Assembly (NCBI RefSeq): GCF_024223415.1
Contig: NZ_CP100500.1
Source: Escherichia coli
GTDB lineage: Bacteria > Pseudomonadota > Gammaproteobacteria > Enterobacterales > Enterobacteriaceae
Direction: 5' to 3' (one strand)
Length of the DNA: 64,000 nucleotides
In this document: positions 1-64,000 of the stretch, piece after piece
Layout: each line of letters starts with the position of its first letter
Numbering within the stretch: the first letter of the stretch is position 1
The notes under the pieces: model-generated
The model's input: the letters and a program-made list of their open reading frames with translations, nothing else
The model's database searches: none
Told to the model about the DNA's origin: nothing
Made by a program: the position numbers and the translations under genes

Positions 1-329
1 ATGAGCCAGCGGGGATTGTTCACCGTGGTGAATTTGTCTTCACGAAGGAGGCAACCAGCCGGATTGGCGTGGGGAATCTCTACCGGCTGATGCGCGGCTA
101 TGCCACTGGTGGTTATGTCGGTGGCACCGGAAGTCCGGCGCAGATGCGGCGGGCTGAAGGCATTAATTTTAATCAGAACAATCACGTGGTGATTCAGAAC
201 GACGGTACGAATGGTCTGCCAGGTCCACAGATGATGAAGGCAGTGTATGACATGGCCCGCAAGGGTGCCCGTGATGAAATTCAGGCACAGATGCGCGATG
301 GTGGTCTGTTCTCCGGAGGTGGACGATGA
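1..329 (+). CDS. Tail tape measure protein H, C-terminal fragment (5' end outside window)
   Basis: Open frame runs from the window edge to TGA at 327-329; the stop overlaps the M start (ATGA); position matches lambda H upstream of M. Confidence 0.7.
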   Translation, partial: EPAGIVHRGEFVFTKEATSRIGVGNLYRLMRGYATGGYVGGTGSPAQMRRAEGINFNQNNHVVIQNDGTNGLPGPQMMKAVYDMARKGARDEIQAQMRDGGLFSGGGR

Positions 330-655
330 AGACCTTCCGCTGGAAAGTGAAACCCGGTATGGATGTGGCTTCGGCCCCTTCCGTCAGGAAAGTGCGCTTT
401 GGTGATGGCTATTCCCAGCGAGCGCCTGCCGGGCTGAATGCCGACCTGAAAACGTACAGCGTGACGCTTTCTGTCCCCCGTGAGGAGGCCACGGCGCTGG
501 AGTCGTTTCTGGCTGAGCACGGGGGCTGGAAGGCCTTTCTGTGGACGCCGCCTTATGAGTGGCGGCAGATAAAGGTGACCTGCGCAAAATGGTCGTCGCG
601 GGTCAGTATGCTGCGTGTTGAGTTCAGCGCAGAGTTTGAACAGGTGGTGAACTGA
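326..655 (+). CDS. Minor tail protein M
   Basis: 109 aa, the same length as lambda M; start overlaps H stop; immediately precedes L. Confidence 0.88.
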   Translation: MKTFRWKVKPGMDVASAPSVRKVRFGDGYSQRAPAGLNADLKTYSVTLSVPREEATALESFLAEHGGWKAFLWTPPYEWRQIKVTCAKWSSRVSMLRVEFSAEFEQVVN

Positions 656-1353
656 TGCAGGATATCCGGCAGGAAACACTGAATGAATGCACCCGTGCGG
701 AGCAGTCGGCCAGCGTGGTGCTCTGGGAAATCGATCTGACAGAGGTCGGTGGCGAACGTTATTTTTTCTGTAATGAGCAGAACGAAAAAGGTGAGCCGGT
801 CACCTGGCAGGAGCGGCAGTATCAGCCGTATCCCATTCAGGGGAGTGGTTTTGAACTGAATGGCAAAGGCACCAGTACGCGCCCCACGCTGACGGTTTCT
901 AACCTGTACGGTATGGTCACCGGTATGGTGGAAGATATGCAGAGTCTGGTCGGCGGAACGGTGGTCCGGCGTAAAGTTTATGCCCGTTTTCTGGATGCGG
1001 TGAACTTCGTCAACGGAAACAGTGACGCCGATCCGGAGCAGGAGGTTATCAGCCGCTGGCGCATCGAGCAGTGCAGTGATTTGACAGCGGTCAGCGCGAC
1101 CTTTGTACTGGCCACGCCGACGGAAACGGACGGCGCTGTTTTTCCGGGACGTATTATGCTGGCCAACACCTGCACCTGGACCTATCGCGGTGACGAGTGC
1201 GGTTATAGCGGTCCGGCGGTCGCGGATGAATATGATCAGCCGACGTCCGATATCACGAAGGATAAATGCAGCAAATGCCTGAGCGGCTGTAAGTTTCGCA
1301 ATAACGTCGGCAACTTTGGCGGCTTCCTTTCCATTCACAAACTTTCGCAGTAA
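655..1353 (+). CDS. Minor tail protein L
   Basis: 232 aa as in lambda L; conserved Cys-rich C-terminus (CTWTYRGDECGY, CSKCLSGC); start overlaps M stop. Confidence 0.9.
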   Translation: MQDIRQETLNECTRAEQSASVVLWEIDLTEVGGERYFFCNEQNEKGEPVTWQERQYQPYPIQGSGFELNGKGTSTRPTLTVSNLYGMVTGMVEDMQSLVGGTVVRRKVYARFLDAVNFVNGNSDADPEQEVISRWRIEQCSDLTAVSATFVLATPTETDGAVFPGRIMLANTCTWTYRGDECGYSGPAVADEYDQPTSDITKDKCSKCLSGCKFRNNVGNFGGFLSIHKLSQ

Positions 1354-1357
1354 TTCC

Positions 1358-2101
1358 ATGACAGAGACAGAATCAGCGATTCTGGCGCACGCCCGGCGAT
1401 GTGCGCCAGCGGAGTCGTGCGGCTTCGTGGTGAGAGCGCCGGAGGGGGAAAGATATTTCCCCTGCGTGAATATCTCCGGTGAGCCGGAGGCGTATTTCCG
1501 GATGTCGCCGGAGGACTGGCTGCAGGCAGAGATGCAGGGTGAGATTGTGGCGCTGGTCCACAGTCACCCCGGTGGTCTGCCCTGGCTGAGTGAGGCCGAC
1601 CGGCGGCTGCAGGTGCAGAGTGATTTGCCGTGGTGGCTGGTCTGCCGGGGGGCGATTCACAAGTTCCGCTGTGTGCCGCATCTCACCGGGCGGTGCTTTG
1701 AGCACGGGGTGACGGACTGTTACACGCTGTTCCGGGATGCTTACCATCTGGCGGGAATTGAGATGCCGGATTTTCATCGCGGGGATGACTGGTGGCGTAA
1801 CGGTCAGAATCTCTATCTTGACAATATGGAGGCGACTGGTTTTTACCGTGTCGCACTGACAGAGGCGCAGCCCGGCGACGTGCTGCTGTGCTGTTTTGGT
1901 TCATCGGTGCCGAATCATGCCGCCATTTACTGCGGCGACGGCGGGCTGCTGCACCATATTCCTGAACAACTGAGCAAACGAGAGAGGTATACCGACAAAT
2001 GGCAGCGACGCACACACTCCCTCTGGCGTCACCGGGCATGGCACGCATCTGCCTTTACGGGGATTTGCAACGATTTGGCCGCCGCATCGACCTTCGTGTG
2101 A
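1358..2101 (+). CDS. Tail assembly protein K (MPN/JAB plus NlpC/P60-like)
   Basis: Frame open 1316-2101; ATG at 1358 lies 4 nt after the L stop (MTETESAILAHARR...); HSHP motif and Cys/His residues typical of the lambda K family. Start and exact length uncertain. Confidence 0.8.
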   Translation: MTETESAILAHARRCAPAESCGFVVRAPEGERYFPCVNISGEPEAYFRMSPEDWLQAEMQGEIVALVHSHPGGLPWLSEADRRLQVQSDLPWWLVCRGAIHKFRCVPHLTGRCFEHGVTDCYTLFRDAYHLAGIEMPDFHRGDDWWRNGQNLYLDNMEATGFYRVALTEAQPGDVLLCCFGSSVPNHAAIYCGDGGLLHHIPEQLSKRERYTDKWQRRTHSLWRHRAWHASAFTGICNDLAAASTFV

Positions 2102-2646
2102 AAACGGGAGCCGAAGCCATCCGGGCGCTGGCCACGCAGCTCCCTGCGTTTCGTCAGAAACTGAGCGACGGCTGGTATCAGGTGCGTATTGCCGGGCGTG
2201 ATACAGGCGAAAACGAATTATCAGCCCGTCTTAATGAACCGCTGGCAAATGGTGCCGTGATCCACATCGTGCCGCGTCTGGCGGGAGCCAAACGTGGTGG
2301 TGTGTTTCAGGCAGTGCTGGGCGCGGCGCTGATTGCGGTGGCATGGTGGAACCCTGCAGGCTGGCTGGGGGCTGCGGCTTTATCGGGCATGTATGCGGCA
2401 GGGGCCAGTATGGTGCTCGGTGGTGTGGCGCAGATGCTGGCACCGAAAGCCAGAATGCCCGGAGTATCAGCCACGGATAACGGCAAACAGAACACCTATT
2501 TCTCCTCACTGGAAAACATGGTTGCCCAGGGGAATGCTCTGCCCGTTCTGTACGGTGAAATGCGCGTGGGGTCACGGGTAATTTCGCAGGAGATCAGCAC
2601 AGCGGATGAGGGGGATGGCGTCCGGGTTGTGGTGATTGGTCGCTGA
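1999..2646 (+). CDS. Tail assembly protein I
   Basis: 215 aa; N-terminus MAATHTLPLASPGMARICLYGD and C-terminus matching the lambda I family; overlaps the K 3' end as in lambda. Confidence 0.85.
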   Translation: MAATHTLPLASPGMARICLYGDLQRFGRRIDLRVKTGAEAIRALATQLPAFRQKLSDGWYQVRIAGRDTGENELSARLNEPLANGAVIHIVPRLAGAKRGGVFQAVLGAALIAVAWWNPAGWLGAAALSGMYAAGASMVLGGVAQMLAPKARMPGVSATDNGKQNTYFSSLENMVAQGNALPVLYGEMRVGSRVISQEISTADEGDGVRVVVIGR

Positions 2647-2706
2647 TGAAAAACGTTTTATGTGAAACCGCCTCCGGGCGGTTTTGTCGTTTATGGAGCG
2701 TGAGGA

Positions 2707-5700
2707 ATGGGTAAAGGCAGCAGTAAGGGGCATACCCCGCGCGAAGCGAAGGACAACCTGAAGTCCACGCAGTTGCTGAGTGTGATCGATGTCATCAGCG
2801 AAGGGCCGATACAAGGACCGGTGGATGGATTAAAAAGCGTGCTGCTGAACGGTACGCCGGTGCTGGACAGTGAGGGGAATACCAATATATCCGGCGTCAC
2901 GGTGGTATTCCGGGCCGGTGAGCAGGAGCAGACGCCGCCGGAGGGATTTGAATCCTCCGGCTCCGAGACGGTGCTGGGTACGGAAGTGAAGTACGACACG
3001 CCGATTACCCGGACCATCACGTCGGCAAACATCGACCGTCTGCGCCTGACCTTCGGTGTGCAGGCACTGGTGGAAACCACCTCAAAGGGGGACCGGAATC
3101 CGTCGGAAGTCCGCCTGCTGGTTCAGATACAGCGTAACGGTCGCTGGTTAACGGAAAAAGACATCACCATTAAGGGAAAAACCACTTCACAGTATCTGGC
3201 TTCGGTGGTGGTGGATAACCTGCCGCCGCGCCCGTTCAGTATCCGGATGCGCAGGATGACACCGGACAGCACCACAGACCAGCTGCAGAACAAAACGCTC
3301 TGGTCGTCATACACCGAAATCATCGATGTGAAACAGTGCTACCCGAACACGGCACTGGTCGGTGTGCAGGTGGATTCGGAGGAGTTCGGCAGCCAGCAGG
3401 TGAGCCGTAATTATCATTTTCGCGGGCGCATTCTGCAGGTGCCGTCGAACTATAACCCGCAGACGCGGCAATACAGCGGTATCTGGGACGGAACGTTTAA
3501 ACCGGCATACAGCGATAACCCGGCCTGGTGTCTGTGGGATATGCTGACCCACCCGCGCTACGGCATGGGGAAACGTGTTGGCGCAGCGGATGTGGACAAA
3601 TGGGCGCTGTATGTCATCGGCCAGTACTGCGACCAGTCGGTGCCGGACGGCTCTGGTGGCACGGAGCCGCGCATCACCTGTAATGCCTGGCTGACCAGGC
3701 AGCGTAAGGCGTGGGATGTGCTCAGTGATTTCTGCTCGGCGATGCGCTGTATGCCGGTATGGAACGGGCAGACGCTGACGTTCGTGCAGGACCGACCGTC
3801 GGATAAGGTGTGGACCTATAACCGCAGTAATGTGGTGATGCCGGATGATGGCGCGCCGTTCCGCTACAGCTTCAGCGCCCTGAAGGACCGCCATAATGCC
3901 GTTGAGGTGAACTGGAGTGACCCGGATAACGGCCAGGAGACGGCGACAGAGCTTGTGGAGGACACGCAGGCCATTGCCCGTTACGGTCGTAACGTCACGA
4001 AGATGGATGCCTTTGGCTGTACCAGCCGGGGGCAGGCACACCGCGCCGGGCTGTGGCTGATTAAAACAGAACTGCTGGAGACGCAGACCGTGGATTTCAG
4101 CGTGGGTGCTGAAGGGCTTCGCCATGTACCGGGCGATGTCATTGAAATCTGTGATGATGACTATGCCGGTATCAGCACCGGTGGTCGTGTGCTGGCGGTG
4201 AACAGCCAGACCCGGACGCTGACGCTCGACCGTGAAATCACGCTGCCATCCTCCGGTACCACGCTGATAAGTCTGGTTGACGGAAGTGGCAATCCGGTCA
4301 GCGTGGAGGTTCAGTCCGTCACCGACGGCGTGAAGGTAAAAGTGAGCCGGGTTCCTGACGGCGTTGCCGAGTACAGCGTGTGGGGGCTGAAGCTGCCGAC
4401 GCTGCGCCAGCGCCTGTTCCGCTGCGTGAGTATCCGTGAGAACGACGACGGCACGTATGCCATCACTGCCGTGCAGCATGTACCGGAAAAAGAGGCCATC
4501 GTGGATAACGGGGCGCACTTTGACGGCGACCAGAGCGGAACGGTGAATGGTGTCACGCCGCCAGCGGTGCAGCACCTGACCGCAGAAGTCACCGCAGACA
4601 GCGGGGAATATCAGGTGCTGGCGCGCTGGGACACGCCGAAGGTGGTGAAGGGCGTGAGCTTCCTGCTTCGCCTGACCGTGGCCGCGGATGACGGCAGTGA
4701 GCGGCTGGTCAGCACGGCCCGGACGACGGAAACCACATACCGCTTCAGGCAGCTGGCGCCGGGGAACTACAGGCTGACAGTCCGGGCAGTAAATTCCCGG
4801 GGGCAGCAGGGAGACCCGGCGTCGGTATCGTTCCGGATTGCCGCACCGGCAGCGCCGTCGCGGATTGAGCTGACGCCGGGCTATTTTCAGATAACCGCCA
4901 CGCCGCATCTTGCCGTTTATGATCCGACGGTACAGTTTGAGTTCTGGTTTTCGGAAAAGCGGATTACCGATATCAGGCAGGTTGAAACCACAGCCCGTTA
5001 TCTTGGTACCGGAAGTCAGTGGCTTGTCTCCGGCCAGAATATTAAACCTGGCCATGATTATTACTTTTATATCCGCAGTGTTAACACTGTCGGTAAATCG
5101 GCATTCGTGGAGGCAGTCGGTCGGGCGAGTAATGATCCTGCCGGTTACCTTAATTTTTTCAGGGGGGCGATAAATAAAACGCATCTGGGACGGGAGATCA
5201 ATGAACGCATTGATGCCTCTGCACTGCGCACTGAAGTTGAGCAACTGGAGAATGAGATTAACCGCGAAATGACGCAGCTGGAGAAAGATGTGAGGCAGCG
5301 TGCGGAGCGTGATATCGCCGAGGTGACGAAAAAAATCACGGCGTCTGAAAACAGCATAACGGAACTGGTGGCGAAAAAGAGCGGTGAACAGTCGCTGGCC
5401 ATTGCGAAAGTCGACAGGAAAGTTGACAGCGTGAGCAGTGAAATCCGGCAGACAGTGAGCAGGAGCACGGAGGAGAACAGCCGACAGATAGCGCAGGTCA
5501 GGCAGTATGTTGATGATAAAAGTGCGCAAATAAGTACTGTTGTGGCGAAAAAGAGCGCTGAACAGTCAATGGCCATTGCGGAAGTTGACAGAAAAGTTGA
5601 CAGGATGGGAAGCGAAATCCGGCAGACAGTAAGCAGGAGCACGGAGGAGAACAGCCGACAGATAGCGCAGATCAGACAGTATGTTGATGATAAGGGAAGT

Positions 5701-6216
5701 CAGATCAAACAGAGCACGGATAAAAAACTGGGATCCTGGAATGCCAGCATTGAGCAGATACAGAAAGTTCAGGAGGACACGCGCCGGAACCTGAACAGCA
5801 TGTGGGCTGTGAAGCTGCAGCAGACACGGGATGGACGTCTCTATATTGCAGGTATTGGTGCCGGAATCGAAAATACGTCTGACGGAATTCAGAGTCAGAT
5901 CCTGATGCAGGCAGATCGTATTGCGATGATTAACCCGGAAAATGGCAATACAACACCTTTGTTTGTGGCTCAGGGTGATCAGCTGTTCATGAATGATGTT
6001 TTCATGAAAAAACTGACCGTGGATTTTGCCAGAGTGACGGGAGATATCCGGTCAGATAATTTTCATTCCGGTAGTCCGGGGTGGCGTTTATCAAGAAACG
6101 GCAGCCTTGAAATTAACTCAGGAAGGCCCGGCGCAGGCCGCCTGTTTTTCAATGGCGAGCGAATCGACGTATATGACGATAACAATGTGTTAAGAGTACG
6201 ACTGGGGAGACTGTAA
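2707..6216 (+). CDS. Host specificity / central tail fiber protein J, with divergent C-terminal part
   Basis: 1169 aa; SD GAGG before ATG 2707; conserved J blocks incl. [11 protein letters not shown] and [14 protein letters not shown]; long coiled-coil repeat region and short C-terminus that differ from lambda J as I remember it. Confidence 0.9.
5368..5715 (+). repeat. Tandem ~174-bp (58 aa) near-identical repeat inside the J coiled-coil region
   Basis: Peptide [51 protein letters not shown] repeated with few substitutions; visible at nucleotide level. Confidence 0.8.
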
Positions 6217-6476
6217 TGTTCGGAGTCCGGGTATGGCGCAAAGGGCGCCTTGTGACACATGAAATAAACCCAACAGGGGTGCTGGATGTGATCACTGAAG
6301 GGACGGGGCAGCGTTCTTATACTCCTTTGCAGGGCTGGCGTCTGGAAGTCTGTTCACCGGCCATTCTGATTAACGGTCAGGGAAGTCATACCAGTGCCAG
6401 TGTATCCGGCTGGACAGTGCACTATGCCAACACAAGCTGGCTAAGACCCGTGCTGGTCATGATAAGGGGGATCTGA
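6216..6476 (+). CDS. Hypothetical protein (86 aa), translationally coupled to J
   Basis: ATG overlaps J stop (TAATG); no signal peptide; no motif I recognise. Confidence 0.45.
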   Translation: MFGVRVWRKGRLVTHEINPTGVLDVITEGTGQRSYTPLQGWRLEVCSPAILINGQGSHTSASVSGWTVHYANTSWLRPVLVMIRGI

Positions 6477-7138
6477 TGTTTGCACTTAAATTAACTGATG
6501 AGCGGGGGAGAGAATGGATATCACCTGTTGCGCCGCCACTGAACCTTGTGCGCCGTTTTCATTTCACACTGAGTGCGCGTGATGCGGTGATGCAGTTTAT
6601 CGACACCGGGGTGCCGACGAATTATCGTTGCGTGATTTTTATTAAACAGATAAGCGGTAATCAGTCCTTCCATGGTGAAATGGTTCAGCTTAACGGTACC
6701 TGGCAGTATGACATTTTCAGCGCTGGTACAGGGCAGGAGCCGGGCATGGAACAGGACAGCACATATGTTGTTTATGTTTTTGCCAACATGGTGAATGTAT
6801 GGCCGCAATGGGGAATACAGTTGTGCGACAGTCATGGCAGGGTGGTCTGGAACACGGAAATGCTGCCACTGGAAGTAAAAATGACGCGAATATGGGAAAA
6901 GGATGTACCGATCAGTGTGGGACATGATGTGGCCGTAATGCCGGGGTGTACCCAGTGGACGACAGTTCAGGAAGGGGAGAGTTATTACTGGTATACCGCC
7001 AGTTTTAATGCCAGAAACTCACAGTTATGGCGTCAGTCAACTTTTGCTGAAGATAACGTAGCGGCGCCCAATGATAATTCAGGTGTTGTTAATAACCTCT
7101 GTTATTACATAAATGCAGAAATTTATGATGCGTACTGA
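6476..7138 (+). CDS. Hypothetical protein (220 aa), coupled to the preceding ORF; possible tail-tip or receptor-recognition accessory
   Basis: ATG overlaps upstream stop (TGATG); Trp/Tyr-rich sequence; no signal peptide; sits where lambda has lom. Confidence 0.5.
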   Translation: MFALKLTDERGREWISPVAPPLNLVRRFHFTLSARDAVMQFIDTGVPTNYRCVIFIKQISGNQSFHGEMVQLNGTWQYDIFSAGTGQEPGMEQDSTYVVYVFANMVNVWPQWGIQLCDSHGRVVWNTEMLPLEVKMTRIWEKDVPISVGHDVAVMPGCTQWTTVQEGESYYWYTASFNARNSQLWRQSTFAEDNVAAPNDNSGVVNNLCYYINAEIYDAY

Positions 7139-7159
7139 TAGTTATGTTGAGGGCATGTA

Positions 7160-7405
7160 ATGAAAATAATCGTCTGCACTTTTTTGCTGTTTCTTGTATC
7201 AGGTTGCGCGGGGTACCGTTCAGTTACGGAGAGAGTCCGGTGCACCGGTGTGCTGAGTCCCGGGGTTTTACAGCGAGCTTATACGGTAGATCTTACAGGG
7301 AAAATAGAAACGAAAAGCGGCACTGTGTATAAAGTATCAGCTCCGAGATTTTATGGTCAGTGGGTGAGTGAAGATATGTTTACGAAAGTTTCGTGCGTGA
7401 AGTAA
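7160..7405 (+). CDS. Small lipoprotein (81 aa), possibly Cor-like superinfection exclusion protein
   Basis: Signal peptide with lipobox LVSGC; own SD (GAGG) and downstream terminator; size and post-J position resemble cor of FhuA-dependent lambdoid phages (from memory, not sequence-verified). Confidence 0.45.
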   Translation: MKIIVCTFLLFLVSGCAGYRSVTERVRCTGVLSPGVLQRAYTVDLTGKIETKSGTVYKVSAPRFYGQWVSEDMFTKVSCVK

Positions 7406-7440
7406 TCATAAAAACACCCGATTGTAAATGAATGACGACG

Positions 7441-7466
7441 CCCGCAATTTTGCGGGATTATTTTTT
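7441..7466 (+). terminator. Rho-independent terminator after the lipoprotein gene
   Basis: Hairpin cccgcaattttgcggg followed by a T-run. Confidence 0.55.
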
Positions 7467-7477
7467 ATGGAGCGAGT

Positions 7478-9292
7478 ATGGCGGCTGTAAAAATTTCAGG
7501 CGTGCTGAGGGACGGAACCGGAAAACCGGTACCGGGATGCATTATTGAGCTGAAAGCGAAGAGAACCAGCGAGACAGTCATCGCCACGACAGTGGCTTAT
7601 GGCATGCCGGAAGAGACGGGGAGTTACAGTATGGATGTGGAGCCAGGAATATACAGGGTGACACTCAATACAGAAGGTTACCGTCCTTCGTATGTGGGAG
7701 ATATCGTGGTCAGGGAGGATTCTTCACCGGGAACACTGAATAAATTTCTGATGGAGATGGAAGATGCTCCTTATTATCCGAAGGCGTTGTCAGAGCTGGA
7801 GGCTGTGGTGCAGTCCATACTGCACAGAGCAGAGTCCGCGGCATCTGAGGCGGAGGAAGCCCGGAAACGAGCAGCATCTGCCCGGGGACCACGAGGAGAG
7901 AAAGGGGATACCGGCGCTCGTGGTGAAAGAGGCATTACCGGGCCACAGGGGCCAAAAGGTGAAACAGGAGCACGTGGCCCGGCAGGACCACAGGGACCAA
8001 AAGGTGAAACAGGTGAACGCGGTCCGGCAGGTCCACAGGGACTAAAGGGCGATACAGGTGAACGCGGCCCGGCAGGTCCACAGGGACCAAAGGGTGAAAC
8101 AGGTGCACGCGGCCCGGCAGGTCCACAGGGAGCAAAGGGCGAAACAGGTGAACGCGGCCCGGCAGGTCCACAGGGAGCAAAGGGCGAAACAGGTGCACGT
8201 GGTCCGGAAGGCCCTCAGGGTCTGAAGGGAGAAAAGGGTGAGCGAGGAGAAAAAGGCCCTAAGGGGGATAAAGGAGATCCGGGAGGTCCACAGGGACCAA
8301 AGGGGGATACAGGTGAACGCGGCCCGGCAGGTCCACAGGGATCAAAGGGCGATACAGGTGAACGTGGCCCGGCAGGTCCTCAGGGACCAAAGGGGGATAC
8401 AGGTGAACGTGGCCCGGAAGGTCCACAGGGAGCAAAGGGTGAAACAGGTGAACGCGGCCCGGCAGGACCACAGGGACCAAAAGGTGAAACAGGTGAACGC
8501 GGTCCGACAGGTCCACAGGGAGCAAAAGGTGAAACAGGAGCACGCGGTCCGGCAGGTCCTCAGGGACCAAGAGGAGAGTCAGCCCGTGGACAACTGCTGA
8601 ATGGTGATCTGAACCGACTGGGACGAGTGACCGATCAGGGTGATTATTATCAGCCATCAGACAGTGGGGCTACACGAGAAAATAATTATCCGATTCAGAG
8701 AGCGGGTTATCTTCAGGTAAGAGTTGGTGCATGGGGATATTGCCAGCATGAATATACAACCTGGAACCCACCACGAAAGTTCGTAAGAACTGTTACTGGT
8801 AATTTTACCGGTAATGGCCCCTGGTCTGAATGGAAAGAGCTGGGAGCCCAGGGGGAGCGTGGTCCACAGGGACCAAAAGGTGAAACAGGTGCACGCGGTC
8901 CGGCAGGTCCACAGGGACTAAAGGGCGAAACAGGTGCACGTGGCCTGGCAGGTCCTCGGGGGCCAAGAGGGTATACAGGTGAACGCGGCCCGGCAGGTCC
9001 ACAGGGGCCAAGAGGAGAAGCGGGGCGGCCAGCGAGCGTCGGAAGTGTTTATTCCGTGGGGTCTTATGTTCTGGGGATCATAGAACGAAATCATGAGATA
9101 ACAAATACCCGTCAAATACCCGGGTATCGTATCAGACAGGCCGTTATTGTGTCGTCGTCATCGGATAAACTTACAGATATCCGCTTTTTATTTGGCAATC
9201 CTATGCTTGGTACATGGATGTTATGCACAACTAACATGACGGTGAATAATATCAGTGGGACGATTTGGGGCCTGTTTCAGAGAATACTGTGA
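7478..9292 (+). CDS. Side tail fiber protein (Stf-like) with collagen-like Gly-X-Y repeats
   Basis: N-terminus [29 protein letters not shown] close to the lambda Stf N-terminus; about 240 aa of GPxGxxGxxG repeats plus a second shorter block. Confidence 0.85.
7853..8580 (+). repeat. Collagen-like Gly-X-Y triplet repeat array within stf (second block about 8828-9010)
   Basis: Repeated 9-nt and 27-nt units encoding G-P-Q-G-x-K-G-E-T; also produces spurious antisense ORFs. Confidence 0.85.
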
Positions 9293-9307
9293 CAGGGGGA
9301 GAAATGA

Positions 9308-9883
9308 ATGAAGGTCGATAAAATCACGTCACCAGTGTGGGCTGACAGGGGTCATACGACCATAAACTGTATAGTGAAGTTTTCAGACGCGGAAACAGAA
9401 TGTGTATTTACAGCAAGTGCGGATGATCCTGAGTCTTACGGTCGTGAAATATTTGAAGCCTGCATAAGAGGTGATGCAGGGCCGGTAGGTGAGTACCGGG
9501 CAAATGATGATATGGCTGTGGAAGAAGCACGCAGGATGAAAAACGCGGAGATAAATGCCTGGCGTGATGCGATGGAGGCGTCAGGGTATGTTTTTGAGCA
9601 CAGAGGACGGAAATGGGATTATGGAAAGGAAACCATGACACGTCTTGGAATGTCGGCATCAGCGGCCAGAGGCGGTGTGTTGCCGGAAGGATTTTTCTGG
9701 ACGGACGCAGAGAATAATGATGTACCGATGACGGCAGATGAACTGATATCCCTGAGTGATGCTGCTGGTAAAGCGATGTTCAGGAAAGGCCTTGAAATAC
9801 ATATAAGGCAAAGGGAGATGAAAAAGGCAATAGCAGAACTGAGTGACAGTGAAACCATTCTGGCGTACAGGGTTGGATGGTGA
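9308..9883 (+). CDS. Tail fiber assembly protein (Tfa-like chaperone)
   Basis: 191 aa directly after stf, with the size and position typical of lambdoid tfa; assignment is positional plus general family resemblance. Confidence 0.6.
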   Translation: MKVDKITSPVWADRGHTTINCIVKFSDAETECVFTASADDPESYGREIFEACIRGDAGPVGEYRANDDMAVEEARRMKNAEINAWRDAMEASGYVFEHRGRKWDYGKETMTRLGMSASAARGGVLPEGFFWTDAENNDVPMTADELISLSDAAGKAMFRKGLEIHIRQREMKKAIAELSDSETILAYRVGW

Positions 9884-9896
9884 AACTGATAAAAAA

Positions 9897-9925
9897 ACCC
9901 CTCTGAAAATTCTGTCAGAGGGGTG
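9897..9925. terminator. Stem-loop after tfa (A-tract upstream, weak U-tract downstream; may act bidirectionally)
   Basis: cccctctga-aaattc-tgtcagagggg inverted repeat. Confidence 0.4.
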
Positions 9926-10321
9926 TAGTCAATAAGGGAATAATATTCAACATGAAGATGTCTTCTGGGAATGTTTACATAGCAAATGCTTTCACTCCGG
10001 TAATTAATTTCTGTGATTAACTGCTTTCGATCAATAAAGGAATTGCAAAAAAGGTGAACTGATTCACAATTGAGTCTGTGATGAATGTAGACTGATGTAG
10101 GAAACGGTTATTCTGACAGCTATATCTGAATGCTCTGCTGACATATGGGGACAAGAACGCTCATATTGTTTTATCGGGGTGCATTTATCCTATAATTCCA
10201 TGTTAACTGTATTGATTGTTAAAATCAATGCAGTGGTGACTCTGAAAGGTATCCTGGAAAAGAATCTCGCCTGCTTATTCAGGGGGGGTTACAGTTTAAT
10301 CTTCTTAACAGGATATACCAT

Positions 10322-21698: not shown

Positions 21699-23126
21699 TT
21701 GAAACGCTGGCCCGTTTTTCCCCGCTCATTACGACAACTGGTAATGCTGGCATTTTTGCTGATTCTGCTGCCCCTGTTGGTGCTGGCATGGCAAGCCTGG
21801 CAAAGCCTGAATGCGCTTAGCGACCAGGCGGCGCTGGTCAACCGCACCACGCTTATCGATGCCCGGCGCAGCGAAGCAATGACCAACGCGGCGCTGGAGA
21901 TGGAGCGTAGCTACCGTCAGTATTGCGTGCTGGACGACCCTACGCTTGCGAAGGTTTATCAAAGCCAGCGCAAGCGTTACAGCGAAATGCTCGATGCCCA
22001 CGCAGGCGTACTGCCAGACGATAAACTTTACCAGGCATTGCGTCAGGACTTGAACAATCTGGCCCAACTTCAGTGCAACAACAGTGGTCCCGATGCTGCT
22101 GCTGCCGCGCGTCTGGAAGCCTTTGCCAGTGCCAATACCGAAATGGTACAGGCCACGCGCACAGTAGTGTTCTCTCGTGGGCAGCAACTTCAGCGTGAAA
22201 TCGCCGAACGTGGGCAATATTTTGGTTGGCAATCGCTGGTGCTATTTCTGGTGAGTCTGGTAATGGTACTGCTTTTCACGCGGATGATTATTGGTCCGGT
22301 GAAAAATATCGAGAGGATGATCAACCGGTTGGGGGAAGGGCGTTCTCTGGGCAATAGCGTTTCGTTCAGTGGACCGAGCGAGTTACGCTCGGTTGGGCAA
22401 CGTATTCTTTGGTTAAGTGAGCGCCTGTCATGGCTGGAATCCCAACGCCATCAATTTTTAAGACATTTATCTCATGAATTAAAAACGCCACTGGCGAGTA
22501 TGCGCGAGGGCACTGAATTACTGGCTGATCAGGTTGTCGGGCCGCTTACGCCAGAGCAAAAAGAGGTGGTGAGCATTCTTGATAGCAGCAGCCGCAATTT
22601 GCAAAAACTGATCGAACAACTGCTTGATTACAACCGTAAACAGGCGGACAGTGCGGTGGAACTGGAGAATGTTGAATTAGCACCGCTGGTGGAGACAGTG
22701 GTTTCTGCTCATAGCCTGCCCGCACGGGCTAAAATGATGCATACCGACGTCGATCTCAAAGCAACAGCTTGCCTGGCGGAGCCAATGCTGCTGATGAGCG
22801 TACTGGATAATCTTTACTCCAATGCGGTGCACTACGGGGCTGAATCCGGTAACATTTGCCTTCGCAGCAGTTTACATGGTGCGCGGGTTTATATTGATGT
22901 CATCAATACAGGCACGCCCATTCCGCAAGAGGAACGCGCCATGATCTTCGAACCCTTTTTTCAGGGAAGCCACCAGCGAAAAGGGGCGGTGAAGGGCAGC
23001 GGTCTGGGATTAAGCATTGCCAGGGATTGTATTCGCCGTATGCAAGGGGAACTGTATCTGGTCGACGAGAGCGGGCAAGACGTTTGTTTCCGCATTGAAT
23101 TACCGTCGTCGAAAAACACGAAATAA
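21699..23126 (+). CDS. glrK: Sensor histidine kinase GlrK (QseE)
   Basis: Two TM segments, HAMP and HisKA (HELKTPL) plus ATPase domains; TTG start at 21699 gives 475 aa; ORF frame opens at 21636. Confidence 0.88.
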   Translation: MKRWPVFPRSLRQLVMLAFLLILLPLLVLAWQAWQSLNALSDQAALVNRTTLIDARRSEAMTNAALEMERSYRQYCVLDDPTLAKVYQSQRKRYSEMLDAHAGVLPDDKLYQALRQDLNNLAQLQCNNSGPDAAAAARLEAFASANTEMVQATRTVVFSRGQQLQREIAERGQYFGWQSLVLFLVSLVMVLLFTRMIIGPVKNIERMINRLGEGRSLGNSVSFSGPSELRSVGQRILWLSERLSWLESQRHQFLRHLSHELKTPLASMREGTELLADQVVGPLTPEQKEVVSILDSSSRNLQKLIEQLLDYNRKQADSAVELENVELAPLVETVVSAHSLPARAKMMHTDVDLKATACLAEPMLLMSVLDNLYSNAVHYGAESGNICLRSSLHGARVYIDVINTGTPIPQEERAMIFEPFFQGSHQRKGAVKGSGLGLSIARDCIRRMQGELYLVDESGQDVCFRIELPSSKNTK

Positions 23127-23290
23127 TGCTAACAGCCTATCCCATCAGGCTATTTTATTTGTCAGTTCGGCCCCGGGCAGTGCTCGAAATCCTCACGTAC
23201 GACATGTACGCTCCGGTTTCTCCGCGCTGTCCATGTCCAAACTGTCTGCAACAATTACGCCCACTGGGATAGGCTTTAAGTCTGGTGAAT

Positions 23291-24004
23291 ATGCGACACA
23301 TTTTTCAACGATTATTGCCCCGACGGCTGTGGCTGGCAGGGCTGCCATGTCTGGCATTGCTGGGTTGCGTGCAGAATCACAATAAGCCAGCCATTGATAC
23401 GCCAGCAGAAGAAAAAATTCCGGTTTATCAACTGGCTGACTATCTTTCTACTGAATGTAGCGACATCTGGGCGCTGCAAGGTAAATCAACCGAAACCAAT
23501 CCGCTTTACTGGCTGCGGGCGATGGATTGTGCTGATCGTTTAATGCCTGCGCAGTCGCGTCAGCAAGCTCGCCAATATGACGACGGCAGCTGTCAAAATA
23601 CCTTTAAACAAGGGATTTTGCTCGCCGACGCCAAAATTACGCCGTATGAGCGCCGCCAGCTGGTCGCGCGCATTGATGCGTTAAGTACCGAGATCCCGGC
23701 ACAGGTTCGCCCTCTGTATCAACTCTGGCGCGACGGTCAGGCGCTACAACTGCAACTGGCGGAAGAGCGCCAACGCTACGGCAAACTCCAGCAATCCAGC
23801 GACAGCGAGCTGGATACATTGCGCCAGCAACATCACGTTCTACAACAGCAGCTGGAACTCACCACCCGCAAGCTGGAAAACCTGACCGATATTGAACGCC
23901 AGCTCTCGACCCGCAAACCGGCTGGAAATTTCTCGCCGGATACGCCGCACGAGGGTGAAAAGCCCGCGCCATCCACCCATGAGGTCACTCCTGATGAGCC
24001 ATAA
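23291..24004 (+). CDS. qseG: Outer-membrane lipoprotein QseG (YfhG)
   Basis: 237 aa, lipobox LLGC; lies between glrK and glrR as in K-12. Confidence 0.85.
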   Translation: MRHIFQRLLPRRLWLAGLPCLALLGCVQNHNKPAIDTPAEEKIPVYQLADYLSTECSDIWALQGKSTETNPLYWLRAMDCADRLMPAQSRQQARQYDDGSCQNTFKQGILLADAKITPYERRQLVARIDALSTEIPAQVRPLYQLWRDGQALQLQLAEERQRYGKLQQSSDSELDTLRQQHHVLQQQLELTTRKLENLTDIERQLSTRKPAGNFSPDTPHEGEKPAPSTHEVTPDEP

Positions 24005-25328
24005 ACCTGCGCATTTATTATTGGTCGATGACGATCCGGGATTGCTGAAACTGCTTGGCCTGCGCCTGACCAGCGAAGGCTACAGTGTGGTCACGGCGGA
24101 AAGTGGCGCTGAAGGATTACGGGTACTGAATCGCGAAAAAGTAGATTTAGTTATCAGCGACCTGCGGATGGATGAAATGGACGGTATGCAGCTGTTTGCT
24201 GAAATCCAGAAAGTGCAGCCGGGAATGCCGGTAATTATTCTTACCGCGCATGGTTCTATTCCCGATGCCGTTGCTGCAACACAGCAGGGCGTTTTTAGTT
24301 TCCTCACCAAGCCTGTCGATAAAGACGCGCTATATCAGGCAATTGATGATGCGCTGGAACAATCCGCGCCAGCCACCGACGAACGCTGGCGCGAGGCGAT
24401 TGTCACCCGCAGCCCGCTGATGCTGCGTTTGCTGGAACAGGCGCGGCTGGTGGCGCAATCAGACGTCAGCGTTTTGATTAATGGCCAGAGCGGCACCGGG
24501 AAAGAGATTTTCGCCCAGGCTATCCACAACGCCAGCCCGCGCAATAGCAAACCATTTATTGCTATTAACTGTGGTGCATTGCCTGAGCAATTGCTGGAGT
24601 CGGAGCTGTTTGGTCATGCGCGTGGCGCGTTTACTGGCGCTGTCAGCAATCGCGAAGGTTTATTCCAGGCAGCGGAAGGCGGAACGCTATTTCTCGATGA
24701 GATTGGCGATATGCCTGCGCCGTTGCAGGTCAAACTGTTGCGCGTGTTGCAGGAGCGTAAAGTGCGCCCGCTGGGCAGTAACCGCGATATTGATATCAAT
24801 GTGCGGATTATTTCTGCCACTCACCGTGATCTGCCAAAAGCGATGGCGCGCGGGGAATTCCGCGAAGATCTCTATTACCGCCTCAACGTTGTCAGCCTGA
24901 AAATTCCGGCACTGGCGGAGCGCACAGAAGACATTCCGCTACTGGCAAATCACCTGTTGCGCCAGGCGGCAGAGCGACATAAACCGTTTGTCCGCGCGTT
25001 TTCCACCGATGCGATGAAACGCCTGATGACCGCGAGCTGGCCGGGTAATGTGCGCCAGTTGGTCAACGTGATTGAACAGTGCGTGGCGCTGACCTCATCT
25101 CCGGTGATTAGCGATGCATTAGTAGAGCAGGCGCTGGAGGGTGAAAATACGGCGCTGCCAACCTTTGTTGAGGCACGTAATCAGTTTGAACTCAACTATT
25201 TGCGTAAGCTGCTGCAAATTACCAAAGGCAACGTCACCCACGCGGCGAGAATGGCGGGGCGCAACCGGACAGAATTTTATAAACTGCTTTCCCGACACGA
25301 GCTGGATGCAAACGATTTCAAGGAATGA
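23994..25328 (+). CDS. glrR: Sigma54-dependent response regulator GlrR (QseF)
   Basis: Receiver domain, AAA+ sigma54-activation domain (GESGTGKE-like, GAFTGA) and C-terminal HTH; start overlaps the qseG 3' end. Confidence 0.9.
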
Positions 25329-25352
25329 ATTGGCGTTATGTGTTACGTTTAG

Positions 25353-25727
<375 letters not shown>

Positions 25728-25740
25728 ACCGCGTCAAGGG

Positions 25741-25764
25741 TTGCCGGATGTTTCCATCCGGCAA
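25741..25764. terminator. Bidirectional terminator between glnB and hmp
   Basis: ttgccggatg-tttc-catccggcaa perfect hairpin. Confidence 0.6.
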
Positions 25765-25771
25765 CATCAAA

Positions 25772-26962
25772 TCACAGCACCTTATGCGGGCCAAAGCATT
25801 CGTAATGAATGTTTTCCTGCTTCACGCCCAGATCCACTAACTGTTTCGCGGCAAACTGCATGAAGCCAACCGGGCCGCAGAGATAGAACTGCATTGTCGG
25901 ATCGCTGAACGCACCTTCCAGTTTGCTCAAATCCATCAGACCTTCGCTATCAAACTGACCTTTAGCGCGATCGGCTTCGCTCGGCTGACGATACCAGGTG
26001 TGCGCGGTAAAGCGCGGCAGTGACTGCCCCAGTTCCTTAACTTCATCGGCAAAGGCGTGAACATCGCCATTTTCTGCCGCATGGAACCAGTTCACTTGTG
26101 CTGTGTGGCCTGCTTTTGCCAGCGTGTCGAGCATTGCCAGCATTGGCGTTTGACCAACACCGGCAGAGATTAACGTCACTGGTGTGTCATCTGCGACAGC
26201 CATAAAGAAATCACCTGCCGGAGCGACCAGTTTCACGACATCGCCAACATTGGCGTGATTGTGCAACCAGTTGGATACCTGCCCACCCTCTTCGCGTTTC
26301 ACCGCAATACGATAGCCTTTGCCATCCGGTTTGCGAGTCAAAGAGTACTGACGAATTTCCTGATGCGGGAAACCTTCCGGCTTCAGCCAGACGCCGAGAT
26401 ATTGCCCCGGACGGTATTCTGCCACTGCGCCACCGTCGACCGGCTCCAGTTCGAAGCTGGTGATAAGCGCGCTGCGCGGTGTTTTAGCCACAATGCGGAA
26501 ATCGCGAGTACCTTCCCAACCACCGGCTTTGCTGGCGTTTTCGTTATAGATTTCCGCCTCGCGATTGATAAATACATTAGCCAGTACGCCATAGGCTTTA
26601 CCCCACGCGTCCAGCACTTCCTGCCCCGGGCTGAACATTTCGTCCAGCGTTGCCAACAGGTGTTCACCGACGATGTTGTACTGTTCCGGTTTGATCTGGA
26701 AACTGGTGTGCTTCTGCGCGATTTTTTCTACCGCTGGCAGCAGTGCAGGCAGGTTTTCAATATTACTGGCGTAGGCGGCAATAGCGTTAAACAGGGCTTC
26801 ACGTTGATCGCCATTACGCTGGTTACTCATGTTAAAAATTTCTTTGAGTTCTGGGTTATGAGTAAACATACGGTCGTAGAAATGGGCGGTTAACTTTGGC
26901 CCCGTTTCCACCAGTAAAGGGATGGTGGCTTTTACTGTAGCGATGGTTTGAGCGTCAAGCAT
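25772..26962 (-). CDS. hmp: Flavohemoglobin / nitric oxide dioxygenase
   Basis: 396 aa from [17 protein letters not shown]; globin domain plus FAD/NAD-binding reductase domain. Confidence 0.95.
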
Positions 26963-26990
26963 ATGGTCTTCCTTTTTTTGCATCTTAATT

Positions 26991-27011
26991 GATGTATTTC
27001 AAATGCATCTT
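26991..27011. promoter_or_regulatory. NsrR-type operator at the hmp promoter
   Basis: aagatgcatttgaaatacatc (hmp strand): AT-rich inverted repeat resembling the NsrR consensus, just upstream of hmp. Confidence 0.5.
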
Positions 27012-27291
27012 ATAAAAAATAGCCCTGCAATGTAAATGGTTCTTTGGTGTTTTTCAGAAAGAATGTGATGAAGTGAAAAATTTGCATCACAAACCTGAAA
27101 AGAAATCCGTTTCCGGTTGCAAGCTCTTTATTCTCCAAAGCCTTGCGTAGCCTGAAGGTAATCGTTTGCGTAAATTCCTTTGTCAAGACCTGTTATCGCA
27201 CAATGATTCGGTTATACTGTTCGCCGTTGTCCATCAGGACCGCCAAAATTAGGCGAAAAAATTTTATTGTTAGCTGAGTCAGGAGATGCGG

Positions 27292-28545
27292 ATGTTAAAG
27301 CGTGAAATGAACATTGCCGATTATGATGCCGAACTGTGGCAGGCTATGGAGCAGGAAAAAGTACGTCAGGAAGAGCACATCGAACTGATCGCCTCCGAAA
27401 ACTACACCAGCCCGCGCGTAATGCAGGCGCAGGGTTCTCAGCTGACCAACAAATATGCTGAAGGTTATCCGGGCAAACGCTACTACGGCGGTTGCGAGTA
27501 TGTTGATATCGTTGAACAACTGGCGATCGATCGTGCGAAAGAACTGTTCGGCGCTGACTACGCTAACGTCCAGCCGCACTCCGGCTCCCAGGCTAACTTT
27601 GCGGTCTACACCGCGCTGCTGGAACCAGGTGATACCGTTCTGGGTATGAACCTGGCGCATGGCGGTCACCTGACTCACGGTTCTCCGGTTAACTTCTCCG
27701 GTAAACTGTACAACATCGTTCCTTACGGTATCGATGCTACCGGTCATATCGACTACGCCGATCTGGAAAAACAAGCCAAAGAACACAAGCCGAAAATGAT
27801 TATCGGTGGTTTCTCTGCATATTCCGGCGTGGTTGACTGGGCGAAAATGCGTGAAATCGCTGACAGCATCGGTGCTTACCTGTTCGTTGATATGGCGCAC
27901 GTTGCGGGCCTGGTTGCTGCTGGCGTCTACCCGAACCCGGTTCCTCATGCTCACGTTGTTACTACCACCACTCACAAAACCCTGGCGGGTCCGCGCGGCG
28001 GCCTGATCCTGGCGAAAGGTGGTAGCGAAGAGCTGTACAAAAAACTGAACTCTGCCGTTTTCCCTGGTGGTCAGGGCGGTCCGTTGATGCACGTAATCGC
28101 CGGTAAAGCGGTTGCTCTGAAAGAAGCGATGGAGCCTGAGTTCAAAACTTACCAGCAGCAGGTCGCTAAAAACGCTAAAGCGATGGTAGAAGTGTTCCTG
28201 GAACGCGGCTACAAAGTGGTTTCCGGCGGCACTGATAACCACCTGTTCCTGGTTGATCTGGTTGATAAAAACCTGACCGGTAAAGAAGCAGACGCCGCTC
28301 TGGGCCGTGCTAATATCACCGTCAACAAAAACAGCGTACCGAACGATCCGAAGAGCCCGTTTGTGACCTCCGGTATTCGCGTGGGTACTCCGGCGATTAC
28401 GCGTCGCGGCTTCAAAGAAGCAGAAGCGAAAGAACTGGCTGGCTGGATGTGTGACGTGCTGGACAGCATCAATGATGAAGCCGTTATCGAGCGCATCAAA
28501 GGTAAAGTTCTCGACATCTGCGCACGTTACCCGGTTTACGCATAA
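27292..28545 (+). CDS. glyA: Serine hydroxymethyltransferase
   Basis: 417 aa from [15 protein letters not shown]-lysine motif [14 protein letters not shown]. Confidence 0.95.
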
Positions 28546-28565
28546 GCGAAACGGTTAATCTGTTG

Positions 28566-28594
28566 AAAAAAGGCTTCCTTCGGGAAGCCTTTCT
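28566..28594. terminator. Bidirectional terminator between glyA and yphH
   Basis: aggcttcc-ttcg-ggaagcct hairpin flanked by an A-run and a T-rich stretch. Confidence 0.65.
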
Positions 28595-28608
28595 ACGTTA
28601 TCGCGCCA

Positions 28609-29808
28609 TCAAATCTGTCGTAACTGCGCCTCAACATACAAATAGCCAATTCCCAGCACCTGTTGTGCGCGGCTTAATTGCCCGAAGCCAATTTGCGTCG
28701 CTTTCACGCTCGGTCCTTCGTCGCGGTCGAACGGGTTAAATCCCGTCTGGCGAATAATGGTATTAAGCCAGTGCTCACCAAAGGCACAACTGCGACCGTA
28801 CAACCAAATCTGATTAATATTGAGGATGTTGAGGAAGTTATACAGACTCAAACCAATGGCATTGGCACTGCGGTCAACCCAGCTGGTGATCCACGGTTCT
28901 CCACTCTGCCAGGCAGCGATTAACTGCGCTGTAGTCAGTTTTTCAGGATCAAGCTGAGTATTAACCGGTTGTGATTTTAGCCATACCCGCGCCTGTTTTT
29001 TTAAAGCACTTAACGAGGCGACGGTTTCCAGGCAGCCGTAACGTCCACAGTCGCAGACGACGCCATCCGGATTAACGATGGTGTGACCAATCTGTCCGCT
29101 ACCATACAAACTGCCGCGATAAATTTGCTCGTTAATCACGAACGACGAGCCAATGCCGTAATCAACGTTGATCACGCAGAAATCCCGTTCCTGCGAATTA
29201 TTTTGCCATTTCTCCGCCAGCGCCAGCATCACGCAGTCATTATCGACCATCACCCGAATGCCGAGCTTCTCTTCCAGCAGATACTTCACCTCAACCGGCG
29301 TTGTCCAGGGCGCTTGCGGCATGGTTTGCGACACTCCGGTCACAGGATCAACCTGACCGTGGATTGCCAGCGCCAGATTGATGGCGCGGTCCGGCCACAA
29401 TTTACGGTGGCGATGCCAGCATTTTTCGATTTCGGACAGCAGCGCCTGCGGCGTCGGTGCATCAATCTGTAAATACTCAAATTCACCTTTCGGACTTAAA
29501 CAAGCATTAGCAACCTGACACTCAATACTGGTGGGCGTCACGTTCAGACACAGCGTCCAGTCACCTTCCGGCGCAATCAGCCATGTACCGCTACTATGCC
29601 CGCGCGTCTGGCTTTCATCGTCGATATTCACCACCCGTTTTTCGCTTTCCAGTTCCTGCAAAATATTACTGACTGCCGGAATCGAAATTTGCGCCAGCCG
29701 GGCCAGCGTTGATTTATTGGCGCGCTTTTGCCGGTACAGCAGTTCCAGAATCACGCATTTGTTATGGTGGCGAATCTGTTGATTGTTAATGCAGGCTCTC
29801 ATCTTCAC
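28609..29808 (-). CDS. yphH: ROK/NagC-family transcriptional regulator
   Basis: 399 aa; N-terminal HTH and ROK sugar-kinase-like fold with CxCGxxGC zinc motif (CDCGRYGC). Confidence 0.85.
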   Translation of the reverse strand: MKMRACINNQQIRHHNKCVILELLYRQKRANKSTLARLAQISIPAVSNILQELESEKRVVNIDDESQTRGHSSGTWLIAPEGDWTLCLNVTPTSIECQVANACLSPKGEFEYLQIDAPTPQALLSEIEKCWHRHRKLWPDRAINLALAIHGQVDPVTGVSQTMPQAPWTTPVEVKYLLEEKLGIRVMVDNDCVMLALAEKWQNNSQERDFCVINVDYGIGSSFVINEQIYRGSLYGSGQIGHTIVNPDGVVCDCGRYGCLETVASLSALKKQARVWLKSQPVNTQLDPEKLTTAQLIAAWQSGEPWITSWVDRSANAIGLSLYNFLNILNINQIWLYGRSCAFGEHWLNTIIRQTGFNPFDRDEGPSVKATQIGFGQLSRAQQVLGIGYLYVEAQLRQI

Positions 29809-29919
29809 TAAACCTTGTTTAGTTAATTGCGTGATTATTCCGCGAAAACATTGCCAGATTGTTCAATACACTGCCACAAATCTTTTAATTCAGTATGTCT
29901 TGTTAATATTGAGGGCACC

Positions 29920-32900
29920 ATGACTCCAGTAAAAGTGTGGCAAGAGCGCGTTGAGATCCCGACCTATGAAACCGGGCCGCAGGATATACATCCCATGTTC
30001 CTGGAAAATCGCGTTTATCAGGGATCGTCCGGCGCGGTTTATCCCTACGGCGTGACCGATACGCTGAGCGAGCAGAAAACCCTGAAATCCTGGCAGGCGG
30101 TGTGGCTGGAAAACGACTACATCAAAGTGATGATCCTGCCGGAATTGGGCGGTCGGGTGCATCGCGCATGGGATAAAGTGAAACAACGCGATTTTGTCTA
30201 TCACAATGAAGTCATTAAACCTGCGCTGGTGGGGCTGCTGGGACCGTGGATCTCTGGCGGGATTGAGTTTAACTGGCCGCAACACCATCGCCCGACCACC
30301 TTTATGCCCGTTGATTTCACCCTCGAAGCCCATGAAGACGGTGCACAGACGGTGTGGGTCGGCGAAACGGAGCCGATGCATGGTTTACAGGTGATGACAG
30401 GTTTCACCCTGCGCCCTGACCGGGCGGCGCTGGAAATCGCCAGCCGCGTCTATAACGGCAACGCCACACCGCGTCATTTCTTGTGGTGGGCCAACCCGGC
30501 AGTGAAAGGGGGTGAAGGGCATCAGAGCGTTTTCCCGCCGGATGTGACTGCGGTGTTTGATCACGGCAAACGGGCCGTCTCCGCTTTCCCCATCGCCACC
30601 GGCACTTACTACAAAGTGGACTACTCCGCTGGAGTGGACATTTCTCGCTATAAAAATGTGCCTGTTCCAACCTCATATATGGCCGAAAAATCGCAGTACG
30701 ATTTTGTCGGCGCGTGGTGTCACGATGAAGATGGTGGTTTGCTGCACGTTGCCAACCACCATATTGCGCCAGGTAAAAAACAGTGGAGTTGGGGACACAG
30801 TGAATTTGGCCAGGCGTGGGATAAGAGTCTGACCGACAATAACGGCCCGTATATCGAACTGATGACCGGTATTTTTGCCGATAACCAGCCTGATTTTACC
30901 TGGCTTGATGCTTACGAAGAGAAGCGTTTCGAGCAGTATTTCCTGCCTTATCATTCTCTGGGCATGGTGCAAAATGCCTCCCGCGATGCGGTGATAAAAC
31001 TCCAGCGTAGTGAGCGGGGGATTGAGTGGGGGCTGTATGCCATCTCTCCGTTGAACGGATACCGCCTGGCGATCCGCGAAATCGGCAAATGCAACGCGTT
31101 ACTTGATGATGCCGTGGCACTGATGCCTGCGACCGCCATCCAGGGCGTGTTGCACGGTATCAATCCTGAAAGGCTGACCATTGAGCTCTCCGATGCCGAC
31201 GGCAATATTGTACTGAGTTATCAGGAACATCAGCCGCAAGAGTTGCCGTTGCCGGACGTCGCCAAAGCGCCACTGGCAGCACAAGACATTACCAGTACAG
31301 ATGAAGCCTGGTTTATCGGTCAGCATCTGGAGCAATATCATCACGCCAGCCGTTCACCGTTCGATTACTACCTGCGCGGCGTGGCGCTGGATCCGCTGGA
31401 TTACCGCTGTAACCTGGCGCTGGCGATGCTGGAGTATAACCGCGCAGATTTCCCGCAAGCGGTGGCGTATGCCACTCAGGCTCTGAAACGCGCACATGCG
31501 CTGAACAAAAATCCGCAGTGCGGACAGGCGAGTTTGATTCGCGCCAGTGCTTACGAACGTCAGGGACAATATCAACAAGCCGAAGAGGATTTCTGGCGTG
31601 CGGTCTGGAGCGGCAACAGTAAAGCCGGAGGCTATTATGGTCTGGCACGACTGGCGGCGCGTAATGGTAACTTCGACGCGGGTCTGGATTTTTGCCAACA
31701 AAGTCTTCGCGCCTGCCCAACCAATCAGGAAGTGCTTTGCCTGCATAATCTGCTGCTGGTGTTAAGTGGTCGTCAGGACAACGCGCGTTTGCAGCGCGAG
31801 AAACTGCTGCGCGATTATCCGCTGAACGCCACTCTGTGGTGGCTGAACTGGTTCGATGGTCGTAGCGAATCAGCTCTCGCGCAGTGGCGCGGTCTGTGTC
31901 AGGGACGCGACGTTAACGCCCTGATGACCGCCGGGCAACTGATTAACTGGGGAATGCCCACCCTGGCGGCAGAGATGCTGAACGCACTGGACTGCCAGCG
32001 CACGCTGCCGCTTTACCTGCAAGCCAGCTTGCTGCCGAAAGCCGAACGTGGCGAACTGGTCGCAAAAGCCATTGATCTCTTCCCGCAGTTTGTCCGTTTC
32101 CCGAATACGCTGGAAGACGTGGCGGCGCTGGAGAGTATTGAAGAGTGCTGGTTTGCTCGCCATTTACTGGCCTGCTTCTACTACAACAAACGTAGCTACA
32201 ACAAAGCCATTGCCTTATGGCAACGTTGCGTAGAGATGTCGCCGGAGTTTGCCGACGGCTGGCGCGGGTTAGCGATCCATGCGTGGAATAAGCAACACGA
32301 TTATGAGCTGGCCGCGCGTTATCTTGATAATGCTTATCAGCTTGCGCCACAGGATGCACGTCTGCTTTTCGAACGGGATTTACTGGATAAGTTAAGCGGA
32401 GCCGCACCGGAGAAACGACTGGCGCGTCTGGAAAATAATCTGGAAATTGCCCTGAAACGTGACGACATGACCGCAGAATTAATTAATTTGTGGCATCTCA
32501 CCGGTCAGGCAGACAAAGCGGCGGACATTCTCGCCACGCGCAAATTCCACCCGTGGGAAGGCGGGGAAGGGAAGGTCACCAGTCAGTTTATCCTCAACCA
32601 GTTATTACGCGCCTGGCAGCATCTTGATGCCAGACAGCCGCAGCAGGCCAGCGAACTGCTTCATGACGCGCTGCATTATCCGGAGAATTTAAGCGAAGGC
32701 CGTTTACCGGGGCAAACTGATAACGACATCTGGTTCTGGCAGGCGATATGTGCCAACGCGCAGGGCGATCAAACTGAAGCGACGCGTTGTTTACGTCTGG
32801 CGGCGACCGGCGATCGCACTATTAACATTCACAGTTATTACAACGATCAGCCGGTTGATTATCTCTTCTGGCAAGGAATGGCGCTGCGACTGCTGGGCGA

Positions 32901-33201
32901 ACAACAAATCGCACAGCAACTGTTTAGTGAAATGAAACAGTGGGCGCAAGAGATGGCGAAAACCAGTATTGAGGCAGATTTCTTTGCCGTCTCGCAACCT
33001 GACTTGTTGTCGCTGTATGGCGATTTACAACAGCAGCATAAAGAAAAATGCCTGATGGTGGCGATGCTGGCGTCCGCGGGACTCGGGGAGGTTGCGCAAT
33101 ATGAGTCTGCTCGCGCTGAATTGACGGCGATTAATCCGGCCTGGCCGAAAGCGGCATTATTCACCACTGTGATGCCTTTTATTTTTAACTACGTTCACTA
33201 A
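29920..33201 (+). CDS. yphG: Large TPR-repeat protein YphG
   Basis: 1093 aa from MTPVKVWQERVEI (SD GAGGG upstream); ORF frame opens at 29827; synteny. Confidence 0.8.
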   Translation: MTPVKVWQERVEIPTYETGPQDIHPMFLENRVYQGSSGAVYPYGVTDTLSEQKTLKSWQAVWLENDYIKVMILPELGGRVHRAWDKVKQRDFVYHNEVIKPALVGLLGPWISGGIEFNWPQHHRPTTFMPVDFTLEAHEDGAQTVWVGETEPMHGLQVMTGFTLRPDRAALEIASRVYNGNATPRHFLWWANPAVKGGEGHQSVFPPDVTAVFDHGKRAVSAFPIATGTYYKVDYSAGVDISRYKNVPVPTSYMAEKSQYDFVGAWCHDEDGGLLHVANHHIAPGKKQWSWGHSEFGQAWDKSLTDNNGPYIELMTGIFADNQPDFTWLDAYEEKRFEQYFLPYHSLGMVQNASRDAVIKLQRSERGIEWGLYAISPLNGYRLAIREIGKCNALLDDAVALMPATAIQGVLHGINPERLTIELSDADGNIVLSYQEHQPQELPLPDVAKAPLAAQDITSTDEAWFIGQHLEQYHHASRSPFDYYLRGVALDPLDYRCNLALAMLEYNRADFPQAVAYATQALKRAHALNKNPQCGQASLIRASAYERQGQYQQAEEDFWRAVWSGNSKAGGYYGLARLAARNGNFDAGLDFCQQSLRACPTNQEVLCLHNLLLVLSGRQDNARLQREKLLRDYPLNATLWWLNWFDGRSESALAQWRGLCQGRDVNALMTAGQLINWGMPTLAAEMLNALDCQRTLPLYLQASLLPKAERGELVAKAIDLFPQFVRFPNTLEDVAALESIEECWFARHLLACFYYNKRSYNKAIALWQRCVEMSPEFADGWRGLAIHAWNKQHDYELAARYLDNAYQLAPQDARLLFERDLLDKLSGAAPEKRLARLENNLEIALKRDDMTAELINLWHLTGQADKAADILATRKFHPWEGGEGKVTSQFILNQLLRAWQHLDARQPQQASELLHDALHYPENLSEGRLPGQTDNDIWFWQAICANAQGDQTEATRCLRLAATGDRTINIHSYYNDQPVDYLFWQGMALRLLGEQQIAQQLFSEMKQWAQEMAKTSIEADFFAVSQPDLLSLYGDLQQQHKEKCLMVAMLASAGLGEVAQYESARAELTAINPAWPKAALFTTVMPFIFNYVH

Positions 33202-33297
33202 ACCCTATTAACTGTAATATTTGAGCGGCACGCGCTGCCGCTCATCACAAAATAATTAGAATAAGCCGTTGTTAATAAAAACCCTACAGGAGGCTCT

Positions 33298-34281
33298 ATG
33301 CCTAAAAAAATGAGAACAACCCGTAATCTATTATTAATGGCTACGCTATTAGGTAGCGCACTATTTGCCAGGGCTGCGGATAAAGAAATGACCATTGGCG
33401 CAATATACCTTGATACTCAGGGATATTACGCTGGAGTGCGTCAGGGCGTTCAGGATGCGGCAAAAGATTCTTCAGTACAGGTACAGTTAATTGAAACTAA
33501 CGCCCAGGGTGATATTTCGAAAGAAAGTACCTTTGTTGATACCCTCGTGGCGCGTAATGTCGATGCTATTATTTTATCGGCAGTGTCTGAAAATGGCAGT
33601 AGCCGTACCGTTCGTCGCGCCAGTGAAGCGGGTATTCCGGTGATTTGCTACAACACCTGTATTAATCAAAAGGGTGTCGATAAATATGTCTCGGCATATC
33701 TGGTGGGTGACCCGCTGGAATTTGGTAAAAAACTGGGTAACGCTGCCGCCGATTATTTTATTGCCAACAAAATTGACCAGCCGAAAATTGCCGTCATCAA
33801 TTGCGAAGCCTTTGAAGTTTGTGTGCAACGACGTAAAGGGTTTGAAGAAGTATTAAAAGCCCGCGTTCCCGGCGCGCAAATTGTCGCTAATCAGGAAGGG
33901 ACTGTTTTAGATAAAGCGATTTCCGTTGGTGAAAAACTGATTATCTCCACGCCGGATCTCAACGCCATTATGGGGGAATCGGGCGGTGCGACACTCGGCG
34001 CGGTAAAAGCGGTACGTAATCAAAATCAGGCCGGAAAAATTGCTGTTTTCGGTTCGGATATGACAACCGAAATTGCTCAGGAGCTGGAAAACAATCAGGT
34101 GCTGAAAGCGGTAGTGGATATTTCCGGTAAGAAAATGGGCAATGCTGTTTTCGCGCAAACATTGAAGGTTATCAATAAACAAGCCGACGGTGAAAAAGTG
34201 ATTCAGGTGCCTATCGATCTCTATACCAAAACGGAAGACGGTAAACAGTGGCTGGCAACGCACGTTGATGGTCTGCCCTAA
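33298..34281 (+). CDS. yphF: ABC sugar transporter periplasmic binding protein
   Basis: 327 aa with signal peptide; LacI/ribose-binding-like periplasmic protein; first gene of yphFED. Confidence 0.85.
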   Translation: MPKKMRTTRNLLLMATLLGSALFARAADKEMTIGAIYLDTQGYYAGVRQGVQDAAKDSSVQVQLIETNAQGDISKESTFVDTLVARNVDAIILSAVSENGSSRTVRRASEAGIPVICYNTCINQKGVDKYVSAYLVGDPLEFGKKLGNAAADYFIANKIDQPKIAVINCEAFEVCVQRRKGFEEVLKARVPGAQIVANQEGTVLDKAISVGEKLIISTPDLNAIMGESGGATLGAVKAVRNQNQAGKIAVFGSDMTTEIAQELENNQVLKAVVDISGKKMGNAVFAQTLKVINKQADGEKVIQVPIDLYTKTEDGKQWLATHVDGLP

Positions 34282-34303
34282 TCGCTGATTCGCAGAGGTC
34301 CCT

Positions 34304-35815
34304 ATGTTCACTGCAACAGAGGCAGTCCCGGTAGCAAAAGTGGTGGCAGGAAATAAGCGTTATCCCGGCGTCGTTGCGTTGGATAACGTTAACTTCACGC
34401 TCAATAAAGGCGAGGTTCGTGCGCTGTTAGGCAAAAACGGCGCGGGCAAATCGACCCTCATTCGAATGCTTACCGGCAGTGAACGTCCGGATAGCGGTGA
34501 AATCTGGATTGGCGAGACGCGACTGGAAGGTGACGAAGCTACGCTGACTCGCCGTGCCGCTGAACTGGGGGTACGCGCGGTTTATCAGGAGTTAAGTCTG
34601 GTGGAAGGGCTGACGGTGGCGGAAAACCTCTGCCTCGGTCAGTGGCCCCGCCGCAACGGCATGATTGATTACCTGCAAATGGCGCAGGATGCCCAACGTT
34701 GCTTACAGGCGCTGGGCGTTGACGTTAGTCCTGAACAACTTGTTTCAACGCTAAGCCCGGCGCATAAGCAGCTGGTGGAAATTGCGCGGGTGATGAAAGG
34801 CGAGCCGCGCGTGGTCATTCTTGATGAACCTACCAGTTCGCTTGCCAGTGCGGAAGTTGAACTGGTGATCAGCGCGGTGAAAAAGATGTCGGCACTGGGT
34901 GTGGCGGTGATTTATGTCAGCCACCGGATGGAAGAAATTCGCCGCATTGCCTCCTGTGCCACCGTTATGCGCGATGGTCAGGTGGCGGGCGATGTGATGC
35001 TCGAAAACACTTCCACGCATCATATTGTGTCGCTAATGCTAGGGCGCGATCACGTTGATATTGCGCCGGTTGCCCCTCAGGAAATTGTGGATCAGGCCGT
35101 GCTGGAAGTCCGTGCGTTACGCCATAAGCCCAAGCTGGAGGATATCAGCTTTACGCTACGTCGTGGCGAAGTGCTTGGCATTGCTGGCCTGCTGGGGGCA
35201 GGGCGCAGTGAATTGCTGAAAGCGATTGTTGGGCTGGAGACGTATGAACAGGGCGAAATTGTTATCAACGGCGAGAAAATCATGCGCCCCGATTACGGCG
35301 ACATGCTGAAACGCGGCATTGGCTATACGCCAGAAAACCGCAAAGAAGCGGGGATCATTCCCTGGCTGGGCGTTGACGAAAATACAGTGCTGACCAATCG
35401 GCAAAAAATCAGCGCCAACGGTGTGCTGCAATGGTCCACCATCCGCCGCCTGACCGAAGAGGTGATGCAGCGGATGACGGTCAAGGCCGCCAGTAGCGAA
35501 ACACCCATCGGCACGCTTTCTGGCGGCAATCAGCAAAAAGTGGTGATCGGTCGTTGGGTCTATGCCGCCAGCCAGATTTTGTTGCTCGACGAGCCAACGC
35601 GCGGCGTCGATATCGAAGCCAAACAGCAGATTTACCGTATTGTCCGTGAGCTGGCTGCCGAAGGAAAAAGCGTGGTGTTTATCTCCAGTGAAGTGGAGGA
35701 GTTACCGCTGGTGTGCGACCGCATTCTGTTGTTACAGCACGGTACGTTCTCGCAGGAGTTTCACGCTCCGGTCAATGTGGATGAGCTGATGTCCGCCATT
35801 CTGTCTGTGCACTGA
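34304..35815 (+). CDS. yphE: ABC sugar transporter ATP-binding protein (tandem ABC domains)
   Basis: 503 aa; Walker A GKNGAGKST; two ABC signature regions. Confidence 0.9.
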   Translation: MFTATEAVPVAKVVAGNKRYPGVVALDNVNFTLNKGEVRALLGKNGAGKSTLIRMLTGSERPDSGEIWIGETRLEGDEATLTRRAAELGVRAVYQELSLVEGLTVAENLCLGQWPRRNGMIDYLQMAQDAQRCLQALGVDVSPEQLVSTLSPAHKQLVEIARVMKGEPRVVILDEPTSSLASAEVELVISAVKKMSALGVAVIYVSHRMEEIRRIASCATVMRDGQVAGDVMLENTSTHHIVSLMLGRDHVDIAPVAPQEIVDQAVLEVRALRHKPKLEDISFTLRRGEVLGIAGLLGAGRSELLKAIVGLETYEQGEIVINGEKIMRPDYGDMLKRGIGYTPENRKEAGIIPWLGVDENTVLTNRQKISANGVLQWSTIRRLTEEVMQRMTVKAASSETPIGTLSGGNQQKVVIGRWVYAASQILLLDEPTRGVDIEAKQQIYRIVRELAAEGKSVVFISSEVEELPLVCDRILLLQHGTFSQEFHAPVNVDELMSAILSVH

Positions 35816-35839
35816 TGAATTTTACCGAGGAACCTGAAG

Positions 35840-36838
35840 ATGTCTGCTTCGTCATTACCATTGCCGCAGGGCAAGAGCGTCTCGCTCAAACAATTTGTCA
35901 GTCGCTATATTAATGAGATCGGTTTGCTGGTGGTGATTGCCATTCTTTATCTGGTCTTCTCCCTGAACGCGCCTGGCTTTATCTCATTGAATAACCAGAT
36001 GAACGTGCTGCGCGATGCCGCCACCATTGGGATTGCCGCCTGGGCGATGACGCTGATTATTATCTCCGGTGAAATTGATGTCAGCGTTGGGCCGATGGTG
36101 GCTTTTGTCTCGGTGTGCCTGGCATTTTTGCTGCAATTTGAAGTTCCGTTGGCGATTGCTTGTCTGCTGGTGTTGCTGTTAGGCGCGCTGATGGGAACGC
36201 TCGCCGGGGTGCTGCGTGGCGTGTTTAACGTGCCAAGTTTCGTGGCCACGCTGGGGCTGTGGAGCGCCCTGCGCGGAATGGGCTTGTTTATGACCAACGC
36301 CCTGCCAGTGCCGATTGACGAAAACGAGGTGCTGGACTGGCTGGGCGGACAATTTCTCGGTGTGCCGGTATCCGCGCTGATCATGATGGTGCTGTTTGCG
36401 CTGTTTGTGTTCATTAGCCGAAAAACCGCCTTCGGGCGCTCGGTTTTTGCCGTTGGCGGTAATGCCACGGCGGCGCAGTTGTGCGGTATTAACGTTCGTC
36501 GGGTACGCATTCTTATCTTTACCCTTTCGGGATTATTAGCGGCGGTGACCGGCATTTTGTTGGCGGCGCGCCTCGGTTCCGGTAACGCAGGTGCCGCAAA
36601 CGGTCTGGAGTTTGACGTCATCGCCGCGGTCGTGGTCGGCGGTACGGCGCTTTCCGGTGGTCGCGGCTCGTTGTTCGGTACGCTGCTTGGCGTACTGGTG
36701 ATTACGCTAATCGGTAACGGTCTGGTGCTGCTCGGGATTAACTCCTTTTTCCAGCAGGTGGTGCGCGGCGTCATCATCGTGGTGGCGGTGCTGGCGAATA
36801 TCTTGCTGACCCAGCGTAGCAGTAAAGCGAAACGCTAA
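35840..36838 (+). CDS. yphD: ABC sugar transporter permease
   Basis: 332 aa polytopic membrane protein; RbsC-like. Confidence 0.88.
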   Translation: MSASSLPLPQGKSVSLKQFVSRYINEIGLLVVIAILYLVFSLNAPGFISLNNQMNVLRDAATIGIAAWAMTLIIISGEIDVSVGPMVAFVSVCLAFLLQFEVPLAIACLLVLLLGALMGTLAGVLRGVFNVPSFVATLGLWSALRGMGLFMTNALPVPIDENEVLDWLGGQFLGVPVSALIMMVLFALFVFISRKTAFGRSVFAVGGNATAAQLCGINVRRVRILIFTLSGLLAAVTGILLAARLGSGNAGAANGLEFDVIAAVVVGGTALSGGRGSLFGTLLGVLVITLIGNGLVLLGINSFFQQVVRGVIIVVAVLANILLTQRSSKAKR

Positions 36839-36903
36839 ACCTTAACGCCCCTGGCGCGGGTGCGGCAGGGATGAAAATTAATCGTATTGTTAATGAGGGA
36901 TTT

Positions 36904-37965
36904 ATGAAAACGATGCTGGCAGCTTATTTACCAGGAAATTCGACCGTCGATCTGCGGGAAGTTGCAGTGCCGACGCCGGGGATTAACCAGGTACTGATCA
37001 AAATGAAATCCTCCGGAATTTGCGGAAGCGATGTCCACTATATCTACCACCAGCACCGCGCTACGGCGGCGGCACCCGATAAACCGTTGTACCAGGGATT
37101 TATCAACGGTCATGAACCGTGCGGGCAGATTGTGGCGATGGGGCAAGGCTGCCGCCATTTTAAAGAGGGCGACCGCGTGCTGGTGTATCACATTTCTGGC
37201 TGTGGTTTTTGCCCGAACTGCCGTCGCGGTTTTCCTATTTCTTGTACTGGCGAAGGAAAAGCGGCTTACGGCTGGCAGCGTGACGGCGGTCATGCCGAAT
37301 ACTTGCTGGCGGAAGAAAAAGATCTGATCCTCCTGCCGGATGCGCTGAGCTACGAAGATGGTGCGTTTATCAGTTGCGGCGTTGGCACGGCCTATGAAGG
37401 GATTTTGCGCGGCGAAGTTTCCGGCAGTGATAACGTGCTGGTGGTCGGTCTGGGGCCAGTCGGCATGATGGCGATGATGCTGGCGAAAGGTCGCGGTGCA
37501 AAACGGATTATCGGCGTTGATATGCTGCCGGAACGTCTGGCGATGGCAAAACAGTTAGGAGTGATGGATCACGGCTATTTAGCGACCACTGAAGGTCTGC
37601 CGCAGATAATCGCCGAACTCACTCACGGCGGCGCGGATGTTGCGCTTGATTGTTCCGGTAATGCCGCAGGTCGCTTACTGGCACTGCAATCCACCGCTGA
37701 CTGGGGGCGGGTGGTTTACATTGGTGAAACCGGAAAAGTGGAATTCGAGGTCAGCGCCGATCTGATGCACCATCAACGGCGGATTATTGGCTCCTGGGTG
37801 ACCAGTCTGTTCCATATGGAAAAATGCGCCCACGATTTGACTGACTGGAAGCTGTGGCCGCGTAACGCCATTACCCATCGCTTCTCGCTGGAACAGGCAG
37901 GTGATGCCTATGCGCTGATGGCGAGCGGCAAATGCGGGAAAGTTGTGATTAACTTCCCGGATTAA
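36904..37965 (+). CDS. yphC: Zinc-dependent alcohol dehydrogenase-family oxidoreductase
   Basis: 353 aa from MKTMLAAY; GHE zinc-binding motif and Rossmann GLGPVG. Confidence 0.88.
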   Translation: MKTMLAAYLPGNSTVDLREVAVPTPGINQVLIKMKSSGICGSDVHYIYHQHRATAAAPDKPLYQGFINGHEPCGQIVAMGQGCRHFKEGDRVLVYHISGCGFCPNCRRGFPISCTGEGKAAYGWQRDGGHAEYLLAEEKDLILLPDALSYEDGAFISCGVGTAYEGILRGEVSGSDNVLVVGLGPVGMMAMMLAKGRGAKRIIGVDMLPERLAMAKQLGVMDHGYLATTEGLPQIIAELTHGGADVALDCSGNAAGRLLALQSTADWGRVVYIGETGKVEFEVSADLMHHQRRIIGSWVTSLFHMEKCAHDLTDWKLWPRNAITHRFSLEQAGDAYALMASGKCGKVVINFPD

Positions 37966-37976
37966 GGAGTTAGCGG

Positions 37977-38848
37977 ATGACCATCTATACCTTATCCCAC
38001 GGGTCGCTAAAGCTGGGCGTTTCTGACCAGGGCGGCGTAATCGAAGGCTTCTGGCGCGATACGACGCCGCTCTTACGTCCTGGTAAAAAAGCGGTGTGGC
38101 AACCGATGCCTCTTGTTTTCCGCTGGTGCCGTTTGCAAACCGGGTGAGCGGCAACCGTTTTGTCTGGCAGGGGCGTGAGTATCAACTGCAACCGAATGTT
38201 GAGTGGGATGCGCACTATCTACACGGCGATGGCTGGCTGGGCGAGTGGCAATGTGTCTCGTGCAGCGATGATAGTTTGTGTCTGGTGTATGAACATCGCA
38301 GCGGTGTCTATCACTATCGGGTAAGTCAGGCGTTTCATTTAACGGCGGATACGCTGACGGTGACGCTCTCTGTCACCAATCAAGGGGCAGAGACGCTGCC
38401 ATTTGGTACCGGCTGGCATCCTTATTTTCCGTTGTCGCCGCAAACGCGGATTCAGGCACAGGCGAGCGGTTACTGGCTGGAGCGGGAGCAGTGGCTGGCG
38501 GGTGAGTTTTGCGAGCAGCTACCGCAAGAATTGGATTTTAACCAGCTCGCGCCGTTGCCGCGCCAGTGGGTGAACAATGGTTTTGCCGGATGGAATGGTC
38601 AGGCCCGCATCGAGCAGCCGCAGGAGGGTTATGCCATCATCATAGAAACGACGCCACCTGCACCGTGTTATTTCATCTTTGTTTCCGACCCGGCGTTTGA
38701 TAAAGGATATGCGTTTGATTTCTTCTGTCTGGAGCCGATGAGCCATGCGCCGGATGACCATCATCGCCCGGAAGGGGGGGACCTCATTGCGCTTGCGCCG
38801 GGGGAATCAACAACCTCAGAGATGTCGTTGCGGGTAGAGTGGCTGTAA
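37977..38848 (+). pseudogene. yphB: Aldose 1-epimerase-family gene yphB, apparently frameshifted at a poly-A tract
   Basis: ATG 37977 with SD AAGGAG encodes MTIYTLSHGS...LRPGKK and stops at 38149-38151; remainder of the protein continues in the +2 frame from 38087 to 38848; the frames meet at the A6 run 38085-38090. Confidence 0.55.
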
Positions 38849-38858
38849 TTTATAAAAT

Positions 38859-38890
38859 GCCGGATAAGGCGTTCACGCCGCATCCGGCAT
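38859..38890. repeat. REP (repetitive extragenic palindromic) element
   Basis: tgccggataaggcgttcacgccgcatccggca. Confidence 0.75.
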
Positions 38891-38895
38891 CTTTC

Positions 38896-39318
38896 CTAAC
38901 GGCGATCGAGAGAAATTGCCCCCGGCCCGGTAATTGCCAATAGCAAGAACGCGCCAGCGATGCTGATATTCTTCCAGAAATTAATCATATTTGGCCCAAC
39001 CGCATCGCCGGTCATATCCCAGTAATGGTGACCAATCACCGCCGTACCCAGCGTGTAGAAAATAAACAGTACCGCCAGCGGACGGGTGAAAAAGCCAAGC
39101 ACGATTAATATCGCGGCGGGCACTTCCATAACTACCGCAATAATCGCTGCCAGCATCGGCATCGGTGCGCCCAGCGAGGCCATATATTGGACCGTACCGT
39201 CAAAGCCCATCATTTTGGGAAAACCAAAAATAATGAAAATTAGGACCACGGCGATACGGGCAATTAATAACAAAACGGGGCGGGCAGCACCAAAATCAAA
39301 ATAACGTAGTGAGTTCAT
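38896..39318 (-). CDS. yphA: DoxX-family inner membrane protein
   Basis: 140 aa from [14 protein letters not shown]; multiple TM helices. Confidence 0.85.
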
Positions 39319-39414
39319 AACCAATCCCTTTGCAAGATAATGTGATTTAAACGTAATACACACTCTGGTACCTCGCCACGCCCCAGGCGTTGAGATATTC
39401 GCTAATTATCCTGG

Positions 39415-40626
<1,212 letters not shown>

Positions 40627-41439
40627 TTAAAGATCCAACCCAGCCGCTACGTGGCGAATGCCGCGAATTGCTAAACCCGCATCAGCGTTGATCATCACAC
40701 CGCTTAATGCGCGATTATTGCGCCGCGATGCCAACATCACATACGGACCCGTAAAATCAGCCGGTTGCGGGAAAAATTGCAGCGGTAAAATGGCGGCAAT
40801 TTTCTCCGGCGTCAGAGACTGCATTATTGAGGTTTCACTTTGCCCGAGCGCCTGTGGGCCGCGCAGGTCGCTGGCCATACCACAAGGGCCGACGCCATTC
40901 ACCCGTACTTTCGGAGCCAGTTCATAAGCCAGTTGGCGAATAAGCCCGGTTGCGGCATGTTTACTGGCGGTGTACAGCGGGCCACCGCCGCCGGGATACC
41001 AGGCGGCATTTGATAGTGTGAAAATCATGCTGCCTTCACCGGCGATTAACGCCGGAGCGCAGGCTTTTGCACCCAGCAGGTAACCGAGTACGTTGACGTT
41101 AAACAGCTCGTGGAAGCCGGTTTCGAGCGTCTCTGCGGGAGTATTAACCAGTGAGGCATTGTGATCCCAGATGCCCGCATTGCCGATAAAACAATCCAGC
41201 TTGCCGGAACGAGTCAGGATCTGATTGACCGCGCGTTGATAATCGGCATAACAGGTCACGTTGCCTTCCACCGCCAGAATATGTTCACCAAATCGCTGAC
41301 GCAGACTGGCGACTTTCGCCGCCGACAGTTCCAGCGTGGCAACCTGCGCGCCTTCTTCGATAAATCGCTCGACCAGCGCCAGCCCTAATCCCGATCCGCC
41401 GCCGGTAATAAAAATGGACTCGTTATGCAGATCGCTCAT
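40627..41439 (-). CDS. hcaB: 2,3-dihydroxy-2,3-dihydrophenylpropionate dehydrogenase (SDR family)
   Basis: 270 aa; SDR motif TGGGSGLG and catalytic YxxxK. Confidence 0.9.
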
Positions 41440-41755
41440 GGCTGCGCCTCCGGTAAGTCGATGAAAATGTCACCACCTTCAACGTGTACTGGATAAGTGG
41501 TGAGCGGATCGGTAGCGGGCAGGCATAACGCTTTCCCCGTTTTCAGGCAAAAACTGGCGGCGTGTAGCGGGCACTCCACCGTGGCGTCATCTTCCAGATA
41601 CCCTTCTGACATCGACGCATTACCATGGCTGCAACGATCGTTAATGGCATAAAACTCGCCGCCAACGTTGAACAGGGCGATGACGGGCGAGGTATCGATC
41701 CGGAGAGCCTCACCCTCCGGCACATCCGCAACGGGACACGCATAAATTCGATTCA

Positions 41756-41756
<1 letters not shown>
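41436..41756 (-). CDS. hcaC: Rieske-type ferredoxin subunit of 3-phenylpropionate dioxygenase
   Basis: 106 aa; Rieske CxH...CxxH motifs. Confidence 0.9.
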
Positions 41757-43668
<1,912 letters not shown>

Positions 43669-43767
43669 CTATTTTTGTGCCATAAGGATGTTGCTGGTTG
43701 GTTGCTAATATGTGAAATAGTTAATTTCTACCAGCTGAGACGTTTTTTCGATGACAAGGGGAAGGTG

Positions 43768-44658
43768 ATGGAACTACGGCATTTACGCTATTTCGTCGCA
43801 GTGGCGCAGGCACTGAACTTTACCCGTGCGGCGGAAAAACTGCATACCTCACAGCCTTCGTTAAGCAGCCAGATCCGCGATCTTGAAAACTGTGTCGGTG
43901 TTCCGTTACTGGTGAGGGATAAGCGCAAAGTCGCGTTGACGGCGGCGGGAGAATGTTTTCTCCAGGACGCGCTGGCAATCCTCGAACAAGCGGAAAATGC
44001 CAAATTACGGGCGCGGAAAATTGTTCAGGAAGACAGACAATTAACCATTGGCTTTGTGCCATCGGCGGAAGTGAATTTACTGCCAAAAGTATTACCGATG
44101 TTTCGTCTCAGACAGCCAGACACCTTGATTGAGCTGGTGAGTTTAATCACCACGCAACAGGAGGAAAAAATTCGCCGTGGTGAACTCGACGTCGGCTTAA
44201 TGCGCCATCCTGTTTATAGCCCGGAGATTGATTATCTGGAGCTTTTTGACGAACCATTAGTGGTGGTGTTACCGGTTGATCACCCTTTAGCACATGAAAA
44301 AGAGATCACCGCCGCGCAACTGGATGGCGTGAATTTCGTCAGTACCGATCCGGCGTATTCCGGTTCGCTTGCGCCGATCGTTAAAGCGTGGTTTGCACAA
44401 GAAAACAGCCAGCCAAATATCGTCCAGGTGGCAACGAATATTCTGGTGACCATGAATCTGGTGGGCATGGGGCTGGGCGTCACTTTGATACCCGGTTATA
44501 TGAATAATTTTAATACCGGGCAGGTTGTTTTTCGTCCCATTGCCGGAAATGTGCCTTCCATTGCTTTACTGATGGCGTGGAAGAAAGGGGAGATGAAGCC
44601 GGCATTACGCGATTTCATCGCCATTGTGCAGGAACGTTTGGCAAGCGTAACGGCATAA
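43768..44658 (+). CDS. hcaR: LysR-type transcriptional activator of the hca operon
   Basis: 296 aa from MELRHLRYFVAVAQ; divergent from hcaE. Confidence 0.9.
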   Translation: MELRHLRYFVAVAQALNFTRAAEKLHTSQPSLSSQIRDLENCVGVPLLVRDKRKVALTAAGECFLQDALAILEQAENAKLRARKIVQEDRQLTIGFVPSAEVNLLPKVLPMFRLRQPDTLIELVSLITTQQEEKIRRGELDVGLMRHPVYSPEIDYLELFDEPLVVVLPVDHPLAHEKEITAAQLDGVNFVSTDPAYSGSLAPIVKAWFAQENSQPNIVQVATNILVTMNLVGMGLGVTLIPGYMNNFNTGQVVFRPIAGNVPSIALLMAWKKGEMKPALRDFIAIVQERLASVTA

Positions 44659-44817
44659 TTACGCATTATCTTTGCAACATGCGTCACGGATCGCAGTTTT
44701 TGAGTGCTTGTGAACTGGCGTTACAGGCATCGGGAAGCAGGCTCGAATATTCTTATTTTTCAACTTGCACCAACATTCGATTAACTCCAGACTAACGCCT
44801 CCTGACGGGAGGGACTC

Positions 44818-45957
44818 ATGGTTTTGCAATCCACGCGCTGGTTGGCGCTCGGCTATTTCACATACTTTTTTAGTTACGGCATTTTTCTACCTTTCTGGAG
44901 CGTCTGGCTTAAAGGGATTGGTTTAACGCCAGAAACCATCGGCCTGTTATTGGGGGCAGGTCTGGTTGCCCGTTTTCTCGGGAGTTTGCTCATCGCGCCC
45001 CGCGTCAGCGATCCTTCTCGCCTGATTTCCGCCTTGCGCGTGCTGGCACTGCTGACACTTCTCTTTGCTGTCGCCTTCTGGGCGGGGGCGCACGTAGCGT
45101 GGCTGATGCTGGTGATGATTGGCTTTAACCTCTTTTTCTCACCGCTGGTACCGTTGACCGATGCACTGGCGAATACGTGGCAAAAGCAGTTCCCGCTTGA
45201 TTACGGCAAAGTGCGACTGTGGGGCTCGGTGGCGTTTGTCATTGGCTCGGCGCTGACGGGCAAACTGGTCACTATGTTTGATTATCGGGTGATCCTCGTG
45301 CTGTTGACGTTGGGCGTGGCATCCATGCTGCTCGGCTTTCTCATCCGTCCGACGATTCAGCCACAAGGGGCAAGCCGCCAACAGGAGAGCACCGGTTGGT
45401 CAGCGTGGTTGGCGCTGGTTCGCCAGAACTGGCGCTTTCTGGCCTGCGTTTGTTTATTGCAGGGGGCGCATGCGGCCTATTACGGTTTTAGCGCCATTTA
45501 CTGGCAGGCAGCTGGCTACTCGGCCTCGGCGGTGGGGTATTTGTGGTCGCTGGGCGTGGTGGCGGAAGTCATTATCTTTGCACTGAGTAATAAACTTTTC
45601 CGCCGTTGTAGTGCACGCGATATGCTGTTGATCTCGGCGATTTGCGGCGTAGTGCGCTGGGGCATTATGGGAGCAACTACGGCGTTGCCGTGGTTGATAG
45701 TGGTGCAAATTCTGCATTGCGGCACCTTCACGGTCTGCCACCTGGCCGCCATGCGCTATATTGCCGCTCGCCAGGGTAGCGAAGTCATCCGTTTACAGGC
45801 GGTTTACTCTGCCGTCGCGATGGGCGGCAGTATCGCTATCATGACCGTTTTCGCCGGTTTCCTGTATCAATATCTGGGCCACGGCGTGTTCTGGGTGATG
45901 GCGCTGGTGGCGCTTCCGGCAATGTTTTTGCGCCCGAAAGTTGTTCCCTCATGCTGA
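44818..45957 (+). CDS. hcaT: MFS transporter (probable 3-phenylpropionate transporter)
   Basis: 379 aa; 12-TM MFS topology. Confidence 0.88.
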   Translation: MVLQSTRWLALGYFTYFFSYGIFLPFWSVWLKGIGLTPETIGLLLGAGLVARFLGSLLIAPRVSDPSRLISALRVLALLTLLFAVAFWAGAHVAWLMLVMIGFNLFFSPLVPLTDALANTWQKQFPLDYGKVRLWGSVAFVIGSALTGKLVTMFDYRVILVLLTLGVASMLLGFLIRPTIQPQGASRQQESTGWSAWLALVRQNWRFLACVCLLQGAHAAYYGFSAIYWQAAGYSASAVGYLWSLGVVAEVIIFALSNKLFRRCSARDMLLISAICGVVRWGIMGATTALPWLIVVQILHCGTFTVCHLAAMRYIAARQGSEVIRLQAVYSAVAMGGSIAIMTVFAGFLYQYLGHGVFWVMALVALPAMFLRPKVVPSC

Positions 45958-47229
45958 TTCGAGCATTTTGCGGATCTGCTCCTGTTGATGTGTTGTCAGT
46001 GTCAGGTCCGTATAGATCAGCGGTGGTGAAAAGAGCGGTAACGGCATGGTATAAGGAGCAATAATCAGTGCCGCGCCACGCGGAGCGCCTGTCTGCAAAA
46101 ATGCCTTTACCGACATATGTTTAATGTTGAGCGGCAGTAACGTTAATTCGCGTAACTGCTGCTCAATCTGCGCTTCTCGCTCGCTATCATTCCCGGTCAG
46201 TAGAATAATCTGTTTTTCATGCAGATCGTTTTCCTGCATTAGCCAGGCACCGAAAATCACCGCGACCAGACCACTTTCCTCATCAGAAAGATGGACGCCG
46301 TATTCACTTTCAAATCCGGCCAGCGCCGCGCGGGTGGTGCGTACCAGGCGTGGATACAGTCTGGCGAACTCTTCCGGCAGGGTATTATCAATACCGATAG
46401 CAAACAAACTGCGATTTAACGCCTGGGCGAGGTGGGTATAAAGCTGATCACATAACCCCTGTTCAGCATAAAAACGAACATTTCCCAGCTCACGAAAATG
46501 GTTTACCAGACGTTTGATAGACTGACGCAATTGTCTGTCCCGCTGATGCGCATCCCGCAATGGATCGGGAACCCGCAACATGGAAAAAAGTAGTGCCATA
46601 AACAGTGGCTCATCAGGTGGTACAGGCTGGAGCGCCCGACGCTGCCAGTGGCGTCCAATTTCCTGCGCTACCTGAAATTCAAGGCAGGATTCCGCCCAGC
46701 GACGTTGGAGCGGATTAAACTGAGGCGTAATTCCAGCGTGGTGCTGCAGCAAACAATATTGCAGATACAGACACAGGAAATGAATATCGCGCGATTCAAA
46801 GCGTTTTTGCAGCCGTCGGGAGCAGAGATTCACTAACGCTTGTAGATTGGTATCGTCGTAAAAGTTACGCGCAATTCCGCGCCGCTTCAGTTCACTCTTC
46901 AGGGCGGGGGTGAATTGGCTGGTAATAAATGACGGACACAGACGGAAACCACGTCGTAGCCAGTGAAATAAACACAAACGTTGGTTAAGCACTGTACCTT
47001 CAACCCGGTAGCTACCGTCATAACCAGTCGTCAGTGTGAGTTGATGATAGCGCAGGATCTCCCGTCCTGTTTCGCTGATATCAAGACTGGCAATATCATC
47101 ATCCACACCATTAAGCTCGCTGAAGGTTGCCATGGTGGCGGTCAACCCCGGCTGAAAGAGCGTCAGCAAGATCTGGCAGCGGCGCTGGGGAGCCGAAAGG
47201 ACAGATGGTGGAGCAAGCGTAGGCATCAT
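45949..47229 (-). CDS. csiE: Stationary-phase inducible protein CsiE
   Basis: 426 aa from MMPTLAPPSVLSAPQRR; 3' end overlaps hcaT 3' end (convergent). Confidence 0.85.
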   Translation of the reverse strand: MMPTLAPPSVLSAPQRRCQILLTLFQPGLTATMATFSELNGVDDDIASLDISETGREILRYHQLTLTTGYDGSYRVEGTVLNQRLCLFHWLRRGFRLCPSFITSQFTPALKSELKRRGIARNFYDDTNLQALVNLCSRRLQKRFESRDIHFLCLYLQYCLLQHHAGITPQFNPLQRRWAESCLEFQVAQEIGRHWQRRALQPVPPDEPLFMALLFSMLRVPDPLRDAHQRDRQLRQSIKRLVNHFRELGNVRFYAEQGLCDQLYTHLAQALNRSLFAIGIDNTLPEEFARLYPRLVRTTRAALAGFESEYGVHLSDEESGLVAVIFGAWLMQENDLHEKQIILLTGNDSEREAQIEQQLRELTLLPLNIKHMSVKAFLQTGAPRGAALIIAPYTMPLPLFSPPLIYTDLTLTTHQQEQIRKMLESA

Positions 47230-47419
47230 CTGTAGATCTCCCATAAGCATAATTGATAAGAATAGCTAAAGTTTGCTCAGGGAAATGGCGAAGGGAATGC
47301 TAATCATCAGAAATGTTGGCAAGCGTCACAGAATTTTTCTCATCTTAAACTGTTCTGACCAGTGGATTAGCATGTCTTAAGGTGGTTTTGTGAATGATTA
47401 TCGTGCTAGCGATCATGGG

Positions 47420-48274
47420 TTAGTTCTGCGGATTCAACGCGCTAAGGATAAAGTCCACCATCTGTTCGCGATAAACATCACCGTGACGATCGGAAAAAGC
47501 ATCAATGTGTTCGCCATCCGGGATTAGGATCAACCGTTTTGGCTCTTTTGCCAGGCTATACAACTTTTCGCTGTGCTGCCATGGGATAACGTGATCAGCT
47601 TTACCGTGAATGAGTAAAAGCGGGATCGGGCTGACGCTGGCGATGTAATTTTCGCCGCTGTAACTCTCATCAAGTAAGTAGCCACTGCCGGGGATCATCT
47701 GGTTGGCGATGGTTGCATAAGAGGCAAATGTGGAGTCGAGGATCACCGCACGTATGCCTTCACGATCACCCTGACCAATAACAGCAAGAATATTCGCCCC
47801 GCCAATACTCTGCCCGAACAGCACCAGCCGTTGTGGGTTTACATCACTGCGATGGCGCACCACATTGATGGCGCTTTGCGTATCGTCCAGCAATCCGGCC
47901 TGGGACGGCGTGCCTTTTGATTTACCAAACCCGCGATAATCAAACATAAAAACGTTGAAATTACGCTCGGGTAACCAACTGACCAGCGGCCAGTGGGCGG
48001 ACATATTTCCGGCATTGCCGTGAGCATGAATGATGGTTGCGATGGCGTTGTCAGCAGGGCCCGTCGAAGAAGGAATAAACCAGCCTTGCAGACGAGTACC
48101 GTCCTTAGCCGTAAATTCGACGGATTCCGCCGACCAGGGGTCGGGACCGTAAATTTTATCGTCAGGATAATAGAAGAAGTTGATGGCAACGCGCGGCACT
48201 AAATAAACGCAGAAGGCAACAACAAAGAGAATAAACAGAATTTTGAGAACGCGTTTGTTCACTGGCAGCGCCAT
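47420..48274 (-). CDS. yfhR: Alpha/beta-hydrolase (S9 peptidase-like) membrane protein
   Basis: About 284 aa; N-terminal TM segment; GxSxG motif (GQSIGG). Confidence 0.85.
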   Translation of the reverse strand: MALPVNKRVLKILFILFVVAFCVYLVPRVAINFFYYPDDKIYGPDPWSAESVEFTAKDGTRLQGWFIPSSTGPADNAIATIIHAHGNAGNMSAHWPLVSWLPERNFNVFMFDYRGFGKSKGTPSQAGLLDDTQSAINVVRHRSDVNPQRLVLFGQSIGGANILAVIGQGDREGIRAVILDSTFASYATIANQMIPGSGYLLDESYSGENYIASVSPIPLLLIHGKADHVIPWQHSEKLYSLAKEPKRLILIPDGEHIDAFSDRHGDVYREQMVDFILSALNPQN

Positions 48275-48418
48275 AACCTTTCCTTGCGACTTCTTTATCA
48301 TCCATTAATCGGGGAAAGATGGTGGGAGAGTGACGAAAGAAAGTAAAGCGGTGAGGAAGTATTTCGGAATAGCGCCTGAAAGGCGAGGGCGGGTGAGTGA
48401 TATCACCCGCCTGAGTCA

Positions 48419-49222
48419 TTAACGCTTCAGAGCGTCGCTTAACTCGTCACGCATGTTCGCCAGCATGGCTTTAACAACACGCGGGTTACCAGCAACGATG
48501 TTACCGGTCAGCATATAGTTATGACCACCGGTGAAGTCGCTGACGATGCCGCCCGCTTCACGAACCAGCAGCTCGCCTGCAGCGAAGTCCCACGGGCGCA
48601 GACCGATTTCAAAGAAACCGTCAACACGACCCGCAGCGACGTAAGCCAGATCCAGCGCCGCAGAACCGGTACGACGGAAGTCTGCACATTCGTTGAACAG
48701 TTTGCCGACGATGTTGATGTAGGTAGTGGCGTACTGTTTTGCTTTGAACGGGAAGCCGGTCGCCAGAATAGTACCGTCGAGATCGCGAGCGGTGCTGCCG
48801 CGCAGACGGTAGCCGTTCAGTTGTGCGCCCTGACCGCGAGTGGCGGTGAACAGTTCGTTACGCATAGGATCGTATACCACAGCAACTTCGGTGCGGCCTT
48901 TGATACGAACGGCGATAGATACCGCGAAGTGCGGCAGACGTTTGATAAAGTTGGTAGTGCCATCCAGTGGATCGATAACCCATTGAACATCCTGATCAGT
49001 ACCTTCAAGTTCACCGCTTTCTTCGGTGATGATGGTGTGCTGTGGGTAAGATTTACGAATCGTGTCGATAATCACCGCTTCGGCAGCTTTATCTACGTTG
49101 GTCACGAAATCGTTACTGCCTTTCTGGCTCGCTTCTACAGCGTCCGGGGTTTCATAGTTTTTGGCAATTAAATTACCCGCCTTGCGCGCTGCGCGCACGG
49201 CGATGTTCAGCATCGGATGCAT
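48419..49222 (-). CDS. suhB: Inositol monophosphatase
   Basis: 267 aa; IMPase motifs (WVIDPLDGT). Confidence 0.93.
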   Translation of the reverse strand: MHPMLNIAVRAARKAGNLIAKNYETPDAVEASQKGSNDFVTNVDKAAEAVIIDTIRKSYPQHTIITEESGELEGTDQDVQWVIDPLDGTTNFIKRLPHFAVSIAVRIKGRTEVAVVYDPMRNELFTATRGQGAQLNGYRLRGSTARDLDGTILATGFPFKAKQYATTYINIVGKLFNECADFRRTGSAALDLAYVAAGRVDGFFEIGLRPWDFAAGELLVREAGGIVSDFTGGHNYMLTGNIVAGNPRVVKAMLANMRDELSDALKR

Positions 49223-49340
49223 CGGTCTCTCTCACTGGATGTTAAAGAACGGGAAAACGGCGCAGAGTATAGCAGCGAGATCGGCATCTGTCTTCGTTTT
49301 ATGATAAGATGCGCGAATAATCTTTAGACGAAGAAAGACA

Positions 49341-50081
49341 ATGCTGCAAAATATTCGAATTGTGCTGGTGGAGACGTCACACACCGGCAATATGGGTTCT
49401 GTTGCCCGTGCCATGAAAACAATGGGATTAACCAATCTGTGGCTGGTTAATCCACTGGTGAAACCCGACTCCCAGGCGATTGCCCTGGCGGCGGGGGCCA
49501 GCGATGTGATTGGTAATGCTCACATCGTCGATACGCTCGACGAAGCGTTAGCCGGTTGTAGCCTGGTGGTGGGCACCAGCGCACGTTCCCGCACGCTGCC
49601 GTGGCCGATGCTCGACCCGCGCGAATGCGGTCTGAAAAGCGTCGCTGAAGCGGCAAATACCCCGGTGGCGCTGGTGTTTGGTCGCGAACGTGTCGGCCTG
49701 ACCAATGAAGAGTTGCAGAAGTGTCATTATCATGTCGCGATTGCGGCAAACCCGGAATACAGCTCGCTGAACCTGGCGATGGCGGTTCAGGTTATTGCCT
49801 ATGAAGTGCGTATGGCCTGGCTGGCAACTCAGGAAAATGGCGAGCAGGTCGAGCATGAAGAGACGCCGTATCCGCTGGTCGATGATCTGGAGCGTTTTTA
49901 TGGTCATCTGGAACAAACGCTGCTGGCAACCGGTTTTATCCGTGAAAACCATCCGGGGCAGGTGATGAATAAATTGCGCCGTCTGTTTACCCGTGCGCGC
50001 CCGGAAAGCCAGGAATTGAATATCCTGCGCGGGATTCTGGCTTCTATAGAGCAGCAGAATAAAGGTAATAAGGCCGAATAA
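49341..50081 (+). CDS. trmJ: tRNA (cytidine/uridine-2'-O)-methyltransferase
   Basis: 246 aa SpoU/TrmH-class methyltransferase. Confidence 0.92.
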
Positions 50082-50090
50082 CAGTGGTTG

Positions 50091-50175
50091 CCTGATGCGA
50101 CGCTTAACGCGTCTTATCAGGCCTACAATGTACAGAACCGTAGGTCGGATAAGGTGTTCACACCGCATCCGACAA
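50091..50175. repeat. BIME: two REP palindromes between trmJ and iscR
   Basis: gcctgatgcgacgcttaacgcgtcttatcaggcctac and gtaggtcggataaggtgttcacaccgcatccgaca. Confidence 0.8.
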
Positions 50176-50350
50176 CAGGTACAAACGCCACGATAAAAAA
50201 ATGGCACTGAAGGTTAAATACCCGACTAAATCAGTCAAGTAAATAGTTGACCAATTTACTCGGGAATGTCAGACTTGACCCTGCTATGCAATACCCCCAC
50301 TTTTACAATAAAAAACCCCGGGCAGGGGCGAGTTTGAGGTGAAGTAAGAC

Positions 50351-50839
50351 ATGAGACTGACATCTAAAGGGCGCTATGCCGTGACCGCAATGCTTGACGT
50401 TGCGCTCAACTCTGAAGCGGGCCCGGTACCGTTGGCTGATATTTCCGAACGTCAGGGAATTTCCCTTTCTTATCTGGAACAACTGTTTTCCCGTCTGCGT
50501 AAAAATGGTCTGGTTTCCAGCGTACGTGGACCAGGCGGTGGTTATCTGTTAGGCAAAGATGCCAGCAGCATCGCCGTTGGCGAAGTGATTAGCGCCGTTG
50601 ACGAATCTGTAGATGCTACCCGTTGTCAGGGTAAAGGCGGCTGCCAGGGCGGCGATAAATGCCTGACCCACGCGCTGTGGCGTGATTTGAGCGACCGTCT
50701 TACCGGTTTTCTCAATAACATTACTTTAGGCGAACTGGTTAACAACCAGGAAGTGCTGGATGTGTCTGGTCGTCAGCATACTCACGACGCGCCACGCACC
50801 CGCACACAAGACGCGATCGACGTTAAGTTACGCGCTTAA
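50351..50839 (+). CDS. iscR: Fe-S cluster assembly transcriptional regulator IscR
   Basis: 162 aa Rrf2-family with the three-Cys cluster ligand region. Confidence 0.95.
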
Positions 50840-50950
50840 TAAAAAGAATTCAGAATCAGGCCGGAGTGCTAAATACTCCGTAAACACGGTCGTACATCCA
50901 GCCGGTAGCCTGATTCCTTGCATTGAGTGATGTACGGAGTTTATAGAGCA

Positions 50951-52165
50951 ATGAAATTACCGATTTATCTCGACTACTCCGCAACCACGCCGGTGGACCC
51001 GCGTGTTGCCGAGAAAATGATGCAGTTTATGACGATGGACGGAACCTTTGGTAACCCGGCCTCCCGTTCTCACCGTTTCGGCTGGCAGGCTGAAGAAGCG
51101 GTAGATATCGCCCGTAATCAGATTGCCGATCTGGTCGGCGCTGATCCGCGTGAAATCGTCTTTACCTCTGGTGCAACCGAATCTGACAACCTGGCGATCA
51201 AAGGTGCAGCCAACTTTTATCAGAAAAAAGGCAAGCACATCATCACCAGCAAAACCGAACACAAAGCGGTACTGGATACCTGCCGTCAGCTGGAGCGCGA
51301 AGGTTTCGAAGTCACCTACCTGGCACCGCAGCGTAACGGTATTATCGACCTGAAAGAACTCGAAGCGGCGATGCGTGACGACACCATCCTTGTTTCCATC
51401 ATGCACGTAAATAACGAAATCGGCGTGGTGCAGGATATCGCGGCTATCGGCGAAATGTGCCGTGCTCGTGGCATTATCTATCACGTTGATGCAACCCAGA
51501 GCGTGGGCAAACTGCCTATCGACCTGAGCCAGTTGAAAGTTGACCTGATGTCTTTCTCCGGTCACAAAATCTATGGCCCGAAAGGTATCGGTGCGCTGTA
51601 TGTGCGTCGTAAACCGCGCGTACGCATCGAAGCGCAAATGCACGGCGGCGGTCACGAACGCGGTATGCGTTCCGGCACTCTGCCTGTTCACCAGATCGTC
51701 GGAATGGGCGAAGCCTATCGCATCGCAAAAGAAGAGATGGCGACCGAGATGGAACGTCTGCGCGGACTGCGTAACCGTCTGTGGAACGGCATCAAAGATA
51801 TCGAAGAAGTTTACCTGAACGGTGACCTGGAACACGGTGCGCCGAACATTCTCAACGTCAGCTTCAACTACGTTGAAGGTGAGTCGCTGATTATGGCGCT
51901 GAAAGACCTCGCGGTTTCTTCCGGCTCCGCCTGTACGTCGGCAAGCCTCGAACCGTCCTACGTGCTGCGCGCGCTGGGGCTGAACGACGAGCTGGCACAT
52001 AGCTCTATCCGTTTCTCTTTAGGTCGTTTTACTACTGAAGAAGAGATCGACTACACCATCGAGTTAGTTCGTAAATCCATCGGTCGTCTGCGTGACCTTT
52101 CTCCGCTGTGGGAAATGTACAAGCAGGGCGTGGATCTGAACAGCATCGAATGGGCTCATCATTAA
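50951..52165 (+). CDS. iscS: Cysteine desulfurase IscS
   Basis: 404 aa from [19 protein letters not shown] lysine ([12 protein letters not shown]) and active-site Cys (SSGSACTS). Confidence 0.96.
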
Positions 52166-52192
52166 TCGGTATCGGAATCAGGAGAATTTATA

Positions 52193-52579
52193 ATGGCTTA
52201 CAGCGAAAAAGTTATCGACCATTACGAGAATCCGCGTAACGTGGGTTCCTTTGACAACAACGACGAGAACGTCGGCAGCGGCATGGTGGGTGCACCGGCC
52301 TGTGGCGACGTGATGAAGTTGCAGATTAAAGTCAACGATGAAGGTATCATTGAAGACGCGCGTTTTAAAACTTACGGCTGCGGTTCCGCTATCGCTTCCA
52401 GCTCCCTGGTCACCGAATGGGTGAAAGGGAAGTCTCTCGACGAAGCGCAGGCGATCAAAAACACCGATATTGCTGAAGAACTTGAACTGCCGCCGGTGAA
52501 AATTCACTGTTCTATTCTGGCAGAAGACGCGATCAAAGCCGCCATTGCGGACTATAAAAGCAAACGTGAAGCAAAATAA
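52193..52579 (+). CDS. iscU: Fe-S cluster scaffold protein IscU
   Basis: 128 aa with conserved cluster-ligand Cys residues and LPPVK motif. Confidence 0.96.
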   Translation: MAYSEKVIDHYENPRNVGSFDNNDENVGSGMVGAPACGDVMKLQIKVNDEGIIEDARFKTYGCGSAIASSSLVTEWVKGKSLDEAQAIKNTDIAEELELPPVKIHCSILAEDAIKAAIADYKSKREAK

Positions 52580-52595
52580 GAGTTGAGGTTTGGTT

Positions 52596-52919
52596 ATGTC
52601 GATTACACTGAGCGACAGTGCAGCAGCGCGAGTAAATACCTTTCTGGCTAACCGCGGTAAAGGGTTTGGCCTGCGTCTGGGCGTGAGAACCTCCGGGTGT
52701 TCAGGTATGGCTTATGTACTGGAATTTGTTGACGAACCGACGCCGGAAGACATCGTGTTTGAAGACAAAGGAGTGAAAGTCGTGGTCGATGGCAAAAGCC
52801 TGCAATTTCTGGACGGTACGCAGCTGGACTTCGTAAAAGAAGGCCTGAACGAAGGGTTTAAATTCACCAACCCGAACGTCAAAGATGAGTGTGGTTGCGG
52901 CGAAAGCTTCCACGTTTGA
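52596..52919 (+). CDS. iscA: Fe-S cluster A-type carrier IscA
   Basis: 107 aa; C-terminal CGCGESF. Confidence 0.95.
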
Positions 52920-53014
52920 TGCGCATACCGATAACCCCACCGTGGTCGCCTGCGCGTGGGGTTTGTTTTACCTGATTCGCCGTTATCGCGGCGGATCGCA
53001 GCCCTGAGAATGTT

Positions 53015-53530
53015 ATGGATTACTTCACCCTCTTTGGCTTGCCTGCCCGTTATCAACTCGATACCCAGGCGCTGAGCCTGCGTTTTCAGGATCTACAACG
53101 TCAGTATCATCCTGATAAATTCGCCAGCGGAAGCCAGGCGGAACAACTCGCCGCCGTACAGCAATCTGCAACCATTAACCAGGCCTGGCAAACGCTGCGT
53201 CATCCGTTAATGCGCGCGGAATATTTGCTTTCTTTGCACGGCTTTGATCTCGCCAGCGAGCAGCATACTGTGCGCGACACCGTGTTCCTGATGGAACAGT
53301 TGGAGCTGCGCGAAGAGCTGGACGAGATCGATCAGGCGAAAGATGAAGCGCGGCTGGAAAGCTTTATCAAACGTGTGAAAAAGATGTTTGATACCCGCCA
53401 TCAGTTGATGGTTGAACAGTTAGACAACGAGACCTGGGACGCGGCGGCGGATACCGTGCGTAAGCTGCGTTTTCTCGATAAACTGCGAAGCAGTGCCGAA
53501 CAACTCGAAGAAAAACTGCTCGATTTTTAA
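53015..53530 (+). CDS. hscB: Co-chaperone HscB (J-domain)
   Basis: 171 aa; J-domain with HPD motif. Confidence 0.95.
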
Positions 53531-53546
53531 TTTCTGGAAGCTAAAC

Positions 53547-55397
53547 ATGGCCTTATTACAAATTAGTGAACCTGGTTTGAGTGCTGCGCCGCATCAGCGT
53601 CGTCTGGCGGCCGGTATTGACCTGGGCACAACCAACTCGCTGGTGGCGACAGTGCGCAGCGGTCAGGCCGAAACGTTAGCCGACCATGAAGGCCGTCACC
53701 TGCTGCCATCTGTTGTTCACTATCAACAGCAAGGGCATTCGGTGGGTTATGACGCGCGTACTAATGCAGCGCTCGATACCGCCAACACAATTAGTTCTGT
53801 TAAACGCCTGATGGGACGCTCGCTGGCTGATATCCAGCAACGCTATCCGCATCTGCCTTATCAATTCCAGGCCAGCGAAAACGGCCTGCCGATGATTGAA
53901 ACGGCGGCGGGGCTGCTGAACCCGGTGCGCGTTTCTGCGGACATCCTCAAAGCACTGGCGGCGCGGGCAACTGAAGCCCTGGCAGGCGAGCTGGATGGTG
54001 TAGTTATCACCGTTCCGGCGTACTTTGACGATGCCCAGCGTCAGGGCACCAAAGACGCGGCGCGTCTGGCGGGCCTTCACGTCCTGCGCTTACTTAACGA
54101 ACCGACCGCTGCGGCTATCGCCTACGGGCTGGATTCCGGTCAGGAAGGCGTGATCGCCGTTTATGACCTCGGTGGCGGGACGTTTGATATTTCCATTCTG
54201 CGCTTAAGTCGCGGCGTGTTTGAAGTGCTGGCAACCGGCGGTGATTCCGCGCTCGGCGGCGATGATTTCGACCATCTGCTGGCGGATTACATTCGCGAGC
54301 AGGCGGGCATTCCTGATCGTAGCGATAACCGCGTTCAGCGTGAACTGCTGGATGCCGCCATTGCAGCCAAAATCGCGCTGAGCGATGCGGACTCCGTGAC
54401 CGTTAACGTTGCGGGCTGGCAGGGCGAAATCAGCCGTGAACAATTCAATGAACTGATCGCGCCACTGGTAAAACGAACCTTATTGGCTTGTCGTCGCGCG
54501 CTGAAAGACGCGGGTGTAGAAGCTGATGAAGTGCTGGAAGTGGTGATGGTGGGCGGTTCTACTCGCGTGCCGCTGGTGCGTGAACGGGTAGGCGAATTTT
54601 TCGGTCGTCCACCGCTGACTTCCATCGACCCGGATAAAGTCGTCGCTATTGGCGCGGCGATTCAGGCGGATATTCTGGTGGGTAACAAGCCAGACAGCGA
54701 AATGCTGTTGCTTGATGTGATCCCACTGTCGCTGGGCCTCGAAACGATGGGCGGCCTGGTGGAGAAAGTGATTCCGCGTAATACCACTATTCCAGTGGCT
54801 CGCGCTCAGGATTTCACCACCTTTAAAGATGGTCAGACGGCGATGTCTATCCATGTAATGCAGGGTGAGCGCGAACTGGTGCAGGACTGCCGCTCACTGG
54901 CGCGTTTTGCGCTGCGTGGTATTCCGGCGCTACCGGCTGGCGGTGCGCATATTCGCGTGACGTTCCAGGTCGATGCCGACGGTCTTTTGAGCGTGACGGC
55001 GATGGAGAAATCCACCGGCGTTGAGGCGTCTATTCAGGTCAAACCGTCTTACGGTCTGACCGATAGCGAAATCGCTTCGATGATCAAAGACTCAATGAGC
55101 TATGCCGAGCAGGACGTAAAAGCCCGAATGCTGGCAGAACAAAAAGTAGAAGCGGCGCGTGTGCTGGAAAGTCTGCACGGCGCGCTGGCTGCTGATGCCG
55201 CGCTGTTAAGCGCCGCAGAACGTCAGGTCATTGACGATGCTGCCGCTCACCTGAGTGAAGTGGCGCAGGGCGATGACGTTGACGCCATCGAACAAGCGAT
55301 TAAAAACGTAGACAAACAAACCCAGGATTTCGCCGCTCGCCGCATGGACCAGTCGGTTCGTCGTGCGCTGAAAGGCCATTCCGTGGACGAGGTTTAA
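53547..55397 (+). CDS. hscA: Hsp70-class chaperone HscA
   Basis: 616 aa from [10 protein letters not shown]; Hsp70 ATPase motifs ([16 protein letters not shown]). Confidence 0.96.
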
Positions 55398-55398
55398 T

Positions 55399-55734
55399 AT
55401 GCCAAAGATTGTTATTTTGCCTCATCAGGAGCTCTGCCCTGATGGCGCTGTTCTGGAAGCTAATAGCGGTGAAACCATTCTCGACGCAGCTCTGCGTAAC
55501 GGTATCGAGATTGAACACGCCTGTGAAAAATCCTGTGCTTGCACCACCTGCCACTGCATCGTTCGTGAAGGTTTTGACTCACTGCCGGAAAGCTCAGAGC
55601 AGGAAGACGACATGCTGGACAAAGCCTGGGGACTGGAGCCGGAAAGCCGTTTAAGCTGCCAGGCGCGCGTCACCGACGAAGATTTAGTGGTCGAAATCCC
55701 GCGTTACACTATCAACCATGCGCGTGAGCATTAA
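55399..55734 (+). CDS. fdx: [2Fe-2S] ferredoxin
   Basis: 111 aa; adrenodoxin-type Cys motif CxxxxxCxxC...C. Confidence 0.95.
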
Positions 55735-55745
55735 CAGAGGTTAGT

Positions 55746-55946
55746 ATGGGACTTAAGTGGACCGATAGCCGCGAAATTGGCGAAGCACTGTACGATGCGT
55801 ATCCCGATCTTGATCCGAAAACGGTTCGATTCACCGATATGCATCAGTGGATTTGCGATCTGGAAGATTTCGACGACGACCCGCAGGCATCCAACGAGAA
55901 AATCCTCGAAGCGATTTTGTTAGTCTGGCTGGACGAAGCCGAGTGA
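55746..55946 (+). CDS. iscX: Fe-S assembly protein IscX
   Basis: 66 aa acidic protein immediately after fdx. Confidence 0.9.
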
Positions 55947-56004
55947 ATGAACGGGCTGCCTGGGGGTAGCCCGTTTTGCTGTTAAACGAATAAGGATAAC
56001 TAAA

Positions 56005-57288
56005 ATGACAGAAGCGATGAAAATTACCCTCTCTACCCAACCTGCCGACGCGCGCTGGGGAGAAAAAGCAACTTACAGCATTAATAATGATGGCATTACC
56101 CTGCATTTGAACGGGGCAGACGATCTGGGGCTGATCCAGCGTGCGGCCCGCAAGATTGACGGTCTGGGCATCAAGCATGTTCAGTTAAGCGGTGAAGGCT
56201 GGGATGCGGATCGCTGCTGGGCATTCTGGCAAGGTTACAAAGCCCCGAAAGGCACGCGTAAAGTGGAGTGGCCGGATCTGGACGATGCCCAGCGCCAGGA
56301 ACTGGATAACCGCCTGATGATCATCGACTGGGTGCGTGACACCATCAACGCACCGGCAGAAGAATTGGGACCATCGCAACTGGCACAGCGTGCTGTTGAT
56401 CTGATCAGCAACGTCGCGGGCGATCGTGTGACTTATCGGATCACCAAAGGCGAAGATCTGCGTGAGCAAGGTTATATGGGGCTGCACACCGTCGGACGCG
56501 GTTCAGAACGTTCTCCGGTATTGCTGGCGCTGGATTACAACCCAACTGGCGATAAAGAAGCACCGGTGTATGCGTGCCTGGTTGGTAAAGGCATCACCTT
56601 TGATTCTGGCGGCTACAGCATCAAACAGACCGCGTTTATGGACTCGATGAAGTCGGACATGGGTGGTGCGGCAACGGTTACCGGGGCGCTGGCATTTGCC
56701 ATTACGCGCGGACTGAACAAGCGCGTGAAGCTGTTCCTCTGCTGTGCGGATAACCTGATTAGCGGCAATGCGTTCAAGCTGGGCGATATCATCACCTATC
56801 GCAACGGTAAAAAAGTTGAAGTGATGAACACTGATGCCGAAGGGCGTCTGGTGCTGGCCGATGGTCTGATTGATGCCAGTGCGCAGAAACCGGAACTGAT
56901 CATTGATGCGGCGACCCTCACCGGGGCGGCGAAAACTGCGCTGGGTAATGATTATCACGCGTTGTTCAGTTTTGACGATGCGCTTGCCGGTCGTTTGCTG
57001 GCGAGTGCCTCACAAGAGAACGAACCATTCTGGCGTCTGCCGCTGGCGGAGTTTCACCGCAGCCAGCTGCCGTCTAACTTTGCCGAACTGAACAATACCG
57101 GAAGCGCGGCGTATCCGGCAGGCGCGAGCACGGCGGCGGGCTTCCTGTCGCACTTTGTTGAGAACTATCAGCAAGGCTGGCTGCATATCGACTGCTCGGC
57201 GACTTACCGTAAAGCGCCGGTTGAACAGTGGTCTGCGGGTGCTACGGGACTTGGTGTGCGCACGATTGCTAATCTGTTAACGGCGTAA
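56005..57288 (+). CDS. pepB: Peptidase B (M17 leucyl aminopeptidase family)
   Basis: 427 aa; M17 signature NTDAEGRL. Confidence 0.95.
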
Positions 57289-57296
57289 ACTAATAT

Positions 57297-57395
<99 letters not shown>

Positions 57396-57430
57396 CTTGT
57401 GCCCCGAACGTTGAATGAATTGTGGTTCTT

Positions 57431-58207
57431 ATGTCCGAAACAAAAAATGAACTTGAAGACCTGCTGGAAAAAGCAGCAACCGAACCGGCGCACCGCCCGG
57501 CCTTTTTCCGTACTCTACTGGAATCCACCGTCTGGGTGCCTGGTACGGCGGCGCAGGGCGAGGCTGTGGTTGAAGATAGCGCGCTTGATTTACAGCACTG
57601 GGAAAAAGAAGACGGCACCAGCGTCATTCCTTTTTTTACCTCGTTAGAAGCACTTCAACAGGCGGTTGAAGACGAACAGGCATTTGTCGTAATGCCCGTT
57701 CGCACATTGTTTGAGATGACCCTTGGCGAAACGCTCTTCCTTAATGCCAAACTGCCAACCGGTAAAGAATTTATGCCGCGTGAAATCAGTTTGTTGATTG
57801 GTGAAGAAGGGAATCCGCTGAGTAGCCAGGAAGTACTGGAAGGCGGTGAATCGCTGATATTATCGGAAGTCGCAGAGCCGCCAGCACAAATGATTGATTC
57901 ACTCACCACCTTATTTAAAACTATTAAGCCGGTGAAGCGTGCTTTTATATGTTCAATTAAAGAGAACGAAGAGGCACAGCCTAATTTACTTATTGGCATT
58001 GAAGCCGATGGTGATATCGAAGAAATTATTCAGGCGGCGGGAAGTGTAGCAACCGATACATTACCTGGCGATGAACCAATCGATATTTGCCAGGTGAAAA
58101 AAGGGGAAAAAGGAATTAGCCATTTTATTACCGAACATATTGCGCCATTCTATGAACGTCGTTGGGGTGGTTTTTTGCGTAACTTTAAACAGAACCGGAT
58201 AATCTAA
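57431..58207 (+). CDS. sseB: SseB (enhances serine sensitivity)
   Basis: 258 aa from MSETKNELEDLLEKAATEP; synteny. Confidence 0.85.
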   Translation: MSETKNELEDLLEKAATEPAHRPAFFRTLLESTVWVPGTAAQGEAVVEDSALDLQHWEKEDGTSVIPFFTSLEALQQAVEDEQAFVVMPVRTLFEMTLGETLFLNAKLPTGKEFMPREISLLIGEEGNPLSSQEVLEGGESLILSEVAEPPAQMIDSLTTLFKTIKPVKRAFICSIKENEEAQPNLLIGIEADGDIEEIIQAAGSVATDTLPGDEPIDICQVKKGEKGISHFITEHIAPFYERRWGGFLRNFKQNRII

Positions 58208-58419
58208 AATATGCCGCCCCAAAGGGCGGCATTCGGGCTTACCTGCTGCTCTGAAGGTTGTTGACCACCAGTAAATTGTTGCCGGAGAGACTCCGGTTAT
58301 TATTTACCTCGGTTAACAGCGCACCAGAAACAATAAGTACGATACAAAAGCACCGTATCTTCATTGTGCGGTCCATGCGAAGACCGCATCACGACAGCAC
58401 CACTGGCGATATTGCCGCG

Positions 58420-58700
58420 ATAGCAAGCACTGTGGGGTGCCTGCATTTACGGTCATGGAACATCCTTTCCTAAAGCCAGCGCCCGTTTGCGAGACGGCGA
58501 AAAGGGCCGTCAGGAATAATACTCTCATGTTTGAATAATTACTCTGTTTATTATCTTGACATAGTCAGGCATAAAAGAGAGTATTTCAACACTGTGGGGT
58601 GCCTGCGTTGCTCCGGCAACACAAGTCAACCTGCTGGAAAGGCCGCGAACCAGACCAGCAATAAAAAACCGCCAAATTCGGCGGTTTTTTATTTTCGGCG
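58420..58700 (+). ncRNA. ryfA: Putative small RNA locus in the sseB-sseA intergenic region (RyfA-like); boundaries and strand uncertain
   Basis: About 500-nt gap with strong terminator and internal direct repeat of cactgtggggtgcctgc (58431 and 58595); I recall RyfA mapping between sseA and sseB in K-12. Confidence 0.3.
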
Positions 58701-58708
58701 GTTTTTTA
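58663..58708. terminator. Bidirectional rho-independent terminator (sseA on minus strand, intergenic transcript on plus)
   Basis: aaaaaaccgccaaattcggcggtttttt with a second cggcggtttttt copy. Confidence 0.75.
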
Positions 58709-58723
58709 TTGCCTGTAAAAAGC

Positions 58724-59569
58724 TTATTTCAATGGCTCAACCGGTAAATCTGCCCGCGCGCCCCATTCACTCCATGCGCCGTCGTACAGTTTCACGTTTG
58801 GCACATCCAGCGTCGCGAGTGCCAACAAAACCACGGCTGCTGTTACACCAGAGCCGCAGCTGACGATAATTGGTTTGTCATAGCTGACGCCGCGACCAAA
58901 AAATATCGCATCCAGTTCATCGGTCGTTTTTAGTTCGCCTTCGCGCACCAGTTCCGTCCACGGAACGTTCAATGCACCGGGAATATGTCCGCGACGTAAA
59001 CCTGGGCGAGGTTCATCAACTTCTGCGTTAAAACGTGCAGCCGGGCGGGCATCAATAATTTGCGCCGTATTTTCATGGCTTGCCAATAACACATCGGTTA
59101 CTTTCACCACTGCTTCAGGATTAAACGCGGCGTTAAACTCTCCTTCCGGCAGCTCTACTGCACCTTCTTCTAACAACAGATCATCGCGCTGCCAGCCTGC
59201 AAGTCCACCCCCCAGAATCGACACTTTCTCTACACCAAAGGTGCGCAGCATCCACCATGCTCGTGGGGCTGAGAAAAGATTACCTTCGTCATAGACAATC
59301 AGGTGCTTATCCTGGTTAACGCCTAATTCACGCATCGCCACGGCGAACGTTTCCGGGCGCGGCAGCATGTGCGGAAGCGGGGAAGTGTGATCAGAAAGCG
59401 CTTCGATATCAAAAAACACTGCGCCGGGAATATGTCCATTCAGATACTCCTGAGCAACGTTACGATCTTCCTGTCCAGGCGACGCCATGCGGGCATCGAT
59501 AATCTGAATTTCCGGGTCATCAATATGTTCGGCGAGCCAGTCGGCTCCTACAAACCATGTCGTGGACAT
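58724..59569 (-). CDS. sseA: 3-mercaptopyruvate sulfurtransferase (tandem rhodanese domains)
   Basis: 281 aa from MSTTWFVGADWL; active-site CGSGVTA. Confidence 0.93.
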   Translation of the reverse strand: MSTTWFVGADWLAEHIDDPEIQIIDARMASPGQEDRNVAQEYLNGHIPGAVFFDIEALSDHTSPLPHMLPRPETFAVAMRELGVNQDKHLIVYDEGNLFSAPRAWWMLRTFGVEKVSILGGGLAGWQRDDLLLEEGAVELPEGEFNAAFNPEAVVKVTDVLLASHENTAQIIDARPAARFNAEVDEPRPGLRRGHIPGALNVPWTELVREGELKTTDELDAIFFGRGVSYDKPIIVSCGSGVTAAVVLLALATLDVPNVKLYDGAWSEWGARADLPVEPLK

Positions 59570-59775
59570 AGGCATCTCCATTTTTGCCGGGGTTAGGCTA
59601 AATTGTCGGATGTTTAGTGAAAAGCGACAAGCAAAAGAGGCTGATTTGGCTGTCTGAGCCACAATTCTCACTAAAATTCGGATTGTATGGGCGTGATACT
59701 GAATTACATAACGTAAATTCTCACGCATAATAATTATTCGACGTTGCTAACGGGCCATTGTGGCAGGGATGAAAA

Positions 59776-62700
59776 ATGAAAAAGTTACGCGTAGCCGCCT
59801 GCATGCTAATGCTGGCGCTGGCAGGGTGCGACAACAACGATAACGCGCCAACAGCGGTGAAAAAAGATGCGCCTTCTGAAGTTACTAAAGCGGCCTCTTC
59901 AGAAAACGCGAGTTCAGCAAAACTCTCCGCGCCAGAGCGACAAAAACTGGCCCAACAGAGTGCCGGTAAGGCGCTGACATTGCTGGATCTCTCTGAAGTC
60001 CAACTTGATGGTGCAGCCACGCTGGTGCTGACGTTCTCCATCCCTCTCGACCCGGATCAGGATTTCTCACGCGTTATTCATGTCGTCGATAAAAAAAGCG
60101 GCAAAGTGGATGGTGCCTGGGAGCTATCAGATAATCTTAAAGAGCTGCGTTTACGCCACCTCGAACCGAAACGTGATTTGATCGTTACAATTGGCAAGGA
60201 GGTCAAAGCACTCAACAACGCAACCTTCAGTAAAGATTACGAAAAAACTATAACTACCCGCGACATCCAACCCAGTGTCGGTTTTGCCAGCCGTGGTTCG
60301 CTGCTGCCTGGTAAAGTCGTTGAAGGGCTGCCGGTAATGGCGCTCAACGTTAATAATGTCGATGTTAACTTCTTCCGCGTTAAGCCAGAATCTCTGCCAG
60401 CATTCATTAGCCAATGGGAATACCGCAATTCGCTGGCGAACTGGCAGTCAGACAAACTGCTGCAGATGGCGGATCTGGTCTACACCGGACGGTTTGATCT
60501 CAATCCTGCGCGTAACACCCGTGAAAAATTATTGCTGCCGCTGGGCGATATCAAACCGCTTCAGCAGGCGGGCGTGTATCTGGCTGTGATGAATCAGGCT
60601 GGACGTTACGATTACAGTAATCCCGCGACGCTGTTTACGTTAAGTGATATCGGCGTTTCAGCTCACCGTTATCACAATCGTCTGGATATCTTTACCCAAA
60701 GTCTGGAAAACGGCGCGGCCCAGCAAGGAATTGAAGTCTCTTTATTAAATGAGAAAGGGCAGACTCTGACTCAGGCAACCAGTGACGCTCAGGGGCATGT
60801 GCAGCTGGAAAATGATAAAAACGCCGCATTACTGCTGGCACGTAAAGACGGTCAGACAACGCTACTCGATTTAAAACTTCCGGCGCTGGACTTAGCAGAA
60901 TTTAACATTGCTGGCGCGCCAGGCTATAGCAAACAGTTTTTCATGTTTGGCCCGCGCGATCTTTATCGCCCGGGTGAAACGGTAATCCTCAATGGTTTGC
61001 TGCGTGATGCAGACGGTAAAGCGTTGCCCAATCAACCCATCAAGTTAGACGTGATTAAACCCGATGGGCAGGTACTCAGGAGCGTCGTTAGTCAGCCGGA
61101 AAATGGCCTCTACCACTTTACCTGGCCACTCGATAGCAATGCGGCAACCGGTATGTGGCATATCCGAGCCAACACTGGGGATAACCAATATCGGATGTGG
61201 GATTTCCACGTCGAAGATTTTATGCCGGAGCGCATGGCGTTGAATCTGACCGGCGAGAAAACGCCATTAACGCCAAAAGATGAAGTGAAATTCTCGGTGG
61301 TGGGGTACTACCTGTACGGTGCACCTGCTAATGGTAATACCTTGCAGGGACAGCTTTTCCTGCGGCCGCTGCGTGAAGCGGTTTCTGCATTGCCTGGTTT
61401 TGAATTCGGCGATATTGCTGCCGAAAACCTTTCCCGCACGCTGGATGAAGTTCAGTTGACGCTGGATGATAAAGGGCGCGGCGAAGTTTCTACAGAAAGC
61501 CAGTGGAAGGAAACGCATTCCCCTTTGCAGGTTATTTTCCAGGGTAGTTTGCTGGAATCGGGCGGTCGCCCAGTGACGCGCCGCGCTGAGCAGGCTATCT
61601 GGCCTGCCGATGCATTGCCGGGGCTCCGTCCGCAGTTCGCCTCGAAATCGGTTTACGATTATCGCACTGACAGCACGGTGAAACAGCCCATTGTTGATGA
61701 AGGCAGTAACGCCGCTTTTGACATCGTTTATAGCGATGCGCAAGGCGTGAAAAAAGCCGTGTCGGGCTTGCAGGTGCGCCTGATTCGCGAACGCCGCGAT
61801 TACTACTGGAACTGGTCAGAAGATGAAGGCTGGCAATCACAGTTTGATCAAAAAGATCTGATTGAAAATGAACAAACTCTGGATCTGAAAGCGGACGAAA
61901 CTGGCAAGGTCAGTTTCCCGGTAGAGTGGGGCGCTTATCGTCTGGAAGTCAAAGCGCCGAATGAAGCGGTCAGTAGTGTGCGTTTCTGGGCTGGCTATAG
62001 CTGGCAGGACAACAGCGACGGGAGCGGTGCCGTGCGACCCGACCGTGTCACGCTGAAACTAGATAAAGCCAGTTATCGCCCTGGCGATACCATTAAGTTG
62101 CATATTGCCGCGCCAACGGCGGGTAAAGGTTATGCGATGGTCGAGTCCAGTGAAGGGCCGCTGTGGTGGCAAGAGATTGATGTTCCGGCTCAAGGGCTGG
62201 ATCTGACGATTCCGGTCGATAAAACCTGGAATCGTCATGATCTTTACTTGAGTACGCTGGTGGTACGTCCTGGCGATAAATCTCGCTCCGCGACGCCAAA
62301 ACGCGCGGTTGGTGTGTTGCATCTGCCGCTTGGTGATGAAAACCGTCGCCTCGATCTGGCGCTGGAAACACCAGCAAAAATGCGTCCCAATCAACCATTA
62401 ACCGTGAAAATTAAAGCCAGCACTAAAAATGGCGAGAAGCCTAAACAGGTGAATGTGCTGGTGTCTGCCGTTGATAGTGGTGTGCTGAATATTACTGACT
62501 ACGTTACGCCAGATCCGTGGCAGGCGTTCTTTGGTCAGAAACGCTATGGCGCAGACATTTACGATATTTACGGTCAGGTTATTGAAGGTCAGGGGCGTCT
62601 GGCAGCTCTGCGTTTCGGTGGCGATGGTGATGAGCTGAAACGTGGTGGTAAACCGCCGGTCAATCACGTCAATATTGTCGCGCAGCAGGCGCTGCCGGTA

Positions 62701-64000
62701 ACGCTCAACGAACAGGGCGAAGGCTCGGTTACACTGCCGATTGGCGATTTTAACGGTGAATTGCGCGTCATGGCGCAAGCCTGGACGGCAGATGAATTCG
62801 GTAGCAACGAAAGCAAAGTGATAGTTGCCGCACCGGTGATTGCTGAACTGAACATACCGCGCTTTATGGCGAGTGGTGATACCTCGCGTCTGACGCTGGA
62901 TATCACTAATCTTACCGATAAACCGCAAAAACTGAACGTTGCCCTGACCGCCAGTGGTTTGCTTGAACTGGTCAGCGATTCACCCGCAGCCGTTGAATTA
63001 GCGCCAGGTGTGCGTACTACGCTGTTTATCCCGGTGCGAGCATTGCCGGGTTATGACGATGGAGAAATTCAGGCCACCATTAGCGGGTTAGCGTTACCGG
63101 GTGAAACCGTTGCCGATCAGCATAAGCAGTGGAAAATCGGCGTCCGTCCGGCGTTCCCGGCACAAACGGTTAATTACGGTACGGCGTTGCAGCCTGGTGA
63201 GACATGGGCGATTCCGGCGGATGGATTGCAAAACTTCTCGCCTGTTACGCTGGAAGGGCAATTGTTGTTGAGCGGCAAACCACCGCTGAACATCGCACGT
63301 TATATCAAAGAGTTAAAAGCGTATCCGTACGGCTGTCTTGAGCAAACCGCCAGCGGCCTGTTCCCGTCACTTTATACCAACGCAGCCCAACTGCAGGCGT
63401 TGGGCATCAAAGGCGACAGTGATGAGAAACGCCGTGCATCGGTCGATATCGGCATTTCCCGTTTGCTGCAAATGCAACGTGATAACGGCGGCTTTGCGCT
63501 GTGGGATAAAAACGGTGACGAAGAGTACTGGCTGACGGCTTACGTGATGGATTTCCTGGTCCGCGCAGGCGAACAGGGTTACAGCGTGCCGACAGACGCC
63601 ATTAACCGGGGTAATGAGCGTCTGCTGCGCTATTTACAAGATCCGGGCATGATGTCGATCCCGTACGCGGATAATCTCAAAGCCAGTAAATTCGCCGTAC
63701 AGTCTTACGCTGCGCTGGTGTTAGCCCGTCAGCAAAAGGCTCCGCTGGGTGCGCTGCGTGAAATCTGGGAGCATCGTGCAGATGCCGCTTCTGGTTTACC
63801 GCTGCTGCAACTTGGCGTTGCGCTGAAAACCATGGGTGATGCGACGCGTGGTGAAGAAGCGATTGCGCTGGCGCTGAAAACGCCGAGAAATAGTGATGAG
63901 CGGATATGGCTGGGTGATTACGGTAGTCCACTGCGCGACAACGCGTTAATGCTCTCCTTGCTGGAAGAAAATAAACTGCTACCCGATGAGCAGTACACTT
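59776..64000 (+). CDS. yfhM: Alpha-2-macroglobulin-family lipoprotein YfhM (ECAM), 5' part; 3' end outside window
   Basis: ATG 59776; lipobox LAGC; frame open to the window end (about 1408 codons); thioester motif CLEQ at GCLEQTASG. Absent from the ORF track because there is no stop in the window. Confidence 0.9.
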   Translation, partial: MKKLRVAACMLMLALAGCDNNDNAPTAVKKDAPSEVTKAASSENASSAKLSAPERQKLAQQSAGKALTLLDLSEVQLDGAATLVLTFSIPLDPDQDFSRVIHVVDKKSGKVDGAWELSDNLKELRLRHLEPKRDLIVTIGKEVKALNNATFSKDYEKTITTRDIQPSVGFASRGSLLPGKVVEGLPVMALNVNNVDVNFFRVKPESLPAFISQWEYRNSLANWQSDKLLQMADLVYTGRFDLNPARNTREKLLLPLGDIKPLQQAGVYLAVMNQAGRYDYSNPATLFTLSDIGVSAHRYHNRLDIFTQSLENGAAQQGIEVSLLNEKGQTLTQATSDAQGHVQLENDKNAALLLARKDGQTTLLDLKLPALDLAEFNIAGAPGYSKQFFMFGPRDLYRPGETVILNGLLRDADGKALPNQPIKLDVIKPDGQVLRSVVSQPENGLYHFTWPLDSNAATGMWHIRANTGDNQYRMWDFHVEDFMPERMALNLTGEKTPLTPKDEVKFSVVGYYLYGAPANGNTLQGQLFLRPLREAVSALPGFEFGDIAAENLSRTLDEVQLTLDDKGRGEVSTESQWKETHSPLQVIFQGSLLESGGRPVTRRAEQAIWPADALPGLRPQFASKSVYDYRTDSTVKQPIVDEGSNAAFDIVYSDAQGVKKAVSGLQVRLIRERRDYYWNWSEDEGWQSQFDQKDLIENEQTLDLKADETGKVSFPVEWGAYRLEVKAPNEAVSSVRFWAGYSWQDNSDGSGAVRPDRVTLKLDKASYRPGDTIKLHIAAPTAGKGYAMVESSEGPLWWQEIDVPAQGLDLTIPVDKTWNRHDLYLSTLVVRPGDKSRSATPKRAVGVLHLPLGDENRRLDLALETPAKMRPNQPLTVKIKASTKNGEKPKQVNVLVSAVDSGVLNITDYVTPDPWQAFFGQKRYGADIYDIYGQVIEGQGRLAALRFGGDGDELKRGGKPPVNHVNIVAQQALPVTLNEQGEGSVTLPIGDFNGELRVMAQAWTADEFGSNESKVIVAAPVIAELNIPRFMASGDTSRLTLDITNLTDKPQKLNVALTASGLLELVSDSPAAVELAPGVRTTLFIPVRALPGYDDGEIQATISGLALPGETVADQHKQWKIGVRPAFPAQTVNYGTALQPGETWAIPADGLQNFSPVTLEGQLLLSGKPPLNIARYIKELKAYPYGCLEQTASGLFPSLYTNAAQLQALGIKGDSDEKRRASVDIGISRLLQMQRDNGGFALWDKNGDEEYWLTAYVMDFLVRAGEQGYSVPTDAINRGNERLLRYLQDPGMMSIPYADNLKASKFAVQSYAALVLARQQKAPLGALREIWEHRADAASGLPLLQLGVALKTMGDATRGEEAIALALKTPRNSDERIWLGDYGSPLRDNALMLSLLEENKLLPDEQYT

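Follow-up and report, generated by a model that had tools for sequence, protein, structure and literature searches.

The stretch of DNA analysed here (the window, 64,000 nucleotides from Escherichia coli) was found to carry an intact J gene, followed on the same strand by three small genes (Table 1). The J domains recognized by Pfam are FNIII-A_GpJ, Phage-tail_3, Ig_J, Ig_J_second, and Phage_Tail_Tip, with the hub, FNIII-A, Ig_J, and Ig_J_second matches (PF24801, PF13550, PF24421, and PF24489) all having E<1e-39. Against the PDB, the protein matched lambda gpJ (8iyk_J) with E=0 and, over its whole length, T1 gp33 (9l9p_S) with E=6.8e-128. Positions 1226–5189 of the window are 90.9% identical to lambda by blastn, the likeness ending beyond 5189, and aa 1–837 of the protein are ~93% identical to lambda J. 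Judged by these alignments, J is a lambda-type gpJ in its N-terminal hub and FNIII/Ig domains.

Table 1. Features of the J locus (positions in the window; aa numbering of J)
Feature	Position	Strand	Basis and remarks
J (central tail fibre/tip attachment protein)	2707..6216	+	ORF list, Pfam, PDB matches; 1169 aa, intact
Lambda-like proximal module (hub domains, FNIII/Ig domains, AHS helix start)	2707..5189	+	blastn and protein alignment
Continuous predicted alpha-helix (expanded AHS/coiled-coil stalk)	5137..5790	+	aa 811-1028; AlphaFold2, hydrophobic period
Two degenerate 29-residue periods before the duplicated units	5194..5367	+	aa 830-887; same register; seam rows of 29, column composition
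58-aa repeat unit 1, type 'Aa'	5368..5541	+	aa 888-945; two 29-residue half-units
58-aa repeat unit 2, type 'Bb'	5542..5715	+	aa 946-1003
Segment homologous to lambda J 842-865 (lower AHS helix)	5743..5814	+	phmmer, query 1013-1110 vs lambda 842-940
Phage_Tail_Tip (PF09327), central straight fibre beta-prism	5749..6126	+	Pfam aa 1015-1140, E=2.3e-34
T1-type C-terminal tip (an 11-residue motif, then ...RVRLGRL)	6016..6213	+	aa 1104-1169; alignment to T1 gp33
86-aa ORF, T1 gp32-like, annotated 'outer membrane protein'	6216..6476	+	phrog_557 E=2.8e-4; position as T1 gp32
220-aa ORF, T1 gp31-like 'membrane associated protein', candidate receptor-binding/accessory	6476..7138	+	phrog_425 E=3.3e-27
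81-aa Cor-like superinfection-exclusion lipoprotein	7160..7405	+	phrog_1119 E=8.2e-7; lipobox LVSGC

A conserved WAVKLQQ...FMNDVF block sits inside the Phage_Tail_Tip domain. The lambda-type LamB-binding domain (lambda residues ~980–1132) was not found in J, the lambda alignment stopping near residue 940 and global alignment beyond aa 1101 of J giving 22–33% identity in short scraps. The C-terminus aligns with the end of T1 gp33 (9l9p_S 1093–1168) and also with 9ze4_N and 7z4b_EA, and ~70 residues follow the conserved block in many distant relatives. This T1-like distal end, without a receptor-binding domain of lambda type, had been missed in an earlier sequence-only reading of the locus. A literature search for PDB entries 9ZE4, 23GD, 9OIK, 7Z4B, 9WCA, and 25VF returned unrelated papers only.

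The order of the three downstream genes (phrog_557, phrog_425, and phrog_1119) matches gp32-gp31-cor of T1, with the difference that cor lies on the opposite strand in T1 and the Cor-like gene here on the plus strand. The 220-aa product is 22% identical to T1 gp31 across its N-terminal half (BLASTP, E=3e-6), and the gp32-like protein has been proposed to be a small Ig-like tip protein (PMC12309495). The locus has the arrangement of the T1/N15 type: the tip is short and lacks an Ig-like receptor-binding domain, and genes resembling gp32, gp31, and cor come after J. Such downstream proteins have been proposed to bind the tip and to recognize the receptor, FhuA in the case of T1 (PMC8594841, PMC12309495, bioRxiv 10.64898/2026.04.02.716166), and the receptor-binding proteins of the T1-like J are probably encoded by genes of their own and borne on its tip. 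Among the products of the prophage are a side fibre with collagen repeats and two small proteins associated with the tip.

The expanded AHS and its tandem duplication

The AHS of lambda gpJ is a three-helix bundle of 53 aa (residues 809–861; PDB 8XCJ/8XCK, 8IYK), the lower helix of which becomes beta strands upon receptor binding, and with the unraveling of the AHS the tail tip opens (PMC11101478). Lambda J aligns with aa 1–837 of the present protein and resumes at aa 1013 (lambda 842), leaving ~175 extra aa where lambda has four. By this alignment the insertion falls between lambda residues 837 and 842, inside the AHS as delimited in PMC11101478. Both flanks are homologous (aa 809–837 to lambda 809–837 and aa 1013–1036 to lambda 842–865), and the segment, identified by phmmer and AlphaFold2 as helical and of the same position in J, connects, as the lambda AHS does, the central straight fibre with the FNIII-2 trimer, and can be classed as an AHS. 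It differs in being about four times longer (~220 residues compared with 53), in being made of 29/58-residue repeats with a period of 3.63 (~3.4–3.5 in the short lambda bundle), and in belonging to a family in which the copy number of the stalk varies. The suggestion of the sequence-only reading that lambda J has only a short element at this point was borne out, this element being the 53-aa AHS bundle.

Using a 36-sequence alignment, AlphaFold2 predicted helix for aa 811–824 and 826–1028 with a pLDDT of 83–93 over aa 840–999, falling below 50 in the distal part of J; the model of the stalk is a monomer, and the oligomeric state and fold-back bundles lie beyond its reach. An expanded segment had been proposed at this place, and a helical one of ~220 aa does separate the WAVKLQQ block from the second FNIII/Ig domain. 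No proline occurs in the translation from aa 812 to 1075, and the hydrophobicity of the stalk (Kyte-Doolittle) was found to have a period of 3.63–3.64 residues, with a peak power of 152, whereas 500 shuffles averaged 36 and did not exceed 115. By these data the helix is continuous and free of breakers, and its hydrophobic seam is regular. The canonical heptad periodicity (3.5 residues) was not found over aa 816–1030, where the power of the core-residue indicator was 0.03 at 3.5, 3.11 at 29/8, and 1.45 at 11/3. The seam aligns in rows of 29 residues across aa 830–1036 and, since it repeats every 29 residues (3.63 per turn), the stalk is not heptad-based; of the heptad-rich coiled coil originally proposed, it is the helical and strongly periodic character that stands and the 3.5-residue period that does not. 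Each 29-residue period divides as 11+18, with 18 heptad-like residues and an 11-residue stretch having a polar core.

The core columns of the stalk are nearly all Ile/Val, and such cores are said, after the 1993 work of Harbury and colleagues, to favour trimers. The stalk is most likely a trimeric coiled coil, and we infer a parallel trimer from this core together with the C3 lambda gpJ structures (PMC11101478) and the AlphaFold3 trimer model of T1 gp33 (PMC11945409). The glycine-containing polar stretches KKSGEQS, DDKGSQ, and RMGSE could form hinges instead of rigid coiled coil. A PDB search with the stalk alone gave no significant match. A Pfam match of J to Apolipoprotein A1/A4/E (E=0.005, far short of the cutoff) was rejected as reflecting only a shared 11-residue amphipathic periodicity.

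The tandem 58-aa duplication within this helix, already noted in the sequence-only reading, was recovered by Tandem Repeats Finder (5368–5693; period 174, 1.9 copies, 90% matches, no indels, score 554) and by a repeat search, in which 5368–5519 matched 5542–5693 with 91% identity over 152 nt at a spacing of 174. Both 174-nt units keep to the J reading frame. The description of the duplication as near-perfect was overstated, given that the units differ at 30 of 174 nt, most of them within the final 22 nt, and share 46 of 58 aa (79%). A surface-exposed polar stretch of 20 residues is identical in units 1 and 2.

Stalk length and module borders among related J proteins

Related prophages were found to carry one, two, or three units, or added 11- and 29-residue duplications, and as the number of units varies the length of the stalk must change with it; this supports the view that copy number sets length. 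Eleven stalk length classes differ from the present J by amounts 0.00–0.21 turn off an integer, which is suggestive of indels of whole helical turns, although these classes are not independent of one another. Among the relatives there are also hybrid units (Ab and Ba), which indicate unequal crossing-over within J.

The duplicated form of the stalk was detected in 22 of 5426 complete E. coli genomes, and a single-unit, divergent stalk in 726 of them (13%). The two-unit layout recurs in ~20 other complete E. coli chromosome records at 97.6–99.4% identity, several of which are one genome redeposited, and a three-unit variant and a +33-nt variant also exist. The single-unit J proteins of PhiR40_1 and PhiR49_2 (PV340560 and PV340570) and of E. 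coli prophages have a homologous stalk (~45–59% identity) between the same flanking blocks, in the same 29-residue register and with a period of 3.635. They differ from the present J in having one unit, with 150 aa between anchors compared with 219 here, and in carrying at the C-terminus, in place of the T1-type tip, a receptor-binding domain of lambda/O157 type (PF12421), with lom as the next gene. The same stalk is found joined to two different distal ends. Among distant relatives with the same tip as the present J, helical runs range from ~20 to >1000 aa and have tandem periods of their own (28/84, 32, and 42 aa).

T1 gp33 resembles the present J in having a proline-free helical stalk of ~210 aa with tandem repeats at the same place, followed by the same Phage_Tail_Tip block and a ~70-aa tip. 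Its repeats, however, are 33 aa long (three hendecads, 3 x 11), with a period of 3.67 (3.675) and an unrelated sequence, and T1 is a lytic phage of the Drexlerviridae. The proximal 830 aa of the present J are of lambda type and not of T1 type. The AlphaFold3 trimer model of gp33 is an extended alpha/beta fibre of ~370 Å, longer than that of lambda (PMC11945409; PDB 9L9P), the C-terminus and stalk being unresolved by cryo-EM, and no copy-number polymorphism of its stalk is described in that paper (PMC11945409). Literature searches for described repeats or differences in length among J-like stalks turned up the lambda AHS and the T1 model, and no report of copy-number polymorphism. By comparison of these sequences an expanded stalk is not unusual, considering the single-unit form in 13% of complete E. 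coli genomes and the equivalent or much longer repeat-built stalks of T1 gp33 and many distant relatives.

The J gene is mosaic around the stalk, as had been supposed, with breakpoints of nucleotide similarity at 5189, 5022, and 6008. The J gene of GF60 is 98.5% identical to the present one at the nucleotide level up to 6008, and the distal modules differ beyond. The sequence-only reading had taken the repeat as the likely recombination site of a mosaic gene; the hybrid units point to recombination in the repeats within the gene, but the junctions between modules of different phages lie, by alignment, in the conserved blocks flanking the stalk and not in the repeats.

Origin and possible role of the length variation

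The reading which we favour, with good confidence, is that the expanded AHS is a length-variable trimeric stalk grown by unit duplication, which would fix the distance of the receptor-binding tip from the tail mouth. Between the FNIII/Ig domains of the trimeric J and the beta-prism with which the central straight fibre begins again, three parallel helices of ~220 residues each would form a nearly unsupercoiled stalk of ~33 nm, compared with ~8 nm for the 53 residues of lambda (both taken at 1.5 Å per residue). The stalk is built of 29-residue periods, one 58-residue double period being duplicated in tandem. Each 58-aa unit would lengthen it by ~8.7 nm and, being exactly 16 seam turns long, would leave the rotational position of the distal fibre to the tail tip unchanged. 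Unequal crossing-over or slippage between units would alter the copy number, so that fibre lengths would differ among related prophages, and an effect of the stalk on host range may be envisaged. The adhesins YadA and Eib and fibritin-type phage fibres are trimeric, with the number of coiled-coil repeats setting length, and have non-heptad periodicities and polar core layers. The parallel is one of analogy only, these being other proteins with other attachment chemistry and no sequence relationship to J.

That the duplication is an artefact of mis-assembly or repeat expansion, the true gene having one unit, can hardly be credited. Short-read assemblies do frequently break in J genes, and many database homologues are contig-end fragments. 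However, the two units can be told apart by their 30 differences, the reading frame of J is unbroken, and the identical layout occurs in the other complete records noted above (some duplicates), alongside the three-unit and +33-nt variants. It is also highly unlikely that the repeats are docking sites for another part of the virion (side fibres, or proteins of a decorating or accessory kind), with copy number setting the number of partners, despite the well conserved exposed polar stretches of the units and the presence in the prophage of the side fibre and small proteins mentioned above. The side fibres of Ur-lambda attach via a collar domain at the tail tip complex and not at the AHS (PMC12617516), and the small proteins encoded downstream of J have been proposed to bind the C-terminal tip and not the stalk (PMC12309495, bioRxiv 10.64898/2026.04.02.716166). 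The use by different lineages of unrelated repeats of differing period at the same site is a better fit to a spacer than to a binding site.

A possibility to be taken seriously, if on the whole doubtful, is that the helical stalk is real and its length polymorphism neutral, a by-product of slippage or unequal crossing-over tolerated only in register and having no role in host range or reach. Every observed indel is in register, as expected if only assembly-competent variants survive, the great spread of stalk lengths among relatives with the same tip suggests loose constraint, and one stalk is found with different receptor-binding ends. On the other hand, the two-unit form is old enough for 9–17% nucleotide divergence between its units and occurs in several lineages, which argues that it is at least not harmful. 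The opposite proposal, that the stalk is a register-locked, length-tunable rod set into the AHS, the trigger element of lambda, with one-, two-, and three-unit alleles adapted to envelope thickness (O-antigen or capsule), seems to us rather improbable. If true, copy number would change by whole helical turns only, which would hold the distal fibre at a constant angle to the FNIII latch while reach changed in steps of ~1.6, 4.3, or 8.7 nm. Stalk length would then be a host-range determinant that evolves through unequal crossing-over and does not depend on the receptor-binding module.

The repeat-built stalk is real and length-polymorphic, but ordinary for tail-fibre proteins of this kind, an everyday example of repeats driving variation in the length of phage fibres. 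As the insertion lies in the portion that in lambda J unravels once the receptor is bound, natural alleles with stalks of ~8, 22, 33, and 42 nm would form a ready-made series. Such a series would help to tell signal passage from the receptor through the helix bundle from mere positioning of the tip by the stalk, and would show if the reach of the fibre counts where hosts bear O-antigen or capsule. The gpJ of E. coli prophages covers at least three exchangeable modules (hub/FNIII, stalk with proximal fibre, and distal tip or receptor-binding domain), and a lambda-like N-terminus is consequently no predictor of a LamB-binding end. Two antisense ORFs within J on the minus strand (3307–5529 and 5145–5642) gave no Pfam hit and were judged to be non-coding; lambda J carries a comparable unannotated antisense ORF of 564 aa.

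A tandem 58-residue repeat within the predicted helical stalk of J

The tail fibre protein J of the prophage was found to contain a tandem 58-residue duplication, detected by Tandem Repeats Finder at 5368-5693 (period 174 nt, 1.9 copies, 90% matches, no indels, score 554) and by a repeat search giving two copies of 152 nt, 91% identical, at a spacing of 174 nt. The duplication is real and far beyond chance. However, it is not "near-perfect" as a sequence-only reading had described it, since the units have 46 of 58 residues in common and show 30 nucleotide differences over 174 nt, more than half of them in the last 22 nt.

The same reading described lambda J as short at this position, which is borne out. 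In phmmer searches against PDB sequences, J residues 1-837 align to lambda gpJ 1-837 (93% identity by global alignment) and 1013-1110 to 842-940, so that approximately 175 residues replace four of lambda. At the DNA level, 1226-5189 is 90.9% identical to lambda, with similarity ending there and resuming weakly at 5799-6008 (68%). Lambda residues 809-861 form the AHS, a three-helix bundle beneath the FNIII-2 trimer (PMC11101478). On LamB binding, AHS residues 809-840 shorten and 841-861 become beta strands, by which the FNIII domains are released and the tip opened (PMC11101478). The extra sequence is placed exactly between these two parts. Interest lies mainly in this insertion inside lambda's trigger element and in the natural allelic series of stalk lengths described below.

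Features of the prophage, flanking chromosome and related loci
Feature	Position	Strand	Remarks
J gene	2707-6216	+	ORF, 1169 aa
Repeat unit 1	aa 888-945 of J	+	in frame
Repeat unit 2	aa 946-1003 of J	+	in frame
Antisense ORF within J	3307-5529	-	740 aa
Antisense ORF within J	5145-5642	-	165 aa
86-aa ORF	3' of J, in 6216-7405	+	phrog_557
220-aa ORF	3' of J, in 6216-7405	+	phrog_425; BLASTP match to T1 gp31
81-aa Cor-like lipoprotein	3' of J, in 6216-7405	+	phrog_1119; lipobox LVSGC
Side tail fibre gene	7478-9292	+	604 aa; prophage tail fibre N-terminal domain
YadA-like gene	10322-11731	+	469 aa; membrane anchor (PF03895, E=1.2e-16)
HTH protein gene	11792-12247	+	151 aa; sigma-70 region 4
GlmY sRNA	21457-21604		
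iscRS element	50840-50949		
ryfA	58206-58510		
Region directly 3' of J, E. coli GF60	5290-7597 of GF60 locus		broken by ISSso4 (IS21 family)
Region directly 3' of J, AR_0085	6377-8631 of AR_0085 locus		broken by ISCro1 (IS66 family)

Predicted structure and periodicity of the stalk

AlphaFold2 (36-sequence alignment) modelled the stalk as one continuous helix (residues 811-824 and 826-1028), with pLDDT of 83-93 across 840-999; the beta-rich distal part came out at low confidence, which is to be expected when an intertwined trimer is modelled as a single chain. Hydrophobic periodicity is maximal at 3.63-3.64 residues; on the Kyte-Doolittle scale its power is 152, where 500 shuffles averaged 36 and never exceeded 115. 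The stalk is thus not "heptad-rich" overall, as had been proposed, the core-residue indicator having a power of 0.03 at 3.5 compared with 3.11 at 29/8. Written in rows of 29, the hydrophobic seam stays aligned throughout residues 830-1036 (approximately seven periods in the entire stalk), with columns 12, 15, 19, and 26 nearly all Ile/Val, additional core positions at 1, 22, and 29, and an 11-residue stretch in each period with polar residues at expected core positions. Each 58-residue unit spans two 29-residue periods and so 16 seam turns.

An Ile/Val-rich coiled-coil core favours trimers. As lambda J is trimeric with C3 symmetry both before and after the stalk position (PMC11101478), the segment is most naturally taken as a parallel bundle that three helices would form with almost no supercoiling. 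A search of the PDB with the stalk itself gave no match. At 1.5 A per residue, each unit would lengthen the stalk by ~8.7 nm, and the whole would measure ~33 nm compared with ~8 nm in lambda.

Variable-length stalks are found beyond close relatives. T1 gp33 has a 210-residue stalk at the same place, built of tandem 33-residue repeats (three hendecads, period 3.675) rather than 29/58-residue ones. This part is reported as unresolved by cryo-EM (PDB 9L9P; PMC11945409), and an AlphaFold3 model gives an alpha/beta fibre of ~370 A, longer than that of lambda (PMC11945409). When 1.84 billion representative proteins were scanned in full with HMMER, many distant relatives were found to end in the same ~70-residue tip, with proline-free helical runs of ~20 to 1077 residues upstream of the conserved block. 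Several of these runs are assembled from tandem repeats peculiar to them, 28/84, 32 or 42 residues long, with best periodicities of 3.5, 3.56, and 3.5, respectively, fitting the repeat length. A variable-length, repeat-built stalk is therefore a general property of this fibre family, with lambda at the short end of its range.

Copy-number variation and mosaicism

Stalk DNA of this type was present in only 22 of 5426 complete E. coli genomes. Across related prophages and database J proteins (P-numbers), one, two or three units were seen.

Stalk forms, with units typed by left (A/B) and right (a/b) halves
Source	Units	Type	Remarks
Window J	two	Aa-Bb	length shared by ~20 chromosome records, several being one genome deposited repeatedly
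F1022	two		33-nt/11-aa duplication (QLENAINREMT twice)
AR_0085	three	Aa-Aa-Bb	11-aa duplication as in F1022
P0005	three	Aa-Ba-Bb	
P0006	three		
P0007, P0015	one	Ab	
P0001, P0106			29-aa duplications

Distances between the conserved sites flanking the stalk fall into classes of 49 (lambda), 77, 150, 153, 161, 186, 219 (window), 230, 248, 277, and 288 residues, every class lying within 0.21 (most within 0.10) of whole seam turns relative to the window. Hybrid units such as Ab and Ba are a hallmark of units having crossed over unequally. A single-unit stalk that is more divergent (45-59% identical) but has the same 29-residue register and a period of 3.635 is common (726 of 5426 E. coli genomes), and among isolated phages of the searched collection was found only in PhiR40_1 and PhiR49_2. 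No paper describing copy-number polymorphism of the J stalk was found in the literature. In the 608-residue Shigella sonnei "host specificity protein J" (P0019), the stalk and Phage_Tail_Tip block occur twice in one chain; either a J gene has undergone a large internal duplication, or the gene model results from mis-assembly or fusion.

It is quite probable that the insertion represents an expanded AHS that grows and shrinks through duplications and deletions keeping the register, and that most likely forms a trimeric coiled-coil stalk. The sequence-only interpretation is upheld in part; its underlying observation is confirmed. That the length polymorphism is functionally neutral is possible, if somewhat doubtful; this bears on function alone and does not conflict with the structural reading. 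The proposals that the repeats are docking sites, which is very unlikely, or that the duplication is an assembly artefact, which is more improbable still, are both poorly supported.

Nucleotide similarity of J stops at 5189 with lambda, at 5022 with PhiR40_1 and at 6008 with the GF60 J gene, and the same stalk is joined to a T1-type tip here and to a lambda/O157-type PF12421 receptor-binding domain in P0010, P0015, and GF60. On the basis of these breakpoints and two distal ends, J comprises at least three exchangeable modules. The repeat had been proposed as a recombination site in a mosaic gene; the repeats themselves do record within-gene recombination, but the module junctions sit in the conserved blocks flanking the stalk.

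The T1-like distal end and neighbouring genes

The last 66 residues of J align to the T1 gp33 C-terminus (PDB 9L9P), not to lambda, and the order of J and the three small genes mirrors T1 gp33-gp32-gp31-cor. This suggests that receptor binding in the prophage relies on proteins encoded by separate genes, and that a superinfection-exclusion protein stands where lom would be. It has been proposed that such J-like fibres lack their own receptor-binding domain, and that proteins encoded just downstream and carried by them set the receptor (PMC8594841, PMC12309495, bioRxiv 10.64898/2026.04.02.716166). From the Cor-like gene, FhuA would be no more than a guess as the receptor.

The antisense ORFs within J had no Pfam match, and a similar antisense ORF of 564 residues lies unannotated in lambda J; those found here are thus probably a by-product of codon composition. 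No tRNA genes were found within the window, so the right-hand prophage junction does not lie at a tRNA there. The remainder (12.3-64 kb) is E. coli core chromosome, including an rpiR-family regulator, a yfhB-like HAD gene, tadA, mltF, and purL.

The side tail fibre contains long collagen triple-helix repeats (PF01391, six stretches), and its DNA, especially 7940-8574, is internally repetitive and self-aligns off-register in relatives; it is a second repeat-built fibre, potentially length-variable. GF60 has truncated side-fibre genes. The YadA-like gene, which lies 3' of the tail-fibre genes at the end of the prophage and is followed by the HTH protein gene, is a cargo gene encoding a trimeric autotransporter adhesin, possibly Eib-like.

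Follow-up and report, generated by a model that had tools for sequence, protein, structure and literature searches.

We analysed a window of 64,000 nucleotides from Escherichia coli, which is the whole stretch of DNA considered here, and found the end of its tail gene J followed by two coupled genes, a lipoprotein gene and a terminator-like hairpin. The features discussed are:

2707-6216, plus strand: J, tail tip/central fibre gene, 1169 aa, TAA stop at 6214-6216.
6009-7431, plus strand: exchangeable cassette consisting of the J distal tip, ORF86, ORF220 and ORF81, delimited by blastn against E. coli LR-31.
6010-6213, plus strand: J distal tip, the last ~68 aa (aa ~1102-1169), from alignment to other phage J proteins.
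6216-6476, plus strand: ORF86, putative small subunit, 86 aa, distant homologue of N15/phi80 gp22 and T1 ST32 (PHROG 557).
6476-7138, plus strand: ORF220, putative large subunit, 220 aa, homologue of N15/phi80 gp23 and T1 ST31 (PHROG 425).
7160-7405, plus strand: ORF81, Cor-like outer-membrane lipoprotein, 81 aa, from its lipobox and PHROG/HMM matches to Cor.
7441-7466, plus strand: intrinsic terminator-like hairpin, stem-loop CCCGCAATTTTGCGGG with T-run, closing the J-to-ORF81 unit.
7478-9292, plus strand: collagen-repeat side tail fibre (PHROG tail fibre matches), outside the swapped cassette.
9308-9883, plus strand: tail fibre assembly protein (PHROG tail fibre matches), outside the swapped cassette.

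BLASTP showed J being 93% identical to lambda J over aa 1-836, followed by a coiled-coil insertion of 175 aa (aa 837-1011) and a stretch of 56% identity between J aa 1012-1104 and lambda J 841-934. The NCBIfam lambda_TipJ match is confined to aa 1-904 and Pfam Phage_Tail_Tip (PF09327) covers aa 1012-1140 (E 3e-35). From the FMNDVF block J continues for 70 aa to its end, while lambda J runs ~200 aa further; the last 70 aa could not be aligned to lambda J by BLASTP and the lambda-type C-terminal domain of ~200 aa after this block is absent. A preceding sequence-only reading of this DNA was therefore right in that J ends early and lacks the long receptor-binding domain of lambda J, its estimate of about 60 aa after the conserved block being too short. 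Up to its C-terminus, J can be aligned with its counterparts from T1 and mEp235 and from Pseudomonas, Ralstonia, Burkholderia and Vibrio phages, and the alignment to lambda-type J proteins breaks off ~30-65 aa before this point. Similar tip endings, ...VYDQNGVVRVRIGRL and ...VYDKNNVLQVRIGKL, precede the two closest cassettes. We suggest that the distal tip may act as a docking platform for a separately encoded binder.

The borders of the cassette are given by a prophage of E. coli LR-31, which in blastn is 96.8% identical to the window up to 6008 and 97.5% identical from 7432, both sharing nothing alignable in between. What this near-identical prophage has in the slot is the C-terminal domain of a lambda-type J together with lom, so that 6009-7431 is exchanged as one unit, confirming the earlier view of a module standing in place of lambda lom. 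The two occupants of the slot differ in their organisation: in lambda the binder belongs to the J chain itself, lom encodes a beta-barrel protein and an exclusion lipoprotein is missing. The tail fibre region 7478-9883 belongs to the part common to the lom-carrying LR-31 prophage. With 0.48, the GC content of the cassette lies below that of the 5' part of J (0.59). The cassette is rare: a survey of 5426 complete E. coli genomes gave 9 carriers, and E. coli F1022, GF60 and TUM9803 harbour the prophage; megablast of 5900-7500 against a phage collection gave no match. We identified a 49-63% identical set of tip, small, large and lipoprotein genes behind the tail spike (421 aa) of a short-tailed prophage resembling Stx phages, so that the unit moves across tail types, and a third variant behind another lambda-type J.

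Comparison with the 49-63% identical cassette resulted in pN/pS values of 0.29/0.70, 0.33/0.76 and 0.37/0.61 for the three ORFs, and HMMs built from other phages only picked exactly ORF86, ORF220 and ORF81 among the 793 stop-to-stop segments of the window. With pN far below pS and with this HMM specificity, all three are real genes rather than chance reading frames. The ATG of ORF86 (6216-6218) overlaps the J stop (TAATG) and the ATG of ORF220 (6476-6478) overlaps the TGA stop of ORF86 (6474-6476; TGATG), these being the 1-nt start/stop overlaps described before, and the overlapping codons point to co-translation of ORF86 and ORF220 with J. The RefSeq start of ORF86 is placed 36 nt too late; the 12 N-terminal amino acids upstream of it are conserved in the homologues.

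ORF220 matches PHROG 425, the gp23-type family of 312 clusters, over nearly its entire length (E 3.3e-27; residues 1-218 on profile positions 3-224 of 224), and it is the unique match of an HMM built without the window among the 793 segments (E 2.9e-24). The match of ORF86 to PHROG 557 is weak (E 2.8e-4, about 20 bits); it is the sole match of the leave-out HMM among the 793 segments (E 4e-5) and shares an N-terminal YG..W...G motif with the gp22 family in the alignment. This weak but specific signal places ORF86 in the PHROG 557/gp22 family. Pfam searches returned no match for either protein, and a word-indexed protein search with ORF220 yielded near-identical clusters and one 52% relative only. 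The two ORFs had been thought to fit no family and had been put forward as candidates for an undescribed function. Neither claim is supported, as they are homologous to N15 gp22/gp23 (18-29% identity to gp22-gp23 of N15/phi80/HK022 and to ST32-ST31 of T1) and as this type of locus has already been proposed to be receptor-binding (PMC8594841; PMC12309495; 10.64898/2026.04.02.716166).

PHROG gives the families the names 'outer membrane protein' and 'membrane associated protein' with the categories to go with them, and the pair has the position of lom in related prophages, both of which would fit lysogenic-conversion membrane proteins in the lom moron slot. We regard this as highly improbable: neither ORF86 (KD19 maximum 0.61) nor ORF220 has a signal peptide, a lipobox or a hydrophobic membrane segment, their starts overlap the J and ORF86 stops with no promoter standing out, the same pair is present in the strictly virulent phages T1 and tonn, PADLOC gave no match, and in its predicted fold the pair resembles a receptor-binding protein of the virion, as described below. 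Membrane or moron proteins were rejected on the missing export signals.

ORF81 has the signal sequence and lipobox MKIIVCTFLLFLVSG before the cysteine (VSG/C) with Ala at +2, and thereby the combination of signal peptide and lipobox found in Cor proteins of 75-80 aa; Cys28 and Cys79 are conserved and aligned with phi80 Cor. It matches PHROG 1119 (Cor; E 8e-7) and PHROG 27799 (E 1e-8) as well as a Cor HMM built from 33 other loci (E 4.8e-8), and it lies in the same slot, between the gp23-like gene and the terminator. The score against the NCBIfam Cor equivalog (NF047972) is 28.4 bits and falls below the cut-off of 31 bits, for which reason we file ORF81 as Cor-like and not as Cor. Pfam gave no match for ORF81, the word-indexed protein search near-identical clusters only, and tblastn three weak Cor matches only. 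A GAGGG Shine-Dalgarno site precedes the gene, and the hairpin at 7441-7466 sits where phi80 and mEp235 have a terminator annotated behind cor, so that the lipoprotein does possess its own ribosome-binding site and terminator as previously read. Its homology suggests ORF81 being a probable receptor-blocking or superinfection-exclusion factor. The RefSeq annotation has no CDS for it; this omission and the late ORF86 start are the points to be corrected in the annotation.

The layout of the locus is already known. The order J, ~100-aa gene, ~220-aa gene and cor is present in phi80, mEp235/HK022 and T1, and homologues of ORF86 and ORF220 adjoin J in N15, phi80 and HK022-type phages. N15 (gp21-gp22-gp23-cor), phi80 (gp21-24), HK022 and mEp235 are likewise temperate lambdoid siphoviruses, in which a short-tip J is followed by genes of ~100 aa and ~215-225 aa, the latter with an overlapping start, and then by cor, terminator and side tail fibre, all three proteins being homologous to ORF86, ORF220 and ORF81; the parallel to the cor loci of phi80/N15-like phages drawn before thus applies exactly. 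In contrast to these phages, the rest of J here is that of lambda with a coiled-coil insertion. These phages use FhuA, and the identity of their proteins to those of the present cassette is low (large protein 20-23%, small ~29%, Cor 29-32%). T1 likewise has the protein pair after its J-like gene and cor adjacent to it (ST33-ST32-ST31 and cor, ST30) but is virulent, has cor on the opposite strand and a terminator between J and the pair, and its sequences are very divergent. In a census of 140 IMG/VR loci, gathered with two subfamily alignments, the small ORF adjoined the large one in all but one (139), and a long tail gene stood directly upstream of the pair in 122, as here, where the small gene abuts the large one on the same strand after a short-tipped J. 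In some phages (tonn, JenP2) J and the pair do not share one orientation. The downstream lipoprotein was found in 80/80 FhuA-type loci and in 0/60 Stx-type loci, the latter carrying lom. The closest relative of the cassette (52% identity) lies in a short-tailed Stx-like prophage; unlike the Stx-type loci, the clade described here has the Cor-like lipoprotein in both tail types. Taken by its sequence, the cassette is a very divergent copy of a known swappable kind.

Published work fits this placement. The BASEL papers proposed an 'FhuA-type RBP locus downstream of gpJ' to set terminal receptor specificity (PMC8594841; 10.64898/2026.04.02.716166), and PMC12309495 (2025) describes both families behind a tail spike without Ig-like end, AlphaFold-Multimer models suggesting a spike cap and binding to FhuA or BamA. 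The distal fibre is unresolved in the T1 cryo-EM map (PMC11945409), and for a virion location of gp22/gp23-type proteins there is an SDS-PAGE band of Littlefixvirus only (PMC12309495).

Structure prediction adds a link to a known receptor binder. ORF220 is all-beta, and its predicted model has the fold of a solved phage receptor-binding protein, that of Oekolampad (PDB 9rpt chain C), which is the kind of match the sequence-only reading had suggested looking for. Adding ORF86 in a linker fusion that forces the chains together, a substitute for multimer prediction without interface error estimates, increases the residues aligned to the Oekolampad protein from 160 to 217 and lowers the rmsd. In sequence, the Oekolampad protein is only 10-11% identical to ORF86/ORF220, a local hhalign match to Rtp44 (83%, 49 columns) is the only signal to the Oekolampad/Rtp44 type, and PDB sequence searches by phmmer and hmmsearch with single proteins and profiles returned noise only. 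Oekolampad and Rtp44 have one chain of 309-311 aa as compared to 86 + 220 aa here, and a natural single-chain fusion of small followed by large protein, P0119 (316 aa), exists. The hairpin motif recurs, with hhalign giving 92% between the two halves. The predicted structures suggest that ORF86 and ORF220 together would adopt the fold of the single-chain binder with ORF86 contributing the domain missing from ORF220, and that the unit would be built of three beta domains of ~100 residues, two of them belonging to ORF220 and the third to ORF86, each starting with a YG..D..G...PL hairpin.

The division of labour between the two proteins might be a different one, with ORF220 alone being the receptor binder and ORF86 being a J-ORF220 adaptor, an Ig-like cap formed as a trimer, or a chaperone that helps assembly and does not enter the virion. 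Such an arrangement would be in line with the AlphaFold-Multimer models of PMC12309495, in which the small relative is an Ig-like homotrimer and the large one the favoured terminal cap, with the weak family match of ORF86 and with the low confidence of its first 20 residues in the fused model (pLDDT 42-53). We consider it unlikely in view of the growing Oekolampad match with ORF86 added, the natural fusion and the near-invariant adjacency of small and large gene in the census. ORF220 is a probable receptor-binding protein, and we favour the pair acting as one unit.

Regarding the receptor, related folds bind FhuA, BamA and LptD, showing that the fold alone does not give the receptor. Oekolampad and Rtp44, the latter with the exclusion lipoprotein Rtp45, use LptD (LptDE; PDB 9rpt; 10.1101/2025.07.07.663478). 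The proven binder Rtp44 is encoded convergently with J in Rtp, unlike ORF86/ORF220. The lipoprotein ORF81 matches Cor families. Membership in the LptD binder sequence family (single chain of ~310 aa, >30% identity at full coverage; 10.64898/2026.04.02.716166) was rejected, the identity being 10-11% and the protein being split into two genes. A relative of T5 pb5 was rejected as well, as the PDB searches gave no sequence match and pb5 is absent among the fold matches. From the earlier parallel to T5 pb5/llp the functional logic remains, a monomeric binder on a trimeric fibre tip combined with a periplasmic receptor-blocking lipoprotein, whereas sequence, fold and genomic position are unlike those of the cassette here.

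With a Cor-like lipoprotein as partner, the first candidate to consider would be FhuA or another TonB-dependent transporter. It is possible, and in our view doubtful, that the cassette recognises FhuA as its N15/phi80/T1 relatives do and that ORF81 is a true Cor inactivating it. ORF81 is almost as near to phi80 Cor (32% identity) as is T1 Cor (37%), both of these acting on FhuA according to annotation and literature, and the gene order is the one seen in the FhuA-type loci with their invariable lipoprotein. Against this, the FhuA-type large proteins are 55-86% identical among themselves and only 20-23% to ORF220, which is slightly closer (28%) to the BamA-linked Stx-phage type; ORF81 stays below the curated Cor cut-off, and related folds serve three receptors. 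With about the same distance (20-28% identity) to the FhuA-linked group as to the BamA-linked one, ORF220 does not allow the receptor to be inferred by homology. We tentatively put forward the pair as a split form of the single-chain LptD-phage binders, its clade (the window and two ~50% relatives) recognising neither FhuA nor BamA nor LptD but another outer-membrane protein of E. coli, and the Cor-like lipoprotein having co-diverged to block that protein.

As a summary, our data suggest that 6009-7431 probably serves both receptor recognition and exclusion, as a cassette of the N15/phi80/HK022/T1 type placed on an otherwise lambda-like J. The functional side of the sequence-only reading, a J without its own binder, a separate binder and a Cor-type lipoprotein, thus finds support in silico, and its novelty does not. 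In the mechanism proposed, J trimerises and, as its sequence shows, has a short tip at the end where an Ig-like receptor-binding domain would otherwise be. ORF86 and ORF220, soluble by their sequences and presumably translated in a coupled manner from one late transcript, would form one unit capping this tip and binding an outer-membrane protein receptor. After export and lipidation, ORF81 would reach the outer membrane and there bind the periplasmic side of the same receptor like Cor, Llp and Rtp45, and it may keep phages that depend on this receptor from being adsorbed by the lysogen or the lysing cell. If the split-binder proposal is true, at least two 'unrelated' gpJ-adjacent receptor-binding families would be one superfamily of three ~100-residue beta domains, and its pseudo-threefold unit could sit on the trimeric J tip. 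The predicted structural link to the Oekolampad protein supports a binder role of the whole gp22/gp23 family. To tell which receptor a lambda-like or T1-like phage uses, the small locus behind gpJ is consulted more and more, and the natural clean swap on one lambda backbone (breakpoints 6008/6009 and 7431/7432) offers a ready design for retargeting phage lambda.

At its 3' end, J overlaps the first of two short open reading frames, which are followed by a lipoprotein gene, a hairpin and the tail fibre genes:

2707-6216, plus strand: J, 1169 aa, TAA stop codon at 6214-6216
6216-6476, plus strand: ORF86, 86 codons, its ATG sharing one base with the J TAA
6476-7138, plus strand: ORF220, 220 codons, its ATG sharing one base with the ORF86 TGA
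7160-7405, plus strand: ORF81, 81 codons, starting 21 nt past ORF220 with its own GAGGG ribosome-binding site
7441-7466, 3' of ORF81: GC-rich hairpin and T-run
7478-9292, downstream of the hairpin: side tail fibre gene
9308-9883, downstream of the side tail fibre gene: tail fibre assembly gene

This agrees with the layout described in the sequence-only reading, including coordinates, 1-nt overlaps, Shine-Dalgarno sequence and hairpin. The N-terminus of ORF81 reads MKIIVCTFLLFLVSG followed by C and has a classical lipobox. RefSeq/PGAP starts ORF86 at GTG 6252, resulting in 74 aa, instead of at ATG 6216 overlapping the J stop codon. The 12 extra N-terminal residues (window 6216-6252) are kept in homologues (MYGIQVWRKGIL, MYGIQVWRNGLL) and bear the N-terminal YG..W..G motif of the family, and we consider ATG 6216 the likelier true start. 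In the RefSeq genome with 100% identity to this region, ORF81 (7160-7405) lacks annotation, the interval from the 220-aa gene to the tail fibre gene being devoid of CDS features. Collagen-like (Gly-X-Y) repeats with a 45-bp unit form long arrays in the side tail fibre gene, 14 copies at 7943-8570 followed by 3.5 copies at 8861-9019. Two genes immediately past the assembly gene (10322-12247), probably prophage cargo, code for a 469-aa protein, named a YadA-like adhesin in RefSeq, and for a sigma-factor-like HTH protein of 151 aa; in strain F1022 they are separated from the assembly gene by an inserted IS66-family element.

Compared to a 49-63% identical cassette of another prophage, non-synonymous differences are much scarcer than synonymous ones in all three reading frames (pN/pS 0.29/0.70, 0.33/0.76 and 0.37/0.61), and ORF81 is under purifying selection. 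Of the 793 segments that run from stop to stop in the window, HMMs made solely from proteins of other phages match exactly three: ORF86 (E 4e-5), ORF220 (E 2.9e-24) and ORF81, the sole ORF in the window matched by the Cor HMM (E 4.8e-8). Judged from these sequence comparisons, all three are genes.

The sequence-only reading had fitted ORF86 and ORF220 into no family and regarded them as candidates for an undescribed function, which is not supported: they are homologues of N15 gp22 and gp23. PHROGs assigns ORF220 to family 425 over its full length (E 3e-27), ORF86 weakly to family 557, and ORF81 to Cor family 1119 and family 27799. Annotated phi80, mEp235/HK022 and T1 have the same gene order, i.e. 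a J-like gene, a ~100-aa gene, a ~212-229-aa gene with its start overlapping the stop of the small gene, cor, a terminator and a tail fibre gene, and alignments show all three proteins being homologous to their counterparts. In these phages the small gene is labelled 'outer membrane protein' (N15 gp22-like) and the large gene 'membrane associated protein' (N15 gp23-like); these names are not supported for ORF86 and ORF220, in which neither a signal peptide nor a hydrophobic segment was found.

The large-protein family comprises 312 clusters at 50% identity, ranging over Drexlerviridae, Nonagvirus, Klebsiella Webervirus, short-tailed Stx phages and a Pseudomonas phage. In 139 of 140 IMG/VR loci surveyed (80 FhuA-type, 60 Stx-type), the small gene lies directly against the large gene; 79 loci show a one-base overlap, and in 122 the pair is immediately preceded by the 3' end of a long tail gene. 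A lipoprotein gene lies downstream in 80 of 80 FhuA-type loci and in none of the 60 Stx-type loci. The annotation of orf63 in phage VT2-Sakai (locus L003, about 4717-4995) begins at an internal GTG and gives 75 aa; a start at the in-frame TTG that lies 51 nt further upstream, behind an AGGAGG, would add MEYGFAIYNRNNVNVTG and thereby restore the N-terminal motif of the family. The virulent siphoviruses tonn (Warwickvirus; locus L002, 4720-5615) and JenP2 (Nonagvirus; locus L005, 4717-5615) carry a pair of the Stx-phage type, the large protein being 42-61% identical to VT2-Sakai orf64. The pair and the J-like gene are transcribed towards each other in tonn, the JenP2 pair is encoded on the strand opposite to the flanking tail fibre genes, and the receptor class of both phages may be that of BamA-dependent Stx phages.

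A prophage of E. coli LR-31 is 96.8% identical to the window up to 6008 and 97.5% from 7432, and carries a lambda-type J C-terminal domain and lom between these flanks. As the flanks match while 6009-7431 differs, the unit of exchange, as delimited by this alignment, is the J tip (aa ~1102-1169) together with ORF86, ORF220 and ORF81. The cassette is rare (9 of 5426 complete E. coli genomes) and has a GC content of 0.48 compared to 0.59 in the 5' part of J. Residues 1-836 of J are 93% identical to lambda J, and the NCBIfam lambda J model covers aa 1-904 only. Relative to lambda J, residue 836 is followed by a 175-aa coiled-coil insertion (5215-5739), which includes a 174-bp tandem duplication (5368-5693; 1.9 copies, 90% match) and would lengthen the central fibre; it is also present in the lom-carrying sister prophage and is thus independent of the cassette swap. 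J aa 1012-1104 align with lambda J 841-934 at 56% identity, and Pfam Phage_Tail_Tip is found at about aa 1015-1140. Past the FMNDVF block J has 70 residues compared to about 200 in lambda J, confirming the short C-terminus noticed earlier. Alignments with J proteins from T1, mEp235 and phages infecting several other proteobacteria extend to the very end of J, whereas lambda-type J proteins part from it before its end.

The closest relative of ORF220 (52% identity) belongs to a prophage with the organisation of the short-tailed VT2-Sakai, where it is preceded by a tail spike of 421 aa ending in VYDQNGVVRVRIGRL; this cassette has overlapping start codons as observed here, a 63% identical small protein and a 49% identical 81-aa lipoprotein. 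A third variant (50% identity) stands behind another lambda-type J. Just 3' of related cassettes, in short-tailed-type prophages and the third variant (loci L011-L014 and the 3' end of L158), lies a hok/gef-type toxin gene, at about 7217-7357 in L012 coordinates.

The AlphaFold2 model of ORF220, built with a 128-sequence alignment, is all-beta and confident (pLDDT 91.7, pTM 0.89), and its sole credible Foldseek match in the PDB is 9rpt chain C, the receptor-binding protein of phage Oekolampad in complex with LptDE. The Oekolampad protein is the one experimentally validated binder encoded beside a gpJ gene (10.1101/2025.07.07.663478). Profile comparison revealed a ~26-residue motif, (Y/W)G-x-x-x-x-D-x-x-G...P-L, at the N-termini of the small and the large protein and near residue 110 of the latter. 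Rtp44, the 311-aa LptD binder of phage Rtp, has similar segments near residues 1 and 114, both called by eye, and near residue 207, the last being a local hhalign match to the ORF220 family (83%, E 9e-6). Since 86 plus 220 aa come close to 309-311 aa, the small and large proteins together are predicted to correspond to a single-chain binder. A fused model, ORF86-Gly-Ser linker-ORF220, built with 16 paired homologues and unpaired rows and with LptD-type sequences left out, reached a pTM of 0.80. A 316-aa protein of the representative library (P0119), near Rtp44 in length, contains a small-family domain (aa 1-83, E 4e-7) and a large-family domain (aa 100-309, 99.4%) and, by these profile matches, is a natural single-ORF fusion of both genes.

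Homology and the predicted fold match support in silico the separate receptor binder and exclusion lipoprotein proposed in the sequence-only reading. In the model we favour, J forms a trimeric fibre with a short tip at its end, ORF86 and ORF220 would be translated in step with J off one message, and both would build a three-domain unit in the virion, capping the J tip and binding an outer-membrane protein. ORF81 would be lipidated and, with Ala at +2, sorted to the outer membrane, where it would block this receptor on its periplasmic face. Structures have shown such a block for Llp on FhuA and for Rtp45 on LptD, and Cor was reported to act likewise on FhuA. ORF81 and phi80 Cor share 32% identity, near the 37% between the Cor proteins of T1 and phi80, which favours FhuA or a similar transporter as receptor; its score is below the NCBIfam Cor cut-off. 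Between ORF220 and the FhuA-linked group identity is just 20-23%, with 55-86% within that group; for the BamA-linked group of Stx phages it is 28%.

Post-J loci of this type were proposed to determine receptor specificity of small siphoviruses (PMC8594841), which was later extended (10.64898/2026.04.02.716166), and spike tips were modelled as carrying the small 'Ig-like' and large 'hand-like' proteins (PMC12309495), the support for the gp22/gp23-type pair in these three studies being short of direct experimental proof; in the T1 cryo-EM map the distal fibre is unresolved (PMC11945409). The cassette is thus a strongly divergent example of a known locus type. Our analysis makes two modest additions: it connects the two-gene pair with the single-chain LptD binder by predicted fold, and it shows a natural swap with exact boundaries in an otherwise lambda-like context.

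Follow-up and report, generated by a model that had tools for sequence, protein, structure and literature searches.

A 29-bp palindrome and a predicted structured 5′ leader in the AT-rich DNA upstream of a prophage-borne adhesin gene of Escherichia coli

How is a prophage-borne adhesin gene of E. coli controlled, and does a 19-bp dyad in the AT-rich DNA ahead of it take part in that control? The locus was analyzed within a stretch of 64,000 nucleotides, referred to here as the window. The original prediction had described about 400 bp of AT-rich non-coding DNA and taken it for a regulated promoter, silenced by H-NS and/or bound at the dyad by a dimeric regulator, possibly a neighboring protein of the LuxR type. 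The description is borne out: the non-coding gap spans 9884-10321 (438 bp), between the stop codon of the gene for tail-fibre assembly (9883) and the adhesin ATG (10322), with a GC content of 0.37 versus 0.526 for the window. The dyad, ATTGATTgttaaAATCAAT / ATTGATTGTTAAAATCAAT, lies exactly at 10211-10229, ending 93 bp and centred 102 bp ahead of the ATG; a search tolerating two mismatches gave no second match in the window.

The start of the window is the tail region of a lambdoid prophage, and the adhesin cassette follows the tail genes. Features of this region are:

2707-6216: 1169-aa open reading frame, at the position annotated as tail tip protein J in related records
7478-9292: tail fibre with collagen repeats
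9308-9883: DUF4376 tail-fibre assembly gene, the last gene before the non-coding gap
9897-9924, minus strand: terminator hairpin with a 10-bp stem and an 8-nt loop, directly 3′ of the tail-fibre assembly gene
9926-10050, plus strand: distal leader module, common to all cassettes of this kind in alignments
10322-11731, plus strand: trimeric autotransporter adhesin, 469 aa, with signal peptide and YadA anchor
11752-11776, plus strand: GC-rich intercistronic hairpin, CCCGGGGG agt CCCCCGGG, without a T-run
11792-12247, plus strand: 151-aa protein with a helix-turn-helix of the sigma-70 region 4 type, an orphan

Past the gap, the adhesin gene (10322-11731) and the gene for the 151-aa protein (11792-12247) are followed by a DinI-like gene on the opposite strand. 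Beyond the prophage lie chromosomal genes with RpiR-type regulator, HAD hydrolase, deaminase, lytic transglycosylase and FGAR amidotransferase domains. With tail genes on one flank and chromosomal genes on the other, the leader is part of a “moron”, a cassette of cargo genes at the right-hand end of the prophage. The cassette, consisting of the leader, an Eib-like adhesin and the 151-aa helix-turn-helix protein, is mobile cargo carried by a lambdoid prophage of E. coli at its tail-fibre end, and its 438 bp of non-coding DNA are an ordinary, well-structured, built-in control region. Phage morons such as bor and lom of lambda are cargo genes that lie in a late region and bring their own promoter and terminator. 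Like these, the cassette is autonomous, lies after the tail genes, is lower in GC than its surroundings, has its own leader and moves between prophages and islands; unlike bor and lom, it comprises two genes, one of them a private orphan regulator, and has an unusually long leader (438 bp in the window, whose leader is of type A, and ∼780 bp in cassettes of type B).

The hairpin at 9897-9924 is kept in all related loci. Its T-run is on the minus strand only, the plus strand having an A-run (9891-9896), so it would halt leftward transcription into the tail genes and hardly affect rightward late transcription; late read-through into the adhesin gene at prophage induction is therefore plausible. 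Of 5426 complete E. coli genomes, 370 contain a match to bases 9884-10050, the first 167 of the gap, and in every case inspected this segment lies upstream of a YadA-like gene; 26 nt (9958-9983) are absent from some alleles of the distal module. Chromosomal islands with the same leader start and adhesin retain the last bases of the tail-fibre assembly gene. Since the terminator hairpin closes the upstream gene and the leader accompanies the adhesin into non-prophage sites, the adhesin's own promoter would have to lie in the gap. In this respect, and on anatomical grounds, the original prediction of a promoter is supported; that of the dyad as the regulator's site is not, for reasons given below.

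That the downstream gene encodes an adhesin was confirmed by a YadA_anchor match (E = 1e-16) and a match to 2lme. As with the prophage-borne eib genes of E. coli, it is a YadA-anchored trimeric autotransporter beside lambdoid tail-fibre genes. Its stalk and anchor are ∼98-100% identical to entries named “immunoglobulin-binding protein”; in particular, the C-terminal 255 aa are ∼98-100% identical to the common type B proteins, some of which carry that name in their source records, and 97-100% identical to proteins so named. By sequence, stalk and anchor thus appear Eib-like. The N-terminal ∼210 aa differ from eib in forming, with the proximal leader, a separate orphan module seen in E. coli only. 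This head (10322-10960) has no Pfam domain, the adhesin has no match to the solved EibD passenger, and no relative of the head outside E. coli was found among 5.8 billion proteins. Three head alleles occur, differing mostly at residues 35-90, which look like a hypervariable surface patch. Expression of Eib is condition-dependent, being favored by static growth, 37°C and low oxygen (PMC4352079), and is boosted by the unlinked IbrAB genes according to Sandt et al. 2002, as cited in PMC7649339. No map of a native eib promoter was found in the accessible Eib literature, where papers used foreign promoters or gave no promoter data.

Low GC content is not confined to the leader: it extends ∼640 bp into the adhesin gene (0.39 for 10322-10960, compared with 0.51 for the remainder of the gene). 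The proximal leader (10100-10330) and the head occur in only 6 of the 5426 complete genomes, all E. coli, in three alleles. Neither the proximal leader nor the type A head was found outside E. coli when the 5.8 billion proteins, the complete genomes of E. coli, the phage records and a single metagenome scan were searched; a search of viral contigs gave one locus, of type B. Proximal leader and head are both rare, whereas the C-terminal 255 aa of the adhesin are common, which shows that leader and head are exchanged together. They form one swapped low-GC module of ∼900 bp, from ∼10050-10115 to ∼10960, so that expression control and surface specificity are swapped in a single step. The leader is as AT-rich as typical H-NS targets. 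On general grounds, H-NS probably silences the whole module, which is foreign DNA rich in AT. Note that a 3-nt insertion, GTA, in the region of 10088-10090 (within GAATGTAGACTG) was present in the window only and in none of the other leader copies examined.

Candidate control elements in the leader are:

10053-10068: CRP-like site, GGTGA-N6-TCACA, with 9 of the 10 core bases of TGTGA-N6-TCACA
10162-10167: CATATT of the candidate promoter CTGACA-18-CATATT, predicted start ∼10174
10191-10196, plus strand: consensus −10 hexamer TATAAT, preceded by C, with a −35 element TTGTTT (10166-10171) 19 bp away; predicted start ∼10203
10206-10234, plus strand: 29-bp palindrome with 12-nt arms and the loop GTTAA; the 19-bp dyad is its core
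10217-10225, plus strand: extended −10 element TGtTAAAAT inside the palindrome, predicted start ∼10232
10249-10316, plus strand: predicted second helix, 10249-10256 pairing with 10309-10316, which buries the ribosome-binding site AGGA (10310-10313)
10282-10288, plus strand: run of seven G, 34-40 nt before the start codon
10290-10295: candidate −10 element TACAGT of TCGCCT-17-TACAGT, the top-scoring promoter candidate

The dyad is not notable by itself. Perfect inverted repeats with 7-nt arms are common: the window has 57 and its shuffles 26, and one is present in 18% of shuffled leaders. The palindrome around it is rarer. It reads ACTGTATTGATT gttaa AATCAATGCAGT, with arms at 10206-10217 and 10223-10234 and one T:G position; repeats as strong occur at 8 places in the window, where shuffles give 1.2, and of 3000 shuffled leaders only 17 (0.6%) contain one. 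Folded as RNA it reaches −14.8 kcal/mol (z = −6.9). In each of the three alleles, RNA from the plus strand forms the more stable fold and RNA from the minus strand the weaker one (−16.1, −11.9 and −16.1 versus −8.2, −7.6 and −12.8 kcal/mol), and the T:G imperfection of the window palindrome becomes a G·U pair in plus-strand RNA only. On these predictions, the adhesin mRNA probably begins with a hairpin formed by the palindrome. It is not an intrinsic terminator, given the AT-rich stem and no T-run on either strand; a terminator scan lists the hairpin at 9897-9924 and not the palindrome. A scan of 9700-12800 on both strands against Rfam (E≤1) gave no family match.

Comparison with six more copies of the type A leader showed 95-100% identity among alleles. 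Allele A3 has a perfect 12+12 palindrome, and in allele A2 three adjacent uncompensated changes remove the outer three stem pairs. The 19-bp core is invariant. Its invariance carries little weight because the whole leader is 95-100% identical, and it also means that covariation evidence for the palindrome is absent.

Two promoter scans were ambiguous, no single promoter being picked out. TATAAT is invariant in all alleles and ranks only seventh in the leader by position-weight scan, owing to its poor −35 element 19 bp away. Folding of 10200-10340 predicts the palindrome as the first helix, with its base at 10202, so that a start near 10203 leaves hardly any unpaired 5′ bases. A hairpin within ∼0-4 nt of the predicted 5′ end fits the TATAAT start and none of the other candidate promoters. 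E. coli mRNAs such as that of ompA are stabilized by a stem-loop at the 5′ terminus of the leader, which shields them from 5′-end-dependent decay. The present leader resembles that of ompA in having a strong hairpin predicted 0-4 nt from the 5′ end that is predicted for the mRNA of an outer-membrane protein, and differs from it in showing neither a sequence relation nor an Rfam family and in having a 5′ end that is only predicted.

The second helix concerns translation. The pairing probability of the ribosome-binding site is at least 0.99 from 20 to 45°C, within the top 1-2% of upstream shuffles. Because pairing is unchanged over this range, and with no Rfam thermometer match, the helix was rejected as an RNA thermometer and is better described as a stable mask. 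The type B leader has no comparable signal.

We tentatively favor, at somewhat less than even probability, a mechanism that combines the TATAAT promoter, a 5′-terminal stem-loop and a masked ribosome-binding site, with H-NS silencing likely. The 438 bp would be the self-contained control region of a moron operon, encoding the adhesin and then the small helix-turn-helix protein, that was inserted 3′ of the tail-fibre assembly gene in an E. coli lambdoid prophage. Three layers could be distinguished: the terminator hairpin and the distal module common to such cassettes, ending in the CRP-like site; the promoter-proximal part, which lies within the low-GC module swapped with the adhesin head; and the structured 5′ leader. 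The adhesin mRNA would start at ∼10203, 7 nt past TATAAT, and the palindrome would be transcribed as a stem-loop at its extreme 5′ end, protecting it against 5′-end-dependent decay. The second helix, in which 10249-10256 pairs with the ribosome-binding site, would restrict translation, and H-NS would additionally silence the AT-rich module. Counting against this mechanism are the ambiguous promoter scans, the loss of outer pairs in allele A2, the core without covariation and the remaining fold, since the leader minus the palindrome is not unusually stable (z = −0.9).

The dyad might act instead as DNA, as an operator for a dimeric protein. Such a protein would sit either over the promoter with TGtTAAAAT (start ∼10232, giving a 90-nt leader), an extended −10 element that lies within the dyad, or as a roadblock at +3 to +31 of the TATAAT promoter. 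The invariant core is consistent with an operator, as are its flanks, where 5 of the ∼12 variable leader sites are located. So is the otherwise unrelated type B leader, which has a perfect 7-5-7 dyad (ATATTATacacaATAATAT) at −120 to −102 from its ATG, the type A dyad being at −111 to −93. The type B dyad overlaps the best type B candidate promoter, TTGAGG-17-TAATAT, near the start of a block conserved between the two type B alleles compared; it is weak as a hairpin, with AU pairs only, and together with its position on this promoter this favors a role at the DNA level. However, 4 of the 7 half-site positions are different in the two dyads, which rules out a single protein for both, the 12-nt arms of the type A palindrome are long for an operator, and 7-nt-arm dyads are common by chance. 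Known motifs fit half-sites only. Both half-sites of an FNR site (TTGAT-N4-ATCAA) are perfect (10212-10216 and 10224-10228) but 7 bp apart where FNR needs 4, and the dyad is not among the matches of an FNR scan at ≤1 mismatch. The outer arms CTGT...(G/A)CAG, within ACTGTAT/ATACAGT, resemble a LexA box (CTGT-N8-ACAG) and are ∼20 bp apart, again a wrong spacing. On these grounds the dimeric-regulator site of the original prediction is not supported, and we regard an operator at the dyad as less likely than the favored mechanism but as a serious competitor to it. Judged by its sequence, a better candidate for a dimeric-regulator site is the CRP-like site at 10053-10068, the sole match with ≤1 mismatch in the 64-kb window; at the aligned place, type B has TGTGA-N6-TCACG.

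We give the same weight as to the operator to a reading in which the palindrome has no function at all and is a quasi-palindrome in AT-rich foreign DNA, hitchhiking with the swapped head module. With three close alleles (95-100% identical), its conservation would be uninformative in this case, the outer stem is degraded in allele A2, and changes cluster at the flanks of the palindrome, as template-switch mutation at quasi-palindromes predicts. Against this, a repeat of such strength is found in so few shuffled leaders, several other equally strong repeats in the window rank among its most stable hairpins, and the palindrome follows directly on a consensus −10 hexamer.

A more elaborate reading, which we hold to be improbable, makes the type A leader a two-part riboregulator peculiar to this rare adhesin variant. 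The 5′ stem-loop would set the lifetime of the mRNA, the second helix would shut the ribosome-binding site until a trans-acting factor opens it (for example, a small RNA, the orphan sigma-region-4-like protein or ribosomes that come in from an upstream frame overlapping the adhesin start), and slippage in the run of seven G would serve as an on/off switch.

A still less probable proposal, autoregulation, is that the dyad is bound by the adjacent 151-aa protein. Its gene is co-oriented and lies 60 bp downstream of the adhesin gene; it follows a YadA-like gene in every locus inspected and is found only beside such adhesin genes. However, the protein is not of the LuxR type that had been proposed: there was no GerE match at E≤10, while the Pfam model Sigma70_r4_2 scored 30.9 bits against a cut-off of 25.7. 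NCBIfam matches were all to sigma-70/ECF models and far below their cut-offs. In 182 of 183 E. coli genomes, moreover, the regulator is >99% identical, and it accompanies cassettes that lack the dyad of the window, nothing within 2 mismatches of it being present in the type B cassettes inspected, so the dyad is unlikely to be its site. Comparison of the proximal leaders of types A and B gave neither an excess of shared k-mers over chance nor a motif for a common regulator. Should the 151-aa protein act on the leader, its likelier target would be the distal module that the cassettes share (9926-10068). Among 1.84 billion representative proteins only its own fragments were found as homologues, a search of phage records gave no match, and a single-sequence AlphaFold model had a pLDDT of 37. 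A sigma-region-4-like orphan with no characterized relative behind these adhesin genes is a more interesting question than the dyad.

Least credible of all is control through the upstream frame and/or the G7 tract, with slippage shifting the frame or the spacing of TCGCCT-17-TACAGT: the frame is open in all three alleles, the tract lies within the spacer of this promoter candidate, and one metagenome copy has G8 instead of G7, but ATG 10200 has no ribosome-binding site, most substitutions between alleles in this frame are non-synonymous, the comparable frame of type B has lost its ATG in L004, the second type B allele examined, and encodes an unrelated peptide, and all other copies read have G7. 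The frame has 41 codons, from ATG 10200 to TGA 10323-10325, overlapping the adhesin ATG as ATGA, or 48 codons in the window allele when counted from GTG 10179. Lacking a ribosome-binding site, with unrelated type A and type B peptides and a type B start codon that is not conserved, the upstream frames were rejected as real small genes. G7 is present in the window and in all other copies read except one metagenome contig (L016, G8 at 3755-3762), where G8 would bring the frame in frame with the adhesin ATG and could be due to slippage or assembly error. The UspA1 trimeric autotransporter of Moraxella is said to undergo phase variation through a poly-G tract; the window adhesin likewise has a G run ∼35 nt upstream of its start codon, unlike UspA1 a run of only 7. 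Note that TACAGT also occurs 38-43 nt before the type B start codon.

The practical value of these results is modest. They provide a map of a candidate promoter, CRP-like site, 5′ hairpin and masked ribosome-binding site for a rare Eib-like adhesin variant that occurs in poultry and human E. coli, and they leave current understanding unchallenged.

Several further structures were observed around the cassette and in its relatives. The intercistronic hairpin at 11752-11776, between the adhesin stop and the regulator start, can be extended by 3 pairs and is the second most stable 33-nt window in the 64 kb; it may be a processing or 3′-end stabilizing element that uncouples adhesin from regulator levels. 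The DinI-like gene (12631-12879, minus strand) has two LexA boxes (CTGT-N8-ACAG) upstream, at 12895-12910 and 12923-12938, and a hairpin at ∼12537-12563 is its likely terminator. In the type B leader (L003, 3240-3360) two hairpins were seen, CCGCACG...CGTGCGG followed by TTTACG and CACGTGG...CCACGTG followed by AAATTTTT, and a patch at ∼3520-3640 is highly divergent between L003 and L004, the two alleles compared. These hairpins and the divergent patch possibly represent a small RNA or an attenuator.

Follow-up and report, generated by a model that had tools for sequence, protein, structure and literature searches.

Strand slippage in mononucleotide runs is a standard source of 1-bp insertions and deletions. 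In the E. coli strain PK5 (NZ_CP074024.1; pig, Cuba), yphB (KFU66_RS06055) is annotated by PGAP as a pseudogene with the label 'frameshifted'. Both this type of event and the yphB allele with a tract of six A residues instead of seven (A6 and A7, respectively) are thus already on record, and nothing in them is new in the present case. The intact gene product is represented in PDB by 3NRE, the E. coli K-12 YphB (b2544), which is a putative aldose 1-epimerase. A paper on a sulfoquinovose mutarotase (PMC5902678) cites the structure 3NRE as E. coli YphB, and this pointer was the sole yield of our literature search, in which no functional study of yphB was found.

Here, we analyzed a 64,000-nt stretch of the E. 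coli contig NZ_CP100500.1, called the window below, in which yphB carries A6. With one A inserted in the tract, the gene encodes a protein of exactly 290 aa, which the initial annotation had estimated at about 290 aa. This protein is identical to YphB of KV7 (WP_000158558.1), and the same accession is annotated for YphB also in SCU-316 and GPEC1446. It shares 286 of its 290 residues with the 3NRE chain (E = 9e-206), a resemblance far beyond chance, and the four substitutions are G14/D, C96/H, L194/P and I223/M in the window/3NRE order.

The Pfam profile Aldose_epim (PF01263) matches the repaired protein with 182 bits (cut-off 27) at residues 3–285, from profile position 2 to 298 of 299. The domain thus takes up the entire protein, of which the frameshift splits off the first sixth. 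The naming of the gene as yphB of the aldose 1-epimerase family, made at first from the letters, is borne out by the identity to 3NRE, by this match over the whole domain and by the neighborhood. The sequence identity and the same flanking genes together establish its orthology to YphB.

The upstream genes yphG, yphF, yphE, yphD and yphC (29920–37965, plus strand) are all intact and codirectional with yphB, according to the ORFs and the RefSeq annotation of collinear relatives. Their products are, in this order, a DUF5107 protein, a periplasmic binding protein, an ABC ATPase, a permease and a Zn-dependent dehydrogenase. On the 3′ side, yphA of the DoxX family (38896–39318, minus strand), located by mapping the relatives' annotation on the window and by the ORF list, is convergent with yphB and is followed by hcaD. 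No gene follows yphB in its direction and the neighbor beyond it is convergent, so the frameshift should have no polar effect.

Three other elements lie at or near yphB. An antisense ORF of 159 aa (37675–38154) was considered to arise from the coding sequences of yphC and yphB and was set aside. A terminator-like match at 38127–38153 falls within the coding sequence, and matches of this kind are as frequent as shuffles predict. Just 3′ of yphB, the palindrome GCCGGATAAGGCGTTCACGCCGCATCCGGCA at 38859–38889 is presumably REP-like, and the Logan contigs of several samples all break there, with ends at window positions 38886 and 38863.

The Shine-Dalgarno sequence of yphB, AAGGAG at 37964–37969 (plus strand), is 7 nt before the ATG at 37977 and overlaps the yphC stop TAA (37963–37965), the yphC ORF ending at 37965. 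Both the Shine-Dalgarno sequence and the ATG are read in the sequence as the initial annotation had them. The A6 homopolymer at 38085–38090 (plus strand) is the site of the 1-bp deletion, where the window reads GGT AAA AAA GCG. All near relatives read A7 there, GGT AAA AAA AGC (G-K-K-S), in the alignments to SCU-316, KV7 and GPEC1446 and in a census of the A run over all fetched loci. The segment 37960–38100 of the window reads gattAAGGAGttagcggATGacc ... cgtcctggtAAAAAAgcggtgtgg.

The frame opened by the ATG (37977–38147, plus strand) is truncated to 56 codons and a TGA, with the native residues 1–38, MTIYTLSHGSLKLGVSDQGGVIEGFWRDTTPLLRPGKK, followed by 18 out-of-frame residues. The 56-aa product consists of MTIYTLSHGS...LRPGKK and the out-of-frame tail AVWQPMPLVFRWCRLQTG. 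Its premature stop is the TGA at 38145–38147, and the earlier placement of the stop at 38149–38151 was a small coordinate slip, the sole error in the initial annotation.

The rest of yphB, codons 39–290 and the TAA, is at 38090–38848 (plus strand) and now in the +2 frame relative to the ATG. This frame is open from just past the TAA at 38082–38084 to the TAA at 38846–38848, and reads KSGVATDASCFPLVPFANRVSGNRF...VEWL. The two frames join in the A6 run at 38085–38090. The junction and the continuation in the +2 frame to 38848 are both found where they had been described.

In the GTGA at 38144–38147 (plus strand), the GTG of the downstream frame (38144–38146) overlaps the premature TGA. The GTG may be a candidate re-initiation point, conceivably giving a 234-aa product without the N-terminal 56 residues, which include the PFANR motif. 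Gene calls on A6 contigs start the downstream fragment at the GTG, for example at 10168–10872 (234 aa) on contig L009 described below.

The downstream frame keeps the motifs HGDGW, GWHPYF and CLEPM, which we putatively take to hold the catalytic residues of GalM-type enzymes. The 250-aa ORF from the GTG at 38096 matches Aldose_epim with 165.6 bits over profile positions 51–298 of 299, and the 56-aa product alone gives no Pfam match. The stop after 56 codons separates profile positions 2–50 from the rest. As it stands, yphB of the window is a family member by descent and a pseudogene.

The 1001-bp region 37900–38900 that contains the whole gene matches 5,425 of the 5,426 complete RefSeq E. coli genomes. 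The six best ones, SCU-316, O78 strain 3, GPEC1446, NCTC10444, NCTC9112 and KV7, all read A7 and all annotate an intact 873-nt yphB. One gap is their sole difference from the window over the 1001 bp, so the lesion is very young if real. This 1-bp gap against all six nearest genomes makes the gene a frameshifted pseudogene in the PGAP sense.

Window 13082–64000 (about 51 kb) was compared base by base with SCU-316, KV7 and GPEC1446, with 7–13 SNPs found per alignment piece of 20–41 kb. The yphB A is the only 1-bp indel against KV7, GPEC1446 and SCU-316, and the other gaps are a 13-bp difference in a repeat at 21175 and a 3-bp difference private to SCU-316. This part of the window has 137, 45 and 8 homopolymers of 5, 6 and 7 nt, respectively (190 of at least 5 nt), and only the yphB run is discordant. 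With only one 1-bp indel among the 190 homopolymers, the window assembly is not error-laden.

At 21175, in the intergenic region after purL, the missing 13 bp are TCACGCCGCATCC, which we take to be REP-like. They are present in SCU-316, KV7, GPEC1446 and GCA_018050105.1, and their absence from the window may reflect a true loss or a collapsed repeat.

Window 1–13081 is the right end of a lambdoid prophage, which is absent at the site in the nearest complete genomes, and the junction is at about 13081/13082. The prophage genes are those of gpJ (2707–6216), a collagen-repeat tail fibre (7478–9292), a DUF4376 protein (9308–9883), a 469-aa protein with a YadA-type membrane anchor (10322–11731), a sigma-70 region-4 HTH protein (11792–12247) and DinI (12631–12879, minus strand). 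We presume that the 469-aa protein is possibly Eib-like. In the ferredoxin gene yfhL, the insertion falls after codon 16, and the remainder of yfhL is outside the window.

Two nonsynonymous SNPs, at 32118 (yphG) and 41826 (hcaF), mark the lineage and are absent from the nearest complete genomes. The window YphG has Asp733 and its relatives have Glu. Relatives of the lineage were reached by exact-protein look-ups with the YphG (D733) and HcaF alleles, which are on only 11 and only 17 public contigs, respectively. The HcaF allele is also on divergent contigs, so is not exclusive to the lineage.

The initial annotation had proposed a comparison with isolates of the same lineage, and three sequences with the marker SNPs, GCA_018050105.1, SRR36098277 and ERR3437215, turned out to carry A7. 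For the ERR3437215 contig (L016), from a near-identical clone-mate, the yphB A is the single difference from the window in 15,677 nt, so the change is recent.

The window isolate has a marker of its own, a private C at 40358 (hcaD, minus strand; T in all relatives) that makes HcaD D87G and is common only to the contigs of SRR19977205 and SRR19977217. An exact-protein look-up of HcaD D87G gave no match, though the identical DNA is present in contig L021 of SRR19977205, and the index is incomplete. In another ERR3437215 contig (L022), a C to T change at the equivalent of window 44425 splits hcaR into 219-aa and 76-aa products. The near-identical isolates each have a different private gene disruption, in yphB for the window and in hcaR for ERR3437215.

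The initial annotation left open whether yphB is a genuine pseudogene, phase-variable or misread. The first option is the most likely, as the relatives have A7 and the clean read-set contigs A6, and we judge the frameshift to be quite probably genuine, a very recently arisen pseudogene. An exact-protein look-up found the exact 56-aa frameshift product called on 8 public contigs, three of them from NCBI assemblies (L006–L008, described below). Of the two SRR19977205 Logan contigs, L009 matches the window at 100% over 10,910 nt with A6 included, and L021 does so for another 9,412 nt that contain the private 40358C. Together (20.3 kb), they have the lineage SNPs, agree with the relatives at all other 85 homopolymers of at least 5 nt and are correct at T5 36444 and G7 38774, where noisy data sets systematically err.

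SRR19977217, a noisy sister run of the same clone, has three extra homopolymer deletions in 16.7 kb, so its A6 carries little weight. At the error density of this run, zero other errors in 20.3 kb would have a chance of about 0.026. By these contigs, SRR19977205 appears to be the window isolate or a clone-mate, sequenced with accurate reads that assemble to A6. It is probably the data behind the window's own genome assembly, and so shows A6 in the reads, not A6 in biology. No paper on SRR19977205, SRR19977217 or ERR3437215 came up in a full-text literature search.

A smaller yet real possibility, which we regard as unlikely, is that the isolate has A7 and an intact yphB and that the consensus dropped one A in the homopolymer. 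The change from A7 to A6 at exactly this tract is a common artefact in error-laden long-read assemblies, and A7 is read both in the clone-mate ERR3437215 and in every near relative. For instance, GCA_020556205, GCA_020555935 and GCA_020556185 (L006–L008) have A6 plus 16–21 other gap openings and many miscalls at CCWGG sites in 20 kb, and are without the window's lineage SNPs. These three are long-read assemblies without correction, their A6 being an artefact. However frequent this undercall is, the yphB run is the window's lone 1-bp indel across about 51 kb, and A6 also comes out of the independent k-mer assembly of SRR19977205, which makes no mistake at any other homopolymer of the 20.3 kb.

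The frameshift peptide belongs to a 19-member cluster in a collection of 15 billion proteins, and the 15 members listed are all distinct with the same junction of PGKK to AVWQP. Hence, the A7-to-A6 frameshift peptide exists in at least 15 sequence backgrounds. The cluster is dominated by contigs with shredded neighboring genes, which adds to the case for an artefact. One variant of the peptide is on 476 contigs, and the long contigs inspected (10 of 10) have shredded neighbors, so are artefacts. Another variant is on 124 contigs, and most of the 8 inspected have shredded neighbors, while two contigs of this variant, from ERR152031 and SRR26800110, have all neighbors intact. The accession number of ERR152031 presumably dates it before nanopore sequencing.

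Most long A6 contigs have many broken genes, and their errors at homopolymers and CCWGG sites are those expected of nanopore data without correction. The Logan contigs of ERR11030147 and ERR4563783 also combine A6 with other homopolymer deletions. The yphB A7 tract is thus a genuine site of recurrent slippage and, at the same time, notorious for undercalls.

Other sites behave similarly in the noisy data. Positions 36444 (T5, yphD), 38774–38780 (G7, yphB) and 28566 (A6) are undercalled repeatedly in L006–L008, L010 and L011, and the window is correct at them. A spurious split of yphD (232 + 97 aa) recurs across the noisy data sets.

The A6 allele was counted in the complete genomes by a 34-nt query, for which every 28-nt seed must include T-A6-G. 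The A6 34-mer is in 1 of the 5,426 genomes, that of PK5, and this count is a lower bound, as the query misses genomes with extra SNPs within 38067–38094. Identity bands of a 96-nt query were rejected for the count because they are ambiguous, 96/97 rounding to 99.0%, and the lone match of at least 99% seems partial. PK5 differs from the window by 272 SNPs and zero gaps over 12 kb (97.7% identity), so its A6 is an independent event in a clean assembly and not shared by ancestry.

It is very improbable that the A tract is a reversible ON/OFF switch, or that A6 gives full-length YphB via −1 ribosomal slippage on AAA AAA or via transcriptional slippage. The clone-mates are indeed polymorphic, with A6 in the window and A7 in ERR3437215, and A6 recurs in unrelated clean genomes. 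However, phase variation is unsupported, since the tract of 6–7 nt is short for a contingency locus, only one change is seen between the clone-mates and the OFF allele is rare and not maintained, with the A6 34-mer in a single complete genome.

As to recoding, by the sequence, G-K-K-S-G-V would be recovered exactly if tRNA-Lys slipped by −1 on the second AAA. Nevertheless, the ORF has a codon start at 38085, which puts the dnaX-type heptamer A AAA AAG (38085–38091) out of phase. The downstream RNA shows no excess of structure over its shuffles (z = −0.94), the upstream sequence contains no Shine-Dalgarno-like stimulator, and the homologues encode one continuous frame. Thus, phase, stimulator and conservation are all against a programmed −1 frameshift site, and any full-length rescue from A6 would be low-level noise.

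We would likewise hardly expect the A7 tract to be a recurrent ON/OFF site hit independently in the window isolate, PK5 and ERR152031, or A6 to still yield some YphB by −1 slippage. If such an ON/OFF site were true, clones could lose the mutarotase step of the uncharacterised yph sugar pathway and perhaps recover it.

For the favored reading of a genuine and recent deletion, we propose that replication slippage would have dropped one A from the A7 tract at codons 37–39 of yphB within a clone. Translation from the normal start would then exit the native frame after Lys38 and stop 18 codons on to yield the 56-aa peptide. The remaining 252 codons, intact and out of frame, would constitute a young pseudogene.

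A mutarotase without its N-terminal strands is unlikely to fold, and the loss of the N-terminal sixth of the Aldose_epim protein would probably abolish or cripple the activity. Mutarotase loss is usually mild, and anomers interconvert spontaneously. The cost to the isolate would be small and near-neutral, because yphB is the last gene in yphGFEDCB, the next gene is convergent and the sugars also mutarotate spontaneously.

The biological weight of the lesion is small, as it is probably the fresh loss, in one isolate, of an accessory enzyme encoded at the end of an uncharacterised sugar-uptake cluster. A broken yphB is nonetheless a practical flag that an assembly may be unpolished, and short-read support is needed before it is interpreted as lineage-specific gene loss.

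In comparison with the K-12 YphB of 3NRE, the repaired window protein is likewise a whole Aldose_epim domain of 290 aa. Its gene context, with yphGFEDC on the 5′ side and convergent yphA and hcaD on the 3′ side, agrees with the RefSeq annotation of the E. coli genomes examined. Unlike the gene of the 3NRE protein, the window yphB has A6 instead of A7 and cannot produce the full protein. The locus resembles a dnaX-type −1 site in its A run followed by G and in the −1 shift needed to reach the downstream frame, but differs in that its heptamer is out of phase, the downstream structure is not significant and the two-frame layout is not conserved.

The uncorrected long-read assemblies (L006–L008 and L027–L036) share the identical A6 allele and the identical 56-aa product with the window. 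They have many further homopolymer and CCWGG-site errors in the same 12–20 kb, whereas the window and the SRR19977205 contigs have none. The yphB of PK5 went from A7 to A6 at the identical site, matches the window exactly over 34 nt across the tract and has intact neighbors, but its background is unrelated.

Follow-up and report, generated by a model that had tools for sequence, protein, structure and literature searches.

The duplicated 17-nt motif between sseB and sseA in Escherichia coli as the probable pairing segment of a timP-timR type I toxin-antitoxin module

Why does an intergenic region of Escherichia coli harbour the same 17-nt motif twice? The region in question is the 516-bp gap between sseB and sseA at positions 58208-58723 of the 64-kb stretch of E. 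coli DNA analysed here, which we call the window. Its limits, taken from the list of open reading frames and from the RefSeq annotation of the 100% identical sequence of E. coli SCU-316, are those that the sequence-only reading had given, as sseB ends at 58207 and the stop codon of sseA starts at 58724. That reading had also described the motif duplication. The window indeed contains two exact copies of the 17-mer CACTGTGGGGTGCCTGC, at 58428-58444 and 58590-58606, the sequence-only reading having placed them 3 and 5 nt off, at 58431 and 58595. No third copy was found in the 64 kb with up to two mismatches allowed. The chance expectation for two copies is 0.02, and at least two matches were obtained in 0 of 100 shuffles. 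The repeat can be lengthened to 20 nt if one A/G mismatch is accepted, and its copies are direct repeats that flank both promoters of the locus, with a start-to-start distance of 162 bp.

We found that the gap is, with a probability of about 90%, the known enterobacterial timP-timR (RyfA/RyfB) type I toxin-antitoxin module, in its CACCC allele (Table 1). The 17-nt duplicated motif is what the intermolecular TimR/timP duplex looks like on a single DNA strand. The locus has been described before, and the proposal of a small RNA or small-protein locus, with RyfA at this site, was correct.

Table 1. Positions of the features of the sseB-sseA intergenic region and its flanks in the window. RNA numbering refers to the timP mRNA.
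Feature	Position	Strand	Basis
sseB CDS (flank)	57431-58207	+	RefSeq annotation of identical sequence; ORF list
timP mRNA (formerly sRNA RyfA), ~305 nt, predicted +1 to terminator U-run	58206-58510	-	Rfam RF00126
timP mRNA intrinsic terminator hairpin	58211-58232	-	Terminator scan: 9 pairs (7 GC), then T-run
timP CDS, 41 aa + stop, MKIRCFCIVLIVSGALLTEVNNNRSLSGNNLLVVNNLQSSR	58239-58364	-	RefSeq timP in identical SCU-316; NCBIfam NF040796
SL4, RNA nt 124-143, GCGGUCU-UCGCAU-GGACCGC	58368-58387	-	Sequence; role from PMC11228461
Site 4, 5' flank of SL4, RNA nt 124-129, GCGGUC	58382-58387	-	Pairs with site 2
Pseudoknot site 3, RNA nt 104-110, GCCAGUG, in SL3	58401-58407	-	7-bp pairing with site 1
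SL2 hairpin, RNA nt 67-88	58423-58444	-	Folding
Repeat copy 1, predicted TimR-binding site in SL2, RNA nt 64-83	58428-58447	-	Repeat and duplex analysis
Site 2, RNA nt 57-62, GACCGU	58449-58454	-	Complementary to site 4; SD-opening role from PMC13000454
Pseudoknot site 1, RNA nt 30-36, CGCUGGC, upper SL1	58475-58481	-	Role from PMC11228461
Predicted timP -10, TATTAT, 5 nt upstream of Rfam model start	58516-58521	-	Positional conservation
Predicted TimR promoter: -35 TTGACA 58556-58561, 17-nt spacer, -10 GAGTAT 58579-58584	58556-58584	+	Cross-species conservation
TimR (RyfB-type) antitoxin sRNA, ~100 nt, predicted	58590-58692	+	13 homologues aligned; conserved promoter, terminator
Bidirectional intrinsic terminator, common to TimR (+) and sseA (-)	58660-58693	both	Folding, inverted repeats
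17-bp tandem duplication, TTCGGCGGTTTTTTATT x2, of 3' terminator arm	58677-58710	both	Repeat search
sseA CDS (flank)	58724-59569	-	RefSeq annotation of identical sequence; ORF list

The identity of the gene on the minus strand is clear. The full Rfam model of ryfA (RF00126, positions 1-296 of 296) matches 58510-58206 of that strand with 326.1 bits against a gathering threshold of 80 (E 4.2e-91), and the region aligns to K-12-type ryfA loci, for which RefSeq gives the name timP. As for its product, the Salmonella ryfA gene encodes TimP, an inner-membrane peptide that is toxic on overexpression (Andresen et al. 2020, PMC7667032). In the window, the NCBIfam model NF040796 (toxic_TimP) recognizes the ORF with 86.8 bits against a curated cutoff of 45, residues 1-40 being aligned with positions 1-40 of the 40-position profile; Pfam has no TimP family. 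The short hydrophobic ORF is conserved, as it measures 38-42 aa in 18 loci of seven genera, with indels in multiples of three and a hydrophobic N-terminus throughout. In the window, MKIR is followed by CFCIVLIVSGALL. The signal-like segment was judged by Kyte-Doolittle hydropathy, whose mean is 2.86 over residues 5-17 versus -0.71 over the remainder. An in-frame AUG further upstream, at 58376, might give rise to an alternative 45-aa TimP. The -10 element and the transcription start of timP are predicted, with a -10-like hexamer (TATTAT, TACTAT, TACAAT, TATGAT or TAAAAT) found at the same timP position in 15 loci. At the other end of the transcript, the terminator hairpin is the final helix of the Rfam ryfA model and is also positioned to terminate the convergent sseB.

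The plus strand carries a second gene, divergent to timP, which we predict to encode the antitoxin sRNA TimR. Its 5' end, predicted to within ~2 nt, is repeat copy 2 (58590-58609), followed by two stem-loops and then a terminator. RyfA, on the minus strand, contains copy 1 of the motif alone, the other copy being part of its partner gene, TimR/RyfB. In an alignment of 13 homologues, the TimR fold comprises 26 consensus pairs, six of them compensatory, and fold, body and terminator are conserved. The predicted length matches that of the ~100-nt RyfB transcripts described in Shigella dysenteriae, which are divergent to each ryfA (Fris et al. 2017, PMC5333039). Complementary sequences followed by a terminator were also reported upstream of timP in all enterobacteria examined (PMC7667032).

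Both ends of TimR are flanked by recognizable signals. The TTGACA hexamer pointed out in the sequence-only reading is present, at 58556 rather than 58555, and is the predicted -35 element of the TimR promoter. In each of the 15 intact loci, which represent six genera, the complementary segment is preceded by the pattern TTGAC[AT]-N17-NANTAT; the -10 element varies among them (GAGTAT, GACTAT, CAATAT, AAATAT), whereas its position and the 17-nt spacing remain constant. The promoter ends 5 nt before repeat copy 2, which itself lies upstream of the timP promoter, on the opposite strand, and at every intact locus a promoter and a terminator flank the complementary segment. A generic promoter scan of the region did not flag the TimR promoter, because the GAGTAT element matches at three of six positions. 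RefSeq lists timP alone here, TimR being unannotated, and the Rfam scan yielded no family above threshold for the TimR region. Weaker Rfam matches over 58590-58750 (rimP leader, AgrB, RNAI, Phe and Leu leaders, and IS128 fragments) were discarded, being below the gathering score; all of them overlap the terminator-containing region.

This terminator deserves a comment of its own, as it had been singled out as a doubled one. The duplication is real, with TTCGGCGGTTTTTTATT in tandem at 58677-58693 and 58694-58710, preceded by an A-run/GC stem at 58660-58676, and the hairpin is strong on both strands. Its fold reaches -25.2 kcal/mol on the plus strand (z -5.2) and -27.8 kcal/mol on the minus strand (z -4.7). 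The GC hairpin with its A/T runs would end both the TimR and the convergent sseA transcripts. This shared terminator escaped a generic terminator scan, as its A/T runs become part of the stem. None of the other loci that we read, K-12-like and Dog168 included, has the duplication, and a query spanning it matched ~135 of 5425 E. coli genomes (~2.5%) at 95% identity or more. It is a strain-level polymorphism, and we see no reason to assign it a function.

How the two RNAs might work together is suggested by the timP 5' untranslated region (UTR), which comprises 146 nt and folds into four stem-loops, SL1-SL4. [quoted passage not shown] The SL2 of the window has a folding energy of -12.7 kcal/mol (z -3.1), and its positions are 96.7% paired over 15 loci. 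SL4 covers a weak SD sequence (GGA) located 7 nt upstream of the AUG. All seven GCGGUCU/GGACCGC pairs of SL4 are formed in 15 of 15 loci, an invariance that is partly circular because the loci were picked with the SL4 pattern. A 7-bp pseudoknot between SL1 and SL3 is needed for timP translation in Salmonella and is disrupted by TimR binding (PMC11228461). The corresponding sites 1 and 3 form seven base pairs that are 100% paired in 15 loci, with compensatory changes at three of them. Sites 2 and 4, whose interaction was reported to free the SD sequence (Eleftheraki et al. 2026, PMC13000454), form six pairs, also 100% paired in 15 loci; as five of these six pairs never vary, the data speak for the presence of the interaction and not for its covariation.

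By analogy with Salmonella, the minus strand would be transcribed into a ~305-nt timP mRNA that alternates between an inactive fold, with SL4 hiding the SD sequence, and an active pseudoknot fold. Translation of TimP, a predicted 41-aa membrane peptide, would require both the SL1-SL3 pseudoknot and the site 2-site 4 interaction, the latter opening SL4. The back-to-back promoter on the plus strand would give rise to the ~100-nt TimR, whose first ~20 nt are antisense to the loop and the 5' arm of SL2 in the timP mRNA. Binding of TimR to SL2 of the active fold might then destabilize the pseudoknot conformation and block the initiation of translation. Repression of timP translation by TimR through base pairing was demonstrated in Salmonella with compensatory mutants and in vitro translation (PMC7667032), and Shigella RyfB1 specifically reduces the levels of RyfA1 (PMC5333039). 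For the E. coli allele of the window, toxicity, translational repression and the pseudoknot mechanism are thus presumed from the Salmonella work (PMC7667032, PMC11228461, PMC13000454).

Would the peptide be the relevant product in E. coli? Alternatively, the RyfA RNA itself might act in trans, as a ProQ-associated regulator of stress responses and virulence, with the TimP ORF being incidental or rarely used and TimR/RyfB serving as an RNA partner or sponge, a proposal that is compatible with a toxin-antitoxin function. Several observations favour it. In uropathogenic E. coli CFT073, ryfA alleles with a destroyed ORF fully complement the phenotypes of a ryfA deletion. In avian pathogenic E. coli, deletion of ryfA attenuates virulence, the loss of timR changes little and a mutant lacking both genes behaves like the wild type. 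Overproduction of Shigella RyfA1 lowers ompC, and the peptide was not detected (PMC5333039); in addition, the title of one paper reports binding of ProQ to RyfA. Nevertheless, the length class of the ORF (38-42 aa), its frame and its hydrophobic N-terminus are kept across seven genera, and it matches a curated TimP model. The elements of translational control, namely SL4 over the SD sequence, the pseudoknot and sites 2-4, are all conserved too, a conservation that would be surprising in a purely non-coding RNA. We regard this alternative as rather unlikely. The conservation of the ORF and of its translational control argues that the TimP peptide is probably still under selection.

We now come back to the repeat and to the toxin-antitoxin reading. 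A direct repeat shared by two divergently transcribed genes yields complementary RNAs, here TimR and the timP mRNA. The antisense RNA that had been suggested as a check corresponds to the product of a divergent sRNA gene, with a 5' end that can pair with the toxin mRNA. The segments 58590-58609 (plus strand) and 58428-58447 (minus strand) form a continuous 20-bp duplex with one G·U, and 21 of 22 positions are paired when the segments are extended. RNAduplex calculations on long sequences were inflated and loop-ridden, and 22-nt ungapped comparisons and short-segment duplexes were used instead. The cognate duplex of the window reaches -42.4 kcal/mol, compared with -18 to -30 kcal/mol for non-cognate TimR RNAs on the timP mRNA of the window. 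Across loci, the cognate duplexes range from -33 to -42 kcal/mol and the non-cognate combinations from -12 to -30 kcal/mol.

The cross-species sample was obtained with a scan for the SL4 pattern, which delivered, among the matches listed, 120 stretches, 105 of them chance matches in GC-rich genomes. The 15 Enterobacterales loci kept from the matches listed, Salmonella not being among them, are all recognized as ryfA by Rfam, with 180-313 bits. Fifteen cognate pairs from six genera (Escherichia, Citrobacter, Superficieibacter, Yersinia, Rahnella and Erwinia) were then compared as two 22-nt segments in register and without gaps, the register being chosen per locus to maximize pairing and the sequences being related. 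In this set, 90.9% of the cells are paired; shifting the partner by 1-3 nt lowers this to 26-49%. Both sides have changed at 10 of the 22 pairs (52 cells), and the observed covariation score was equalled in none of 500 shuffles. The 20 core pairs contain 31 cells that depart from Watson-Crick pairing, and 20 of these are G·U-compatible. Gene conversion, by making the DNA copies evolve in concert, could account for some of this covariation without RNA-level selection being involved. What is established computationally is which two genes these are, that their RNAs can form the duplex, that the duplex covaries and that every published RNA element is present.

These results also bear on two explanations of the repeat at the DNA level. 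Direct repeats that bracket both promoters, at a start-to-start distance of 162 bp, might be taken for a duplicated operator at which a DNA-binding regulator controls the divergent promoters. The core of the motif, however, differs wholly between alleles and genera while the two copies remain matched, whereas a protein operator would keep its sequence. Furthermore, the differences between copies are mostly G·U-compatible (20 of 31), which is a signature of the RNA level, and copy 1 lies 64-83 nt inside a transcript, making the operator hypothesis very improbable. Equally hard to credit is a repeat without function, whether left behind by a local duplication or due to a chance match. The locus is prone to duplication (the second TimR-like gene and timP 5' fragment of K-12-type loci, the 17-bp terminator duplication), but the chance expectation is 0.02, and matched pairs with compensatory change are found in 15 of 15 intact loci from six genera, their position with respect to the ORF and the promoter being constant.

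The TimR/timP pairing also makes sense of the variation within E. coli. Ten more E. coli loci were fetched from successively lower ranks of the similarity list. Among E. coli loci, the recognition sequence occurs as distinct alleles, each accompanied by a correspondingly altered TimR 5' end. Window-type loci have CACTGTGGGGTGCCTGC both as the timP site and as the TimR 5' end. In K-12-type loci, the timP site is GCTGTGAAACACCTGC and the TimR 5' end is GCTGTGAAGCACCTGC, the difference being a G·U, and in Dog168-type loci GCTGAGACGCGCTTGC serves as both. A 5-nt variable region of ryfA was previously described in four versions, CACCC, CCCCC, CGCGT (ryfA1-like) and TGTTT (ryfA2) (PMC5333039). As the SL2 RNA of the window reads GCAGG-CACCC-CACAGUG, the window carries the CACCC version and is ryfA1-like; K-12-like loci have TGTTT and Dog168-like loci CGCGT. 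Of 5426 complete E. coli genomes, 5425 contain the locus in some form. Matches to the timP site region of the window type were obtained in 546 genomes and to the window-type TimR in 579, i.e. ~10% of the complete E. coli genomes. The repeat had been expected to be conserved across E. coli; its exact sequence is not, being present in just that tenth of the genomes, whereas the co-variation of both copies is. The conserved feature in E. coli is the matched-pair principle.

We also noted additional TimR-like genes. K-12-type loci harbour two of them, a proximal, non-cognate one with a CGCGT-type 5' end and a distal, cognate one. Between the two lies a timP 5' fragment, which corresponds to the Rfam IS128 match. 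In one of the sampled strains, a second TimR-like gene is present, and its 5' sequence differs again from the others.

A different kind of variant was observed in three of 18 species representatives, Citrobacter amalonaticus, Yersinia aleksiciae and Y. similis, whose 'collapsed' loci resemble the product of a deletion between the repeat copies. Their alignment scores with a simulated deletion are 325, 251 and 223, versus 236, 190 and 148, respectively, with the intact arrangement. Both promoters, SL1 and site 2 are missing, and the TimP ORF is intact. Inspection by eye of the region upstream of the single repeat copy revealed no convincing TimR-type promoter in these collapsed loci. The module could delete itself because the recognition duplex is, on the DNA, a direct repeat that flanks both promoters; a single recombination event between the copies would eliminate both promoters together with SL1 and site 2. 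The collapsed loci suggest either a recurrent, harmless exit route or an undescribed timPR variant, cis-antisense or expressed by read-through. As for the co-varying E. coli alleles, including the orphan non-cognate TimR of K-12, they could reflect diversifying selection for mutually orthogonal timPR specificities. We put forward both ideas, self-deletion mediated by the repeat, as an exit route or a timPR variant, and diversifying selection for orthogonal specificities, tentatively, as possible but less likely than not.

The importance of this locus is modest, and the current understanding of it is not overturned. Nevertheless, the annotation of the window gains a second gene, TimR, absent from RefSeq, and the repeat receives a mechanistic explanation. 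The allele figures may aid tests of timPR orthogonality, or of E. coli TimP as a real toxin.

Among known systems, the closest is timP-timR of Salmonella Typhimurium SL1344. Both loci have an mRNA of ~300 nt with a structured 5' UTR (SL1-SL4), and a peptide with a signal-like N-terminal segment. In both, a neighbouring, divergently encoded sRNA is complementary to SL2 at its 5' end, over 18 nt in Salmonella and 17-20 nt in the window. The pseudoknot sites 1-3, the site 2-site 4 interaction and the sequestration of the SD sequence in SL4 are likewise common to both. In contrast, TimP has 41 aa in the window and 38 aa in Salmonella, its C-terminal half is divergent and the recognition sequence is different. 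The locus of the window lies directly between sseB and sseA, whereas Salmonella has an additional gene, STM2534.

The RyfA1/RyfB1 and RyfA2/RyfB2 pairs of Shigella occupy the same chromosomal position and correspond to the same RNAs, with a divergent RyfB of ~100 nt that is complementary across the variable region. Shigella dysenteriae harbours a tandem pair, unlike the window, which has a single copy of each gene, and RyfA was treated there as non-coding (PMC5333039). The ryfA locus of E. coli K-12 (RF00126), with its candidate sRNA IS128 (RF00125), is orthologous, timP and its terminator being ~87% identical overall. K-12-type loci carry the TGTTT allele and are ~300 bp longer, the additional DNA comprising the proximal and distal TimR-like genes and the timP 5' fragment. 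In the window, a single TimR, the cognate one, is present and the IS128 insert is missing.

Beyond the timPR family, no sequence homology links the locus to tisB/istR-1-type pairs, the AgrB Rfam match being sub-threshold with 30.7 versus 40 bits. The resemblance is one of organization. From established knowledge and the discussion in PMC7667032, tisB/istR-1, shoB/ohsC, zorO/orzO and dinQ/agrB have the same adjacent, divergent and non-overlapping architecture, and pairs of the tisB/istR-1 type, like timPR, rely on a short complementarity (~18-21 nt) in the toxin 5' UTR. The toxin mRNAs of these four systems need nucleolytic processing to become active, whereas timP reportedly switches by structure alone (PMC11228461).

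Two TimR-like genes are present in each K-12-type locus, as seen in a K-12-like strain (L002) and likewise in a second E. coli locus, L010. The copy adjoining timP has a 5' end of the CGCGT type and is non-cognate, forming 18 of 22 pairs, and the distal copy is cognate (20/22). A timP 5'-end fragment separates the two genes; in L002 it coincides with a match to the Rfam family IS128 (RF00125). In L010, an IS1A element also sits between the two TimR genes. As for E. coli UID2309220031 (L008), a second TimR-like promoter is followed by a divergent 5' sequence, TGAGTAGACGAGATACACTTGC, for which no match was found among the timP sites of the loci compared here. This second TimR-like gene may represent an orphan antitoxin of further specificity. 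In another E. coli strain, P276M (L011), sseB is a frameshifted pseudogene and no timP gene is annotated; the sequence nevertheless still shows a timP SL2 site together with the promoter of a cognate TimR.

Outside E. coli, the ryfA loci of Citrobacter amalonaticus, Yersinia aleksiciae and Yersinia similis appear to be collapsed. All three share the same order of elements, namely the reverse-complemented terminator, the reverse-complemented TimR body, a single copy of the repeat, the 3' arm of SL2, SL3, SL4 and the timP ORF, and all three are devoid of both promoters, SL1 and site 2. These loci look as if they arose by deletion between one repeat copy and the other. The TimP ORF is unbroken in each of them (38-42 aa). 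Either these loci are dead, or they represent an arrangement that has not yet been described. Of note, a match to the Rfam family Ysr224 (133.9 bits) is found in Y. similis approximately 90 nt upstream of the collapsed locus, on the same strand.

Coordinates of the features in the window and in the comparison loci
Feature	Sequence	Position	Strand
Collapsed ryfA locus, C. amalonaticus AUH_CA_2023_1	L088	8069-8340	+
Collapsed ryfA locus, Y. aleksiciae 159	L124	5125-5409	-
Collapsed ryfA locus, Y. similis Y228	L079	4554-4837	+
Ysr224 match, Y. similis	L079	4361-4467	+
Two TimR-like genes, K-12-like strain	L002	1903-2340	
IS128 match	L002	1992-2200	-
Second TimR-like promoter and divergent 5' sequence	L008	980-1060	
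P276M locus	L011	1621-2426	
Promoter inverted repeat	window	58518-58533 and 58570-58585	
Terminator duplication	window	58677-58710	
pepB-sseB spacer	window	57283-57396	

In the window, one inverted repeat, AATACTCTC / GAGAGTATT, is common to the two divergent promoters and spans both -10 regions; it may simply reflect the similarity of the -10 elements. The 17-bp tandem duplication of the 3' arm of the terminator is a minority polymorphism in E. coli, with about 135 of 5425 genomes matching a query that spans it (at least 95% identity). In the predicted lowest-energy fold of the sseA strand, it is the outer copy of the duplication that is paired, so that a 20-bp stem closes on a loop of 17 nt.

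Lastly, Rfam matches in the pepB-sseB spacer fall below threshold, both for naRNA4/CssrE (40.3 bits, the gathering score being 59.5) and for ES036/CssrF. A REP-type palindromic element would be expected to give matches of this kind.
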